Source of the DNA: Carpediemonas membranifera BICM
Taxonomy: Eukaryota > Protista > Fornicata
DNA length: 64,000 nucleotides
Assembly: GCA_019828565.1 (NCBI GenBank)
Contig: JAHDYR010000029.1
Coordinates: 115,509-179,508 of the forward strand
Direction: 5' to 3'
Part shown: in pieces, positions 1 to 64,000 of the stretch
Position numbering within the stretch: the stretch's first letter is position 1
Layout of the letters: every line of letters begins with the position of its first letter
Notes under the pieces: model-generated
The model's database searches: none
Seen by the model: the letters and a program-made list of their open reading frames with translations, nothing else
Told to the model about the DNA's origin: nothing
Program-made: the position numbers and the translations under genes

Positions 1-76
1 GTGCCCCGCTGGCTGGCACCCCGGCGACGACACCATCAACCCCGAGGACAAGAACGCCTACTTTAGCAAGCACTAA
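1..76 (+). CDS. Typical 2-Cys peroxiredoxin, 3' end only (truncated by window edge)
   Basis: Encodes [25 protein letters not shown], identical to the downstream copies. Confidence 0.93.
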   Translation, partial: CPAGWHPGDDTINPEDKNAYFSKH

Positions 77-280
77 ATAGTTTACTCACCCATGCTTTGA
101 ATGCCCACGATTTACCGCTCGTCCGCCTGACTGGCGCGGACACCGGCCTGCGTGACCGGTAGTGCAGTCAGCGCGCGTAGGATGTGAGTGGACGCTGTCG
201 TTGCCCGCAGCGCCTCAGTCCAGTGCCGGCCCAGACAAATTCACACGGTTGAAGCTGCGTTTAATCTTTCCGGGCGGCGC

Positions 281-594
281 TCAGGCGCTCTTGGCCTTCT
301 CGACGAGCTGGCGGATGGCGGCCTCGTTGGCGCCGACGACCTCACCGATCATCTGGCCGGCCTTGAAGGCCTTGAACGTGGGCATCGCGCGGACGCCTGC
401 GAGGCTGGCAGCCCCTGGTTCTGGTCGACGTCAACCTTCACGCAGGTGACGTTTGGGTTCTCCTCGGCGATCTTGATGAAGCGAGGGCCGATCATCTTGC
501 ACGGTGGGCACCAAGTGGCGAAGAAGTCGACGACTACGGGCGCGTCGCCGTTGATAAGCTGCTGGAATTCCTCAAGGGTTTCGATAACCTTCAT
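281..594 (-). CDS. Thioredoxin (WCPPC), copy 1, 1-nt frameshift near 416 (probable sequencing error)
   Basis: Identical to the intact copies except gcccctggtt vs gccccttggtt. Confidence 0.85.
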
Positions 595-735
595 GTTGTG
601 TTCGTTTGTGGACTGGCCGGATCACGGCTGCTGCTGTGGCATTGCCGTGGGTATTGCCAGAAAAAGACCAGAATCGATGCCGGCGAAGCTGCCGCAGTCG
701 CTGCCGCGGCATGACATAGAACGCAACTACTGCAC
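595..735. promoter_or_regulatory. Putative bidirectional promoter between head-to-head Trx and Prx (present in every unit)
   Basis: Only ~140 bp separates the two divergent ATGs; contains several TGCC(G/A) motifs. Confidence 0.55.
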
Positions 736-1324
736 ATGAACACTGTCCCCGTTATCTCCAAGCCCGCTCCCGCCTTCGAGGCCACCGCTGTGATGCCCGA
801 CGGCTCCTTCCAGAAGTTCAGCCTCGCTGAGCAGAAGGGCAAAGTACTTTGTCCTCGTCTTCTACCCCATGGACTTCACCTTCGTATGCCCCACCGAGAT
901 CATCGCCTTCTCCGAGGCCGCTGCCGAGTTCCGCAAGCTCGGCGCCGAGATCGCCGTCGTTTCCACCGACAGCGAGTTCGTCCACCTCGCCTGGCGCAAC
1001 ACCCCGCGCTCCGAGGGCGGCCTCGGTGAGCTGGCCATCCCCATGATCGCCGACACCAACCACGAGATCTCGAAGCAGTACGGCGTGCTCATCCCCGAGA
1101 TGGGCGTCGCCTTCCGCGGCCTCTTCATCATCGACGACAAGGGCATCCTCCGCCAGATCACCGTCAACGATCTGCCCGTCGGCCGCGACGTCGCCGAGAC
1201 CAAGCGCCTCCTCCAGGCCTTCCAGTTCACCGACAAGTACGGCGAGGTGTGCCCCGCTGGCTGGCACCCCGGCGACGACACCATCAACCCCGAGGACAAG
1301 AACGCCTACTTTAGCAAGCACTAA
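736..1324 (+). CDS. Typical 2-Cys peroxiredoxin, copy 1, +1 A at 841-843 (probable sequencing error)
   Basis: [13 protein letters not shown] peroxidatic motif and EVCP resolving motif; extra A relative to the other copies. Confidence 0.87.
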
Positions 1325-1528
1325 ATAGTTTACTCACCCATGCTTTGAATGCCCACGATTTACCGCTCGTCCGCCTGACTGGCGCGGACACCGGCCTGCG
1401 TGACCGGTAGTGCAGTCAGCGCGCGTAGGATGTGAGTGGACGCTGTCGTTGCCCGCAGCGCCTCAGTCCAGTGCCGGCCCAGACAAATTCACACGGTTGA
1501 AGCTGCGTTTAATCTTTCCGGGCGGCGC

Positions 1529-1843
1529 TCAGGCGCTCTTGGCCTTCTCGACGAGCTGGCGGATGGCGGCCTCGTTGGCGCCGACGACCTCACCGATCAT
1601 CTGGCCGGCCTTGAAGGCCTTGAACGTGGGCATCGCGCGGACGCCTGCGAGGCTGGCAGCCCCTTGGTTCTGGTCGACGTCAACCTTCACGCAGGTGACG
1701 TTTGGGTTCTCCTCGGCGATCTTGATGAAGCGAGGGCCGATCATCTTGCACGGTGGGCACCAAGTGGCGAAGAAGTCGACGACTACGGGCGCGTCGCCGT
1801 TGATAAGCTGCTGGAATTCCTCAAGGGTTTCGATAACCTTCAT
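1529..1843 (-). CDS. Thioredoxin (WCPPC active site), 104 aa
   Basis: VVVDFFATWCPPCK...KVDVD...MPTF thioredoxin signature. Confidence 0.96.
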   Translation of the reverse strand: MKVIETLEEFQQLINGDAPVVVDFFATWCPPCKMIGPRFIKIAEENPNVTCVKVDVDQNQGAASLAGVRAMPTFKAFKAGQMIGEVVGANEAAIRQLVEKAKSA

Positions 1844-1983
1844 GTTGTGTTCGTTTGTGGACTGGCCGGATCACGGCTGCTGCTGTGGCATTGCCGTGGG
1901 TATTGCCAGAAAAGACCAGAATCGATGCCGGCGAAGCTGCCGCAGTCGCTGCCGCGGCATGACATAGAACGCAACTACTGCAC

Positions 1984-2572
1984 ATGAACACTGTCCCCGT
2001 TATCTCCAAGCCCGCTCCCGCCTTCGAGGCCACCGCTGTGATGCCCGACGGCTCCTTCCAGAAGTTCAGCCTCGCTGAGCAGAAGGGCAAGTACTTTGTC
2101 CTCGTCTTCTACCCCATGGACTTCACCTTCGTATGCCCCACCGAGATCATCGCCTTCTCCGAGGCCGCTGCCGAGTTCCGCAAGCTCGGCGCCGAGATCG
2201 CCGTCGTTTCCACCGACAGCGAGTTCGTCCACCTCGCCTGGCGCAACACCCCGCGCTCCGAGGGCGGCCTCGGTGAGCTGGCCATCCCCATGATCGCCGA
2301 CACCAACCACGAGATCTCGAAGCAGTACGGCGTGCTCATCCCCGAGATGGGCGTCGCCTTCCGCGGCCTCTTCATCATCGACGACAAGGGCATCCTCCGC
2401 CAGATCACCGTCAACGATCTGCCCGTCGGCCGCGACGTCGCCGAGACCAAGCGCCTCCTCCAGGCCTTCCAGTTCACCGACAAAGTACGGCGAGGTGTGC
2501 CCCGCTGGCTGGCACCCCGGCGACGACACCATCAACCCCGAGGACAAGAACGCCTACTTTAGCAAGCACTAA
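1984..2572 (+). CDS. Typical 2-Cys peroxiredoxin, copy 2, +1 A at 2482-2484 (probable sequencing error)
   Basis: Identical to the intact copies apart from caaagtac vs caagtac. Confidence 0.87.
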
Positions 2573-2776
2573 ATAGTTTACTCACCCATGCTTTGAATGC
2601 CCACGATTTACCGCTCGTCCGCCTGACTGGCGCGGACACCGGCCTGCGTGACCGGTAGTGCAGTCAGCGCGCGTAGGATGTGAGTGGACGCTGTCGTTGC
2701 CCGCAGCGCCCCAGTCCAGTGCCGGCCCAGACAAATTCACACGGTTGAAGCTGCGTTTAATCTTTCCGGGCGGCGC

Positions 2777-3091
2777 TCAGGCGCTCTTGGCCTTCTCGAC
2801 GAGCTGGCGGATGGCGGCCTCGTTGGCGCCGACGACCTCACCGATCATCTGGCCGGCCTTGAAGGCCTTGAACGTGGGCATCGCGCGGACGCCTGCGAGG
2901 CTGGCAGCCCCTTGGTTCTGGTCGACGTCAACCTTCACGCAGGTGACGTTTGGGTTCTCCTCGGCGATCTTGATGAAGCGAGGGCCGATCATCTTGCACG
3001 GTGGGCACCAAGTGGCGAAGAAGTCGACGACTACGGGCGCGTCGCCGTTGATAAGCTGCTGGAATTCCTCAAGGGTTTCGATAACCTTCAT
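2777..3091 (-). CDS. Thioredoxin (WCPPC)
   Basis: Intact 104-aa copy. Confidence 0.96.
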   Translation of the reverse strand: MKVIETLEEFQQLINGDAPVVVDFFATWCPPCKMIGPRFIKIAEENPNVTCVKVDVDQNQGAASLAGVRAMPTFKAFKAGQMIGEVVGANEAAIRQLVEKAKSA

Positions 3092-3231
3092 GTTGTGTTC
3101 GTTTGTGGACTGGCCGGATCACGGCTGCTGCTGTGGCATTGCCGTGGGTATTGCCAGAAAAGACCAGAATCGATGCCGGCGAAGCTGCCGCAGTCGCTGC
3201 CGCGGCATGACATAGAACGCAACTACTGCAC

Positions 3232-3819
3232 ATGAACACTGTCCCCGTTATCTCCAAGCCCGCTCCCGCCTTCGAGGCCACCGCTGTGATGCCCGACGGC
3301 TCCTTCCAGAAGTTCAGCCTCGCTGAGCAGAAGGGCAAGTACTTTGTCCTCGTCTTCTACCCCATGGACTTCACCTTCGTATGCCCCACCGAGATCATCG
3401 CCTTCTCCGAGGCCGCTGCCGAGTTCCGCAAGCTCGGCGCCGAGATCGCCGTCGTTTCCACCGACAGCGAGTTCGTCCACCTCGCCTGGCGCAACACCCC
3501 GCGCTCCGAGGGCGGCCTCGGTGAGCTGGCCATCCCCATGATCGCCGACACCAACCACGAGATCTCGAAGCAGTACGGCGTGCTCATCCCCGAGATGGGC
3601 GTCGCCTTCCGCGGCCTCTTCATCATCGACGACAAGGGCATCCTCCGCCAGATCACCGTCAACGATCTGCCCGTCGGCCGCGACGTCGCCGAGACCAAGC
3701 GCCTCCTCCAGGCCTTCCAGTTCACCGACAAGTACGGCGAGGTGTGCCCCGCTGGCTGGCACCCCGGCGACGACACCATCAACCCCGAGGACAAGAACGC
3801 CTACTTTAGCAAGCACTAA
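3232..3819 (+). CDS. Typical 2-Cys peroxiredoxin (Prx1/AhpC-TSA family), 195 aa
   Basis: [13 protein letters not shown], GGLG, EVCP and C-terminal YF motifs. Confidence 0.97.
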
Positions 3820-4024
3820 ATAGTTTACTCACCCATGCTTTGAATGCCCACGATTTACCGCTCGTCCGCCTGACTGGCGCGGACACCGGCCTGCGTGACC
3901 GGTAGTGCAGTCAGCGCGCGTAGGATGTGAGTGGACGCTGTCGTTGCCCGCAGCGCCCCAGTCCAGTGCCGGCCCAGACAAATTCACACGGTTGAAGCTG
4001 CGTTTAATCTTTTCCGGGCGGCGC

Positions 4025-4339
4025 TCAGGCGCTCTTGGCCTTCTCGACGAGCTGGCGGATGGCGGCCTCGTTGGCGCCGACGACCTCACCGATCATCTGG
4101 CCGGCCTTGAAGGCCTTGAACGTGGGCATCGCGCGGACGCCTGCGAGGCTGGCAGCCCCTTGGTTCTGGTCGACGTCAACCTTCACGCAGGTGACGTTTG
4201 GGTTCTCCTCGGCGATCTTGATGAAGCGAGGGCCGATCATCTTGCACGGTGGGCACCAAGTGGCGAAGAAGTCGACGACTACGGGCGCGTCGCCGTTGAT
4301 AAGCTGCTGGAATTCCTCAAGGGTTTCGATAACCTTCAT
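4025..4339 (-). CDS. Thioredoxin (WCPPC)
   Basis: Intact 104-aa copy. Confidence 0.96.
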   Translation of the reverse strand: MKVIETLEEFQQLINGDAPVVVDFFATWCPPCKMIGPRFIKIAEENPNVTCVKVDVDQNQGAASLAGVRAMPTFKAFKAGQMIGEVVGANEAAIRQLVEKAKSA

Positions 4340-4479
4340 GTTGTGTTCGTTTGTGGACTGGCCGGATCACGGCTGCTGCTGTGGCATTGCCGTGGGTATT
4401 GCCAGAAAAGACCAGAATCGATGCCGGCGAAGCTGCCGCAGTCGCTGCCGCGGCATGACATAGAACGCAACTACTGCAC

Positions 4480-5067
4480 ATGAACACTGTCCCCGTTATC
4501 TCCAAGCCCGCTCCCGCCTTCGAGGCCACCGCTGTGATGCCCGACGGCTCCTTCCAGAAGTTCAGCCTCGCTGAGCAGAAGGGCAAGTACTTTGTCCTCG
4601 TCTTCTACCCCATGGACTTCACCTTCGTATGCCCCACCGAGATCATCGCCTTCTCCGAGGCCGCTGCCGAGTTCCGCAAGCTCGGCGCCGAGATCGCCGT
4701 CGTTTCCACCGACAGCGAGTTCGTCCACCTCGCCTGGCGCAACACCCCGCGCTCCGAGGGCGGCCTCGGTGAGCTGGCCATCCCCATGATCGCCGACACC
4801 AACCACGAGATCTCGAAGCAGTACGGCGTGCTCATCCCCGAGATGGGCGTCGCCTTCCGCGGCCTCTTCATCATCGACGACAAGGGCATCCTCCGCCAGA
4901 TCACCGTCAACGATCTGCCCGTCGGCCGCGACGTCGCCGAGACCAAGCGCCTCCTCCAGGCCTTCCAGTTCACCGACAAGTACGGCGAGGTGTGCCCCGC
5001 TGGCTGGCACCCCGGCGACGACACCATCAACCCCGAGGACAAGAACGCCTACTTTAGCAAGCACTAA
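4480..5067 (+). CDS. Typical 2-Cys peroxiredoxin
   Basis: Intact 195-aa copy. Confidence 0.97.
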
Positions 5068-5272
5068 ATAGTTTACTCACCCATGCTTTGAATGCCCACG
5101 ATTTACCGCTCGTCCGCCTGACTGGCGCGGACACCGGCCTGCGTGACCGGTAGTGCAGTCAGCGCGCGTAGGATGTGAGTGGACGCTGTCGTTGCCCGCA
5201 GCGCCCCAGTCCAGTGCCGGCCCAGACAAATTCACACGGTTGAAGCTGCGTTTAATCTTTTCCGGGCGGCGC

Positions 5273-5587
5273 TCAGGCGCTCTTGGCCTTCTCGACGAGC
5301 TGGCGGATGGCGGCCTCGTTGGCGCCGACGACCTCACCGATCATCTGGCCGGCCTTGAAGGCCTTGAACGTGGGCATCGCGCGGACGCCTGCGAGGCTGG
5401 CAGCCCCTTGGTTCTGGTCGACGTCAACCTTCACGCAGGTGACGTTTGGGTTCTCCTCGGCGATCTTGATGAAGCGAGGGCCGATCATCTTGCACGGTGG
5501 GCACCAAGTGGCGAAGAAGTCGACGACTACGGGCGCGTCGCCGTTGATAAGCTGCTGGAATTCCTCAAGGGTTTCGATAACCTTCAT
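5273..5587 (-). CDS. Thioredoxin (WCPPC)
   Basis: Intact 104-aa copy. Confidence 0.96.
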   Translation of the reverse strand: MKVIETLEEFQQLINGDAPVVVDFFATWCPPCKMIGPRFIKIAEENPNVTCVKVDVDQNQGAASLAGVRAMPTFKAFKAGQMIGEVVGANEAAIRQLVEKAKSA

Positions 5588-5727
5588 GTTGTGTTCGTTT
5601 GTGGACTGGCCGGATCACGGCTGCTGCTGTGGCATTGCCGTGGGTATTGCCAGAAAAGACCAGAATCGATGCCGGCGAAGCTGCCGCAGTCGCTGCCGCG
5701 GCATGACATAGAACGCAACTACTGCAC

Positions 5728-6315
5728 ATGAACACTGTCCCCGTTATCTCCAAGCCCGCTCCCGCCTTCGAGGCCACCGCTGTGATGCCCGACGGCTCCT
5801 TCCAGAAGTTCAGCCTCGCTGAGCAGAAGGGCAAGTACTTTGTCCTCGTCTTCTACCCCATGGACTTCACCTTCGTATGCCCCACCGAGATCATCGCCTT
5901 CTCCGAGGCCGCTGCCGAGTTCCGCAAGCTCGGCGCCGAGATCGCCGTCGTTTCCACCGACAGCGAGTTCGTCCACCTCGCCTGGCGCAACACCCCGCGC
6001 TCCGAGGGCGGCCTCGGTGAGCTGGCCATCCCCATGATCGCCGACACCAACCACGAGATCTCGAAGCAGTACGGCGTGCTCATCCCCGAGATGGGCGTCG
6101 CCTTCCGCGGCCTCTTCATCATCGACGACAAGGGCATCCTCCGCCAGATCACCGTCAACGATCTGCCCGTCGGCCGCGACGTCGCCGAGACCAAGCGCCT
6201 CCTCCAGGCCTTCCAGTTCACCGACAAGTACGGCGAGGTGTGCCCCGCTGGCTGGCACCCCGGCGACGACACCATCAACCCCGAGGACAAGAACGCCTAC
6301 TTTAGCAAGCACTAA
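5728..6315 (+). CDS. Typical 2-Cys peroxiredoxin
   Basis: Intact 195-aa copy. Confidence 0.97.
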
Positions 6316-6520
6316 ATAGTTTACTCACCCATGCTTTGAATGCCCACGATTTACCGCTCGTCCGCCTGACTGGCGCGGACACCGGCCTGCGTGACCGGTA
6401 GTGCAGTCAGCGCGCGTAGGATGTGAGTGGACGCTGTCGTTGCCCGCAGCGCCTCAGTCCAGTGCCGGCCCAGACAAATTCACACGGTTGAAGCTGCGTT
6501 TAATCTTTTCCGGGCGGCGC

Positions 6521-6835
6521 TCAGGCGCTCTTGGCCTTCTCGACGAGCTGGCGGATGGCGGCCTCGTTGGCGCCGACGACCTCACCGATCATCTGGCCGG
6601 CCTTGAAGGCCTTGAACGTGGGCATCGCGCGGACGCCTGCGAGGCTGGCAGCCCCTTGGTTCTGGTCGACGTCAACCTTCACGCAGGTGACGTTTGGGTT
6701 CTCCTCGGCGATCTTGATGAAGCGAGGGCCGATCATCTTGCACGGTGGGCACCAAGTGGCGAAGAAGTCGACGACTACGGGCGCGTCGCCGTTGATAAGC
6801 TGCTGGAATTCCTCAAGGGTTTCGATAACCTTCAT
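6521..6835 (-). CDS. Thioredoxin (WCPPC)
   Basis: Intact 104-aa copy. Confidence 0.96.
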   Translation of the reverse strand: MKVIETLEEFQQLINGDAPVVVDFFATWCPPCKMIGPRFIKIAEENPNVTCVKVDVDQNQGAASLAGVRAMPTFKAFKAGQMIGEVVGANEAAIRQLVEKAKSA

Positions 6836-6975
6836 GTTGTGTTCGTTTGTGGACTGGCCGGATCACGGCTGCTGCTGTGGCATTGCCGTGGGTATTGCCA
6901 GAAAAGACCAGAATCGATGCCGGCGAAGCTGCCGCAGTCGCTGCCGCGGCATGACATAGAACGCAACTACTGCAC

Positions 6976-7563
6976 ATGAACACTGTCCCCGTTATCTCCA
7001 AGCCCGCTCCCGCCTTCGAGGCCACCGCTGTGATGCCCGACGGCTCCTTCCAGAAGTTCAGCCTCGCTGAGCAGAAGGGCAAGTACTTTGTCCTCGTCTT
7101 CTACCCCATGGACTTCACCTTCGTATGCCCCACCGAGATCATCGCCTTCTCCGAGGCCGCTGCCGAGTTCCGCAAGCTCGGCGCCGAGATCGCCGTCGTT
7201 TCCACCGACAGCGAGTTCGTCCACCTCGCCTGGCGCAACACCCCGCGCTCCGAGGGCGGCCTCGGTGAGCTGGCCATCCCCATGATCGCCGACACCAACC
7301 ACGAGATCTCGAAGCAGTACGGCGTGCTCATCCCCGAGATGGGCGTCGCCTTCCGCGGCCTCTTCATCATCGACGACAAGGGCATCCTCCGCCAGATCAC
7401 CGTCAACGATCTGCCCGTCGGCCGCGACGTCGCCGAGACCAAGCGCCTCCTCCAGGCCTTCCAGTTCACCGACAAGTACGGCGAGGTGTGCCCCGCTGGC
7501 TGGCACCCCGGCGACGACACCATCAACCCCGAGGACAAGAACGCCTACTTTAGCAAGCACTAA
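6976..7563 (+). CDS. Typical 2-Cys peroxiredoxin (last copy of the array)
   Basis: Intact 195-aa copy. Confidence 0.97.
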
Positions 7564-7656
7564 ATAGTTTACTTACCCATGCTTCCGTTCACACCACCCA
7601 GCCGGACATGGCTGACACGGCAGCATTTACATTGCTATGTACACTCCCTACACACC

Positions 7657-8760
7657 TCACTTCCTGTTCCTGTAACCTTGCCCGGTGGGCGGGTACATCG
7701 GGTAGACCGCCCTCTGGCCGTACTGGCCGGTTGGGACATACGCTCCGTACCCAACCGGACGGGCTATGGCCTGCGTAGCCTGCCGCTGCCTCTGCTGGTT
7801 GAGCTGAGCTATTTGCTGTCTCTTCAAGACCTGGCGCCGATGGATGCGAGTTTGGACGACGACGCAGGCACAGCACGTGATACAGCAGGCCGACAGCGAA
7901 CAGCAGCACAGTAGCAGCACTGCGGTCACTGGTATGGCTAGAATGATGCCGACGATGACGAGGATGGCGGTGATGACGAGCTCGACTGTGTCGAAGTCAC
8001 AGTCGCCATCGACCAGCTCATTGAAGCCCGACGCAATGGCCTTCATAGCCTCCTGCTGCCTGTCTATGATTGTATACCCGTCCAGGCCAACTGAAGGGCC
8101 GTCGGATTCCCCTTTAAGCGTGTCGAGGACGTCCTTGGCCCCATCTGACACTGCCAGCCCGCCCATGACCGTGCCTCGAGACGTTAAGTTAGTAAAGGCC
8201 TCGCTGGTTGAGTTCCAAGACGGTTCATCGCCGAGTACGAAGTAGATGGAGGGGATCCGGTCGGAGTCTGAGTCGACGAAGGCTGCCAGGGCCTGCTCCA
8301 GTGCTGTGTCTAGGTCTGCCATCTCGTGTGTGACAGTGAGGGACCACACGAGGTCATTGTCCGTGGCGGCCAGCAGGTAGCCGATATCGAGCACGACCTC
8401 GTCTGGTTTTTTCAGACGCAACTCGGAGTTCGTCGCCGGGTAGACGCCGGTGTTTGAGCCCATGAGTACGAGCCCGATGCGGTCGTCGTTAGCCCTGAGC
8501 TGTGGGATCCAGGTGGCGAAGGCCGACAGGATGGGGTAGCGGTCGGACAGATCAAGGGTCGCCACGTCCACAACCAGCACCACATCGTGGGCCTGGTGGG
8601 AGCAGATATGCTGCCACGGGCTTATGACGCTGTCTAGGTAGTCGTAGCCCTCGTTGAAGAGCTCAAGGGCGCTGGGGACCGAAGGGGAAAGAGTCGTGAC
8701 ATCCTGGTAGGATAATCCGCATAGCAACGCCACAATGAGCGTTATTGCAAGGGTTTTCAT
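7657..8760 (-). CDS. Type I membrane protein with vWA-like ectodomain, Cys-rich juxtamembrane segment and Q/Y/P-rich tail
   Basis: Signal peptide MKTLAITLIVALLCGLS. vWA-like strands DVVLVVDV / DRIGLVLMGS / SIYFVLGD. TM helix followed by CCCSLSACCITCCAC. Confidence 0.7.
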   Translation of the reverse strand: MKTLAITLIVALLCGLSYQDVTTLSPSVPSALELFNEGYDYLDSVISPWQHICSHQAHDVVLVVDVATLDLSDRYPILSAFATWIPQLRANDDRIGLVLMGSNTGVYPATNSELRLKKPDEVVLDIGYLLAATDNDLVWSLTVTHEMADLDTALEQALAAFVDSDSDRIPSIYFVLGDEPSWNSTSEAFTNLTSRGTVMGGLAVSDGAKDVLDTLKGESDGPSVGLDGYTIIDRQQEAMKAIASGFNELVDGDCDFDTVELVITAILVIVGIILAIPVTAVLLLCCCSLSACCITCCACVVVQTRIHRRQVLKRQQIAQLNQQRQRQATQAIARPVGYGAYVPTGQYGQRAVYPMYPPTGQGYRNRK

Positions 8761-8922
8761 CTCGTTCGCTTGCTTGTCTAATTATGGCATGCGATGGCTG
8801 CGAAGCAGAAATTCTGTAGACTTCCAGGAGATCGTGTGAGATCTACGAAGATACGCCGACACTCCCAACCCGCATCCAATCACCCAGACCATCCAAGATA
8901 TTTTAGAGAGCTATGTTACCAT

Positions 8923-9984
8923 TCAATCCGAGTCAACCTCAAAATCGTCCTCGAACTCGCCGTCATCCGCCTTCACCGCTGGACTGGCGATCGCGGGCGA
9001 CGTCTCCGCCAGGGGAGACCGGACCTTGGCCTCTGTCTTGTCGACTGTAGTCAGGGGCGAGGTCTGGCTGCCCGACCGAGAGTGGCCCTTCCCCCCCCGC
9101 CTTGCCTTCAGAGCAGGGGAGAATTCAGCCGCCTCCTGCAAGTGCGTCGCCGTCTTGACATGTGCCTGGAGGGCGGCGTTCGCTTCAGTCAGTCTGGCGA
9201 TCTTCTGCTCGGCATGCTTCAGCTGGAGCTCGAGCCTCTTTGTCGCGCTGACCTTGGAGTGCTCGAGGCTCTTGACCCGCTGGCTGACCTTATCCCGCTC
9301 GACCCTGAACTCCTCTCTCTCCTTGCTCAGGGCGCTGAACTTCTCCAGGGCAGCAGTGGCCGCCTCCACCGAGTCCGTCCCCGTGCACTGCAGCAGCGTC
9401 GCCTGCAGCCCCCGGTATTTCTCGGTCACCTTGGCGTAGGCCAGCTTCACCTTTCGGGCTGCGTTCTCGTCGACCCGGGACGACTGCTGCTGCCTTATCG
9501 AAAGCTTCAGTGCCCGGATCTCGTTCTGGTAGGCCTGGACCATCTGGTGTGGCTCGGCGAGCTGCTCGTCGTACCGTGTCAGGGCCTTCTCCTGCTCTCG
9601 CTGCACCCGCTTCAGCGCCTTGTTCTCGTCGAGGATCTTCTTCATGTTGATCCTGAGCTCCTTCACCTTGTTCTCAAGGCCTGTGATGGTCTCGGCGGCA
9701 ACACTGTACTGCTGGACCTGCCGCGAGAGACGGGCGTTGTCTCGGCGGATAATCGCCATCTTCTTCTCCCAGATGGACGACATCGAGCGCGTCGATGACG
9801 GACGGCTCTCAGTGTCACTCTTGTGCTTCAGCTGGTTCGTAAGGTGGTCTACTTTCGTCCGAAGCTTCAAATTTTCAGATCGGAGCCGTTCAAGCTCGGC
9901 AGAGGCTTCGTTCGTACCACCTTGTTCATTTTCGCTTTCCGAAATCTCATCTACCTCAAAGTCATCGTCGTAATCGGACGTCAT
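8923..9984 (-). CDS. Lebercilin-like coiled-coil ciliary protein
   Basis: ENKALKRVQREQEKALTRYDE...YQNEIRALK resembles the lebercilin (LCA5) domain; acidic DDDFE motifs at both termini. Confidence 0.65.
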   Translation of the reverse strand: MTSDYDDDFEVDEISESENEQGGTNEASAELERLRSENLKLRTKVDHLTNQLKHKSDTESRPSSTRSMSSIWEKKMAIIRRDNARLSRQVQQYSVAAETITGLENKVKELRINMKKILDENKALKRVQREQEKALTRYDEQLAEPHQMVQAYQNEIRALKLSIRQQQSSRVDENAARKVKLAYAKVTEKYRGLQATLLQCTGTDSVEAATAALEKFSALSKEREEFRVERDKVSQRVKSLEHSKVSATKRLELQLKHAEQKIARLTEANAALQAHVKTATHLQEAAEFSPALKARRGGKGHSRSGSQTSPLTTVDKTEAKVRSPLAETSPAIASPAVKADDGEFEDDFEVDSD

Positions 9985-10261
9985 GCGTCTGTTCGTGCCT
10001 CGAGGCCAAAATATCCGTGCAGTTTATGCTAAAAGATGATGAGCTCTCCTGTTTTGACCATTTATGACAGCTCCTGTCATTACTATAGTACCCCAGCCGC
10101 GGCTCAAACGATGACCAGCTCACTGTGGAGGCGGTAACATCCCCGGTGAGCCGGCCTTTTCTATTTGATGCGTATCCCTACTGGCAGCACCGATCTCAAC
10201 ACCGTCTCTCTCGACCCCACTGAAGCACCAGTCACCAGTCATCATACCACCCCGCATTTAC

Positions 10262-10970
10262 CTAGTACCGCCTACCGCTGTCGTTGAGCGCGGCGATTCG
10301 TGGTCTCTGCTCCATCCTGACCCGCCATTCCGACAGACCCGGGAACGACGCCAGGGCAAGAGGCACCTCGCGGTCAATGGCCTCGAGTGCGCTGAACAGG
10401 GAGATGTCGGCCAGGGTGAGGGTGTCACCGACGATGTAGAGGGGATGGGCCCTCGCCTCAAACCGGGCAGACAGCAAGCGGAGCTTGGGCTCGAGGTACT
10501 CTGTGTAAATGGACAGGGTGCGTGCACATACGTATACCGAACTCAGTTTTCTTACCAGCAACGGTGTAGTCCGTCGCCCCGCCCTCCTTGGCGGCCATGA
10601 AGTCCGCCCCCCACATCTCACGGGTCAGATCCGCCGTGGTATCCACCCACATGTTCACCTCAGCCTGCTCCTGTGGGGTGGTGCCGGTGTAGCCAAGGAG
10701 GGTGCCGAGGAAACGGTAGATGGGCAGGTCGCCGGAGATGCGGAGGGAACCGGCCTCGATCATCGGGAGATCGCCAAATGGGGACATTTCACGCACCTTG
10801 CGAGATGGGAGAGCTTTTCCGAGAAGCATTTCCTCATAGCCGATCTCTGCTTCAGCCAGAAGCTGTGTGATGGTTGTGATAAGAGTACATACCAGCCGAA
10901 GCTTGTCACAAACGCCACGAGCAGGGAAGTAGAACAGTTTAAGCGCAGATTTGACGTCAGTTATGCTCAT
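10262..10970 (-). CDS. Glutathione S-transferase (Tyr-type N-terminus), 2 introns (10863-10892 and 10501-10531)
   Basis: KLFYFPARGVCDKLRL|LLAEAEIGYEE, PFGDLP, YIVGDTLTLADISLF. Removing the GTATGT...CAG introns (30 and 31 nt) restores one frame. Confidence 0.88.
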
Positions 10971-11264
10971 TGCTTCCTTCTAGGTTCTTCTTTGCTTCTT
11001 GAAGCTTTCCGGCGTGCGCTTTATGGCCGACTCACGACCGACTGTCTGTCGGGGTCGGGACAACGGACATGGCTTAGTCTGTGGCGTACTGGACAGGCCT
11101 CAGTACACAGTTATGATTAGTCCATCGTTTAGACCCCAATCCCATCGATGTCTCCCGGGCCCATCTCAGCCAGGAGTCTGGGACTGTAAAGCACTCCATG
11201 TCATCCCCACCGCTGCCCTCATCCCGTGCCCTGACATCGTCGTTTGGTGCAGTTTGGTTCAACA

Positions 11265-11942
11265 ATGGCGCTAACACAGAAGGATGTATTACGAATTTCG
11301 CGGAACTATGATATGAGCACTGTGTTTCGTTTGAACGTTAAAGGGCGCAATATCAGTGACTGTTCTGTCCTGGCGCAATGCCCCAGTCTCAAGGAGCTTT
11401 GTCTCGACAATAACTCCATCACCAACCTCGAATGCCTCACCAAAATGCCTGAACTCGAAGTACTAACCGCTGTGAACAACCAAATCACCACGCTTCCTCC
11501 CCTGACCGGCACATCGATTCAAACCCTTGTCCTGAGCAACAATCCCGTGCCATTTGACGCGGTCCTCGTCGCCGTGTCGGGAATGGAGACACTCCGGACA
11601 CTGTACATGGGCTACACACCAGACCTGACCGATGACGAGGAGCAGGCGCTCATGTACGCATGCCCCAGCCTGCTGTCGATCAATGGCAAGAGGGTCAAGG
11701 TGGTGAGACGGGACGCCCTCTCCCGGGAGGTCATAGAGGCATACACCGTGCCGGAGCCCCCCGAGAGGCTCTCCCCCATCCCCGTCGACAGTCTATTCCC
11801 CACGGTCCCCTGGGTCGACGAGGCCGCGTGGACCCCTCCCCAGTGGGGGGCAGGGGTGGCTGAGGATGAGGTGCTTGGAGAGGAGGTAGCCGGGCTGGAG
11901 AAGGATGTGGGGGAACTGCTTGACCTTGCTGGGGTGAAATGA
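11265..11942 (+). CDS. Leucine-rich repeat protein (SDS22-type LRRs, possibly LRRC61-like)
   Basis: LKELCLDNNSITNL, LEVLTAVNNQI, IQTLVLSNNPV repeats and an LRRcap-like CPSLLSING. Confidence 0.8.
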   Translation: MALTQKDVLRISRNYDMSTVFRLNVKGRNISDCSVLAQCPSLKELCLDNNSITNLECLTKMPELEVLTAVNNQITTLPPLTGTSIQTLVLSNNPVPFDAVLVAVSGMETLRTLYMGYTPDLTDDEEQALMYACPSLLSINGKRVKVVRRDALSREVIEAYTVPEPPERLSPIPVDSLFPTVPWVDEAAWTPPQWGAGVAEDEVLGEEVAGLEKDVGELLDLAGVK

Positions 11943-12328
11943 GTGGATCAAAGATCGTGACAACAGGGTCGGGGGAGCCGCACCCTGCACACTGGCAGGC
12001 TATTGTATGTATAGTACGGTCAAGCGATGTAAACCGTTGACCAAAGTGGACCAGTTTGTTTCCGATATCACGGATACCAATCGAACAGAAATAGACTGGA
12101 CATAGACACCGGTAGACACCGTTAGCGGTACCAGCGTTGACGTGACCTTAGTAAAACGAAGACGATGAGACAATGCGAGAGATATTGTGATGTTGCATCT
12201 GCCATGCAGGAAATGAGTTTGTGAGGGTTCTGAACAAGAAAGACTCTCAGCCGAGTTAAGAAGATTATGGAGGATGACGACAGGCCAGAATTAAACACCC
12301 GACTGGCGTTTTTTTGAACCATTTTCAA

Positions 12329-12536
12329 TGTTGCGCAGTATAAACACATTTTTCAAACCTCCAAGACAGGGCCTGAAAGGAACGATCAAAGTGCCAAACT
12401 GTACAACATCATCCGTCCGTAGACGAATGTTGGCGGTTAGCCAATTGATGATCCCTACCGACTTAAGACGTGAGTAGGAGGGAGACAGGGCAGTGTTGCG
12501 CAGTATAAACACATTGTTCGACCCTTCAATAGCACA
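12329..12536 (+). mobile_element. Putative non-autonomous relative of the Fanzor element: duplicated element-end motif
   Basis: 12506-12536 is 31/31 identical to the reverse complement of 40422-40452. TGTTGCGCAGTATAAACACATT occurs at 12329-12350 and 12494-12515. Confidence 0.55.
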
Positions 12537-12612
12537 TTCAAACTTACCTTAAAATGCTCGTTTGCCGCAGGCACCGCGCCGTTCTATCGCTCTCAACCCA
12601 CTTTTTAGATCA

Positions 12613-14061
12613 ATGGTAACACATCGAGACGATTTCTCGTCCGATGCGCTGGGTATTAGCGATATTGAGGATCCATTGAAGCTATTCCGTTCACATTTTT
12701 CGAACGATGAGGAATCTGCTTCCCTGAACGGAGTTTCATATATTACGCCCCCGTCTCTTCGTCCTTCATTGCATATTGTTGTCCTTTTTGCGCAAGATAC
12801 GCGAGTTTTGATTTACGCCAAGCAATCGATGCAACGCTTTTTGAACCATGGCATCGACTGCTACCTTCAGCGCTCCATCTCGGAGGGAACCTACATCAAG
12901 CACACAAACCTGGTCAAGATCATCGCAGAGAGCCACACCGACTTCCTCTGTGTCATTGGCGACAAGAACTACCGCAACCAGACCATAAGCGCCCGCATTG
13001 ACGAAAAGCTGTGCGAGGTCACGGTCGAGGCCTTCCTGGCATACATCAACCATCACTGGTCCATGCGGGCGGGTGCACTGGACGACGCGTCGCTGACTGA
13101 CCGGGATCTGACCGAGCTGTCGCAGGAGGCGCTGGCCGGCCACATCCAGCAGTTCCTCGACGTACGGTTCTTCCTGGGCAAGTGGAAGCAGTTCTACCGG
13201 GATATGCGTGAGCTGAGCCAACTGAGGCCGCAAGACGGGGTGCTCACTGCCGACCAGGTGGACTTCGTCCGATCGGCCATCAGACACTCCATATCTATCC
13301 ACAGCGACATCGCACACGGCAGGGCGACACTCGCCCGGCTTACAGTGTCGAAGCGGAACATCTGGGAGACGTGCTCGCGGGAGAAGGGGGAGAGCCTCAG
13401 TGCCCCTGAACCCATTTCGCCAGAGGGCGGCCCGCAGGTCTCTAGGTTCTTCAGGCGGCGGGTTGGGTCGTTCCTGCAGTTTGTCCAGGACATCATCTCG
13501 GCGTACGTGACCAAGGAGGCGACACGTGTTATCGGGCCCCGGAACCCCTGGACGGAGTACCTCGACGGCGGCCACATCGACTGGGGCGACGCAGGGATGA
13601 CGCCGAGGTCTGCCATCGACGACACGAGGTCAGCTCACGCCAGCGACGTCCCCTCGGGGTTCGCGCGCGCCTGTCCAGCGACAGCCCAGGACGCGTCGAT
13701 ATTCTCACTGGCCCTGCCCCCCATCCCGGCTGCATTCCACCTCGACGGCATGGTCATGCAGATGCACCTGCAGGCATGGACCGACGCAGTCCGGCGTGTG
13801 GTGTCGGTCCAGCCCGAGATGGCCGGCCACCTCGAAACGCTGCTCCAGGCCTACTCTGCCCGATTGTCCGCCGTCACCAGCACAGACAGCGGCCCTGACC
13901 CCATCCCCTCGACCGGCCCCATGGCGATCGACCTCGGCCCGATCAGTGCGGCCCCTGTCATCCAGCCCGGCCCTTTCAGCCCAGTGTTCGGGATGCAGCA
14001 GGGGGGCATGGACCACGGGGTGCTGCCGGACCCCCCTAACCTGCACCAGTGGTTCGATTAA
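12613..14061 (+). CDS. Hypothetical protein with an N-terminal class II aaRS anticodon-binding-like (HGTP) fold
   Basis: Long ORF with typical codon bias. HIVVL...IYAK...GIDCY...FLCVIGDKNYRNQTISAR...VTVEAFLAYI pattern. Confidence 0.6.
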   Translation: MVTHRDDFSSDALGISDIEDPLKLFRSHFSNDEESASLNGVSYITPPSLRPSLHIVVLFAQDTRVLIYAKQSMQRFLNHGIDCYLQRSISEGTYIKHTNLVKIIAESHTDFLCVIGDKNYRNQTISARIDEKLCEVTVEAFLAYINHHWSMRAGALDDASLTDRDLTELSQEALAGHIQQFLDVRFFLGKWKQFYRDMRELSQLRPQDGVLTADQVDFVRSAIRHSISIHSDIAHGRATLARLTVSKRNIWETCSREKGESLSAPEPISPEGGPQVSRFFRRRVGSFLQFVQDIISAYVTKEATRVIGPRNPWTEYLDGGHIDWGDAGMTPRSAIDDTRSAHASDVPSGFARACPATAQDASIFSLALPPIPAAFHLDGMVMQMHLQAWTDAVRRVVSVQPEMAGHLETLLQAYSARLSAVTSTDSGPDPIPSTGPMAIDLGPISAAPVIQPGPFSPVFGMQQGGMDHGVLPDPPNLHQWFD

Positions 14062-14301
14062 TGGTTTGACTAAAGCTTTTTGTTTCCATACTTTACTTTA
14101 TGGGTGCAGGATCGCAGGCTGGGTGAAGCTGAGTCGGGCTGAAACGGCATAGCACTAGTGAGAGGCAGCCATATTGCAGCCAAAGAGCACCCATCCATCG
14201 CTCCACAGGCGAGATATTTTGGGCCGTCGGCTGGGTCTCGGGTCGGGATAACCTGCAGGGTAAAACCCGCAACTACCAACCTGTCAAACGAAAAGAATCA
14301 G

Positions 14302-16269
14302 ATGGAACAGCTAATTCCTATTATTAACAGGCTCCAGAGCGTCTTTAAGGTGCTTGCAGTGGATGCACAGATCGATCTCCCCCAGATTGTCGTCGTCGGT
14401 TCTCAGTCGGCCGGTAAGTCCTCCGTTCTTGAGGCTGTCGTCGGCAAGGAGTTCCTTCCAAGAGGATCTGGCATTGTTACCCGCCGTCCTCTTGTTCTGC
14501 AGCTCTACAACATCCCCAAGGCGTCCGATGGCTCCGATAACGAGTACGCCGAGTTTGGACACATCCCCAAGCGCCAGTTCACGGACTTCACGAAGGTCCG
14601 CGATGAGATCACCCACGACACAGACCGTGTCTCTGGCTCCAACAAGGGCATCAGCGCCGAGGCGATCATCCTCCGCGTCTTTAGCTCCCGCGTCGTCAAC
14701 CTCACCCTCGTTGACCTCCCCGGCATCGCTAAGAACCCCGTTGGCGACCAGCCCAAGGACATCGAGGTCCGCATCAAGAACCTTGTCCTCAGCTACATCA
14801 AGAACCCCAACGCCATCATCCTCGCCGTCACGGCGGCCAACACTGACATCGCAACCAGCGACGGCATCCAGATGGCGAGACTTGTCGACCCCGAGGGCAA
14901 GCGCACGGTGGGCGTGCTTACCAAGGTGGACCTGATGGACAAGGGTACTGACGCTGTCGACATCCTCCAGAACCGGCAGTACCCCCTCCAGCACGGTTGG
15001 GTCGCCGTGGTCAACAGGAGTCAGAAGGACATCAACGAGAGCAAGTCCGTGGCCGACTCCCTCAGGGATGAGGCCCTGTTCTTCGAGTCGAATCAGCAGT
15101 ACGCCCCGCTCGCCTCGAGACAGGGTTTGCCCTACCTCGTCAAGCAGCTCAACTTCATCCTCAAGAACCACATCAAGAGTACCATCCCCGAGCTGCGTGC
15201 GAAGATCAACGACATGATGCTGAAAACGGTCCATGAGCTCGAGATCCTTGGCGCCGGTCCCGGTACCAAGAGCCAGAGGTCCAGCATCCTGCTCCGTCTC
15301 ATTAACCAGTTCGCCGCAGACTACGCCGCCGTGATTGAGGGCAACAGTGCTGGTGCTGGCAAGAACGAGCTGTTCGGCGGTGCGCGTATCAGCTACATCT
15401 ACACGGAGGTGCTCAGCTCGATGCTCAACAGACTAGAGCTAGGCAGCATCTCTGAGGGCGAGCTCATCACCGTTGTCCGCAACGCAGCGGGCACGAGCGG
15501 AAGCCTCTTCCCGTCGGAGCACGCCTTCGAGGTCTTCGTTCACCGCGACCTTGCCCGGCTGGAGGGGCCATGCAAGCACTGCCTCGACCTAGTCAGGGAT
15601 GAGCTCTTCAGGATCACGAGGCAGCTGCCCAACGACGAGATGAAGCGGTACGGCGCGCTGACTGCGGCCATCGTTGAGTGTGCCAACGCCCTCATCCGGA
15701 AGCTGTACGCCCCGGCCAAGACGTACCTCACAGACACTCTCCAGTGCGAATTGGCCTACATCAACACGAACCACCCTGACTTCGTCGGGGCGAAGGGGGC
15801 GATGGATAAGGCCATGACGAAGGCCCAGGCCGCTGCCGCCGCACAGGAGGAGGATATGTTCAAGAACACGGCGAAGAAGAGCTCCAAGAGGGGCCTGTCC
15901 TCGGACGCGGTCACCAACGAGCAGGGCCCGGTGATCGACTCTGTGCCGGAGAAGCTCAGGGCGGTCGGACCCATCTCGGGGGCGGAGCGGCTTGCCATTG
16001 ATATGATCCCGGAGTTACTCAAGTCGTATCACGAGATTGAGCGGAAGAAGATCCAGGATATGATTCCCAAGTGTGTGATGTACTTCCTGGTCCGTAAGTC
16101 GATTCAGATGATGCAGCAGGAGCTCACCGTACAGCTGTACCGCGAGGACAAGCTGGAGGAGCTGCTGAACGAGAACCCCGCCATAGCCAAGAAGCGGGCC
16201 GGTTGTCTCGAGATGAAGAAGATCCTCGACAAGGCGCTGGGGATCCTCGGCGATATCAGGGAGATGTAA
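14302..16269 (+). CDS. Dynamin-related protein (Vps1/Dnm1-like; GTPase, middle and GED domains, no PH domain)
   Basis: LPQIVVVGSQSAGKSSVLE, TRRP, DLPG, TKVD, ELFGGARI, YINTNHPDF. Confidence 0.96.
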   Translation: MEQLIPIINRLQSVFKVLAVDAQIDLPQIVVVGSQSAGKSSVLEAVVGKEFLPRGSGIVTRRPLVLQLYNIPKASDGSDNEYAEFGHIPKRQFTDFTKVRDEITHDTDRVSGSNKGISAEAIILRVFSSRVVNLTLVDLPGIAKNPVGDQPKDIEVRIKNLVLSYIKNPNAIILAVTAANTDIATSDGIQMARLVDPEGKRTVGVLTKVDLMDKGTDAVDILQNRQYPLQHGWVAVVNRSQKDINESKSVADSLRDEALFFESNQQYAPLASRQGLPYLVKQLNFILKNHIKSTIPELRAKINDMMLKTVHELEILGAGPGTKSQRSSILLRLINQFAADYAAVIEGNSAGAGKNELFGGARISYIYTEVLSSMLNRLELGSISEGELITVVRNAAGTSGSLFPSEHAFEVFVHRDLARLEGPCKHCLDLVRDELFRITRQLPNDEMKRYGALTAAIVECANALIRKLYAPAKTYLTDTLQCELAYINTNHPDFVGAKGAMDKAMTKAQAAAAAQEEDMFKNTAKKSSKRGLSSDAVTNEQGPVIDSVPEKLRAVGPISGAERLAIDMIPELLKSYHEIERKKIQDMIPKCVMYFLVRKSIQMMQQELTVQLYREDKLEELLNENPAIAKKRAGCLEMKKILDKALGILGDIREM

Positions 16270-16412
16270 ACACAGTAAATACGGAGACGGGCAAGCAAGG
16301 GCGTCATTGCTCGGTCAGCCAACGACAAGCGCTGGCCCAATCGGCCAAACGCCACAGCAGTTTTGGAACGAACAAAAGGCGAAAACTGGCCTTGGAAACA
16401 ACACACAGTACA

Positions 16413-18461
16413 ATGGATGACACAACGAACAGCAATATTGGGAGTAATAGCAGGAATGCTGGTGGTTCCTCCTCTTCGATGTCCCTATCGTCGATATTGG
16501 TGCTGCGAAACACTCTCCAGCGCGTCAAGGACGAAGCAAAGGCAAAAGCCGCCGAACAGTCCAAGTTAGGGCAAGAGTTCATGGAGTATGACGTGGATGA
16601 CGAGGATGCGCCCCCATCAGATCAGCCCGCATCCATTGCTGGTGCCGAGGACCGTGATGCGGGCGAATCGTCTGAGGAAGCATGGGTGGAGGCCAGTAGG
16701 CGCAGGCGCTTGTTCGCTACGATCGAAAGTCTGGAGCAGGAGCACCATGCCCTGCGGCAGTCGTTGCGGGCCAGCCGGGGCGCGGCACTAACTCCAATAC
16801 CAGTAGAGGGCGACCCCGCTGTGGGCAAGGTCGCGGGCATCAGTGAGGATGAGCTGGCCAGGGTTCTAGGAGTATCGACACCCACAGCCACAGAGGTTGA
16901 GACCGGGACCAAGTTCAAGGGAGACCTGGCCGCCATGGCCGAGTACAAGGAGAGGGTTGGGACCACGTGGAAGGTGCGGGGGGAGGGCGTGCGGCATGAC
17001 CCGTTTGAGACACTCGACTGGATGAAGTTGATTGAGTCGACTGTGGGGCGGAGTCGTGGGCTCGTGCGGCAGATGTCAGACCTCGAGGCGACGCTGCAGA
17101 GGGAGAGGGAGGAGAGGCTCAGGCTCAGACAGGAGCACGCCGCAGAGCTCACCCGGCTGACCATGAGCCTGCACGGCGGTGTAGCCCAGGTCGACGCTGC
17201 CTCGGACCCGGTGTTGTGGGGAGATGAAGAGGCGAGGGACGATGATGGTAGCAGTGGGATAGACCCAGCTGAGGTGCCCGACAACAGCGGGACAATGGAG
17301 CCCCAGGACGTGGAGCCAGAGGAGGAGATGCCCGAGGAGACTGCGCTGCAGCCCTCTGCAACCGTCTCTCCGCCCCCGGATGACGGGGAGGCTGCTATTC
17401 TCCGGAAGCAGGTGGAGGACCTCCAGTTGCAGCTGGCCGAGGCGAAGTCGACGTCGTCCCAGGCCAAGCTGGAGCTGATTGAGTCCCAGCGCCGTAACGC
17501 CGACCTCAACCGGAAGTATGCCGAGCTCTCCACCCGCAACAGCAGTCTTGCATCGCTGGTGATGGACGCAGAGAACGGCAAGAAGGGCGCGGCAGACGTA
17601 GGGACCCAGACCCCGAAGCCCAAGGACCGGGCGGAACTGCAGGCCCTGCGGCAGCGGGTCCGCGTGCTGGAGAGCGAGAAGGCGAGGATGGTTGAGATCG
17701 TCAAGGGCTTCGACCCGCCCACGACTCGGCAATACATGAGGGCGGTGCCAGCCGAGGAGGGCGACTCGGCCTTCAGGGCTGTGGCGTTCGCACAGGCGTC
17801 CCCGATGTTTGACCGGCCCGCGCTTCAGAGGCTGGTGCAGGGTATGGCGGTCGAGGAGATCAGGCTCCGGCGGCTGCAAGCCAAGGATTCGCTCGGCCTG
17901 CTGCGGGCAGTCGGGCACCACATGTACCTCCTCAACAGCATCGCCAGCGCCCCCTTCGCCGTGCGGGAACTGCGGGGGCTCCAGGAATGGGTGCACACCG
18001 AGGGCCAGACCGACTCCGTCTTCGACAGGATCCTGGCAGGACGGGCGCCGGTCGCCCCGTGCGCCAATATTGTGCGGCGGCTGCAGCGGCATGTCTCAGA
18101 GTACCAGTCCCGCCGGGCCGTGTTTGAGGCCCTCCACTACAGGGAAATCAACAGACTCCTCACCGCACTCAGCAAGGCACCCAGCGCCACTGACATGCCT
18201 AAGTACCTCGCCCCGCTGGGTCCCGCCCAGCTAGACAGGCTCGAGCTCGCGGCAAGGGGCCTCGCCGTAGACTTCGGCGGCCTGCAGCCCGACACCAGGG
18301 CCAGCCTGCTGGGGGCCGTGGTTGAGTACGCTGTGTCCGGGTCGACCCGTGCCATTGACGTGCATCCTCTGGCTAGGGTGACGGAGGGCTTTGGGGACAT
18401 GACTCTCAGCCAGAGCGACGTGCGGCGCCGACTCACAACGCCCGCCAGCATTTACATGTGA
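16413..18461 (+). CDS. Hypothetical coiled-coil protein
   Basis: ~680-aa ORF from the first plausible ATG; heptad-rich segments; no family recognised. Confidence 0.75.
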   Translation: MDDTTNSNIGSNSRNAGGSSSSMSLSSILVLRNTLQRVKDEAKAKAAEQSKLGQEFMEYDVDDEDAPPSDQPASIAGAEDRDAGESSEEAWVEASRRRRLFATIESLEQEHHALRQSLRASRGAALTPIPVEGDPAVGKVAGISEDELARVLGVSTPTATEVETGTKFKGDLAAMAEYKERVGTTWKVRGEGVRHDPFETLDWMKLIESTVGRSRGLVRQMSDLEATLQREREERLRLRQEHAAELTRLTMSLHGGVAQVDAASDPVLWGDEEARDDDGSSGIDPAEVPDNSGTMEPQDVEPEEEMPEETALQPSATVSPPPDDGEAAILRKQVEDLQLQLAEAKSTSSQAKLELIESQRRNADLNRKYAELSTRNSSLASLVMDAENGKKGAADVGTQTPKPKDRAELQALRQRVRVLESEKARMVEIVKGFDPPTTRQYMRAVPAEEGDSAFRAVAFAQASPMFDRPALQRLVQGMAVEEIRLRRLQAKDSLGLLRAVGHHMYLLNSIASAPFAVRELRGLQEWVHTEGQTDSVFDRILAGRAPVAPCANIVRRLQRHVSEYQSRRAVFEALHYREINRLLTALSKAPSATDMPKYLAPLGPAQLDRLELAARGLAVDFGGLQPDTRASLLGAVVEYAVSGSTRAIDVHPLARVTEGFGDMTLSQSDVRRRLTTPASIYM

Positions 18462-18539
18462 TATAGCGGTTATTTAAACATCTCTCAAAGCTGGTTGGGT
18501 GTGGCAGCCAAGAAATCGTGCAAGATCCTCAAATATTCA

Positions 18540-19439
18540 ATGGTTTTGGTGCAAAACCCGCAACCCCGAAACTCGGCGATGAAAAGCTCGCGACTTAGGA
18601 TCTCACACGAGGCTGCCGAGGGTTCATTTCCACGCCCACCAGCTACAGCACCAATACGTACCCACAAGTTCCACCGTTCGAACACGGCGGAGACGTTCCA
18701 CGCCCGCCCCATCCATTTCCCGCCAGCCACGCCCACACACCGCACGCCGGTACCAGAGATGAAGCGTAGTATCCGAGAGCTGTCGCGTCCATCGACAACA
18801 CAGGCGGCGCGGCCATCGCGGACGTTACCACCAGCTTCGGTGCTCCGTGTGGACCGCCTCAAGGAGTACGTGCCGCACCGGGGAGTGTATAAGTCCTCCA
18901 CATACGACTCCACGGCCGCCGCAGTGTTCAAGGGCAGCAGCTGGCCGTCTGTGAACTTCAGCGGGGCCAGACAGCCTCGTTTCAAGTCGACGCTGCTGGA
19001 AGTGGAGGCTGAGCTGCGGACCGCGCTCGCCACGGACCCCGGGAGGGCAGTGGACCACTACAGGAAGGCGGCACGGACCCTGGTGGGGACGAATCCCATG
19101 GGCTACGGGGCCATCCTCACTGAGGCGCTGGATTGCATCGATGAGGAGCTGAAGGAGCAGCATTCCATCCCGGTAGCAGAGTACGCCGGGCTGGTAGAGG
19201 ACCACGAGCGGCTGCAGGTAGAGCTCGAGTCGATGCGGCAGGCCCATGCAGCTTTGGAGGCAGATCTGGTAGAGAGCCGGCGTGTGATCGCGCAGAAGGA
19301 CGCAGAGATCGCCCAGGCCCGCCAAGAGACCGCGAGTGTGCAGGAGACACTGCAACAGCTGGTCGGGGGTAACCCGGAGTTCGTTGAGCAGTTCATCCGG
19401 GAACAGATGGTGGACTACGAGAGCCAGCTCAGCCCCTGA
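18540..19439 (+). CDS. Coiled-coil protein, possibly TSNAXIP1 N-terminal-like (start may be 18579)
   Basis: QPRFKSTLLEVEAELRTAL...YRKAA...YGAILTE followed by coiled coil. Confidence 0.55.
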   Translation: MVLVQNPQPRNSAMKSSRLRISHEAAEGSFPRPPATAPIRTHKFHRSNTAETFHARPIHFPPATPTHRTPVPEMKRSIRELSRPSTTQAARPSRTLPPASVLRVDRLKEYVPHRGVYKSSTYDSTAAAVFKGSSWPSVNFSGARQPRFKSTLLEVEAELRTALATDPGRAVDHYRKAARTLVGTNPMGYGAILTEALDCIDEELKEQHSIPVAEYAGLVEDHERLQVELESMRQAHAALEADLVESRRVIAQKDAEIAQARQETASVQETLQQLVGGNPEFVEQFIREQMVDYESQLSP

Positions 19440-19489
19440 GTCGGCCACGCTATGTCACATTTACATCATTTACATGCCAGCCATAACCC

Positions 19490-19972
19490 TCACATGCTAT
19501 TATACATGGTTTCCCCCATGCCGCCGTCCAAGTCCCGGGTGATACGGACCGGGTCGACGACGTGGCTGCCCAGCGATATGAAGCGTTTCCTCGACGCCTC
19601 CTTGAACTCCCGCCTGAACCGCATGACGAGCTGGGTGAAGGCGCAGCAGGATAGGATCAGTACCGCAATGGCCAGCATCACGGTAACCATGTAGTATGGC
19701 GAGTAGACGGGCGCATACCTGGTCGTTGGTATCAGTACGTTGCAGTGAGTGCTATCTGCGCCGTGGATGGCGGCTCCGAAGTAGCCTTCGGTAATCCCGC
19801 CGGCATTGCACGTTTTTGTTGCGTGAAGATAGACGCAGCCTTCGTCACCGAGGATGTTTGCATCGATACACTCTTTACACGTCGCGTAGTCGCACATATT
19901 GCCGTGCTGCGTGGTTCGCACCGTGTCACAGTAAAGCGTCCGTGATGAATACATGGACATGGCTGGATCCAT
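19490..19972 (-). CDS. Small single-pass membrane protein with Cys-rich PSI-like ectodomain (start uncertain)
   Basis: CDYATCKECID...GCVYLHATKTC pattern, TM helix MVTVMLAIAVLILSCCAF, basic cytoplasmic tail, TGTAAA motifs after the stop. Confidence 0.55.
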   Translation of the reverse strand: MDPAMSMYSSRTLYCDTVRTTQHGNMCDYATCKECIDANILGDEGCVYLHATKTCNAGGITEGYFGAAIHGADSTHCNVLIPTTRYAPVYSPYYMVTVMLAIAVLILSCCAFTQLVMRFRREFKEASRKRFISLGSHVVDPVRITRDLDGGMGETMYNSM

Positions 19973-20258
19973 CCCTTGTATGCCGCTGAGCACAGCAGCA
20001 CTGAGCGGGACTGGGCCATTAGGACCGCCATGACACGGCCGGTGCGATGGCAAGATAATTCTGCCCGTAAGACAAAGCAGCTGAGGCCCCAATTTGTGTT
20101 CGCTGACGCAGCTGAGCCACCCACAAGCCTTGCTAAGCTTCGTAACCCTGCTAAACGTCCTTCTTCCACTCGTGGTTTTGACAGATTTGCACAAACCAAC
20201 GACGGCGTGTCTACCTTGAGGGCATTTCGATTCCTACCGTATCAACGACAACATTATC

Positions 20259-23200
20259 ATGGCTAACAAGGTAGAATCACAGCTGCTAGATGATAGTTTG
20301 AGAGTTTCGCGCGATTGGCATCGAATTATGCGCCAGTATCATGCTCAGAGGCGCGCGGAAGACGCCGCCACCGTGCAAAAGCAGCTATTGAATCTTTACT
20401 TCCAACGCAGAGACATTATCGCATGCAACTCGGAGGAGAAGCGCCAGGAGCTTCTTGCAGCCCTCTCCGAGTATCTTGATGCGTGTGGCAGCAGCATGGG
20501 CCTCGACGTCGTCCCCCGCCGCATGATCGGGATCAACCAGGTGTCCGCACAGATCGGGAACACGTCCCCCGCGTATCTCCAGCTGCTTCACATCATGATG
20601 ACACGGGACGCCTCCATCAGCGGCCGGTGGGGGATGCTGCTGGACAGGGTGCCCGGCAGCAGCAGGTCACACCAGGCCCTGGTGATACACATCCCGAGCA
20701 TCCCAGCGAACGACCCCGCGGCGTCCCACTTCCAGCTGCTGGTCCATCTCGCCACAGCGGACGGTCCCATCACGGAGAAGCTCATCGCGGACTTCGATAA
20801 GGACGGCAGGAACGCCAATGGGGGCTTCAGGGGCGCCTTTCTGCACATACCAGGCGAGTTTCTCCGCCGGGCCCCCCGTGCAGCAGACGTCCACATCGTG
20901 TTCGAGCTGATCACGGTCGTCGAGATCAGCCGGCTGGGCCCCAACGGCGACACCGTCGTCCAGACGTACCGGCAGCCCCGGGCGACCGGTGTGTACCACC
21001 TCGGGGACCTTGTACTGACCCAGATCATGACGACTGGGCGGGACTCGGTCGTGTTCGAGGGCAGCATGGTGCTCGTGGTCCACGGGCTGCGGGCGGGCAA
21101 CTGGCCTGTGCTCCTGCTGACGCCCAACGAGGACGAGGACGTCCAATCGTTGTCGGTGGCGTTCCAGCTGCGGGCATACTCCATGGCGAACTTTTTCGCC
21201 GACGCCCCCCGCCTGCTGGGAATCGGGGACCGTTTCATCGGTGCTGTTGGCCGTTACCTGTCCCCCGTGCCCGAGCTCGACCGGTCCGACGTCTACATCA
21301 CCTTGTCGCACGGGTCATTCATGAACAACAAGAACTACGAGGTAATCATCAGACCCATGGTCGGGCACAGAGTACTGGGCGGCATAGCACTCGGCAGAGC
21401 CGTGGGAGACAACCCCTGCGCCGCTCTCAGTGACGCCGGGCTCGTTGAGGGCGAGATGACGGCAGAGCTTCAGCGATCATTCCTTGGTCTGCAGGACTGC
21501 TCCCGGCGTCGGTGCGCCGTCTCTCGCGTATTCTACCACGAACAGAATCCGCAGTTTAACGACACATTTATCCTTCCGATTGAGCGGACAGACGACGTGT
21601 CGCTGCACGTCACGGTCGCCAACTGGTCGAGGAAGCGGTTCAGACGTGAGGTATGGGCGCACGGTGTTCTTCCCCTCTTCCGAAAGCACGCGGCCAACGG
21701 CACCCCCACCGTCGTCCACACTGGGCCTAGGACCCTAAAACTGCACCGTACAAGGGACGGTGTGCTGCTGGACGACCTGAACGAGATCGAGCTGGAGACG
21801 GACGGTGGCCACTTTGGCACGCTGTCGTTCGACGTCAGGCTGGAGTCGACGTGTCTGTCCGACGACCAGCGGCTGCACGACCTGCTCCACTGTCCTCTGG
21901 ACAACGTCAACCATGTCCTGCAGGTGCTGCGGGACTTCGACTTCGTTGCCCCGACAGAGGTGACGAAGTTCCTATCAGAGATCATTGCCGTTCTTATCGA
22001 CATGACGGCGGCCTCGATCCCCGCGGCCTTCACCACGCTGGTCCACACCCTCCATGTGCTGAGCCGGGCGGAGCTGTGGCAGGCGCTGACCGACGGCATC
22101 CGCGGTGTCCGGACCCCTGACACGGCCTTGTCTTTGCTCGACCCGCTCAACAACTCCCTGCAGAAGCTCAGCACTACTTCGTGGGACGAGGCCCAGGCCA
22201 TACTCAATGCACTGCCGTGGATACTGCAGGTCGTCGCCAAGTCCCCGGACGTCGCCGCCTGTGTCCGCGTGATCACCGCCGTCCCCGAGATGATCATCAG
22301 TCTGGCCGCCCACGGCGAGCTCACTGGCCTCCGCGTCCTGGCTATGAGGGCGTTCGCGGCGTCCATAGAGGGCTTCGTCCGCGTGCTCGGCGCTGCAGAT
22401 GTCGCCAACCGGACCGCGGCCTTCCTCCGGGTCTGCCCGAGCGGGTCCGGGGCAGAGCGGGAGGAGCTGGCCTTCGCCCTGGCTAGGGTCATCCGGTCGT
22501 CGATATTCTCACCCAAGGACAGGGTCGACCCGACCAAGCAGGCGCCGTCGACCAGGGTGCTGCTCAACGACGTCGTCATCGACAGGCTGCTCGAGTTCAT
22601 GCCCGACTCGCCCCACGCCGTCCGACTGCTGAGGGAGCTCGTCACGGCCACCCCCATGAGCAACACCGGATACCTGGTGCAGCTGGCCCAGTCGGTGGCG
22701 GACATCGCAGCTGACCATGTGCCCCTGGACGTCGACTGCTGGCTGCCGCTCCAGTGTGTGCCGTATGTCCCCCGCCCCTACGGCTACGTGCGGGGGTCCC
22801 GGCCGACCGACCTGCCCCTGCCGCCCATCGAGGCTGACTCGGACAGCATGTTCTCACTGTGCGTCACGACGCTGTACCAGTTCATCTACTACGCCTCTGA
22901 GGAGCATCTGAGACCATTCTTATCCCCTGCGAACATGAAGCTGCTCGCCCGTCTGCTGCTATACTCGCCATTCAACACGCTGTGGTTTGAGATGCACGTA
23001 CTGGCGGCACAGGCGAGCGAGCGGGCGATAATGATGGCTGACGATGCCGCCGTGGAGAAGATCGAGTTGATGCTCGCACTAATCCACCACCCCCTCCACA
23101 ACGGGTCCATTGACGGGTCGGCCCCTAAGGTCGAGCTCTACCAGGCCAGGTTCAAGCTGACGCCGCTCCAGATCATCCAGCGGCTGTGCCTCAGAGCAGA

Positions 23201-25109
23201 GGGCCTCATCATGCGGAACATTGCGCTGCTGCGGCCCAGCGCTGTGATCGGGGCGTCCCTGCGGCTGTTCGCTCTGCCCTGCGACCCGCCCCGGGCCCTG
23301 GCCGTGCATGTGTACACCAAGGCCATCCAGCAGGCCGCCTCGACTGCTGAGGACCTCCACGACGCCTGTGTGAGCACGCTGTCTGCCCTGGAGGAGCTGT
23401 ACAACGCCAGGCTCTACAACCAGACGCTGGCGACTCGTCTGCAGCAGTGTCTGTCACACGTCCTGGTCGACCCAGCGTCCCCGACCAAGGCGATGTTTGC
23501 TGAGTTCACCGAGGAGGTCAGCGTGCTGCTCAACCACCTGCAGTACCTTCACACGTACTCGGACAGCCAGACGCACGAGGACCGGAAGACAGAGGCGCTG
23601 GTGAAGCTCCTAGAGCACCTGCATCAGAGCGGGTCATACGACGTGCTGGCCGCCAAGTTCGCGGGGCAGTTGTCCTCGATGCACAGCGCCCTCGGAAACA
23701 ACGCGGAGGCAGCACTCACACTGCTCAAGGCCTCGGAGAACGCGCCGTGGGACGCTACCCGCGTGGCGACTATCGAGAAGGCGCTCGGTCTGTTCGAGGC
23801 AGACTCCCTCTATGAGAAGTGCATCGAGGTGCTGACAGCCTTCCAGCCCCGCCTCGTCTCCATCGACCCCGACACGATGCCCGCCGCCATGGCCGGCCTC
23901 CTCGAGCGGCATGCCCGGTGGTGGCGCATGGCCGGCGCGGACAGGCTTTTCCCGGACTTCTTCCTGGTTTGTCTCTGGTGGCGGGAGGAGGCGTCGATGC
24001 AGGTGTACAAGAGCAGCAAGGGCGAGCACGTGGCGACGTTCCAGCGTCGCATGGAGGGTGCCTTCGAGTTCACCATGCGGGACCACCTTGTGTCGTCGCG
24101 GGACTTCCCGACGGACGCCATGCTCTCAGACCCGCAGAAGAGATACCTGCAGGTCGTCAAGACGGACCCGGTGCTGTTCAGGGACATCTTCAGCGTCTGT
24201 GACGACTACTCCCGGTTTAGAATCACCACCGCGCCCTTTGTACACACAGGAGCGGACGGCACAGTCTCGTTCAAGCCCCTGCGCCGCATGACAGAGGGCG
24301 AATGGGGCGTGCTGAAGGAGAGGTCCATGGCCGAGCTCGATGCCAAGTCGACGCCGACGCCGTTCGACACGCTGCCCGCCGCCTTGTCCAACTACCACCG
24401 CCACAACAATGTTCGTGTATTCCGGGCCGACATGCTGTGGGCCAAGCAGAAGGAGCTGAAGGGCCATTGCACAAACTTGTACAAGAACTGCAGGTTTTAC
24501 ATCTGCGACGACAGCCTGCCCTCGCGGACACGCAGGGCGACCGTCTCCGCAGTTCTCGAGATAGTGCTCACTCCCATCCAGATCGCCTGCACCGACCTCG
24601 AGGCACAGGCGTCCGGCCTCGACGACGCCACCAGGCTCATCAGGTCTCTGGCCGCAGAGACGGAGGTTGGCAGGGTCGACGCGGGTCCGGCAGGCCCGCT
24701 GACCCAGAAGCTGGCGGGGATCGTTACGGCCTGGGTCAACGGCGGTCCGATGACGTACGCAAAGGCGTTCATGGCGTCCGAGCACCGCGACGACGCCCTC
24801 ATTGGCCGCCTCGACCTGGCCCTGACCGAACTGCTAAGAAGCACCCGGGCCGGCCTGGGGGTCCACCGGCACCAGACGCTGGGCCTCGACGGGCTGCAGG
24901 GCACGATGGAGCTGAACTACATCCGCCTCGCCGCCCAGATCCTTGAGGTACGGAAGACGTTCATGGCCGAGTGCGGCGCGACCGGGCTCGAGGCCCACAC
25001 TGAAATGCTACGGGGTCTGGTTGTTGACGCCATCAGCTCGTTCGAGGGCTGCCAGACGTTGTTCCGGTACGACCAGGCAGAGGACACCGTTATAGAGCTC
25101 ACACGGTGA
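20259..25109 (+). CDS. DOCK-family Rho/Rac guanine nucleotide exchange factor (DHR-1 C2 + DHR-2)
   Basis: SRVFYHEQNPQFNDTFILPI (DHR-1); LTPIQIA...LAGIVTAWVNGGPMTYAKAF (DHR-2 nucleotide-sensor VNGG). Confidence 0.9.
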   Translation: MANKVESQLLDDSLRVSRDWHRIMRQYHAQRRAEDAATVQKQLLNLYFQRRDIIACNSEEKRQELLAALSEYLDACGSSMGLDVVPRRMIGINQVSAQIGNTSPAYLQLLHIMMTRDASISGRWGMLLDRVPGSSRSHQALVIHIPSIPANDPAASHFQLLVHLATADGPITEKLIADFDKDGRNANGGFRGAFLHIPGEFLRRAPRAADVHIVFELITVVEISRLGPNGDTVVQTYRQPRATGVYHLGDLVLTQIMTTGRDSVVFEGSMVLVVHGLRAGNWPVLLLTPNEDEDVQSLSVAFQLRAYSMANFFADAPRLLGIGDRFIGAVGRYLSPVPELDRSDVYITLSHGSFMNNKNYEVIIRPMVGHRVLGGIALGRAVGDNPCAALSDAGLVEGEMTAELQRSFLGLQDCSRRRCAVSRVFYHEQNPQFNDTFILPIERTDDVSLHVTVANWSRKRFRREVWAHGVLPLFRKHAANGTPTVVHTGPRTLKLHRTRDGVLLDDLNEIELETDGGHFGTLSFDVRLESTCLSDDQRLHDLLHCPLDNVNHVLQVLRDFDFVAPTEVTKFLSEIIAVLIDMTAASIPAAFTTLVHTLHVLSRAELWQALTDGIRGVRTPDTALSLLDPLNNSLQKLSTTSWDEAQAILNALPWILQVVAKSPDVAACVRVITAVPEMIISLAAHGELTGLRVLAMRAFAASIEGFVRVLGAADVANRTAAFLRVCPSGSGAEREELAFALARVIRSSIFSPKDRVDPTKQAPSTRVLLNDVVIDRLLEFMPDSPHAVRLLRELVTATPMSNTGYLVQLAQSVADIAADHVPLDVDCWLPLQCVPYVPRPYGYVRGSRPTDLPLPPIEADSDSMFSLCVTTLYQFIYYASEEHLRPFLSPANMKLLARLLLYSPFNTLWFEMHVLAAQASERAIMMADDAAVEKIELMLALIHHPLHNGSIDGSAPKVELYQARFKLTPLQIIQRLCLRAEGLIMRNIALLRPSAVIGASLRLFALPCDPPRALAVHVYTKAIQQAASTAEDLHDACVSTLSALEELYNARLYNQTLATRLQQCLSHVLVDPASPTKAMFAEFTEEVSVLLNHLQYLHTYSDSQTHEDRKTEALVKLLEHLHQSGSYDVLAAKFAGQLSSMHSALGNNAEAALTLLKASENAPWDATRVATIEKALGLFEADSLYEKCIEVLTAFQPRLVSIDPDTMPAAMAGLLERHARWWRMAGADRLFPDFFLVCLWWREEASMQVYKSSKGEHVATFQRRMEGAFEFTMRDHLVSSRDFPTDAMLSDPQKRYLQVVKTDPVLFRDIFSVCDDYSRFRITTAPFVHTGADGTVSFKPLRRMTEGEWGVLKERSMAELDAKSTPTPFDTLPAALSNYHRHNNVRVFRADMLWAKQKELKGHCTNLYKNCRFYICDDSLPSRTRRATVSAVLEIVLTPIQIACTDLEAQASGLDDATRLIRSLAAETEVGRVDAGPAGPLTQKLAGIVTAWVNGGPMTYAKAFMASEHRDDALIGRLDLALTELLRSTRAGLGVHRHQTLGLDGLQGTMELNYIRLAAQILEVRKTFMAECGATGLEAHTEMLRGLVVDAISSFEGCQTLFRYDQAEDTVIELTR

Positions 25110-25694
25110 TTATGTAACATGTAATACGATTATGTAGGTTAGGGTTGACTGGTAAAGATGTTTAGGTTGATTATTCTGATTTGACAACTCAATCTCCGGG
25201 ATCTTGGGCAAGAAGCGGTTTTATCGGTGTCCCACGGGCACACCCGAGCTATGGGGCCGCTATCCATGGGAGGTGTGAGAAGTGGTCTTCTTCCGACAAT
25301 CAAAAAAATGAAGAGGATGATGGACGAGTGGAAGACGGAGGAAGGAGAGTATCAGCGGAAGATGAACGGCCTGTTCAGGCACTTCCATGAGAGCTTGCGC
25401 CTAATCGGGTGCTCGCTGTCTGTGCCGAAGACGAAGATCCTCTGCCGCGATACCGATGGGATGTCGCTGAGGGCAAGCCATTGAGGGGAGGAAGATGGTT
25501 GAGGCAGTGACCTTACCTTATGATGTACTAGGACCGTGAATTTACGAAAATCCCCAAGAGATGGACACGCTGGACAAGGGTCAAGGAAGATTATATAAGC
25601 TGAATGGACATAAAACTCACACAGAAGTGGCCGAATCCCCTTAATTATCGAGCCGTTCCCCAAAATCTTCTGGCCAAACCACAGACTGGCAATT

Positions 25695-26933
25695 ATGGAG
25701 GACAGCGACCCGCAGCACTCGCAAACGGGATCAAACTCTGTAGAATTAGAAGCACAACAGCGCTCATACAGTCTGTTGACGCCTATGGCTCCCATCGACG
25801 CTGTGTACAAGAAAATCATCGAAGAGTTCGAAACACGCGTTGGGGAAGGCGTCCGGCTCGTCAAAGTAGGTAAGACGAACCGTAGTAGATCTGAAAAGAA
25901 ACCGTATAAGCCGCCGAAGCGCGGGAGGCGTAATTCTCGATCGGAGAACACCGACGAGGCCAACAGCGGGCGCTACTCGCTCGAGACGATCTACTTCATC
26001 TGCAAGGACAGCCGTAAGCCCGCAGAGATGTCTGTAGATGACTTTGTAGCCTGTAACTTCCGTATGAAGCTCGTGGTTGACCGGAAGAACTCCCTCGCCG
26101 CGTATGCGACGCTCCTAGACTACCCCGAGCACATCCCCCACCAGCATCAGTACACGTACCAGCGCACGACCATGTCGAGCATCACCCGAGAGTTGTCTTC
26201 CCAGCGGTTCAAAGGCCCGTCGAGACCAAGGAGGCCGTCCCGCGTCGCATCAAGGGACGACGACGACTACTTCTCGGACAGCGAGGGCTGCGACTCACCC
26301 GCGGAGGAGCCGATCGCACCCAGGCCGCCGAGACCGCGGCGGGTTGTCAAGGCCGAGCCCGTGGCCGAGCCCGTCGAGGTGGGGACGCCGTCCGACGACA
26401 TCCCGATCCGGATGGTGGACCCGACCGACTTCACACCCGGAGACCCTGACGACACGCCCGCATCCCGCGGCTATGACCATCTGTTGGACAGCCAGCTGGT
26501 GAACTCCGACTCCCCCATCCGCGACATCACTCTAGGCGATCCTATGCTGAGGGACGAGTCCCTGTCACCAGGGATGATCGTACAGTCGATTGACAGAATC
26601 GGATTAGATTCGCCCGATTCAGATTCGTTCTCGCTATTTTCGGATGCGACTTGCTTTGACTCGCCGCCGATGCATGACAGTCCCACTTGGCACACCCGCA
26701 TGGTATCCATGTACGATACCACTGATTCACCAGCGAACACAGTTGGTCAACTTGCCGACCTTGACGACGACGATGTTGGCATGGACTTTGAGGCACTGGA
26801 CATGCTCAAGACTCAGGACAACGGGGGCCATGGGAACGAGGAGGGCGAGGAGATTGATAATGAGGCGCTGACGCTGTACGCGATGCAGGCCGTAGACCAG
26901 TTCGCCGACGGGCCATTCGGGTACGGGTTTTAG
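25695..26933 (+). CDS. Putative transcription factor with FAR1/AFT/WRKY-GCM1-like C-C-H-H Zn finger and acidic disordered C-terminus
   Basis: YFIC-x16-CNFRM...EHIPH, basic NLS-like stretch, D/E/P/S-rich tail. Confidence 0.5.
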   Translation: MEDSDPQHSQTGSNSVELEAQQRSYSLLTPMAPIDAVYKKIIEEFETRVGEGVRLVKVGKTNRSRSEKKPYKPPKRGRRNSRSENTDEANSGRYSLETIYFICKDSRKPAEMSVDDFVACNFRMKLVVDRKNSLAAYATLLDYPEHIPHQHQYTYQRTTMSSITRELSSQRFKGPSRPRRPSRVASRDDDDYFSDSEGCDSPAEEPIAPRPPRPRRVVKAEPVAEPVEVGTPSDDIPIRMVDPTDFTPGDPDDTPASRGYDHLLDSQLVNSDSPIRDITLGDPMLRDESLSPGMIVQSIDRIGLDSPDSDSFSLFSDATCFDSPPMHDSPTWHTRMVSMYDTTDSPANTVGQLADLDDDDVGMDFEALDMLKTQDNGGHGNEEGEEIDNEALTLYAMQAVDQFADGPFGYGF

Positions 26934-27132
26934 AGGCAGCGGGCTCAGTGTAACATAAAGCATAGCCCTGATTTGAAGTCTGTTTTATGTTGACTCGGCG
27001 AATGCATCCTGGATGCTGTATTTAGCCGACGCTGGTAGATTTCAGTCCCTGTAAAAGCACGGTGTCTGCCGGTAGTATGGTGTCAGATGGGCTCTCCAGC
27101 GTCTGGTTCCGGCACCAATCAAATCCACTAAC

Positions 27133-28728
27133 ATGGGCCTTTTGATCGGAACGGAAAGCATGGCGGCCGAACGTCATGTATTCAACAATAGCTTGCAGCG
27201 CAATATTGTCCGCGTCATCAGTGACCTCCATGTAGGTTGCCACTGGCACACGGAGGAGAACTCGCGTGCCCTGGCGGTCTGTCTCGATGAGATGGCTGAT
27301 CCGAACACATGCGTCCATAGCCTGGTCGTCGGCGGCGATGTTCTGGAGCAGTGGCTTGTTCCATTCACTGAGGAGCCCCCCAACTGCGTCGATCTGCTCC
27401 GTTCCGGCCAGATCTATCCCGTCGTCGAGAAGCTGCTCGCAATATCCAAGAACGGCGTCAACGTCTACTACATCCGTGGCAACCACGACGACGAGCTCGA
27501 CACGGCCTCCCTCCGCGAGGTGTTCGGCGATCACCTCATCATTGTTGAGGGCGAGGAGCTCTGCTTCAACGGCATGAGGTTCCAGCACGGTCACTTCTGT
27601 GACATACTCAGCATGCCGTACGAGGGCGCCAAGTTCAAGAGGCCCGCGACCTACTACATGAGCAGGCTGGCTGCGGCGAGCGGTAACATGCAGGACCGGC
27701 CCAACCCGGCATGGATGGACTACTCTTCCTTGACGGGCAATAAGTTCTTCACATACTTCCTGCTGCTCTTCTACTTCAAGCCAGTGACGCCGTACTTCTT
27801 CAAGCTTGCCCTGACAACGTCGTACCAGAAGAAGTGGGACGTGATCAAGAGCGAAGTCGTCCAGCTCAGGGACGGTAACTCCCTCACTCTCAGCGAGATC
27901 GTCCAGGAGTACTCAGACATGTTGTTCCACGCCATCGAGCGGTACGGCACTCTTGCCACGGCCGCCATGTTCCGCATGAGTCTCTCGGGCAACGTCGGCC
28001 ACTGGATGCGCCGCTCGCCCTACCTCGTCGAGGTCGCCGGCCACTCGCACGTGCCGGTGTTGAGGTCGTACATGCGGTACAAGAGCCTGCTGTCGGACGG
28101 GACCAAGGCGCCGCGCACCCTGCCGACCAAGGTCATTTATGCCAACTCGGGTTCATTTACTGGGGGCGAGTCGACCTATGTAGACATCCTCCTTGCCCGC
28201 ACGTCGCACGAGGTTGGCTGGCGGTCCTACCTCCCACCCTACCTCTTCGGCCTCGAGCACCCCCGCGACAACCGCTCCTTTTACGATAACTACAAGGGCG
28301 AGGCCCTCCCCGTCGGCCTGGCCCCCCATACCTGGGATCGATCCGGCTCGATCAACGACCCTGCCCGGCTGACCCAGCAGGAGTCGGGTGTGGCAGCTGG
28401 CACGGTGGTCCCATACGAGGTCCGCATGGTCGAGTGGCGTGACGGCGGCTTCTACATCAGGAAGGCCAAGCGGGTGCCCTACAGGTTCGACCCCACCTCG
28501 TTTAACCGACGCCGCCACCCCCTCAACGCGTACGGCCTACCCACGAGCGACGGGTGGACCGTGACCAAGGACACCAAGGCCAGGGTCGGGGTCCCCGTGA
28601 CGTCGGCGCTGAGCCCCACAGTTTGGGTCGACCCGACCGTGGCCCATAAGGGCATGGACGTCGACACAGCCAAGCCAATGGCGCAGGAGAAGGCGGTCAC
28701 CAACGCGGAGGCCGAGAACCAGGTTTAA
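27133..28728 (+). CDS. Calcineurin-like metallophosphoesterase, LpxH-like subfamily (start may be 27160)
   Basis: All motifs present: ISDLHVG, GGDVLEQW, RGNHDD, HGHFCD, GHSHVP, YANSGSF. Confidence 0.85.
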   Translation: MGLLIGTESMAAERHVFNNSLQRNIVRVISDLHVGCHWHTEENSRALAVCLDEMADPNTCVHSLVVGGDVLEQWLVPFTEEPPNCVDLLRSGQIYPVVEKLLAISKNGVNVYYIRGNHDDELDTASLREVFGDHLIIVEGEELCFNGMRFQHGHFCDILSMPYEGAKFKRPATYYMSRLAAASGNMQDRPNPAWMDYSSLTGNKFFTYFLLLFYFKPVTPYFFKLALTTSYQKKWDVIKSEVVQLRDGNSLTLSEIVQEYSDMLFHAIERYGTLATAAMFRMSLSGNVGHWMRRSPYLVEVAGHSHVPVLRSYMRYKSLLSDGTKAPRTLPTKVIYANSGSFTGGESTYVDILLARTSHEVGWRSYLPPYLFGLEHPRDNRSFYDNYKGEALPVGLAPHTWDRSGSINDPARLTQQESGVAAGTVVPYEVRMVEWRDGGFYIRKAKRVPYRFDPTSFNRRRHPLNAYGLPTSDGWTVTKDTKARVGVPVTSALSPTVWVDPTVAHKGMDVDTAKPMAQEKAVTNAEAENQV

Positions 28729-28972
28729 GTAAAGTTTGTTTGAAATGTATGAATCCCAAATCTTTGGCAAGTGATCTTTGCGGTAAGGCAGGAGTTGAGG
28801 CCCGAAAAGTTCATGGAGGATAAGGAATGGCTCTACCTTACCTTACGGCTCTATTACACGGATTAGATGCGTTAATTTCCGCCCAATGTCGTCAGTGACG
28901 TAAGAGGGCCAGTGCAGTTTAGCAGTGAACTCGCGAAATCGAGCCAACATAGTGCAACAATGAAGCTGCAAG

Positions 28973-31900
28973 ATGAAGGCTACGGTATGTACAGAAGCAA
29001 AAAGTGATCACATAGATGGAAATATTGACGGAAACGAAGATGAGCCGATTGTCGGCGAGGAGGCGGAGCAATCTGTTATTCGCCGCTACCTCGACCGTAC
29101 CTGGCTTGTGAACTTTATGCGCGATCGGTATGTACTATTTAGACCACTTCCCACCTGATACAGCCCCCGTATAACGTTATCCTACTTCTCTTTTTCTGCC
29201 GCCCTCTCGCTCGTCTACATCGGCGTTTACATCCTCGAGACGATCGTCTCCCAGGGACCTGGCACCAGGGACCTCTTCAACGATGTGATCTTCTCCGAGT
29301 ATCCCCGTGTCGTCGAGCTCATCCCCTCTTTGTCCGACTACTCGCTCTCCATGGACACCATCGCCGCTGCCCTCAGGTGGATCAACTTCACGATCCCCTT
29401 CTGGTTCATTGTGGACTACACCTTCGCCTTCTTCACGACCCCCAACCTCCTCCGGTTCCTCGTGAGCCCCGTCGTCCTGCTCTCTCTCGTCCCGATGCCC
29501 TTCAGCTGGGCAAGGCCATGGGCTGAATTCGTACCATCCCTCGCATTCTTGCGCATCCTGCACGTCTATTGGTGCAGCAGCTACATCATCCCCGCCATCA
29601 ACAACCTCACGATGCTTCTTGTCAAGCTCGTTGTCGTTGGCTTGACCTTCGTCGTCGCTGCAGCTGGTCTCATGCATCTCATCGAGGTTGTCGTGTTCGA
29701 CATGCAGCAGGAGTACCGCTTCCACTTCTTCGACTCAATGTACTTCATTCTCTCCTCCATGTCGACGGTGGGCTTCGGGGACGTCGTTGCCATCAGCATC
29801 GTCGGTCGGTTCTTCATCATCGCCGTGATCCTGGTCACAGTGCTCTATGTTCCCATCCAGACCAACAAGATCTACCGAATCTTGCAGACCAACGTTGAAT
29901 ACGGTTCTTTCTCCAAGAAGGCCGGTGACAAGCACATCGTCGTGACAGGCTCCGTCACGCCCGATGGCCTCAGACTGTTCCTCGACTCCTTCTTCAACGG
30001 CAAGAAGAACGCCGGCAAGAAGGTCGTCGTGATGATCACACGGCGCTGGGACGAGACGATCGAGAAGGAGATCTCCGCCACCGCCCCCATCCCCGGCATC
30101 ATCCACTTCATCAAGGGCTCCTTCAACGACCCCGCAGACCTGGCTAGGGCTGACATCCGCCGCGCCTCTGAGATGTACATCCTCTCGGGGGGGACCCACG
30201 AGGCTCTGGACGACGACAGCGAGGTCGTCGAGGCACTGCTGTCAGTTGTCAGGCAGAACAGAGCCCTGCCCATCTGCCTCCAGGTCCTCAACGCGGACAC
30301 TGCCCGAGTCCTTCAAGACCAGCTCGACCACGTCGTGCAGGCGCTCAACCCCCTGGACCACCTCGGCAAGGGACGCCGCATGGTCACGTTCCTGGCCTTC
30401 CGAGATCTGACGTACTCTGTGTTGTCGACGGCGGCCGTTGTCCCTGGATTATCGACGTTTGTTCACTCAGTCGTCAGGACGTTCAAGGACTCCGACCTCG
30501 AGGCGATGAACCCCGAGATGAAGCTGATGACGGCCAAGCTGATGGCCGAAAAGAAGGCTAAGCGGACAGGAGCTGTTTCAGACCACCTAAAGCACGCCGG
30601 CCTGCTCGTCGACATCAAGGAGAACGCCGACGGCACCCTTGGCGTCGGACACGTGGAGGCCCCTGAGTGGCTGCAGCTCTACGCCCAGGGTCTGGCTTAC
30701 AGCGTCTACCGATCCAGGGTCCCGCTGCTGCACGGGGGCCAAACGTACGGCGAGATGTCCGTTGACCTGTTCCAACAGGGATGCATTGTAGCTCTCGGCG
30801 TCGAGGTCACTGACGGCACAAACACCGAGCTCTTCTTGAACCCGCCGCCGGACTACCGCGTTGTCGCCGGCCAACCACTGTTCGTCCTTGCCAGGTCCAG
30901 CAGGGAGGCAGACATGCTGAGACACTTTGGAGAAGAGACGTACGACGGCGAGTTTGACATGACCGAGCGGACCTCGCTGAACGGGTCGAGGCGCGGCTCC
31001 ATGTCCTCCAGACGCAGGTCCGTGACCGTGTCAAACCCCATCGTCGTCCCTGCCGAACCCCAGGTCGAGGTCATCACTGTCGATGACGTCGCGGTCGGCG
31101 CCAATGACGACAAGCCCAAGGAGAGGCACCGCCACCGCCACCGCAAGAAGCACGCTGAGGAGGAGGCCCTCGACGCAGATCTCGGCACCGAGCCCGACGT
31201 CGACCTGCCCGGGCCGATGACCAGTCATCTAATGGAGAGCGACGTCGACACGCTGCCCCGCAACTACATCAGGTCTGTCGCCGCGACGCCCAGGACAGCA
31301 CAGACCAGTGCTGCCCGGCCTGAGGGTAACGGCTGCTCGCTCGTGAACCGCGTGGCCGACGTGAAGGGCCACACGGTCTTCTTCGGCCGTCTCGAGCGGT
31401 TCTATCATTTCGTAGACTTCGCGGCGGTGGAGCAGCACACTGTCATCGTCTTCCTCACCCCAGACAGCATCCCCAGCGGCTTCTACGAGCAGTACAGCGA
31501 CCGGACAATATTCGTGGTCAACTGCCCCCGCAAGCCCACGCGATACGACTTCGACCGCTGCAACTTCACTGCCGCCAAGGCCATCATCGTGTCGCCGGTC
31601 AGCTCGATGGTGAACTCCAACGACTCGCTCGTCACTGGGCTCATGCTGGACGCTGAGGTGAAGCAGATCCAGCTGACGGCCAGGCCTCACATCACCGTGG
31701 AGAGCAATGGCACGAAGCAGGCGATCCTGACGTCGTCGGAGACAGAGACGCGGTACTTCTTCTCGCACATATTCCAGCAGTCGTCGTTCTTCTCGGACGA
31801 CTGGCACTACCAGGCACTGCCCTCGGCCTACTCCAACCCCGCCGCCCTCAAGTTCCTCAACCGTCTCTTCCTCGACAGGGCCGACGACAACGCCACCGAG

Positions 31901-32113
31901 GCCGCGCACCGTTTCAGACTGGTCCCGCTGCCCCCCACCCTCGCTGGGATGGCGTACGGCGATGTCTACAAGGAGCTGGCGATCCAGGGCCTGACGACAG
32001 TTGGCCTCTATCGCCGGCTGGCTGATGGAAGCGGGCCTGCCTTTGTGACGTTCATCGTGCCGCCGCCTGACACGGACGCCAACAATGACGACCAACTTTT
32101 AATCATCAGATAG
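28973..32113 (+). CDS. Calcium-activated BK/Slo-type potassium channel with RCK domains; 36-nt intron at 29128-29163
   Basis: Pore STVGFGD, S4 FLRILH, RCK HIVVTG. A GTATGT...TGATACAG intron joins exon 1 in frame to the main ORF. Confidence 0.9.
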
Positions 32114-32195
32114 TGTATTTATGCCGATGTAATGTAAATGTTTCCCTTGTGTTACCAGACGACCTAAATCAGATATTTAAGTGTACAATTAGTTA

Positions 32196-35100
32196 TCAGT
32201 TATCAATAGCGTGTTCGGCGATGAAGGTGGCGAGCATCATGTTGTTCGCGACGTGTTCCTTCGGGATCATGACAAGCAGGCTCAGCACGATGCTCTCGTC
32301 ACGGCTAAGCGCAACAAAGATGCGTCTGAAGACTAGACGGTACGATAGCAGGAGGAAGCCGAGGGCGAACAACAACAGCGGCACGTTGATCAGGCGGTAC
32401 GCCGTCATCGCGGTTGACAGAGCGTCGGCGTAGCTTTCGAATGTCTCCAGGAAGATCGGCGTCAGCTGCTGCTCAATCTCAAGGACAGCCGCCAGTGCAG
32501 GCGAAGAGGTGCCGCCCGACGCGAGGCAGGTGCCGTCTCCGTTGGCGGGGTTGAGCTCGGGCACCGCAGCGATGAACATCTCGACGAGTTGCTCGTACGC
32601 CTGAGCCTTGACTACCGTGCAGTTGTCGCAGCTGCTCGCGGTGTTGCTGAGGGCGACGCTGTCGGGCAGGAAGAGGTTGATGGCGCTCATGAAGATGGAT
32701 GCCTCACTGGTGATCTTGTCGTGCAGCTCCTGCATCTCCTCTAGGTTTGCTGCCGCTGCGATGTAGTGCTGCGTGGCCGCGTTCCTCTCGATGCCCACGA
32801 ACAGCGCCTCGGCGACAGCATCAATGGTATGCACGCATCGACCCGACGCCGTGTCTAGCAGCCCGACGTGCATCCCTACGGGCAGCCATAGCTCGGAGTA
32901 GACCGTCAGGCAGAAGAAGATGAGCCCCAGCATCACTAGGGTCGCCGCGGCCATGCGGTAGAACCTCTGGGTCGCCTTGGCGTGTAGCCGCTGTCGGATG
33001 ACGGACAGCTTCCTGGCGGGGGCGGGCGAGACCGAGAGGAGCACAATGCCAAGGGCACCGAGGACGACGACGATGACGATAAAGCAGCCGACGGCCGCGA
33101 TCAGTGAGATGTCGCCCCTGTACGTGTCAGCGTCGATGCCAGAGTCGATCTGGTCCAGGGCCTCGTTCTCGAAGGCGACGATGCCCTCGTGGAACGCCGT
33201 TTGTAGGTCCGCGAACTTCTCGTCGAACAGGATTGCTCTGGCGATGGCGGTCTGTGTCTCAGCATCGAGAGTAGCGTCATACGTGCTGTTTGTGTAGCAG
33301 TAGGGTCTAGTGTAGTGGATCTGGTCATAGTCGTAAGTGTTCTCCGCAGTGATGTCGTACTCGATGCCCTGGAACTCTGTGGCCACCGTCGAGGGCACGT
33401 TGTTAGCCCAGAACACCAGCTGAGTCGCGATCAAGACGGTGTCGTTCAGGGTCCCGAGTGATGCGGTCAGACCAGTGACCGTGGCGTCCGAGAAGGTGTA
33501 CTCCGCAGCCATGGAGCCGACGACAGAGGCCAGCGCGGCATTCATCGCATAGAGGTCGTCCTCGAGGTCGGTCAGGAAGCTGATGCTGGGGCGCTGGGTG
33601 AACTTGCGGGCACCGGCGACGTAGGCATCGACTGCGGCGTTGAAGTCGAGCATCACGCCGCTGATGCGGGCACGGTCGAGGAGCAGGTCGCACTGGCTAT
33701 CGACGCTGGCGTTGAGCAGGAAGAGCGTGTAGGTGGCCCCCCCGACGGCGATGACCAGGACGACGGTGCTCGCGGCCAGAACGACGACGTGGCCGACGGC
33801 AGTGGCGCGCTTGAACGACGCGACGGACTTTGACTGGCTCCTGATAACGCGGTGTCGGATGTCGTCGATCTTGTCAGCCAGACGGCGCATGGCGGCCTTG
33901 AGCACGACGAGGCTGAACAGCAGGACAACCGTGAACACGACGACGGCGTCGAACAGCACCATGACGGCCATCCTGCCGTAGAAGAGATAGTCGAGCTTGT
34001 CCCGGGTCTCGGCGCCGGTTGCCTCGATCTGCTCCAGCACGTCCGCCCGGACGGTCTCGAGGCTGTTGACGACGACGCTCTTCTGCTCCCAGTAGAGCGT
34101 GTCCATCGCCACGGCCCGCGCCTTGTCGGCCAGCGTCAGGGGCGACGCGGCGTCCTCGGCGTTCGTGGAGTAGAAGCCATTGGTCGCCCGTTCGGTGCCG
34201 TATGACGCGTCCTCTTCGCCAAACCAGGTCTCGTCGGTGTAGTTGTACTCGAAGTCGATGATCTGGCACCCAACAGCGTCCGATAGTGTCAGATTAGCCC
34301 ACATGAGCGCCAGTTCGACCTTCTCCCGGTATGCGATCTTGTCCGCGAGGTCCCAGACGGCGCCCACGGTGTTCAGGTTGGTCTCGTCGATGTGGTAGCC
34401 GACTAGCTCCTCGGCGATGGCGGCGATGCGTCTGTTGTCGTCAATGTCCCAATAGGCGTCGTACACGCCCACGCTGCTGGCCTCCACGAATTCGAGAGCG
34501 GAGAAGGAGCGCTGGTCGCTGAGGGTTACGAGGTCCTCAATGAGATGCTCGATGCTGCCGACGTCCTCGAACGACTCGGTCAGCTCTGGGATCGTCAGGG
34601 CGTCGTATACCAGGCTGACGGCAACCGTGCCCGCCAGAGTGAGGGCAGTGATGAGCAGGGCAAGCGTCCCGAGGAAGACGGGCCGGGCAACCCTGAAGAG
34701 GCTCCGGTGGACCGCCTTGACCTGGTTGAGACGGTACTCGAGGTCAGCCTCGTCCTCGCTAGACTCAGCCGCGCCGTCTGTGTCGCTGCTGGCCGAGGAC
34801 TCGGACCCGCTGACTGACTCGTGGCCGTCCTTCTGCCGCACAGACCGCATCATATGCAGCTGCCGGGCGTCGCTGGCGAGCTCCTCCTCGAGTGCAGCGA
34901 GGTGCTCGTCCTCAAGGGCATCCCGGTCATCCTCGATGACAACGTGCACATGGCCGTCACCGTCGGTGTCAGTGTCGTCTGGGATCTCGTCGTCCAGCGA
35001 CTCCCGTCTCAGGCTGAGGGTCGGGCCGTCGATGTCCTCAATCACCCTGACGCCCGTGTGGGGGCTGTCCGTGTCTGACACCTCTGCCTGGGCCGCCTGG

Positions 35101-37877
35101 GGCTCGAAGGAGATGGCGCGGCGGGCGGGTCCCTTCTTCTTCTTCTTGCGGCGCTTCTCGACGACGTTTGTCGTCTTTATCATGTCTCTGACGATGGCCT
35201 TGTCGATGTGCAGGAAGACGTTGATGTTCTCAGCCTGGTGCAGGGTAACCGTGTTGAACGCGCGGCGGAGCAGGAAGAACTGCAGCCCGAGGAGGACGAG
35301 TACGACCACGGCCAGTGCGATGAAGTCGATACCCAGCCCGACGTACTGGGCGGTCGTCGTGGCGTCCTCGATCTCTATCTGCAGCAAATCGATGCCGTTT
35401 CTGAGTGAGGCGAGTCCGTTCGCTATGATGAAGTCCTCATCGGTGGCCAGCGGCATGTCCTCGTGGATACGCAGGAACGAGACGCCGAGGGCTGCTGCCA
35501 CACTGACGACGGACGCGGCCACGGTCTGAGTGGTCATGGGGGCCGTGTCGAGGTAGTACCGGGCCAGGAACGACGGCTGCCGGGCGTGTTCAAAGATCTC
35601 CCCGAAGATGGAGGCCGTGATGGCAGAGGAGGCGGCAGTATCGAGGGCGTGGGTGCTCGTTTCGAGCAGGTCTATCGCCTGCTGGAGTCTGTCGTGGATG
35701 ATGTCATCTGTGGTCAGCATGCCGTGGGTGAACTGGCCGGGGTAGTCCTCCTCGACGTGCGTCAGCAGCGCCAGGTACGTCGCCTCCGCAGTGTAGAAGT
35801 CCATGCGGCCCGACGCGGCGAGGGCGGTGAGGAGGCTGTCGAGGATGAACATCCGGAGCTGGAAGACAAGCCCGACCACGAGGAAGATGGCCGTGATCAC
35901 ACAGAGCAGCAGGAGGACTGCCCGCCGCAGCTTGCTCACCGACAGCGACGTCGTCGCCTGTGAATGTGTCCGTATAACGGTGAGCACGTCGTTCTCCAGG
36001 GCCCGGGAGCTCATGGAGGCCTGGGACCCGGACCGCGAGCTCGAGGCCGAGTTCGATGAGGTGTCACTCGCCATGCGCTGGTTGGCGATCTCCTCGGCGC
36101 ACGCGTTGATCAGCGCGCCGTACTCGGGGTCCTGCTGGACGACGGTGACGAAGTCCGCGTAGGCCCGGATGATGTTGTCTCGCTCGGGGAAGGCCTTGAT
36201 GAGTTGGATGTAGAGCTTGTCCGCGCTAGTGCTGTGCTTGTGGATCTCCTGCGAGATGGCGAGCAGCTCGTTGACGTCAGGCTTGCCCTGGTCGAGAGCA
36301 CGCCAGAAAGAGTTGATGGCGCGGCGGGACTCCTTGGCCTCCTCCTTGGCCTTCTTCTGCTTGTGGTTCAGCTGTGCGAGGGCCTCAGCGTTGAGGCCGC
36401 TGTCCTGCTTGTGACGGACCGTGTCGGCGTCCGAGTGGAGCCCGACCAGCATCATTATCGTAACGATGCTCAGGTGCTTGATGATGTCTCGCTCGACCAT
36501 CATCGGCACCCGCGTCGCCTCGAAGATGGCTGCCTCGTAGTTGGCCGAGACTGTGAGGGCGTACTGGACGATGGTGAGTCGGGCCCGGCCGCTCGTGAAG
36601 GCCTCGGCGCATGCGAACGAGACCAGCGACTGGAGCCGACCGATCATCTCCCGCTGCTTGTGGGCCTCATCCTCACGCATGGCTGAGGCCGCCAGCATCT
36701 CCCGGCGGTCTGTTTGCCTGCGGAGGTCTGCGGCGAACAGGTTATGGTGCCAAACCTGGAACCACACGAACAGAGTGAAATCGAACCGATTCACGCCCCT
36801 TGGCATCGGGATGGCCTCGACCTCGAAGTCCAGGGCCGCCATGCTGCCAGTGGGGTCCTGCATGTGGTACATAAGAGGCTTGAGTCGGGCCACGACGATG
36901 GCCAAGCGAACGCCGACTGCCAGGGCAGCAAGGGCGAGGCCGACGGGGAAGCCGACGAAGACGGCGGCGGGGTGGGACACAGTGGCGCCCGCGCTGACGG
37001 CCGCGGCGATGTATGTGGCGACGGAGAGGGTGTAGGTGACGGGGTGGGCGAACAGGGGGGCGACGAGGACGGCCGCGGCCATGAGGCCAGAGAGCACGGT
37101 CAGGACGACGGCGGGGGCCCAGTAGACGAGCTCGCCGAGACCGAAGACACCAGTGGATGCAACCACGGCGAGGCCTACGAGTAGGATGAGCTGTACGGGA
37201 ATGAACGCGGTGGGCATGGCCATGAAGAGCACAGACGAGTCGTCGTAGGGCGACGAGAAGAAGACCAGACGGGTGAATGCGCCCAGAACAGACAGGACGA
37301 CCAGGGTGGCGACGGCAACGACGATGAAGGCCGTGTGCTGGACGGAGAAGAGGGACACCGCAGACACGAGACCGCGCATCTCCTCGTTGCCGTCGTCCCC
37401 GAAGACCAGGGGCAGCGAGAGGACCTGCACAATGGGGATGAGGAAGACGCCGTTGATGAGCTGCAGCACGTAGCCAAGCATGCGGTATCGGAAGCCCTGC
37501 CGAATAGTGCGGGCCAAGACGATCATCTCCATGGCCGTCCAGGAGCATACGAGGAGCACGATGATCACCACGACAATGAAAGACACCTGGACCACTGTCT
37601 TGTCCGTGAAGAGGCCGCCAACGGTGGGGAGGAGGCAACGGATGACTCTGTACCACAGTGTGTCGCTGAAGGTCATCGTGATCGTAGAGAGCTGGTACGC
37701 TTGGATAAAAAGCATGAGAAGCATCAATGCCGGCGGGAAAGCGCCCGAAATGCGAATGCAGCCGCAGATAACAGGAATCTTCTGAGAAACGGTGGTGAGA
37801 TGGAGTGGCGACAGAAATCCAACCCTATTAGTTTGGCTGGAAGCTATCGATGCTGATCGTTCGGATCCATGGCCCAT
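32196..37877 (-). CDS. Large polytopic membrane protein of TmcB/TmcC-like architecture with extracellular sensor-like domains (1893 aa)
   Basis: N-terminal multi-TM block; TPR-like FWRAL...LYIQLIKAFP...IIRAYADF; several TM pairs flanking ~180-aa loops; no PAS or cyclase domain recognised. Confidence 0.7.
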   Translation of the reverse strand: MGHGSERSASIASSQTNRVGFLSPLHLTTVSQKIPVICGCIRISGAFPPALMLLMLFIQAYQLSTITMTFSDTLWYRVIRCLLPTVGGLFTDKTVVQVSFIVVVIIVLLVCSWTAMEMIVLARTIRQGFRYRMLGYVLQLINGVFLIPIVQVLSLPLVFGDDGNEEMRGLVSAVSLFSVQHTAFIVVAVATLVVLSVLGAFTRLVFFSSPYDDSSVLFMAMPTAFIPVQLILLVGLAVVASTGVFGLGELVYWAPAVVLTVLSGLMAAAVLVAPLFAHPVTYTLSVATYIAAAVSAGATVSHPAAVFVGFPVGLALAALAVGVRLAIVVARLKPLMYHMQDPTGSMAALDFEVEAIPMPRGVNRFDFTLFVWFQVWHHNLFAADLRRQTDRREMLAASAMREDEAHKQREMIGRLQSLVSFACAEAFTSGRARLTIVQYALTVSANYEAAIFEATRVPMMVERDIIKHLSIVTIMMLVGLHSDADTVRHKQDSGLNAEALAQLNHKQKKAKEEAKESRRAINSFWRALDQGKPDVNELLAISQEIHKHSTSADKLYIQLIKAFPERDNIIRAYADFVTVVQQDPEYGALINACAEEIANQRMASDTSSNSASSSRSGSQASMSSRALENDVLTVIRTHSQATTSLSVSKLRRAVLLLLCVITAIFLVVGLVFQLRMFILDSLLTALAASGRMDFYTAEATYLALLTHVEEDYPGQFTHGMLTTDDIIHDRLQQAIDLLETSTHALDTAASSAITASIFGEIFEHARQPSFLARYYLDTAPMTTQTVAASVVSVAAALGVSFLRIHEDMPLATDEDFIIANGLASLRNGIDLLQIEIEDATTTAQYVGLGIDFIALAVVVLVLLGLQFFLLRRAFNTVTLHQAENINVFLHIDKAIVRDMIKTTNVVEKRRKKKKKGPARRAISFEPQAAQAEVSDTDSPHTGVRVIEDIDGPTLSLRRESLDDEIPDDTDTDGDGHVHVVIEDDRDALEDEHLAALEEELASDARQLHMMRSVRQKDGHESVSGSESSASSDTDGAAESSEDEADLEYRLNQVKAVHRSLFRVARPVFLGTLALLITALTLAGTVAVSLVYDALTIPELTESFEDVGSIEHLIEDLVTLSDQRSFSALEFVEASSVGVYDAYWDIDDNRRIAAIAEELVGYHIDETNLNTVGAVWDLADKIAYREKVELALMWANLTLSDAVGCQIIDFEYNYTDETWFGEEDASYGTERATNGFYSTNAEDAASPLTLADKARAVAMDTLYWEQKSVVVNSLETVRADVLEQIEATGAETRDKLDYLFYGRMAVMVLFDAVVVFTVVLLFSLVVLKAAMRRLADKIDDIRHRVIRSQSKSVASFKRATAVGHVVVLAASTVVLVIAVGGATYTLFLLNASVDSQCDLLLDRARISGVMLDFNAAVDAYVAGARKFTQRPSISFLTDLEDDLYAMNAALASVVGSMAAEYTFSDATVTGLTASLGTLNDTVLIATQLVFWANNVPSTVATEFQGIEYDITAENTYDYDQIHYTRPYCYTNSTYDATLDAETQTAIARAILFDEKFADLQTAFHEGIVAFENEALDQIDSGIDADTYRGDISLIAAVGCFIVIVVVLGALGIVLLSVSPAPARKLSVIRQRLHAKATQRFYRMAAATLVMLGLIFFCLTVYSELWLPVGMHVGLLDTASGRCVHTIDAVAEALFVGIERNAATQHYIAAAANLEEMQELHDKITSEASIFMSAINLFLPDSVALSNTASSCDNCTVVKAQAYEQLVEMFIAAVPELNPANGDGTCLASGGTSSPALAAVLEIEQQLTPIFLETFESYADALSTAMTAYRLINVPLLLFALGFLLLSYRLVFRRIFVALSRDESIVLSLLVMIPKEHVANNMMLATFIAEHAIDN

Positions 37878-38338
37878 AGCTGTAGCAGCAGCAGTGAGAG
37901 GAGCGAACTTCGGTGAATTTCTTCGACTCCAAATGACTCCATCAAGCGTTCAAGTTAAAGATCCACAGTCGATCCTCATCATCGGATCATCGATCATTAA
38001 TCGAGTCAGATTCAGAGATCAGAGCTCCCACCCCGTACATGTGCCCCGCCGGGAGGCGAACGCTGGTGGCTTTCGAGGCGACCCTATAGGCTGCTGACCG
38101 ATAGAATGAGGGGCATTTGAAGGGGTGCGACTGTCCAAATTAGCGTGCCAATCGGACCGTACTCCAAAAACTAATCACGCTATCCCCACCCCAAGCACAG
38201 CCATACCATGCTGGACGGGACATGCGACCTGGAGGCTGTCTCCGCTCGTCCTGCTGTCACACGCTCGGCCTCAGCGATGCGGCGCTATCCTGCTCGAAAA
38301 TTTTCGAGGATTTCACCAGTTCAGCTTCTGTCGCTGCG

Positions 38339-40255
38339 ATGGACAAAAGTGGCAAACAAGGACAGGCTGATCTGTTTCACATATACACAGTGGAAGGCGA
38401 TACATTCATTCGACAGGAGTCGTTCGAGCGCGCCGTCGCAGCATACTCCAAAGCCCTCGAGCTGAAGGAGGAGGACAGACATTGCTTGCTGAATCGGTCC
38501 CGTTGCTATGTGCGTCTTGGACAGTATGACTTAGCGCTCACCGATGCGAAGAAGTGCGCCGGTGCCGAGGACCACCAGGCCACGTTCCAGCAGGCTGAGG
38601 TCCTCTACGCCAGCGGCGACTTCGAATACGCGCTTGTTCACTACCACCGAGCCCACCGCATCCGTCCAGACATCCTCGAGTATCAGCTGGGCATCAGGAA
38701 GGCGGAGTCAGCCATCGCCCGTGCTATCAGTCTCGGCGACGACACCGGGCGGCCAGGTACGTCTGTGCAGTCGCCCATGTTCATACGGTCGCCCATGGGC
38801 ATCCCTGTGGCATCGAACCCCGCCACCCCCATGCCTACCACACCAAAGGCCGGGGCTGACGGTAGACCTAAACCCTCGAGGAAGCTGCTCGGAGACCTCT
38901 ACGACGACCAGGAGTTCCTGAAGAAGTTGCAGGGAGAGCCGGCGTTCCGTAATAATGCGACGATCGCTAAGGTCATCTCTACGGGCCTCGAATTCATCGA
39001 CTCCCGGACCGAGTTCTGGCGTCAGCAGCAATCGCCCACTGCCCACAGGAGAAGCAAGTCCGCACTCCGATTCTCCCGACCAGGCACCGCGGGCCGGCCC
39101 TCTACCGCGGGCGGCCGACTTGGCTCGACAGGACGGGCGACGATCGGTGGGCGGGGCAACAAGCTCACCGTTAGGACGGGGCAGTTCAGGCCTCAGACAT
39201 CGATGCCAGGGTCGAGACCCGCAGCGCCAAAGACCAGGCCTGGGACGAGCGGGAGTCGACCCAACGCCAGGTCACGACGGTACAAGCAGACAGGGCCCCG
39301 GCATGTCAGCATGGGCACGACGCTGGGAGGGACGCTCGGCAGCAGCATGAGGCCGCCCACAGCCCCGGCAACGACAGAGTCCAGGCGTGTGGGCACACCA
39401 AGACGGACGCGGCAGGATCCTCAGACGGAGGTTGAAGAGAAGAGGAAATACATGCGGGCGACGCACTATGTTTCGAAGGTCATGACGAACATCGAGGAAG
39501 CCCTGAAGACAGGGGCACCCGACCTTGCCCTGCAGTTCGGGAAGAGTCTGCTGTCCCGGCTGTCGACGCTAGAGGTGCCCGACCACGGCATGGTCACGGC
39601 AGACGCCCACTCGGTCATGGGGACCATTTACATGGCACTCGACCGGCCCACGCCCGCGGTTATACACCATAAGAAGGATCTGGACATCAGCCTCGAGCAC
39701 GGCGACCTGGCGGGACATGTGAGGGCACTGAGGCAGCTGGCCAACGCGTATATCCGTCTGGACGACGGGGATATGGCGATTGCTGTCGCCACGAAGCTTA
39801 TTGACGGTGACCAGCTCAGCCCGCCGTCCTACGTCCTTGGGGAAGCTCTTCTCCAGCGCGGTAGGGCGCGGTATGAGCAGAAGCACTACGAGCAGGCCGC
39901 TGAGGACGCCGAGCACGCTTGGGCCGTCTTGAACGAACCTTCGCTGTCCAGGGAGCCCGGCACGGACGCCGTAGATACAGCCATCTTCGGATATGACGGC
40001 GACCTCGCCTCATCCCGGGCCGAGCTCCAGCTGGACGGGCTGTGTCTTCACGGCCGCTGTTTGATGGCCGTGGGGAAGGACGACGAGGCCGCCCAGAGGC
40101 TGCAGCTGTGTCTTGAGCTGGCACGGGGTAACAGGGACCGCACTGCCGAGGCGGCCGCCCTCACAAACCTCAGCGTGATCGCACTGAGTCAGGGCGACGT
40201 TCAGGAGGGGAAGCGGCTCCAGCGGGAGGCGGTGTCTGTCAGCAAAACCCGCTGA
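38339..40255 (+). CDS. TTC25: Outer dynein arm docking complex subunit 4 (TTC25-like TPR protein)
   Basis: N-terminal TPRs (GDFEYALVHYHRAHRIRP); RKLLGDLYDDQEFLKKL...GLEFIDSRTEFWRQQ signature; C-terminal TPRs. Confidence 0.82.
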   Translation: MDKSGKQGQADLFHIYTVEGDTFIRQESFERAVAAYSKALELKEEDRHCLLNRSRCYVRLGQYDLALTDAKKCAGAEDHQATFQQAEVLYASGDFEYALVHYHRAHRIRPDILEYQLGIRKAESAIARAISLGDDTGRPGTSVQSPMFIRSPMGIPVASNPATPMPTTPKAGADGRPKPSRKLLGDLYDDQEFLKKLQGEPAFRNNATIAKVISTGLEFIDSRTEFWRQQQSPTAHRRSKSALRFSRPGTAGRPSTAGGRLGSTGRATIGGRGNKLTVRTGQFRPQTSMPGSRPAAPKTRPGTSGSRPNARSRRYKQTGPRHVSMGTTLGGTLGSSMRPPTAPATTESRRVGTPRRTRQDPQTEVEEKRKYMRATHYVSKVMTNIEEALKTGAPDLALQFGKSLLSRLSTLEVPDHGMVTADAHSVMGTIYMALDRPTPAVIHHKKDLDISLEHGDLAGHVRALRQLANAYIRLDDGDMAIAVATKLIDGDQLSPPSYVLGEALLQRGRARYEQKHYEQAAEDAEHAWAVLNEPSLSREPGTDAVDTAIFGYDGDLASSRAELQLDGLCLHGRCLMAVGKDDEAAQRLQLCLELARGNRDRTAEAAALTNLSVIALSQGDVQEGKRLQREAVSVSKTR

Positions 40256-40421
40256 TGGCCACTAACATGTATATGCAACAGTATGTAAATCATCACAGCA
40301 TCGGGATGCTGATAGTGCCGCCACTGATGCTCTCTTTCCACCCTGCTGTCGAAGACCTCCACTGAGGCCCAGCAGGCTCAGCGTGTGATCCCTGCATGTG
40401 TGTTGGACTCCGGACGCCCGG

Positions 40422-40666
40422 TGTGCTATTGAAGGGTCGAACAATGTGTTTACTGAGGAGGTTTAGACCCGTGGTGGTGTAAATGGTCCAAACTATAGGG
40501 GATTTGAGTGCAACAACACATGGGTGCCGCGCAGGATTAGAATTGTTGAGTCCAAAACACACAGTGATCCAAGCAGCATCAGGATCGCATTGTGGTTCAT
40601 CATACTCTATCAATCGTGCGCTGCATATCACGCGCGCTGCAGCGCGTGCTTGCTCAACTTAGCAAG
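40422..40666 (-). ncRNA. Candidate Fanzor omega-RNA scaffold region (guide would be the flank immediately below 40422)
   Basis: Position just downstream of the Fanzor stop codon. Stem-loops at 40649-40666, 40629-40648, 40566-40586 and 40462-40492. Conserved terminal 31 nt. Confidence 0.45.
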
Positions 40667-41338
40667 TTAATGATAGTGAGGATGAGCACCTCTCTGGGAG
40701 TCGTAGTGGAAAGGAGATTGCTCTATCTGATCTGAAGTTGCATCGAAGGTGCACCAAAGGATGTTCTCGCTGGCGCTCTTATCTCGGTGAGAGAGATTGA
40801 GAAGTATGTCTCTCTGCTCGGGATGCCGACGTAGCCGTTCAACGCGCCATGGAGCTCCCTCGCACGCGGGATTCTGGCAGAGCATGGTGCGGTGTGTGTG
40901 CACCACACGTCTGAAGTGTGCTTTGCAGTATGGGCACACGATGGAAGTGCGGAATTCGGAGACCATCGTGACAGTCACGACGACGTTGTGCCGGAGCATT
41001 ATGCCAGGAAGTGCTCGAGCAAAGTGGCGGTACGGAGCACAGGAGGGAGTGCCGGCAGAACCGAACAGTGCAGCCCCATACGCGACTTCGAGGTGAATGG
41101 GCTCCGGGGGGCGCCCGCCGAGATCATCCAGGAGTTGACGTCCAGCCCGGGCGAAGTGCTTCAGGCGCAGACAGTGATTGGCAAAAGTCTCACGGCGGAA
41201 ACACTTTCTCGTCCCCTCGTTGATGATCTGAACGATGTTCTCATGGACAGACCTAATCGACTGTTTGAGAGCCTCTAGACTTGTCGTTTTGAACGATGCT
41301 GCGCTCATATTCACGAGGGGGTGGCAGTGTAGCCACAC
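40667..41338 (-). pseudogene. Fanzor1/TnpB-like RNA-guided endonuclease, C-terminal half (RuvC-II, Zn finger, RuvC-III); RuvC-I missing
   Basis: SFKTTSLE...FRRETF...VAYGAALFG...APYRHFARAL...VSEFRTSIVCPYC...CQNPAC...HRDKSASENI. In-frame TAA at 41339-41341. A shifted upstream frame (RLEVFTG...YTIRR...SG) extends to ~41448 but has no DPG motif. Confidence 0.8.
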
Positions 41339-41490
41339 TTAGCGAGAACGCCAGATACACTCTGCCCGTCTGGGCGGCGGATCGTGTAGCCGTCCAGCCT
41401 ACAGCCTAAGCCTTCTTCGCATGAACCCCCGGTAAACACCTCTAAACGCTACAACATGAGAAACCATAAGCTGCGAAATATTGATTGAGC

Positions 41491-43093
41491 ATGTCCAGTG
41501 GAAACGTGCTCAAGTCAGAGGCTTCTGAAGAAAGGGGAGAGTTTTCCCACCAATCAACGTTCATTGGCGCTATTGCTATTGCCGATATGCTCAAGACGAC
41601 GCTCGGGCCCCTTGGCATGGACAAAATTCTCCAAAGCATGAGTGGTGTTGATTCCCTGACCATCACGAACGATGGAGCGACTATCCTGAGCTCTCTTTCT
41701 GTCGATAACCCCGCTGCGAGAGTTCTGATCAACCTCTCCACCACACAGGATCAAGAGATTGGTGACGGCACCACGAGCGTTGTCGTCTTCGCTGGTGAGC
41801 TCCTGCGCATGGCCGAGCAGCTCATTGCCCGCGGTATCCCCGTTCCCGTCATCCGCGAGGGCTACCAGCGTGCCTCTGCGGCCGCCCTTGCTGCGTTGAC
41901 TGAAAGCGCCAATGCCAACGACGGGAGCGAGGAGGCGTTCAGAGAGGAGCTCTTCCGCATCGCCATGACGACTTTGTCGAGCAAGATCCTCAACGTCGAC
42001 AAGAAGTTCTTCGCCAACATGGCCGTGGACGCCGTTCTTCGTCTGGGCGGGTCGACGAACCTCGCCAACATCCAGATCATCAAGAAGCTCGGCAAGACGA
42101 TGGAAGACTCCTTCCTCGACGAGGGCTTCATCCTTGACAAGCAGATCTCCGTCGGCTGCCCCGTAGACCTCAAGGCCGAGGACCCGGAGCACCCTCTGCG
42201 AGTCCTCGTCGCCAACACCTCTATGGACGCCGACAAGGTCAAGATCTTCGGCTCTAAGGCCAAGGTCTCGGGCGCCACCGAGCTGGCCGCCATCGAGTCC
42301 GAAGAGCGTCGCCGCATGCGCGACAAGTGCGCCCGCATCATGAAACACGATATCAACTGCTTCGTCAACCGCCAGCTTGTCTACAACCAGGCCGAGGAGG
42401 AGTTCGCGGCGAAGGGCGTGATGTGCATCGAGCACGCCGACTTCGACGGCATCGAGCGTCTCTCGCTCGTTCTCGACGCCGACATTCTCTCGACGTTCGA
42501 CACTCCCGAGAAGGCCAGGGTTGGCACGTGCCAGCGCATCCACGAGATCATGATCGGCGAGGACAAGCTCATCCGGTTCGCGGGCGTCCCCAAGAACCAG
42601 GCCTGTACCATCGTCCTCCGCGGCGCCTCCAAGCACCTCCTCGACGAGGCTGAGCGTTCCCTGCACGACGCCCTCGCCGTTCTCTCGCAGACGGTGAAGG
42701 ACAGGCACACATGCCTCGGCGCGGGCAGCTCCGAGATGCTCATGTCGCTCGCCGTCTCCCCGCGAGGCCGACGAGCGCGAGGACCTGACCCAGGTTGCGA
42801 TGAGGTCCTTCTCTCAGGCCCTCGAGAACATCTGCTTCATCCTCTGCGAGAACGCCGGGCTTGACGCCAACACCATCGTCGCGAAGCTGCACGCTGCCCA
42901 CGCTGGCGGGCACAAGACTGCTGGCATCGACATTGTGAACGGCTGCGTCGGTGATGCCCGCGAGCTTGGCATCGTCGAGGCCCTGAAGTCGAAGCGCCAG
43001 ATGGTCATGTCCGCGACGGAGGCGGCGTCCCAGCTTCTCAAGGTCGACAACATCATCCGGTGCGCGCCCCGCGAGCGGCAGCAGGGCCAGTAA
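41491..43093 (+). CDS. CCT2: T-complex protein 1 subunit beta; apparent +1 frameshift in C run 42758-42761 (probable sequencing error)
   Basis: EERGEFSHQSTFIGAIAIADMLKTTLGPLGMDKIL, TNDGATIL, GDGTTSV, DKVKIFG, C-terminus VDNIIRCAPRER. Confidence 0.95.
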
Positions 43094-43286
43094 ATATTGC
43101 CGTTTATTGTACGATCATCAGTCGTTGCGAATGTTCGGCTGAGAGCTGAAACAGGTGACTTGGTATTGCTATCTGTCGGTACCGGTGCCTGCTCCATGTG
43201 TCCGCTGACCTGTCCTGCGTGCGGATAATCAAATTTCACTCAGAAAATGATCTCGTCAACGAATAGCGAATCCAGCGAACCAGGGC

Positions 43287-46200
43287 ATGTACCCGGCTGG
43301 AACTGCACTTTCAGCCGCTGTGGATGCAAATCCAGCATCGCAGCATCAGCCGGCAGCTCTCCAGGCTGCAATAGTTCAGGCACCAGCGTTACAAGGGAAC
43401 TCAAGCATCGCCGGCGTTGATATCGATCGCATCCGTCAGCGTCTTGATCCCGAGCACAGAGCACAATTGGATGAGATTCTCGCTACTCAACGGAGACCAG
43501 CACCACCACCCCCGGTGGAGAACAAGAGCAACGTCCTGCAGGTCGAGATCGAGCGCACCAAGGAGGACCGCGATCGGGTACTTGGCCGCTACCCGCCTGC
43601 GGACAAGCGCACCGAGGACGAGCAGGCTCGGTACGACAAGCTGAAGGCCCACTACGACGCCCTCATCAGCCGTATGTCCTCGGCCCACGACAAGGACGCC
43701 ACCCGCACCGCACCGCCGCCGCAGCAGACCCCACAGCCGCCGCCCCCGGTGCTCCCAGCTCCCCAGCCGAAGCCCCAGTCCGCAGGCGCGGCCGCGGTCG
43801 CCAGTGCCAACGCCAACAGCGTCGTGCCTCGTGCCACAGCCCTTGTTGCCCCCAAGCCTGAGCTTGGCACCCAGACCGCCAACCGCCCCGTGAACCCGCT
43901 CATGGAGGCCCGGCAGTTCCTGGGATTCATCCAGGAGAAGTACCGGCATGATTCAGAGGTGTACGCGGAGTTCGTCAAGTCCATGCAGGATTACCGCCGC
44001 AAGGTACTATCGACACTAGAGGTGGTGATGAAGTTCCGGCAGTTGGTCGGGGCGGACCCCTCGATCCTGACGAAGTTCAACGCCTTCCTGCCCGAGAAGT
44101 ACCGCTTCGACGACCAAGGGAACTATTCCGAGCACGTCAAGGCCAAGATGAAGAAGCGTCACATCTTGGACTCCACCCCCGCCCCGACCGAGACCCGCGC
44201 CGCAGTGGCCGCGGCCGTGACTAAGTCTGCCCCAGCTCCCCGACCGATCCCGGACGAGCCTGGTCCCGAGTTCAACTTCTCAGAGGAGACCCGGATGACT
44301 ATGATGCGGGTTGCCCGAGATTACATCATGCTGGTACGTCGCAAGCTGTTCGGGCCGGCGGTGTCAGAGACCGTTGCCGCCAAGGACCAGAAGCTGTACA
44401 ATGCATTCCTGGACGTCCTCAAGCAGTACCGTCAGCAGCAGATCAGGACGCTGGGCGTGGTGCAGACGATCGACACGCTCTTCAGAAGCCACCCCGACCT
44501 CCGCCACGGCTTCCTGGTCTTCCTGCCCGAGGACTGGAAGCAGTACACGATCGACACGTACAACTGGCCCGCCACTGAGGATGAGGCCCAGGAGCAGGTC
44601 GCCAAGCAGGCCGCCAAGGGCAGGAAGCGCCGCAAGCAGTACGTGTACTACGCCGAGTCTGGGTCCGAGGACCTCGACGAGGAGATCAACGCCGCCCGGG
44701 CCGCCGCATCCAGGTCTTCCCGACGCCGCCAACTCGCGGCCAAGACAGTTGTGGTCAACCCGCCCTCGCCGGTCCCCACCCGCGAGCGGATGCCGCACTC
44801 AGACTGGTTCTCCTATGCCCTGTACACTGTGATCGAGGACGCCATGGCCGACGCCTTCCTGCAGTACTCCAAGGAGAACGTCAGCGACGACGTCATGACC
44901 CAGCTGGGGCCTCTGTATGTCTTTGACGAGTCCGGCACGATCGTCTCAGTCCACAAGGAGGGTTGGGCTGCCTGCTTCGCGGAGGTCATCTGCAACGGCC
45001 TGCTCCAGGCCAAGACGCTTCAGACCCACATGGAGTTCTTCGACGAGCACAAGCCGGCCTTCATGGCGCTCTTCCAGCCCTTCACAGCGACCAACGTGCT
45101 CGAGCAGTACGACATGACGCCCACCACCATGTTTGACGAGCTCTCGATCCTCTTCACCAACACCGACCTGGTCGATCCCCGCCTCATGGTCGGCCGCAGC
45201 ACCGCCCTCAAGGCTAGGGGCTCCCTCGCCATCAAGCTGCAGCAGTACCTCGACGCCCGGTCCCAAACCCCCGATGCAGAGGGGCAGGAGGAGGCTGACA
45301 CTGCAGATTACGCCCTCTACCACCCCATCGGGCTCTACGGCGCCTCCGTGGACGCCCTGCTGCGGTTGTCGAACGACACTGGCCGGCACCTCGCCCCCTT
45401 CGACGCCCGTATCCGGGAGCTGACAGTCTCCCGGCCGGTGGAGCCCGACCCCTTCGCCACGCTGCTCCGCCTCATCCCACACGACATGGTCACCCGCAGC
45501 GGCGTGTACAAGGCGAAGAAGCCCCACCGCCAGACGGTCATCGACCGCCTCCGCACGTGGCAGCGGCACGACCGGTCCTACGTCAAGCAGCCCGACAGCG
45601 AGCGGGCCCCCGTGTCCACCGGCATGGACAGCGTCGGGGAGTCTGTGCTCAACACAACGTACCGCACCATCCCGTACTACGCCTTCGACGAGCTCGATAA
45701 GACCGACAAGAAGGCCAAGGCCGCCGCTGAGTTCGACGAGGAGGCTGCCTCGCGCCACTCTGCCTCCAACGTCTGCGTCACCAACGCCGCCTGCGACGAC
45801 CTCGCCTTGCTCGAGGACGAGCGCCTCGTGCACGACATCCACATCAAGCGGACTGAGATCGTCCTCGACAAACTCAAAGCGTACCAGCGCGTCCGGCCCA
45901 CGACGCCCGGCATCCTCGGCGACGTCGACATCCACCACCTCTCCTTCATCTACGGCCCCAGCGCCCCCGAACTGATGGAGCTCATCCGGACCCGACCAGA
46001 CAAGGTCGTGCCCGTGCTCGTCAGCAGACTCGAGGCCAAACTCGAGTTGATGCGGTCGCAGGTGGACGATCTCATGGGGACGTGGTACAGGAGGGCGGCC
46101 ATCGCCTGGCCCCGGTCCTGCGATCTCGAGGGCAACAGGTTCAGATACAGGGACCGCCGCACACTCAACGCCCGCACGCTGCTGCTCGACCTCCTGTTCC

Positions 46201-47699
46201 GCACGGAGCACACCGCGGCGGACTCGGACAAGGAGGTGCGGCACGACTGGCTCGCACAGTCGAACTACGTGACCCACCTCATGTCCGTCCAGGGCAAGGA
46301 GCTCGACGAGTGGAGCACGTTCGACATCTGCACGCACCTAGACGACCTGGCCCCCACGCGACCCGTGTCCCAGCGGTGGCCCGACCTCTCTGTCGCCTCG
46401 ACACTGCGGTCCATGCCTACGGAGGAGGAGGTCGCCGCCTCGGGATTCACCATCTCCATCGAGGGCGCACGCAAGGTCAGACGCCTCCTGCGGGATGACC
46501 TCGGCCAGTTCCTCGGGCTCGACCAGGAGACCGTCTCCTCTGGCCTGGTCGACGGCAACGACGCCCGCACCGCCGCTGCCCCCAAGACCTCCAGGGCCTA
46601 CCGCGCCCTATTCACAGTTGCCGAGCAGGCCCAGTCGGCCCCCAACTCACCAGAGCACGAGCGGGACGACGACGCGTTCACACCCGACGGCGAGGCGGAC
46701 ACGATCCGGCTGAAGACGAGGCCACGGCGTGCTCGCCGGTCGATGCCCGAGAAGCGCCCCCACATGGCGAACGACGAGGACTCTCTGGACGACCGCGACG
46801 ACGAGTCGGACCCCCGCGCCCGCAGTGACGCTGAAGCCCCCGCCGCCCAAACTGTGGCCGCCACAGAGGCGTTTAACCTCCGCGCCGTCGTTACGGCACT
46901 CCAGGCGAACTCCACGCCCGGCACCCTACCCGCGCTTGCCCTCAACACCACCTCCGCGGACGCCGTGCGGGCAGCGGTGCACTGCGTCATCACCACGGCC
47001 TCAAGCAACAACAAGGCGCCGTGCCAGTACGTCTGCGCCGCTGTGGGCAACCGTCTGCTCGCCCCCGATGCCGAGGACGTCACCATGGTGGTCTCTGCCC
47101 CGCTGTACGCCATGATCCGCATGGTGTGGGCCCTGGCGAGTCGGTTCGACCTCGTCGTGGATGCCGCGGCCAGCAACATCCGCGACAGGTTCAAGGGCCT
47201 GGCGCCCGAGGTCTTCGTCCAGCGTTGCCGCGACAGCATCCCCGTCGACCCCGATCCCGCTGTGCCGGAGGGCGAGGCCGGCATCCGCATGGCCACCCGG
47301 GACGACATCATCGCCCACAAGCGCGCCCCCCAGACCTTCGTAGAGATCGAGCGCAAGCCTGTGAGCCGCAGCGACATCCTGCAGGAGTGCCAGCGGTCGA
47401 TCGAGCGGGTCTGCTCGAACCACGTCGAGCAGGCCGAGTTCGAGGACCACGGGCGGGCTGTGTGCGGGCCCCACGCCTATCCCATATGGACAGCACGGCG
47501 CCTCATCAGCCACGTCCAGAAGCTCGCCACGAACCTCTATGCGTGCCCCTGGTCGCGCTGGCAGCTCGCTCTGTTGGCCGGTGCTGACGAGGGTGACAGC
47601 GGTCTACCCTTCCCTTCTCTATCAACGGCGAAGGATGACGCGCCCAACTTTGTGGCGATTGAGAAGAAGGCCGGCATGCTTGGGGCCTGGCTGGTTTGA
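43287..47699 (+). CDS. SIN3: Sin3-like paired amphipathic helix co-repressor (two clear PAH domains + HDAC-interaction domain)
   Basis: EARQFLGFIQEKY...VYAEF...FNAFLP and ARDYI...LYNAFLDVLKQY...HPDLRHGFLVFLP (PAH); RSY...SVLN...LEDER...VVPVLVSRL (HID). Confidence 0.85.
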   Translation: MYPAGTALSAAVDANPASQHQPAALQAAIVQAPALQGNSSIAGVDIDRIRQRLDPEHRAQLDEILATQRRPAPPPPVENKSNVLQVEIERTKEDRDRVLGRYPPADKRTEDEQARYDKLKAHYDALISRMSSAHDKDATRTAPPPQQTPQPPPPVLPAPQPKPQSAGAAAVASANANSVVPRATALVAPKPELGTQTANRPVNPLMEARQFLGFIQEKYRHDSEVYAEFVKSMQDYRRKVLSTLEVVMKFRQLVGADPSILTKFNAFLPEKYRFDDQGNYSEHVKAKMKKRHILDSTPAPTETRAAVAAAVTKSAPAPRPIPDEPGPEFNFSEETRMTMMRVARDYIMLVRRKLFGPAVSETVAAKDQKLYNAFLDVLKQYRQQQIRTLGVVQTIDTLFRSHPDLRHGFLVFLPEDWKQYTIDTYNWPATEDEAQEQVAKQAAKGRKRRKQYVYYAESGSEDLDEEINAARAAASRSSRRRQLAAKTVVVNPPSPVPTRERMPHSDWFSYALYTVIEDAMADAFLQYSKENVSDDVMTQLGPLYVFDESGTIVSVHKEGWAACFAEVICNGLLQAKTLQTHMEFFDEHKPAFMALFQPFTATNVLEQYDMTPTTMFDELSILFTNTDLVDPRLMVGRSTALKARGSLAIKLQQYLDARSQTPDAEGQEEADTADYALYHPIGLYGASVDALLRLSNDTGRHLAPFDARIRELTVSRPVEPDPFATLLRLIPHDMVTRSGVYKAKKPHRQTVIDRLRTWQRHDRSYVKQPDSERAPVSTGMDSVGESVLNTTYRTIPYYAFDELDKTDKKAKAAAEFDEEAASRHSASNVCVTNAACDDLALLEDERLVHDIHIKRTEIVLDKLKAYQRVRPTTPGILGDVDIHHLSFIYGPSAPELMELIRTRPDKVVPVLVSRLEAKLELMRSQVDDLMGTWYRRAAIAWPRSCDLEGNRFRYRDRRTLNARTLLLDLLFRTEHTAADSDKEVRHDWLAQSNYVTHLMSVQGKELDEWSTFDICTHLDDLAPTRPVSQRWPDLSVASTLRSMPTEEEVAASGFTISIEGARKVRRLLRDDLGQFLGLDQETVSSGLVDGNDARTAAAPKTSRAYRALFTVAEQAQSAPNSPEHERDDDAFTPDGEADTIRLKTRPRRARRSMPEKRPHMANDEDSLDDRDDESDPRARSDAEAPAAQTVAATEAFNLRAVVTALQANSTPGTLPALALNTTSADAVRAAVHCVITTASSNNKAPCQYVCAAVGNRLLAPDAEDVTMVVSAPLYAMIRMVWALASRFDLVVDAAASNIRDRFKGLAPEVFVQRCRDSIPVDPDPAVPEGEAGIRMATRDDIIAHKRAPQTFVEIERKPVSRSDILQECQRSIERVCSNHVEQAEFEDHGRAVCGPHAYPIWTARRLISHVQKLATNLYACPWSRWQLALLAGADEGDSGLPFPSLSTAKDDAPNFVAIEKKAGMLGAWLV

Positions 47700-47828
47700 A
47701 TAAAGCTTGATGATGTCGTTTTCACGCGATGGCAAGCAAATGGGTGGGGGTTTGGCTTGGTTTCTACTGTTTACTGGTACCATAAATCAAAAATGTAATT
47801 TTCCGATCGAAAAATTTTGAAGCGCTAC

Positions 47829-50800
47829 ATGGTGGAAGTGCTGGACGCAGTGGTTATCAGTGGATCCATAACAATACTACTTCTGATTCTAGTACTTGCA
47901 TTCTTTTTAACCTGTAGTTTAGTGTTCCTAGTCATGTTCTGTAGCATTCATTTCCTTATCCGCAGAAAGAAGCGGAAGATCCTTAATCCGAACAGATCCG
48001 CGCAACAAGCGCAATCAGCTGATGTTCAACAAACCGCAGGGCTTGCGGAGAGTCCTGTTTCTCAATCCCAGCCCTCAGAGTACGCCGAGGAGTACCCCCC
48101 TGTCGAGGACATGGCCGAGCTGCCTGGAGTCGTGGCGGATGTCGCAGCAGCACCGGTAATCATGCATCCCATGAGTTACAGAGGAGATTTCACACCACCG
48201 GAGTCACCCACCCCCGCCGAGCCCGTCAAGAAGGCCGTGCCAAAGCGCGATGAGGCTGACGATATTCGTCCCGGCGTGGTTGTTTCCGATGCTGTGGCTC
48301 AACCCCATCCCGAAGAGATCAAGCCAGCGTCGCCCGGCCCCGCTGCGAAGCGGTCCGTTAGGTTTGGCGACGAGCTTGTTGCTGAGACCGTAACTGAAGA
48401 CGCTGTGGCTCAACCCCATCCCGAAGAGATCAAGCCAGCGTCGCCCGGCCCCGCTGCGAAGCAACCCGTCAGATTTGGCGATGAGCTTGTCGCCGAGGTC
48501 GTTACCGACAATGCCATGCCCCGCGGCCCTCGTCTTGACGAGATCAGACCCAGCTCGCCCAACCCTGCTGCCAAGCGTCCTGTCAACTTTGGCGACGAGC
48601 TTGTTGCTGAGGCGGTCACCGACGATCATATGCCGGTTGACGACGATGTCGACGAGATCCGCGCCTCGCCAAGCCCTGCACACCCGATGAGCTTTGTTGA
48701 CGACCTCGAGACTGCTGCCGCTGACTCTCGCTCTGCCGTGAAGTCTGCCGTCCAGATGGATGGCTCGCATGATGTTGGCGCCATCCGCCCCGGCGTGGTT
48801 GTTTCCGATGCTGTGTCCCACGCTCAGCCCGGCGAGATCAGACCCGACTCACCCGGCCCCGCTGCGAAGCAACCCGTCAGATTTGGCGATGAGCTTGTCG
48901 CCGAGGTCGTTACCGACAATGCCATGCCCCGCGGCCCTCGTCTTGACGAGATCAGACCCAGCTCGCCCAACCCTGCTGCCAAGAGCGACTCGGCCGAGTT
49001 CAGCTCCGCAGTCAGGTCGACTGTCCAGACTGCTCAGATGGACGGCATGCGCGACATGGGCGCCATCCGCCCCGGCGTGGTTGTTTCCGACGCTGTGTCC
49101 CACGCTCAGCCCGGCGAGATCAGACCCGACTCACCCGGCCCCGCTGCGAAGCAACCCGTCAGATTTGGCGATGAGCTTGTCGCCGAGGTCGTTACCGACA
49201 ATGCCATGCCCCGCGGCCCTCGTCTTGACGAGATCAGACCCAGCTCGCCCAACCCTGCTGCCAAGAGCGACTCGGCCGAGTTCAGCTCCGCAGTCAGGTC
49301 GACTGTCCAGACTGCTCAGATGGACGGCATGCGCGACATGGGCGCCATCCGCCCCGGCGTGGTTGTTTCCGACGCTGTGTCCCACGCTCAGCCCGGCGAG
49401 ATCAGACCCGACTCACCCGGCCCCGCTGCGAAGCAACCCGTCAGATTTGGCGATGAGCTTGTCGCCGAGGTCGTTACCGACAATGCCATGCCCCGCGGCC
49501 CTCGTCTTGACGAGATCAGACCCAGCTCGCCCAACCCTGCTGCCAAGAGCGACTCGGCCGAGTTCAGCTCCGCAGTCAGGTCGACTGTCCAGACTGCTCA
49601 GATGGACGGCATGCGCGACATGGGCGCCATCCGCCCCGGCGTGGTTGTTTCCGACGCTGTGTCCCACGCTCAGCCCGGCGAGATCAGACCCGACTCACCC
49701 GGCCCCGCTGCGAAGCAACCCGTCAGATTTGGCGATGAGCTTGTCGCCGAGGTCGTTACCGACAATGCCATGCCCCGCGGCCCTCGTCTTGACGAGATCA
49801 GACCCAGCTCGCCCAACCCTGCTGCCAAGAGCGACTCGGCCGAGTTCAGCTCCGCAGTCAGGTCGACTGTCCAGACTGCTCAGATGGACGGCATGCGCGA
49901 CATGGGCGCCATCCGCCCCGGCGTGGTTGTTTCCGACGCTGTGTCCCACGCTCAGCCCGGCGAGATCAGACCCGACTCACCCGGCCCCGCTGCGAAGCAA
50001 CCCGTCAGATTTGGCGATGAGCTTGTCGCCGAGGTCGTTACCGACAATGCCATGCCCCGCGGCCCTCGTCTTGACGAGATCAGACCCAGCTCGCCCAACC
50101 CTGCTGCCAAGAGCGACTCGGCCGAGTTCAGCTCCGCAGTCAGGTCGACTGTCCAGACTGCTCAGATGGACGGCATGCGCGACATGGGCGCCATCCGCCC
50201 CGGCGTGGTTGTTTCCGACGCTGTGTCCCACGCTCAGCCCGGCGAGATCAGACCCGACTCACCCGGCCCCGCTGCGAAGCAACCCGTCAGATTTGGCGAT
50301 GAGCTTGTCGCCGAGGTCGTTACCGACAATGCCATGCCCCGCGGCCCTCGTCTTGACGAGATCAGACCCAGCTCGCCCAACCCTGCTGCCAAGAGCGACT
50401 CGGCCGAGTTCAGCTCCGCAGTCAGGTCGACTGTCCAGACTGCTCAGATGGACGGCATGCGCGACATGGGCGCCATCCGCCCCGGCGTGGTTGTTTCCGA
50501 CGCTGTGTCCCACGCTCAGCCCGGCGAGATCAGACCCGACTCACCCGGCCCCGCTGCGAAGCAACCCGTCAGATTTGGCGATGAGCTTGTCGCCGAGGTC
50601 GTTACCGACAATGCCATGCCCCGCGGCCCTCGTCTTGACGAGATCAGACCCAGCTCGCCCAACCCTGCTGCCAAGCGTCCTGTCAACTTTGGCGACGAGC
50701 TTGTTGCTGAGGCGGTCACCGACGATCATATGCCGGTTGACGACGATGTCGACGAGATCCGCGCCTCGCCAAGCCCTGCACACCCGATGAGCTTTGTTGA

Positions 50801-53800
50801 CGACCTCGAGACTGCTGCCGCTGACTCTCGCTCTGCCGTGAAGTCTGCCGTCCAGATGGATGGCTCGCATGATGTTGGCGCCATCCGCCCCGGCGTGGTT
50901 GTTTCCGATGCTGTGTCCCACGCTCAGCCCGGCGAGATCAGACCCGACTCACCCGGCCCCGCTGCGAAGCAACCCGTCAGATTTGGCGATGAGCTTGTCG
51001 CCGAGGTCGTTACCGACAATGCCATGCCCCGCGGCCCTCGTCTTGACGAGATCAGACCCAGCTCGCCCAACCCTGCTGCCAAGAGCGACTCGGCCGAGTT
51101 CAGCTCCGCAGTCAGGTCGACTGTCCAGACTGCTCAGATGGACGGCATGCGCGACATGGGCGCCATCCGCCCCGGCGTGGTTGTTTCCGACGCTGTGTCC
51201 CACGCTCAGCCCGGCGAGATCAGACCCGACTCACCCGGCCCCGCTGCGAAGCAACCCGTCAGATTTGGCGATGAGCTTGTCGCCGAGGTCGTTACCGACA
51301 ATGCCATGCCCCGCGGCCCTCGTCTTGACGAGATCAGACCCAGCTCGCCCAACCCTGCTGCCAAGAGCGACTCGGCCGAGTTCAGCTCCGCAGTCAGGTC
51401 GACTGTCCAGACTGCTCAGATGGACGGCATGCGCGACATGGGCGCCATCCGCCCCGGCGTGGTTGTTTCCGACGCTGTGTCCCACGCTCAGCCCGGCGAG
51501 ATCAGACCCGACTCACCCGGCCCCGCTGCGAAGCAACCCGTCAGATTTGGCGATGAGCTTGTCGCCGAGGTCGTTACCGACAATGCCATGCCCCGCGGCC
51601 CTCGTCTTGACGAGATCAGACCCAGCTCGCCCAACCCTGCTGCCAAGAGCGACTCGGCCGAGTTCAGCTCCGCAGTCAGGTCGACTGTCCAGACTGCTCA
51701 GATGGACGGCATGCGCGACATGGGCGCCATCCGCCCCGGCGTGGTTGTTTCCGACGCTGTGTCCCACGCTCAGCCCGGCGAGATCAGACCCGACTCACCC
51801 GGCCCCGCTGCGAAGCAACCCGTCAGATTTGGCGATGAGCTTGTCGCCGAGGTCGTTACCGACAATGCCATGCCCCGCGGCCCTCGTCTTGACGAGATCA
51901 GACCCAGCTCGCCCAACCCTGCTGCCAAGAGCGACTCGGCCGAGTTCAGCTCCGCAGTCAGGTCGACTGTCCAGACTGCTCAGATGGACGGCATGCGCGA
52001 CATGGGCGCCATCCGCCCCGGCGTGGTTGTTTCCGACGCTGTGTCCCACGCTCAGCCCGGCGAGATCAGACCCGACTCACCCGGCCCCGCTGCGAAGCAA
52101 CCCGTCAGATTTGGCGATGAGCTTGTCGCCGAGGTCGTTACCGACAATGCCATGCCCCGCGGCCCTCGTCTTGACGAGATCAGACCCAGCTCGCCCAACC
52201 CTGCTGCCAAGAGCGACTCGGCCGAGTTCAGCTCCGCAGTCAGGTCGACTGTCCAGACTGCTCAGATGGACGGCATGCGCGACATGGGCGCCATCCGCCC
52301 CGGCGTGGTTGTTTCCGACGCTGTGTCCCACGCTCAGCCCGGCGAGATCAGACCCGACTCACCCGGCCCCGCTGCGAAGCAACCCGTCAGATTTGGCGAT
52401 GAGCTTGTCGCCGAGGTCGTTACCGACAATGCCATGCCCCGCGGCCCTCGTCTTGACGAGATCAGACCCAGCTCGCCCAACCCTGCTGCCAAGAGCGACT
52501 CGGCCGAGTTCAGCTCCGCAGTCAGGTCGACTGTCCAGACTGCTCAGATGGACGGCATGCGCGACATGGGCGCCATCCGCCCCGGCGTGGTTGTTTCCGA
52601 CGCTGTGTCCCACGCTCAGCCCGGCGAGATCAGACCCGACTCACCCGGCCCCGCTGCGAAGCAACCCGTCAGATTTGGCGATGAGCTTGTCGCCGAGGTC
52701 GTTACCGACAATGCCATGCCCCGCGGCCCTCGTCTTGACGAGATCAGACCCAGCTCGCCCAACCCTGCTGCCAAGAGCGACTCGGCCGAGTTCAGCTCCG
52801 CAGTCAGGTCGACTGTCCAGACTGCTCAGATGGACGGCATGCGCGACATGGGCGCCATCCGCCCCGGCGTGGTTGTTTCCGATGCTGTGTCCCACGCTCA
52901 GCCTGGCGAGATCAGACCCGACTCACCGGCCCTTGCTACCAAGGTCGACTCTGACGTCCCCTCGGTGCGGCCGACAGTGCAAGCGGCCCAGATGGACGGG
53001 ACCAGACCCGTCAAGGCTATTCGTCCTGGCGGTGTCGTGGTGACCAGCGCAGTCTCAGACTCGCCCAAGCTTGATGAGATCAGACCCGACTCGCCCAGTC
53101 CCGCCGAGAAGCAGCCCGTCAGCTTTGGCAGCGAGGTTGTTCCCGGAGTGATCGAGACAGACGAGATGATGCCAACGTCCCGACTCGACGAGATCAGGCC
53201 CGCCTCCCCCAAGGAAACCGGGCCACCCGCCCTCGACTTCGGCACCGCTGTCCGCCCGACCGTGGCCGTTATCATGGACGCCAAGGGCGATGAGGAGCCG
53301 ACCAAGCCCACTGTCTTCGGGGAGCCCCGCACTATTGGCGAGACTGTCGCCCGCCCGACGAGCTGGACGACTGCCAGCATTCCCCGTCCAGCGCCGACCC
53401 GCACCCAGCCCGAGCCTGCTAATGTCATCGTCCGGCCAGCCCGCGACTCCATGGCGTCGTCGGCATCGCAGTCCGCCTTTACCGGGCACTCGGCCTTTAT
53501 CCAGATCGGACGGAAACCCGCCCGTGACATTGCGGAGATGGGGACCGTGGATGTCGAGCCAGTCGAGCCGACCCGCGTCGGAAGCCCGCGCGAGTCCGAC
53601 GTCGACGACGAGCAGGAGGACGCCTCCCCCGCCCTCTCGCACCAGTACACGAACGACGAGGCATTCATCTCCAAGCCGCGGCTCAGCTCGGAAGCCATGT
53701 CGCCCCGCGCGTCCCCGGAGCTCAGCATGCGGCCTGTGCTCGCCACGGATGTCCAACCCGCCTGGATGGAGGCGCCCCGCCCCAGTCAGCAGGCCCTGAA

Positions 53801-55628
53801 GGTCAGCCAGACAACCGTCCCTCGGGGCGAGGCTGCGGAGGCTAAGCCCATCAGGAACACGATCCGGGTGAGCTCGTCCGACATCTCCCCCACTGCCCGG
53901 GCCAGACCCATTGACCGGGCCGTGCGGGTGTCCCAGCCTGTCCTCGACATGACCGTTTCCAGCGCCCCTGCCCCGATGGCGAAGTCTGTCCGGGTTTCCC
54001 AGGCCGTGTTTGACCTGGCAGCCCCGCCCGCCGAGGACCTCAGTGGTCCTATCGGCCACTCCGTCCGGGTGTCGCAGCCCGTGCTCGACATCGAGACCCA
54101 GCCCGGCGAGGCGATCAGTGGGCCCATCGGCCACTCGGTCCGCGTCTCCCAGCCTGTCCTTGACGGTCCCCTCCCTATTGCCTCGGCCGACATCCCCATG
54201 AGCTCTCCAGTCGAGCTCGCCCAGTCGATGCCGCCATCCACCTCGGTCTCCCGGATCCACACGCCTGGTCCCGCTGCCGTTGTCAGTGCAGTGAATGGTC
54301 GGCACCCAGCCCTCGTCGGCGGGCCCAGGACCATCCGGAACCCGAGTGTGTCGGCCTCGATGCGCGGTGCCAGCGTCCTCGCAGACAGGCCGACCCGCAT
54401 GTACACGGGGCAGCCGGTGAAGGCATCGACCATGGCGAGCCCCCGCCCCCTGCGGTCCTTGCAGGGCGCACATGGGCTTGTGGACGCCCGCATACCGAGT
54501 GTGCCCGACCTGCACGCTCCGGCCGCCGACCTCGAGGCACCGAGAGATCTCGAGGCCACCGCCGAGTCGACCCTGCCTGAGGCGATCGCCATTGACCGCT
54601 CCGAGGACTCCGAGCCCGAGCCCCTCATCCCGGAGTCCGACAGTTCCCCCCAGGAGCCCGACTTCAGCGTCACGGTCACCCAGTCGATCGACATGCCGCA
54701 CCCCGACCTCGTTGTCCTGCAGCCACGGGTCCCTAGGGCCCGTAAACTGCTCGAAATGGAGGGCCATCCCCGCCATGAGATCCGCGTGCCGTCCCCCACC
54801 AGGCCCAGGCCACTCCAGTCGGCCATGAAGCAGCGCGACGAGAGTGAGATCACGATCCCCAACCCGCCCCGCCGTGTACGGATCCAGACGACGAAGCTGC
54901 CCAGCGCGCGGGTGGAGATCGAGCAGCACAAGATGCCCGAGGGCATGGATCGCCCCCGCACCGCCCCAGGCCTCAACGCCTTCGTCGCCCCTGCCTCCCG
55001 GGACGCACAGATGGTAGCCATGGCAGTGCACAGCGAGAACATCCGGTCCCAACCGCCGTCGGTCTGGCCGTCGCGTGCGGTCACCCCGATGTCGACTCGG
55101 GCCGAGTCGGTCGTTGCGAGGGCACCCGAGTACTACCCGACCGAGGAGCTGCCTCTAGACGAGCCCGACGACCTCCAGGACCGCTGGGCGGCCATGAAGG
55201 CGTCGTCGGCCGCCGCGACGCCCCAGAGCCAGGCCCCCGCGACACCCGCCCCGCCGAGCCCCGAGGCTGATGAGGCTGTGTCCCGCCCGATGTCGACCGA
55301 ACCCACCGAGATTCTGGTCCCGTCACTGTCGGCCTCTCTTAAGGGCCCCAATGCCAAGGAGGAGCCCACGCCGACGATCCCCGAGCCAGAGGAGGCCGAT
55401 GCTGACGACGAGAGCGAGCCCGTTGCTCTCCCGCCGTCTCCACCGATGACTGAGGTCAAGCAGGTCTCGACCCACGATACCGTCAAGGGCCTCCTCAGGA
55501 AGCCCGCGCCCCGTGGCCGCCGCCTGACCGAGCGCCAGTGGAGCACACCCAGTGGCGTTGCCCGCATGCCGTCGATGCCCAACAGCGTGCTCGACCGTGT
55601 CCGGGGCATCCTGGGCTCCCCCATGTGA
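47829..55628 (+). CDS. Giant (~2600 aa) membrane-anchored, disordered Pro/Ser-rich repeat protein
   Basis: N-terminal hydrophobic anchor followed by RRKKRK; frame stays open through all repeats; TGTAAA after the stop. Confidence 0.85.
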   Translation: MVEVLDAVVISGSITILLLILVLAFFLTCSLVFLVMFCSIHFLIRRKKRKILNPNRSAQQAQSADVQQTAGLAESPVSQSQPSEYAEEYPPVEDMAELPGVVADVAAAPVIMHPMSYRGDFTPPESPTPAEPVKKAVPKRDEADDIRPGVVVSDAVAQPHPEEIKPASPGPAAKRSVRFGDELVAETVTEDAVAQPHPEEIKPASPGPAAKQPVRFGDELVAEVVTDNAMPRGPRLDEIRPSSPNPAAKRPVNFGDELVAEAVTDDHMPVDDDVDEIRASPSPAHPMSFVDDLETAAADSRSAVKSAVQMDGSHDVGAIRPGVVVSDAVSHAQPGEIRPDSPGPAAKQPVRFGDELVAEVVTDNAMPRGPRLDEIRPSSPNPAAKSDSAEFSSAVRSTVQTAQMDGMRDMGAIRPGVVVSDAVSHAQPGEIRPDSPGPAAKQPVRFGDELVAEVVTDNAMPRGPRLDEIRPSSPNPAAKSDSAEFSSAVRSTVQTAQMDGMRDMGAIRPGVVVSDAVSHAQPGEIRPDSPGPAAKQPVRFGDELVAEVVTDNAMPRGPRLDEIRPSSPNPAAKSDSAEFSSAVRSTVQTAQMDGMRDMGAIRPGVVVSDAVSHAQPGEIRPDSPGPAAKQPVRFGDELVAEVVTDNAMPRGPRLDEIRPSSPNPAAKSDSAEFSSAVRSTVQTAQMDGMRDMGAIRPGVVVSDAVSHAQPGEIRPDSPGPAAKQPVRFGDELVAEVVTDNAMPRGPRLDEIRPSSPNPAAKSDSAEFSSAVRSTVQTAQMDGMRDMGAIRPGVVVSDAVSHAQPGEIRPDSPGPAAKQPVRFGDELVAEVVTDNAMPRGPRLDEIRPSSPNPAAKSDSAEFSSAVRSTVQTAQMDGMRDMGAIRPGVVVSDAVSHAQPGEIRPDSPGPAAKQPVRFGDELVAEVVTDNAMPRGPRLDEIRPSSPNPAAKRPVNFGDELVAEAVTDDHMPVDDDVDEIRASPSPAHPMSFVDDLETAAADSRSAVKSAVQMDGSHDVGAIRPGVVVSDAVSHAQPGEIRPDSPGPAAKQPVRFGDELVAEVVTDNAMPRGPRLDEIRPSSPNPAAKSDSAEFSSAVRSTVQTAQMDGMRDMGAIRPGVVVSDAVSHAQPGEIRPDSPGPAAKQPVRFGDELVAEVVTDNAMPRGPRLDEIRPSSPNPAAKSDSAEFSSAVRSTVQTAQMDGMRDMGAIRPGVVVSDAVSHAQPGEIRPDSPGPAAKQPVRFGDELVAEVVTDNAMPRGPRLDEIRPSSPNPAAKSDSAEFSSAVRSTVQTAQMDGMRDMGAIRPGVVVSDAVSHAQPGEIRPDSPGPAAKQPVRFGDELVAEVVTDNAMPRGPRLDEIRPSSPNPAAKSDSAEFSSAVRSTVQTAQMDGMRDMGAIRPGVVVSDAVSHAQPGEIRPDSPGPAAKQPVRFGDELVAEVVTDNAMPRGPRLDEIRPSSPNPAAKSDSAEFSSAVRSTVQTAQMDGMRDMGAIRPGVVVSDAVSHAQPGEIRPDSPGPAAKQPVRFGDELVAEVVTDNAMPRGPRLDEIRPSSPNPAAKSDSAEFSSAVRSTVQTAQMDGMRDMGAIRPGVVVSDAVSHAQPGEIRPDSPGPAAKQPVRFGDELVAEVVTDNAMPRGPRLDEIRPSSPNPAAKSDSAEFSSAVRSTVQTAQMDGMRDMGAIRPGVVVSDAVSHAQPGEIRPDSPALATKVDSDVPSVRPTVQAAQMDGTRPVKAIRPGGVVVTSAVSDSPKLDEIRPDSPSPAEKQPVSFGSEVVPGVIETDEMMPTSRLDEIRPASPKETGPPALDFGTAVRPTVAVIMDAKGDEEPTKPTVFGEPRTIGETVARPTSWTTASIPRPAPTRTQPEPANVIVRPARDSMASSASQSAFTGHSAFIQIGRKPARDIAEMGTVDVEPVEPTRVGSPRESDVDDEQEDASPALSHQYTNDEAFISKPRLSSEAMSPRASPELSMRPVLATDVQPAWMEAPRPSQQALKVSQTTVPRGEAAEAKPIRNTIRVSSSDISPTARARPIDRAVRVSQPVLDMTVSSAPAPMAKSVRVSQAVFDLAAPPAEDLSGPIGHSVRVSQPVLDIETQPGEAISGPIGHSVRVSQPVLDGPLPIASADIPMSSPVELAQSMPPSTSVSRIHTPGPAAVVSAVNGRHPALVGGPRTIRNPSVSASMRGASVLADRPTRMYTGQPVKASTMASPRPLRSLQGAHGLVDARIPSVPDLHAPAADLEAPRDLEATAESTLPEAIAIDRSEDSEPEPLIPESDSSPQEPDFSVTVTQSIDMPHPDLVVLQPRVPRARKLLEMEGHPRHEIRVPSPTRPRPLQSAMKQRDESEITIPNPPRRVRIQTTKLPSARVEIEQHKMPEGMDRPRTAPGLNAFVAPASRDAQMVAMAVHSENIRSQPPSVWPSRAVTPMSTRAESVVARAPEYYPTEELPLDEPDDLQDRWAAMKASSAAATPQSQAPATPAPPSPEADEAVSRPMSTEPTEILVPSLSASLKGPNAKEEPTPTIPEPEEADADDESEPVALPPSPPMTEVKQVSTHDTVKGLLRKPAPRGRRLTERQWSTPSGVARMPSMPNSVLDRVRGILGSPM
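48260..53210 (+). repeat. Coding tandem repeat: 282-bp (94-aa) units organised in a 2100-bp higher-order repeat (6 x 282 + 408-bp variant)
   Basis: Shadow ORFs recur every 282 bp (48849, 49131...). The variant unit recurs at 48760 and 50860. Confidence 0.97.
53795..54165 (+). repeat. Degenerate ~20-aa coding repeat (S/A)VRVSQPVLD, 4 clear and 2 weak copies
   Basis: RAVRVSQPVLD, KSVRVSQAVFD and HSVRVSQPVLD x2 in the translation. Confidence 0.75.
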
Positions 55629-55878
55629 ACAGTAGATGATATATGAGGCGCAATTTATACATGTAAAATACTTTGCTTTTCCTCCTGCTCCAAGCTGTCT
55701 GAGGTTGCAATATCGGACCTCTGAAGAAGCATTGCCTACAAGTCGGTGCTCAGCGGCAAGGCAGGGCCTATGCCCATCATCTAAAGGCTGATCGTGTACA
55801 CACTTTCGTATTTATGGTGGCGTTGTATGTATCACGTAATTCGAACTCCGCGAGTTGGAAAACCTCTATACCTCTATA

Positions 55879-56829
55879 ATGGTCTCGAAGGGGGAAACAG
55901 TCATGGAGAATGCCAATCCGGAAATCACACCTCCAGAGAAGCGTATTCCAACAGATAGAGATCAATGCGAATCTTCTTTAACCAACAAGCGCAAAGCGAC
56001 AGATGTTGACTTCATGCAGGACTCAATTCCGGAAAACAAGCGCCCTACCAAAGCTCCTACTTCTCTAGACGTCCAATCAGTTGCATGCCCAGGTCCCGAG
56101 TCCGTGAATCCCGCAGTACCTTCTCCACCCACCGACAGCGTTCCCAAGGAGAACTCGGAGAGCACGCCCACTGAGTCAGCGGACAGCTCACTGATGCAGG
56201 AAGTCATTGACCAGTTCAACGAAGAGGACGGCCCGACTTACGAGGTCGAGGCCGTGCGACTGAGCCGATACAGCAGGAAGTGGCGGGAGTTCGAGTATCT
56301 TATCAAATGGAAGGGGTACCCGGAGTCCGAGAACTCGTGGGAGCCCGAGAGTAACCTTCATCCAGTGCTGGCGGCAGAGCAGCAGCGTCTCAGGCGCGAG
56401 AAGGAGGAGGCGGCGCGGCAGGCCAAGCTCGAGAAGCAGCTGGAGAAGGAGCGCAAGCGGCTGGCCAGGGAAAAGCGGGCACGGGCACGGGAGCAGGCCG
56501 AAGCCGAGCGGGCGGCGTCCTTGTCGAGCCGGCAGATCGCCAAGAAGGGGCGGGGCAACAAGTTCACGGTCGGTCTGAACGACGTCACCGAGATCCTCGG
56601 CTGCAGGAAGGCGTCCGACGGGTCCGTGGAGATGGCTGTAGTGACGAAGCATGGCCCCCAGCGCTACTGGGTGAGCTCCGGTCTCCTCGTCGAGCGGCTG
56701 CCGAAGCTGGTACTCGACTACTACCAGGCCCGCATCAGCTTTGGGCCCCGGGTGTCCCAGGCGTTGCAGGTCGGCCCAGCCGTGGAGGCGGACAAAGACA
56801 AGGGCGCGCCCTTTGTTGTCGAGCTGTGA
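55879..56829 (+). CDS. HP1/Swi6-like chromodomain + chromo-shadow protein
   Basis: YEVEAV...EYLIKWKGYPESENSWEPESNL (aromatic cage intact); basic hinge; EILGC...LPKLVLDYYQARISF shadow domain. Confidence 0.85.
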   Translation: MVSKGETVMENANPEITPPEKRIPTDRDQCESSLTNKRKATDVDFMQDSIPENKRPTKAPTSLDVQSVACPGPESVNPAVPSPPTDSVPKENSESTPTESADSSLMQEVIDQFNEEDGPTYEVEAVRLSRYSRKWREFEYLIKWKGYPESENSWEPESNLHPVLAAEQQRLRREKEEAARQAKLEKQLEKERKRLAREKRARAREQAEAERAASLSSRQIAKKGRGNKFTVGLNDVTEILGCRKASDGSVEMAVVTKHGPQRYWVSSGLLVERLPKLVLDYYQARISFGPRVSQALQVGPAVEADKDKGAPFVVEL

Positions 56830-56933
56830 CAGTGAGTCCCGGCGTGTGGCTTGCGGGGTGGGCACGCGTGCTCTTGTAAAATGATATGGTGGCATGCCCC
56901 GTTTAATACTACTGCCCACAACCGCCTTACCGC

Positions 56934-59486
56934 TCACGTTCTCAGTGCTTGGGCGATCCTGTGTGCCGCATCGAATATCTGCGGGAACAGCGCGCCCACC
57001 GACTCCTGGATCAGCGACCGGAAGTGCTCCACGGCCCTCTCGTCAGGCAGACCGAACTGGAACTTCTCCTCGAGCTTGGCGAAGTGGTTGACGGCGTCCT
57101 CGCAGATGACGGCGATGCTGCTGCTGCTCATTATTTCGAACACCGATATGAACATGTTGGCATGCCTCCTCAGAATGTTATACGCCTCGCAGCACAAGGT
57201 CTGGAACTCTTGGTACTGCGGCGACGCCGGCCCGCCCATGCCATCGACCATGGCCCGACTAATCTTCATGGGGGGCGAGAACGGCTTCGGGTCTCGCCCC
57301 AGGATGAAACCGAAGTCAATGTGGAACAGCTTGGCGTCGGGCTTGAGCATAATGTTCTCGAGATGGCGGTCGCCCACGCCGAGGAGGTACGTAGCGACGC
57401 AGTAGCCCGCACATGACCTGACGTACCGCGACATGGCCTCCTCTGAGATGCGCCACGTCTCCCGGTCGCCGTCCTTCTCCCTCAGCGCCGGGATGGACTG
57501 GAAGTAGCGGGTGATGCTCTTGCTGTCCCGCAGCACAGAGTCCAGGTCGACCGAGGGCGTCACGAGCTCCACCATGCCACCAGTGGGGGACGTCGCGATG
57601 GTCCCGTACGGTGTGAGGCAGAGGTCGAGATTCTCCTTCTTGAGGAGCCGGTCCATGACCTGCAGCAGCTGCAGCACCAGCTGGTCCTGTCTCACGTCGT
57701 CTCCGCACTTCACCATCACAGGCACCGCGTGGTTGCCACCGCTGATGGCGTCCAGGCGCATAGGCTGCTTCGCTGACTTGAAGATGTGCCCGTGCGTCGG
57801 GTCGAATCCGGTCAGTCGCCGGTCTGACAGCAGCGGCAACGTGACGGGGGGCCGGCTGCCGAGGTCGAACTCGTTGGCCGCCACCATCTCTCGCATGAGC
57901 TCAATGCGGCGGGGTCTGGACTCCTTGTTGGCTCTGAGCTTGGCCGTAAACTGCTCGATGTCTTCCACAAGACGTCGTTGCCCGAGGATGTCTGCCTTCG
58001 TCTCTGGGTAGTCGTCGAGCCGCTCCAGCATGTAATCCAGTACCGCGGCGAAGACCTCGCCGTTGGGGCTGGCCGCCTCGACCGAAAGCACCCAGTAGAG
58101 CCTGGTCGCTAGGTCCAGCGAGACGCAGCACCGGTCAACTACGGCCCGCCCGATGGAGTGGTCCGAGAGGGGCGCGTGGTCGAAGCGGGCGGCATGGGCG
58201 AGCTGGGGGATGAATAGTTCGATGACGTCGAGATGTGCCGTCCGGAACTGCCGGGCGGCCAGTGCCCGGACCCACGGCGCCATTTCCGCGAACTGCGGCG
58301 TCAGCAGCTCCAGCATGGTCACCGCCTGCCACCCGCTGCCGACCCGCCACTCTGCCACGACGGCCTCGGCCTCGGCCACCTGAGCTGGGTCTGTCCAGTC
58401 GACGATGCGGAGGAAGCGGGGCAGAGCCGCGGGGTTGCTGCTGAGCCAGTACCGCAGGCCCCAGCACAGGGCGGCCTGCAGCTCGGTCGGGGGCCTGCTA
58501 GGGGCAGCGCGGAGGTAGTCGGTGATGGCTTGGCGCTCCTTGGAGGTGGGCTGCCGGCCCCTCGCGTCTGTGCCACTGTCTGCCAGGATGCGCTCGACGG
58601 ACACGAAGAAATTCTCCTCCGGGGCGGGCTGGGGGTCTTGTGTGTTGCACGCAGGGTCCACCGGCAGGGTCGGCGCCAGACCGCCAAAGTACGACTGCCG
58701 CGACTTCTTGCCCTCCTGGTAGCTGTCCTGCATGAACACCACGCGGTGCTCGGTCTCTGGAAACGACACGATCAGCCCGCAGTCCCCGCCAACCTCGGCC
58801 CGGGCAAGCTGCTGGATGCGCATGGCCGTCAGCTGGTTCAGCCAGCCGTCGTGCTTCACCCAGTACTCCGAGGGCCGGCCCTTCTTGTCCAGCCCGTGCG
58901 CCTTGAGGATCTTCTCGGTTAGGTTGAGCTCCGTGCTCGTCGCCGTCAGCCCAGGCGTGCCCTGGGGCCCGCAGTCGGCTACCCGCCCCGGGTGCATGCG
59001 GAGCTTCACCTTGCCGCACTGCACAAGGTTCTTTCGCGAGAACACGGGCACGGTTGTTCCGCCCACCACGACGGCCGCTGAGGGCGACGAGACGTCCCAC
59101 ACAGTGAAGGCCGCCATGCAGTGGAGCGGCGTATCCCGGATGAGCATGTCAAAGCATACGGTCGTGCCCCACGTGGCCTCCGTTTCGTGGAGCTCTGCGG
59201 GCTCCGTGACTGTCGCCTGCGTCAGGGGGATGCCGTGCTCGAGCAGCTGAGCAGAGATAACCAAGCATGCTGGTGACCTGTGTTATTACGGTGTTGATGT
59301 GTGACACATACCGCCTTAGTAACCTCTCACGGGCAATATCGACCTCGGGAGGGAGGTTTAAGAGTGAATGGAGATCTCCCTCAAGAGCTTCGCTGCGTAA
59401 GTTACTGGAGATGAACCAAACATCTTAATTGTAACGGCTTCTTTCACATCCGCGGTGTAAAAGTACCTTCCCCCGGCGTCACTCAT
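56934..59486 (-). CDS. VPS34: Class III phosphatidylinositol 3-kinase Vps34; introns 59393-59421 and 59278-59311
   Basis: Spliced N-terminus MSDAGGRYFYTADV...KIEALEG. C2, helical and kinase domains with IFKSA, KCGDDVRQDQL, YLLGVGDRHLEN, HIDFGFILGRDPKP. Confidence 0.95.
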
Positions 59487-59557
59487 GGTTCGATAATGAT
59501 GAGCAGGCTAATCTGCGAAATCGGAATTTAAGCTATTTATGGGCGGCATATGACTGT

Positions 59558-60183
59558 CTACTTCTTCTTGCCTCCCTTGCGCTTACCGCCTAGACGCTTA
59601 GGAGTCGCTTTTGCAGCCTTAGTGGCGTCGAACCACCCGAGTCTGTCGAGGCGGCCGCCCTTGATCTCACCCTCGAGGAACGACACATAGCGCGGCATGT
59701 CCGCCTTCATAGCCCCGGGGACAGCGTTCATCACCTTGTCCATATTGCCGTCGTGCCTCTTGTATGCATCGAGGAGGTCACCCCGCTCATATGGGGCGAA
59801 CCCGTCCTTGGCGACGGACTCGTCCTTACGAGCAAAGAACGCCTCAATGTCGGACATCTTCAGCTGTGCGCCGCTGTAGATCTCACAACAGGCGGCAAGG
59901 GCCTCTGCCACGTCCAGGTCGTCGAATTCGGCAAGCGTGGTGCTGCCAGTGCGGTCGTACAGCTATGTGAGTGGTGTCGCTGGTAGCTCCAAACCTTGCG
60001 CTTTTCGTCGTCTGAGAGGATCTGGTATGCCTTGGTGATGTCGATGAAGAGCTTGGACGCCTCTGGGTCGCTGTTCTTGTCCGGGTGGCATGTGAGCGAC
60101 AGCGTACGGTATGCCTTCTTGATTGCAGCTGCTGAGCAGTCCTTGTCTATGTTTAACACATCATATAGCGATTCGCCCGCCAT
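59558..60183 (-). CDS. DnaJ-domain co-chaperone, DNAJC9-like; 32-nt intron at 59963-59994
   Basis: LYDVL...CHPDK...ILSDDEKRK|LYDRTG, then SDIEAF...ERGDLLDAYKRHDGNMDKVM. Confidence 0.88.
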
Positions 60184-60226
60184 TGCGCCAATATGCCAAC
60201 TGTCGCGGAGTTGGCATATTGGCGCA
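60184..60226. repeat. Perfect 18-bp inverted repeat (7-nt loop) abutting the DnaJ start codon
   Basis: TGCGCCAATATGCCAACT (60184-60201) / AGTTGGCATATTGGCGCA (60209-60226). Confidence 0.9.
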
Positions 60227-60452
60227 GTCGAAGAACAGCAATGGAACTGCCGGGTCACAACGTCTCAGCCGGCGCGGGGGAACCGGCTGTGTCGTGCAGG
60301 ATTCGGACCTGAGCCAGTCTCTGACGTTGTTGTGTTCAGATGTGCGGTCAGGTTGCCTGTCTGGTGGATTACTCGGGTGATGGAATAAAGGCAGGATTTT
60401 CGAACAATGGCCAGACCCGCTGGGCTTTATAATGATATTGCACGCCCGCCTC

Positions 60453-62697
60453 CTATGGTACGTGGTCCGCGAACATCTCGCAGACCATCGCCCGGCGGCT
60501 GTACTTCTCCCGCCAGCATGGGGCGAGCTCAGACACGGGCACGAAGTGGAAGAGGTCCTTGGGCACGCCCGTCCGCCGCTGGATCTCGTCGATAACGGGG
60601 CGGGGGTCCTCGTCGCCCGCGGCCGTGAATATGATCACCACCGCCGTCGGCCCGGCGAACGTCTCGCTCTGTGACAGCCCCGGGATCTCCCCCAGCGTCG
60701 AGATGATGCGGGTGAGGGAGACGGCGGCGTTGCCCAGCCTGACCGGGACGAACGACTGGCCCAGCAGCGCCAGGCCCCGGCTGCCGTTGATGAGCTGTGC
60801 GGTACGGTACATCGGCATGTGCGTCCCAATCAGCCTGTAGTTGTCGGGGGGCACCCGGTTGATGTAGCGGGTGAACATGAGGGGTCCGGCCACGGAGAGG
60901 TCTCCGCCCGGGGTGCCTCCCATGGACTGGCTCACCTGCTGCAGCCGGATGTACGACGTCTCGTGCGTGGGGAAGCACGTCACCTCCTTGCCCGTCATGG
61001 GGCCGAGACACAGCGACAGCCCCATCGTCTCGGGCGGGCCCAGGAACGTCACCACGCGGGCTCCGGTGAGGCGGGCGAGGTCTGTCATCGTCGCCTGGGT
61101 GGGCGTCGGCGAGCCCGGGCTGAGCGTGGTCACGACGACGCGGACGGACGAGAACGCGGGCTTGTGGCGGCCCTTGCAGCATCCGAAGATGCCCTTGCCC
61201 GCCGTGAGGCCGTCTGACTCGGCCTGGGAGATGAATACGTTCTCCACTGCGGATATCGGGGTGTACAGCACCGTGGCCCTGGATGTGGCCCTGATGGCGA
61301 TGGCCGGGTCCATCACGGCCTCCGACAGCAGCACGCAGTCCCCGGTCTGGATGGCCGTCTGGACAATGATGCGGCTGGCCCCGATGTTCAGCGGGAGCGG
61401 CAGGTAGACGACGTCCTGCCGGGTCTTGCAGCGGGTGTGGAACGACTGCTCTATGGGCGTGTGGGCTGTCACGTGGCCCGTGGGGGGTATCGTCGTGTCG
61501 GGGTACAGGGGGGCACCCACGCATGAGAACACGCGACACCGGATGTACGAGACCGCGCACATCAGAGCCCCGTGGGAGAACTCGATGCCCTCGAGGGTGC
61601 CCTGCTGGTGTGTCACGTCGAACACCACCGTGGCCGGATCCACCGGGGCGAGGGATGGCAGACCAAGGAGGGCCTCCTGCTCGGAGAAGGGGGCGCGCAT
61701 GAGCTCCTCGGGGGTGGCCGGCATGCGACCGAGAAGGGTAGCCCCGACGGACAACATCTGGGCCACAGACGCCAGCATAACTGTGTCGGTCGCCACAGGC
61801 GGGGCGTCCGCGCTGAAGCTGTCGCTGTCCTCAGAGTCAATGGAGTCGAACCAGCTGTCCTTGAACCCCGCGCCGTCCTCGGTGACAGAGGCCGCCACGT
61901 ACCTCGTATGACTCGGGAAGGCGAAGCTGTCGGCGCCTGAGAAGGACGCCCCCTCGTCCTCCGGGATCTCGACCACTATGGAGTCGGGGTCGGACCCGGC
62001 GTCGGCGACCCCATCAGAGGCCCACCCCATGCCGGTGTCCAGCTGCAGCACGTGTGACAGACGAACCGCCCGCCCGTCCCGGTCGACCACGGCGTGGTTC
62101 TTGCGGAAATAGTCTGGATCCTGGGCGACCGATTCGACTGAGGGCACGCCGGTGAGCACGACGGCGGGGGGGCGGCACTGGCACCGGCTAAGAACGCTAA
62201 GGACAAGCGACGCGTCGCTCGGGGATGCCAGAATCATGGCCGGCTGCAAGGAACGGACTACGTGGCGGAGAAGGGTGAGGCGGGGGTTGGGCGGCAGGGC
62301 GATGGTAACGGCGCCAAAGACCATGCAGGCTGTGTCGAAAAGCACGTGGTCTGCGCAGTTGGGGGCCATGATCACGACCCTGTCTCCCTTCTGGAGATCA
62401 ACGGCGACGAACGCGAGCATGAAGGTGTAGAGTCTCTCTGCGAAATCGGCGAACGAACCGATGCCGTTCCTTGAGCTCGACATTGTGTCCAAAAACGGAC
62501 ATTCGGGGAAATTACGGAAAGAAGAGAAGACAGAGGACCGTACTGTCCTCCGTGCCACGTTAGAATAGGACTCATGGGAGCCTGTATTAGATCTTGATGG
62601 GAAACAAACCCTGAGGACATTCATCGTTTCGGTCCTTCATGTAGCATGGAACATCGAGAAACGCGCCAACTGACGACGTTCTTCGCGTTGAGCTCAT
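60453..62697 (-). CDS. AMP-binding (long-chain acyl-CoA synthetase-like) protein with degenerate P-loop; 28-nt intron at 62582-62609
   Basis: LQKGDRVVIMAPNC...FDTACM..GAVTIAL; DPATVVF...GIEFSHGAL; YLPL; GDLSVAGPLMFTRY. The intron links to an in-frame ATG at 62697. Confidence 0.75.
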
Positions 62698-62886
62698 TTA
62701 GGTTGGGGTGCCGAGCGAATACAGCAGAATTAGACCAGTCGCGGTCGGTCGAAATCCGGTGGGGACTGAAGCATATGGCGGACCCTGCATGCCCTCGGTA
62801 GTGGTTGCCACAGTATTGTGGGACAAAAACGCGATCATAACCTCTATCCTCACCTACCCCATCCTTCCGATCAGTTTAAAGTTGCG

Positions 62887-64000
62887 ATGATGGCCGATGC
62901 ACTCAGACATGGTGCTCAGCGGGATGTGGCAGCAGGCTCGGCTGGTCGGATTCGGAGTCGCGACTCAACTCATGCAGATGAAATGGCAAGGTCTGGCGCC
63001 AAGCAAACGAGCGGCAGAAGGAATGTATCGTGGCGTAGACTCTCAAACTGCTTTCTAGATTACCAAGTGGACATGATTGATACCCCTGGGGCCTCCGAGG
63101 GCCACGCTCAGCGGATCAAGGTGCTATCGTGGAACGTCCTCGCATGCAAGTTTCTCTTCGGACACAAACGTGCCCCACAGTTCGAGGACTTCCGGGATCC
63201 CGCCTACCGGCTGCCCCAGATCGCGCGCGTCATCACAGAGATCAACCCCGACGTCATCTGCCTGCAGGAGGTCGATGGCCAGATAGAGACGTACTTCAAG
63301 CGGACCAGGTTCTTCGCCACACATGGGTACAACTTCAAATGGACGCGGAAGCAGACAGAGACGGGCGAGCGCCTGAACTCCCACCCGGACGGCTGCCTCA
63401 CGGCGTGGAGGACCGACCGCTTCGCCCTGCTCGGGATGCGGGTCGTGGGCATGGACACGCTGGCTGGCCTGCACCACCCGGCCCGACTCGCGGTGGACCA
63501 TGCGCAGGTGGACATCAAGCAGCACAACGTGGCGGCGATCCTGACCCTGGTGCCACACACCCTGGCCCCTGAGACCACAGCCCCGCCCGTCCCCACGGTC
63601 ACCGCGGTCCGCGGCATGTTCGCAGGGCTCACTGTTGAGGAGGAGGACCCGGGTGACGGGCCCGAGCAGCCCGACGAACCAGAGCAGGGCACGCCCTTCG
63701 TCGTCGTCAACACTCACGTCTACTGGAAGCCCACGTTCGACTGGCTGAAGCAGGCACAGGCCCGCGAGGTGGTCCGGGCGCTGTCCGAGGTGTGCGCCGA
63801 GGTCGGGACCGGCCGGGCCGTAGTGGCGGGCGACATGAACAGCGTCCCGGGCTCTGGTGTGTACGACGTGTTCCTGGACGGCGGACTGGCCTCGGCTTAC
63901 GGGTCCTACCAGGCCCTCGCCCCGGTGGACACGCCAGTCTCACAGCGCGACGCCTTCGCCGACGGAGAGATCCACCAGGCACGCCCGAGGGCGGCCGCTG
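62887..64000 (+). CDS. CCR4/nocturnin/Angel-family EEP nuclease (deadenylase-like), runs off the window; start uncertain (62887-63073)
   Basis: Translated by hand (absent from the ORF track because no stop): IKVLSWNVLA, PDVICLQEVD, DGCLTAWRTDRF, HNVA, VNTHVYW, AGDMNSVPGSGVY. Confidence 0.88.
   Translation, partial: MMADALRHGAQRDVAAGSAGRIRSRDSTHADEMARSGAKQTSGRRNVSWRRLSNCFLDYQVDMIDTPGASEGHAQRIKVLSWNVLACKFLFGHKRAPQFEDFRDPAYRLPQIARVITEINPDVICLQEVDGQIETYFKRTRFFATHGYNFKWTRKQTETGERLNSHPDGCLTAWRTDRFALLGMRVVGMDTLAGLHHPARLAVDHAQVDIKQHNVAAILTLVPHTLAPETTAPPVPTVTAVRGMFAGLTVEEEDPGDGPEQPDEPEQGTPFVVVNTHVYWKPTFDWLKQAQAREVVRALSEVCAEVGTGRAVVAGDMNSVPGSGVYDVFLDGGLASAYGSYQALAPVDTPVSQRDAFADGEIHQARPRAAA

Follow-up and report, generated by a model that had tools for sequence, protein, structure and literature searches.

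The window analyzed here, a stretch of 64,000 nucleotides from the fornicate Carpediemonas membranifera (the host group had been guessed correctly from the letters alone), holds a minus-strand open reading frame (ORF) between a TPR gene (38222-40255) and CCT2 (from 41491). The ORF runs from a GTG at 41338 to 40667, encodes 223 aa, and contains the motifs VAYGAALF, VSEFRTS, CPYC...CQNPAC, and HRDKSASENI, so that every motif pointed out in the original prediction of a Fanzor/TnpB-like nuclease, including the zinc finger, can be read in it; DPG is absent. Chance can be set aside as the origin of this ORF, because the genome it comes from (24.2 Mb, 69 contigs) yielded at least 150 protein matches, many of them 92-99% identical, with one sharp 3' end in the family. 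Two groups near 50% identity were also found. Judged by sequence, what remains in the window ORF is the 3' third of a Fanzor1-type gene.

The element had been assigned to 40422-41448, which mixes two insertions. The Fanzor insertion runs from 41453 to 40523 and is complete at 931 bp, with the 5-bp target-site duplication CATGT on both sides (minus strand; left copy 41454..41458, right copy 40518..40522, the latter a possible guide start). Since both ends and the duplication are present, a simple 5' truncation was rejected. The remaining segment, 40422..40515 on the minus strand, was likewise rejected as part of the element; it is an independent solo LTR from a 4.65-kb Ty3/Gypsy chromodomain retrotransposon, with 95% identity and no matching duplication. 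On the minus strand, a host target motif, GCAGCTTA (family consensus GCAGTTTA), lies at 41467..41474, 8 nt before the duplication and, on the plus strand, 16 nt upstream of the CCT2 ATG. The left terminus of the insertion (41441..41453, minus strand) is the U5-like end of an inner (3') LTR-like repeat, antisense, with the plus strand ending in CA. It is followed by a ~40-bp fragment of the 3' end of an RLE-type non-LTR retrotransposon (41402..41440, plus strand; a variant subfamily). This copy has lost the remainder of the inner repeat together with the purine tract. The Fanzor remnant occupies 40667..41398 on the minus strand, with the RuvC-II Glu at 40957-40955, the C4 zinc finger, the RuvC-III Asp at 40783-40781, and the stop codon at 40669-40667. 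The outer (5') 41-bp LTR-like repeat (40523..40563, plus strand), which is the fixed right end of the family, begins here with G rather than T.

Truncation at RuvC-I had been attributed to an in-frame stop at 41339-41341. The loss of RuvC-I and DPG stands and its cause does not: RuvC-I is absent because an internal deletion of ~1.6 kb joins the left end of the element to the ORF, with the junction 12 nt after the DPG codons, and sister copies run ...MGFDPGARSLGGYTIRR... directly into the sequence of the window ORF. At 41341-41339 the gene's own frame reads LDGYTIRRPDGQSVSGVLAKCGY; the TAA seen there is no nonsense mutation of it and belongs to a frame shifted by a 7-bp deletion between 41316 and 41315. 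With RuvC-I deleted and the frame shifted, the window copy is dead and cannot encode an active nuclease, in line with the earlier impression that it was probably inactive.

Elsewhere in the window, the CCT2 gene (41491-43093) shows a frame change near 42770 (window 42700-42790), after which the C-terminus continues in another frame; the gene is essential, and a single-base error of the assembly is the probable cause. Six tandem copies of a peroxiredoxin-like gene (FVCPTE motif, recognized by eye) lie at ~500-7600 with a 1248-bp period, and 47829-55628 encodes a 2600-aa protein with near-perfect 282-bp (94-aa) tandem repeats.

A Fanzor1-type protein family

The family falls into three subfamilies (A, B, and C) that are 41-53% identical. 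Intact members elsewhere in the genome, which the original prediction had anticipated, do exist: full-length sisters were found, and one copy, on contig 18, has a 642-aa ORF. For these readings, overlapping pieces of single genomic copies were joined, with no consensus taken and no frame repaired. The RuvC-I motif MGFDPG, deleted in the window copy, is present in sisters of all three subfamilies, and the C4 zinc finger and the RuvC-III Asp are kept in all three as well. An alternative RuvC-II Glu (E-FRTSIV-C) stands six residues before the C4 finger and aligns with that of GtFz1. The combination of DPG with a Glu before the zinc finger is a Fanzor fingerprint found in < 1% of TnpB-family proteins, and the TDG of the WED domain is a mark of Fanzor1 (Yoon 2023, PMC10711439). 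TDG also occurs in all three subfamilies, as SVRTDGV in the residue 334 region of the 642-aa copy, and with these features in the sisters the Fanzor call holds.

Profile searches gave weak scores. The window ORF alone matches the Pfam Cas12f1-like TNB at E 0.16 and Cas12f structures at E 1.7, and Pfam TNB matches are in the range E 0.04-0.16. A family profile searched against the PDB gave three matches at E < 10, two of them Cas12f and the third GtFz1 (E 0.46); in that weak GtFz1 match, TDG, DPG, and Glu line up. In the profile comparison proposed as a check, the matches to Fanzor or Cas12f structures are weak (E 0.14-0.46). In the ESM Atlas, the family clusters with eukaryotic and giant-virus TNB/DUF8286 proteins (feature score 0.97, TM 0.54-0.61). 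Our own AlphaFold models were poor (pLDDT 38 and 31), and Foldseek gave no match at E < 0.001 on such low-confidence models. No sequence relative outside the species was found among 5.8 billion proteins, among 1.84 billion representatives (searched with a single query, not a profile), or in viral contigs, and the family's own proteins are unnamed or misnamed in databases. The family adds a divergent lineage, from a metamonad, to Fanzor.

Most copies of the family are deleted or frameshifted, and the catalytic triad is intact in most of the copies scored. Across 21 copies, pN/pS is 0.37 for codon variants common to several copies versus 0.97 for single-copy variants (p 0.003 versus neutral), which we read as selection on propagating copies and decay after insertion. 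One locus (L005 / P0006, G000 C37) encodes a chimeric Fanzor in which a B N-terminal part and an A C-terminal part are joined in frame at the DPG; this chimera and the many internal deletions in the family fit template switching.

Anatomy of the carrier element

The LTR-like carrier had gone unnoticed in the original prediction. The family element is ~2.4-2.6 kb long, carries the Fanzor gene in antisense, and ends in GCGCRGCACA in all copies. The same end occurs once more ~330 bp before the start codon, where a pyrimidine run follows it; the junction of repeat and run occurs 80 times exactly in subfamily A. On the opposite strand, the junction reads as a purine tract followed by a repeat beginning TG. 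The tract ends GAGGTAG/TGTG, as in another resident LTR family, and adjoins the inner repeat in subfamilies A, B, and C. At five places the inner repeat is uninterrupted, measuring 41 bp and ending in CA; the outer repeat is also 41 bp long, also ends in CA, and has its first 30 bp in common with the inner one. Perfect 5-bp duplications flank 15 elements within one locus each and 5 more across loci, and many solo repeats are flanked by a 5-bp duplication of their own. The two repeats of one element differ, by a fixed U5 difference and by U3 haplotypes that are unmatched in 5 of 8 elements and in the C18 copy. This is unlike canonical LTR replication, in which both LTRs are identical at insertion.

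Subfamilies B and C have repeat-plus-purine-tract ends of their own; the B end is repeated upstream with a purine tract, and C ends in its own short repeat. The window contains a second insertion of this kind, a 208-bp ORF-less deletion derivative of subfamily C (12329..12536, minus strand), which has the layout of the Fanzor elements: two short repeats, a purine tract, the duplication TTCAA, and the target motif at a distance of 8 nt. At one end it has 31 bp in common with the U5 end of the Gypsy LTR. Full-length elements of subfamilies B and C, and four additional loci of Gypsy or solo-LTR type, lay outside the set of loci that were read.

Other carrier types were considered and rejected. 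Terminal inversion is limited to 4-5 bp (the complementary TGTG/CACA), and no linked transposase, for which the original prediction had proposed a search, lies in the 7 kb around a full-length copy, which removes a TIR DNA transposon; a Helitron was rejected since there are no such ends. By eye, no TGG-type primer-binding site follows the outer repeat, and no autonomous helper element with the same LTR was found in the genome. The LTR family with the same purine-tract end was rejected as the helper because its LTR differs. Two further LTR families of the form TGTG...CACA (L134-L139) have the purine tract GGGGAGGTAG. At two right ends (L002, L013), a short element starting GATTTATACATGT is inserted in the terminal repeat with a duplication of ~11 bp.

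The inner repeat is usually interrupted. Approximately 47 of 52 exact left ends (~90% of inner repeats) run into the antisense 3' end of an RLE non-LTR retrotransposon, as against five empty 41-bp repeats. Every piece is truncated at a point of its own (39 to 475 bp and more) and is flanked by two TCTAAA; the pieces encode CCHC and restriction-like endonuclease motifs and an RxAD...DVT end. In one case, an RLE copy lies within a different LTR and is flanked by a TGTAAAC duplication of its own. No full-length copy of the left-end subfamily was found in the assembly; it is related (E 2e-10) to a full-length RT element of 1391 aa in the genome. That 1391-aa element (RT, CCHC, endonuclease; L096:787-4959, G000 C10) is present in ~15 copies that are 97-99% identical, has the 3' end CATAAA, and often lies inside or adjoining LTRs. 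The full-length RLE2 family was rejected as the source of the ends or the motif: neither is common to it, it ends CATAAA, and it makes no such duplication. The RLE pieces would represent either a site-specific element that targets the miniature LTR or the capture of a foreign minus-strand start.

In subfamilies A, B, and C, the end of the element is predicted to pair 45-100 nt upstream, close to the stop codon. The z-scores of this end-closing stem are -1.5 to -1.8 in A, -0.3 to -2.3 in B, and -2.6 to -4.9 in C, and are thus strong in C only. In the window copy, the candidate omega-RNA scaffold (40523..40666, minus strand) would form two hairpins and then a long stem in which the element end pairs with ~40625-40600, with a z of -1.8 that is not significant alone. 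Most of the element is covered by contigs from sequencing runs presumed to be RNA, with neither strand nor ends visible in them. Element termini and duplications become part of Fanzor1 scaffolds in known cases (Yoon 2023, PMC10711439). If the predicted folds hold, the guide scaffolds of this family would be apparently short (~50-110 nt).

Target motif and the resident Ty3/Gypsy element

The motif GCA[GCT]WWTW occurs 6-8 nt before the duplication at 21 of 30 Fanzor-element left ends. Of the 31 right ends, 1 has it, and the background rate is 0.2% for each end. The resident Ty3/Gypsy element (4.65 kb; gag, protease, RT, integrase, chromodomain) has 5-bp duplications in 12/12 readable copies, and in 6 of 14 copies the same motif stands in the same place, at 5-8 nt (p ~1e-11). 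In three Gypsy copies the motif lies past the duplication, at 3 nt; Fanzor elements have a fixed orientation relative to the motif, and Gypsy copies do not. At two loci, a Gypsy copy is inserted between the motif and a pre-existing Fanzor-type end. Near gene starts, the motif is over-represented in non-coding DNA, and it is common in LTRs too, so that a host factor site would be its simplest reading. The terminal repeat of each subfamily holds a look-alike of the motif (GCGCAGTATA in C). Among the insertions compared, no conserved bases were seen beside the duplication and hence no TAM is visible, and guides derived from the flanks matched no other insertion site, which is a weak test. The right end of subfamily B itself contains the target-like motif GCACTCTA, with a subfamily A solo repeat inserted 7 nt later (L091, L129-L131). 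One Gypsy copy (L065/L072/L066, G000 C26) has two pol frameshifts, and its primer-site position reads GTAATTAC, not TGG.

Mode of movement and relation to known systems

We consider it probable that the Fanzor family travels in a non-autonomous LTR-type element that is inserted by the Gypsy integrase and mobilized in trans. This builds on what we take as established, namely the anatomy, the duplication length, the motif and spacing common with Gypsy, the same layout in three subfamilies, and selection. In the proposed course of events, an antisense transcript would be copied in trans by the Gypsy reverse transcriptase, and the Gypsy integrase would insert the copy beside a motif of promoter type. 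Since an element's two repeats differ from each other, its U5-like end was probably supplied by a different template; the RLE pieces may be site-specific insertions into the TCTAAA of the inner repeat or may be brought in with the foreign end. By analogy with known Fanzor1, the sense transcript would give both the nuclease and the omega-RNA, with the LTR end in the closing stem and the right flank as the guide. The likeliest benefit would be the cutting of empty alleles, after which homologous repair copies the element (non-restorative homing). This is the weakest step of the proposal, as no conserved TAM is visible beside the insertion. Metamonads are reported to lack NHEJ, and C. membranifera is probably haploid (PMC8516963).

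The same TG...CA ends and 5-bp duplication could be produced by a cut-and-paste DNA element moved by an integrase-like DDE enzyme, either Ginger-like or the Gypsy integrase acting on excised DNA, since they mark the enzyme and not an RNA step. The LTR-like parts would then be inherited relics and the Fanzor would do ordinary restorative homing, which agrees with the view in PMC13565253 and accounts both for two repeats that are not homogenized and for a nuclease kept under selection. We regard this as unlikely: the purine tract is retained against the inner repeat in all three subfamilies, solo repeats carry duplications of their own, the inverted termini do not extend beyond 4-5 bp, the left-end sequence varies in a way that a transposase would not tolerate, and there is no transposase in or near a full-length copy. 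The RLE fragments at ~47/52 left ends, each cut differently, and the fixed orientation to the motif suggest another route, in which the RLE machinery inserts by target-primed reverse transcription, copying its own RNA and then jumping to the Fanzor nucleic acid. U6-L1 chimeras are analogous products of the template-jump type. However, the fragment sits between two TCTAAA within the repeat and empty repeats exist, one RLE copy lies in another LTR with the TGTAAAC duplication, Gypsy copies without an RLE piece have the same duplication length and motif, and the related full-length RLE ends CATAAA without such a duplication; we find this route less probable still.

Two further readings concern the role of the nuclease, and both seem to us very improbable. 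One is that the Fanzor gene was captured once by an LTR element and is now functionless cargo. The many deleted or frameshifted copies and the lack of a visible TAM would fit, but three subfamilies at 41-53% identity retain all catalytic motifs and a predicted end-closing stem, and shared variants are under purifying selection. The other, which we rate marginally lower, is that the Fanzor carries a fixed internal guide and directs the integrase to the motif, which would make it a eukaryotic counterpart of CAST. The motif look-alike in the terminal repeat of each subfamily, which would make the omega-RNA end complementary to the motif, and the fixed distance and orientation speak for it. Against it, most copies have an intact catalytic triad, the frequent occurrence of the motif directly before host genes and in LTRs is what a host factor site would show, Gypsy inserts on both sides of the motif, and the guides derived from flanks found no match at other insertion sites, weak as that test is.

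Like Fanzor1 proteins such as GtFz1 and SpuFz1 (PMC3627910, PMC10711439, PMC10432273), those of C. membranifera are ~640 aa long with TDG, DPG, the alternative Glu, the C4 finger, and the RuvC-III Asp. The gene likewise lies at the fixed 3' end of a multi-copy element with ORF-less ghost copies and a predicted end-closed RNA scaffold. Unlike Fanzor1 elsewhere, the family lacks a carrier of TIR/DDE, Helitron, or recombinase type, shows nothing like a TAM directly next to its insertions, and has no relative outside the species in the sequence searches. The new part is the carrier. The carriers given by Bao and Jurka 2013 are only DNA-type or unclassified (PMC3627910), Jiang et al. list Gypsy, ERV, and LINE only as neighbors within 10 kb of Fanzor (PMC10312701, PMC10530073), Ty3 in Fanzor loci was taken as secondary insertions by Saito 2023 (PMC10432273), and according to a 2026 review an LTR-retrotransposon-type carrier has never been shown for Fanzor. 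Our literature search found no publication on Fanzor in Carpediemonas and none showing an LTR-type Fanzor carrier.

Non-autonomous LTR retroelements (TRIM/LARD) and the resident Ty3/Gypsy offer the closer comparison, with short TG...CA direct repeats, a purine tract, a 5-bp duplication, and solo repeats. With Gypsy, the elements also have in common the target motif and, in subfamily C, the shared 31 bp of end. They differ in that the two repeats of an element are not the same, in carrying an antisense nuclease gene as cargo, and in an inner repeat that an RLE fragment usually breaks; nor was a primer site seen by eye, and the resident Gypsy is without one too. The Fanzor1-bearing Helitron2 elements CRe-1,2,3 of Chlamydomonas (PMC3627910) also have a fixed 3' end, a variable 5' side with extra sequence captured there, and insertion beside a motif; their duplications vary from 7 to 19 bp and their ends are of Helitron type, whereas the elements described here have TG...CA repeats, a purine tract, and a duplication of constant length, 5 bp. 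The left-end RLE fragments resemble site-specific elements of the CRE/R2 group in being 5'-truncated and in having CCHC, RxAD...DVT, and a 6-7 bp duplication. They depart from that group in their apparent target, a miniature LTR.

A broader reading, for which we see about even chances, is that Fanzor is a long-lived, selected cargo of RNA-replicating miniature LTR elements, in which the LTR end also closes the guide RNA as its stem and the LTR itself is the specific target of an RLE retrotransposon. If true, selected cargo of this kind would run counter to the expectation in the literature that elements which do not excise have nothing to gain from Fanzor. The link to Gypsy lies here at the level of the element, in a cultured protist with intact genes under selection, and the use of Fanzor to its carrier therefore becomes directly testable outside the excision-repair model.
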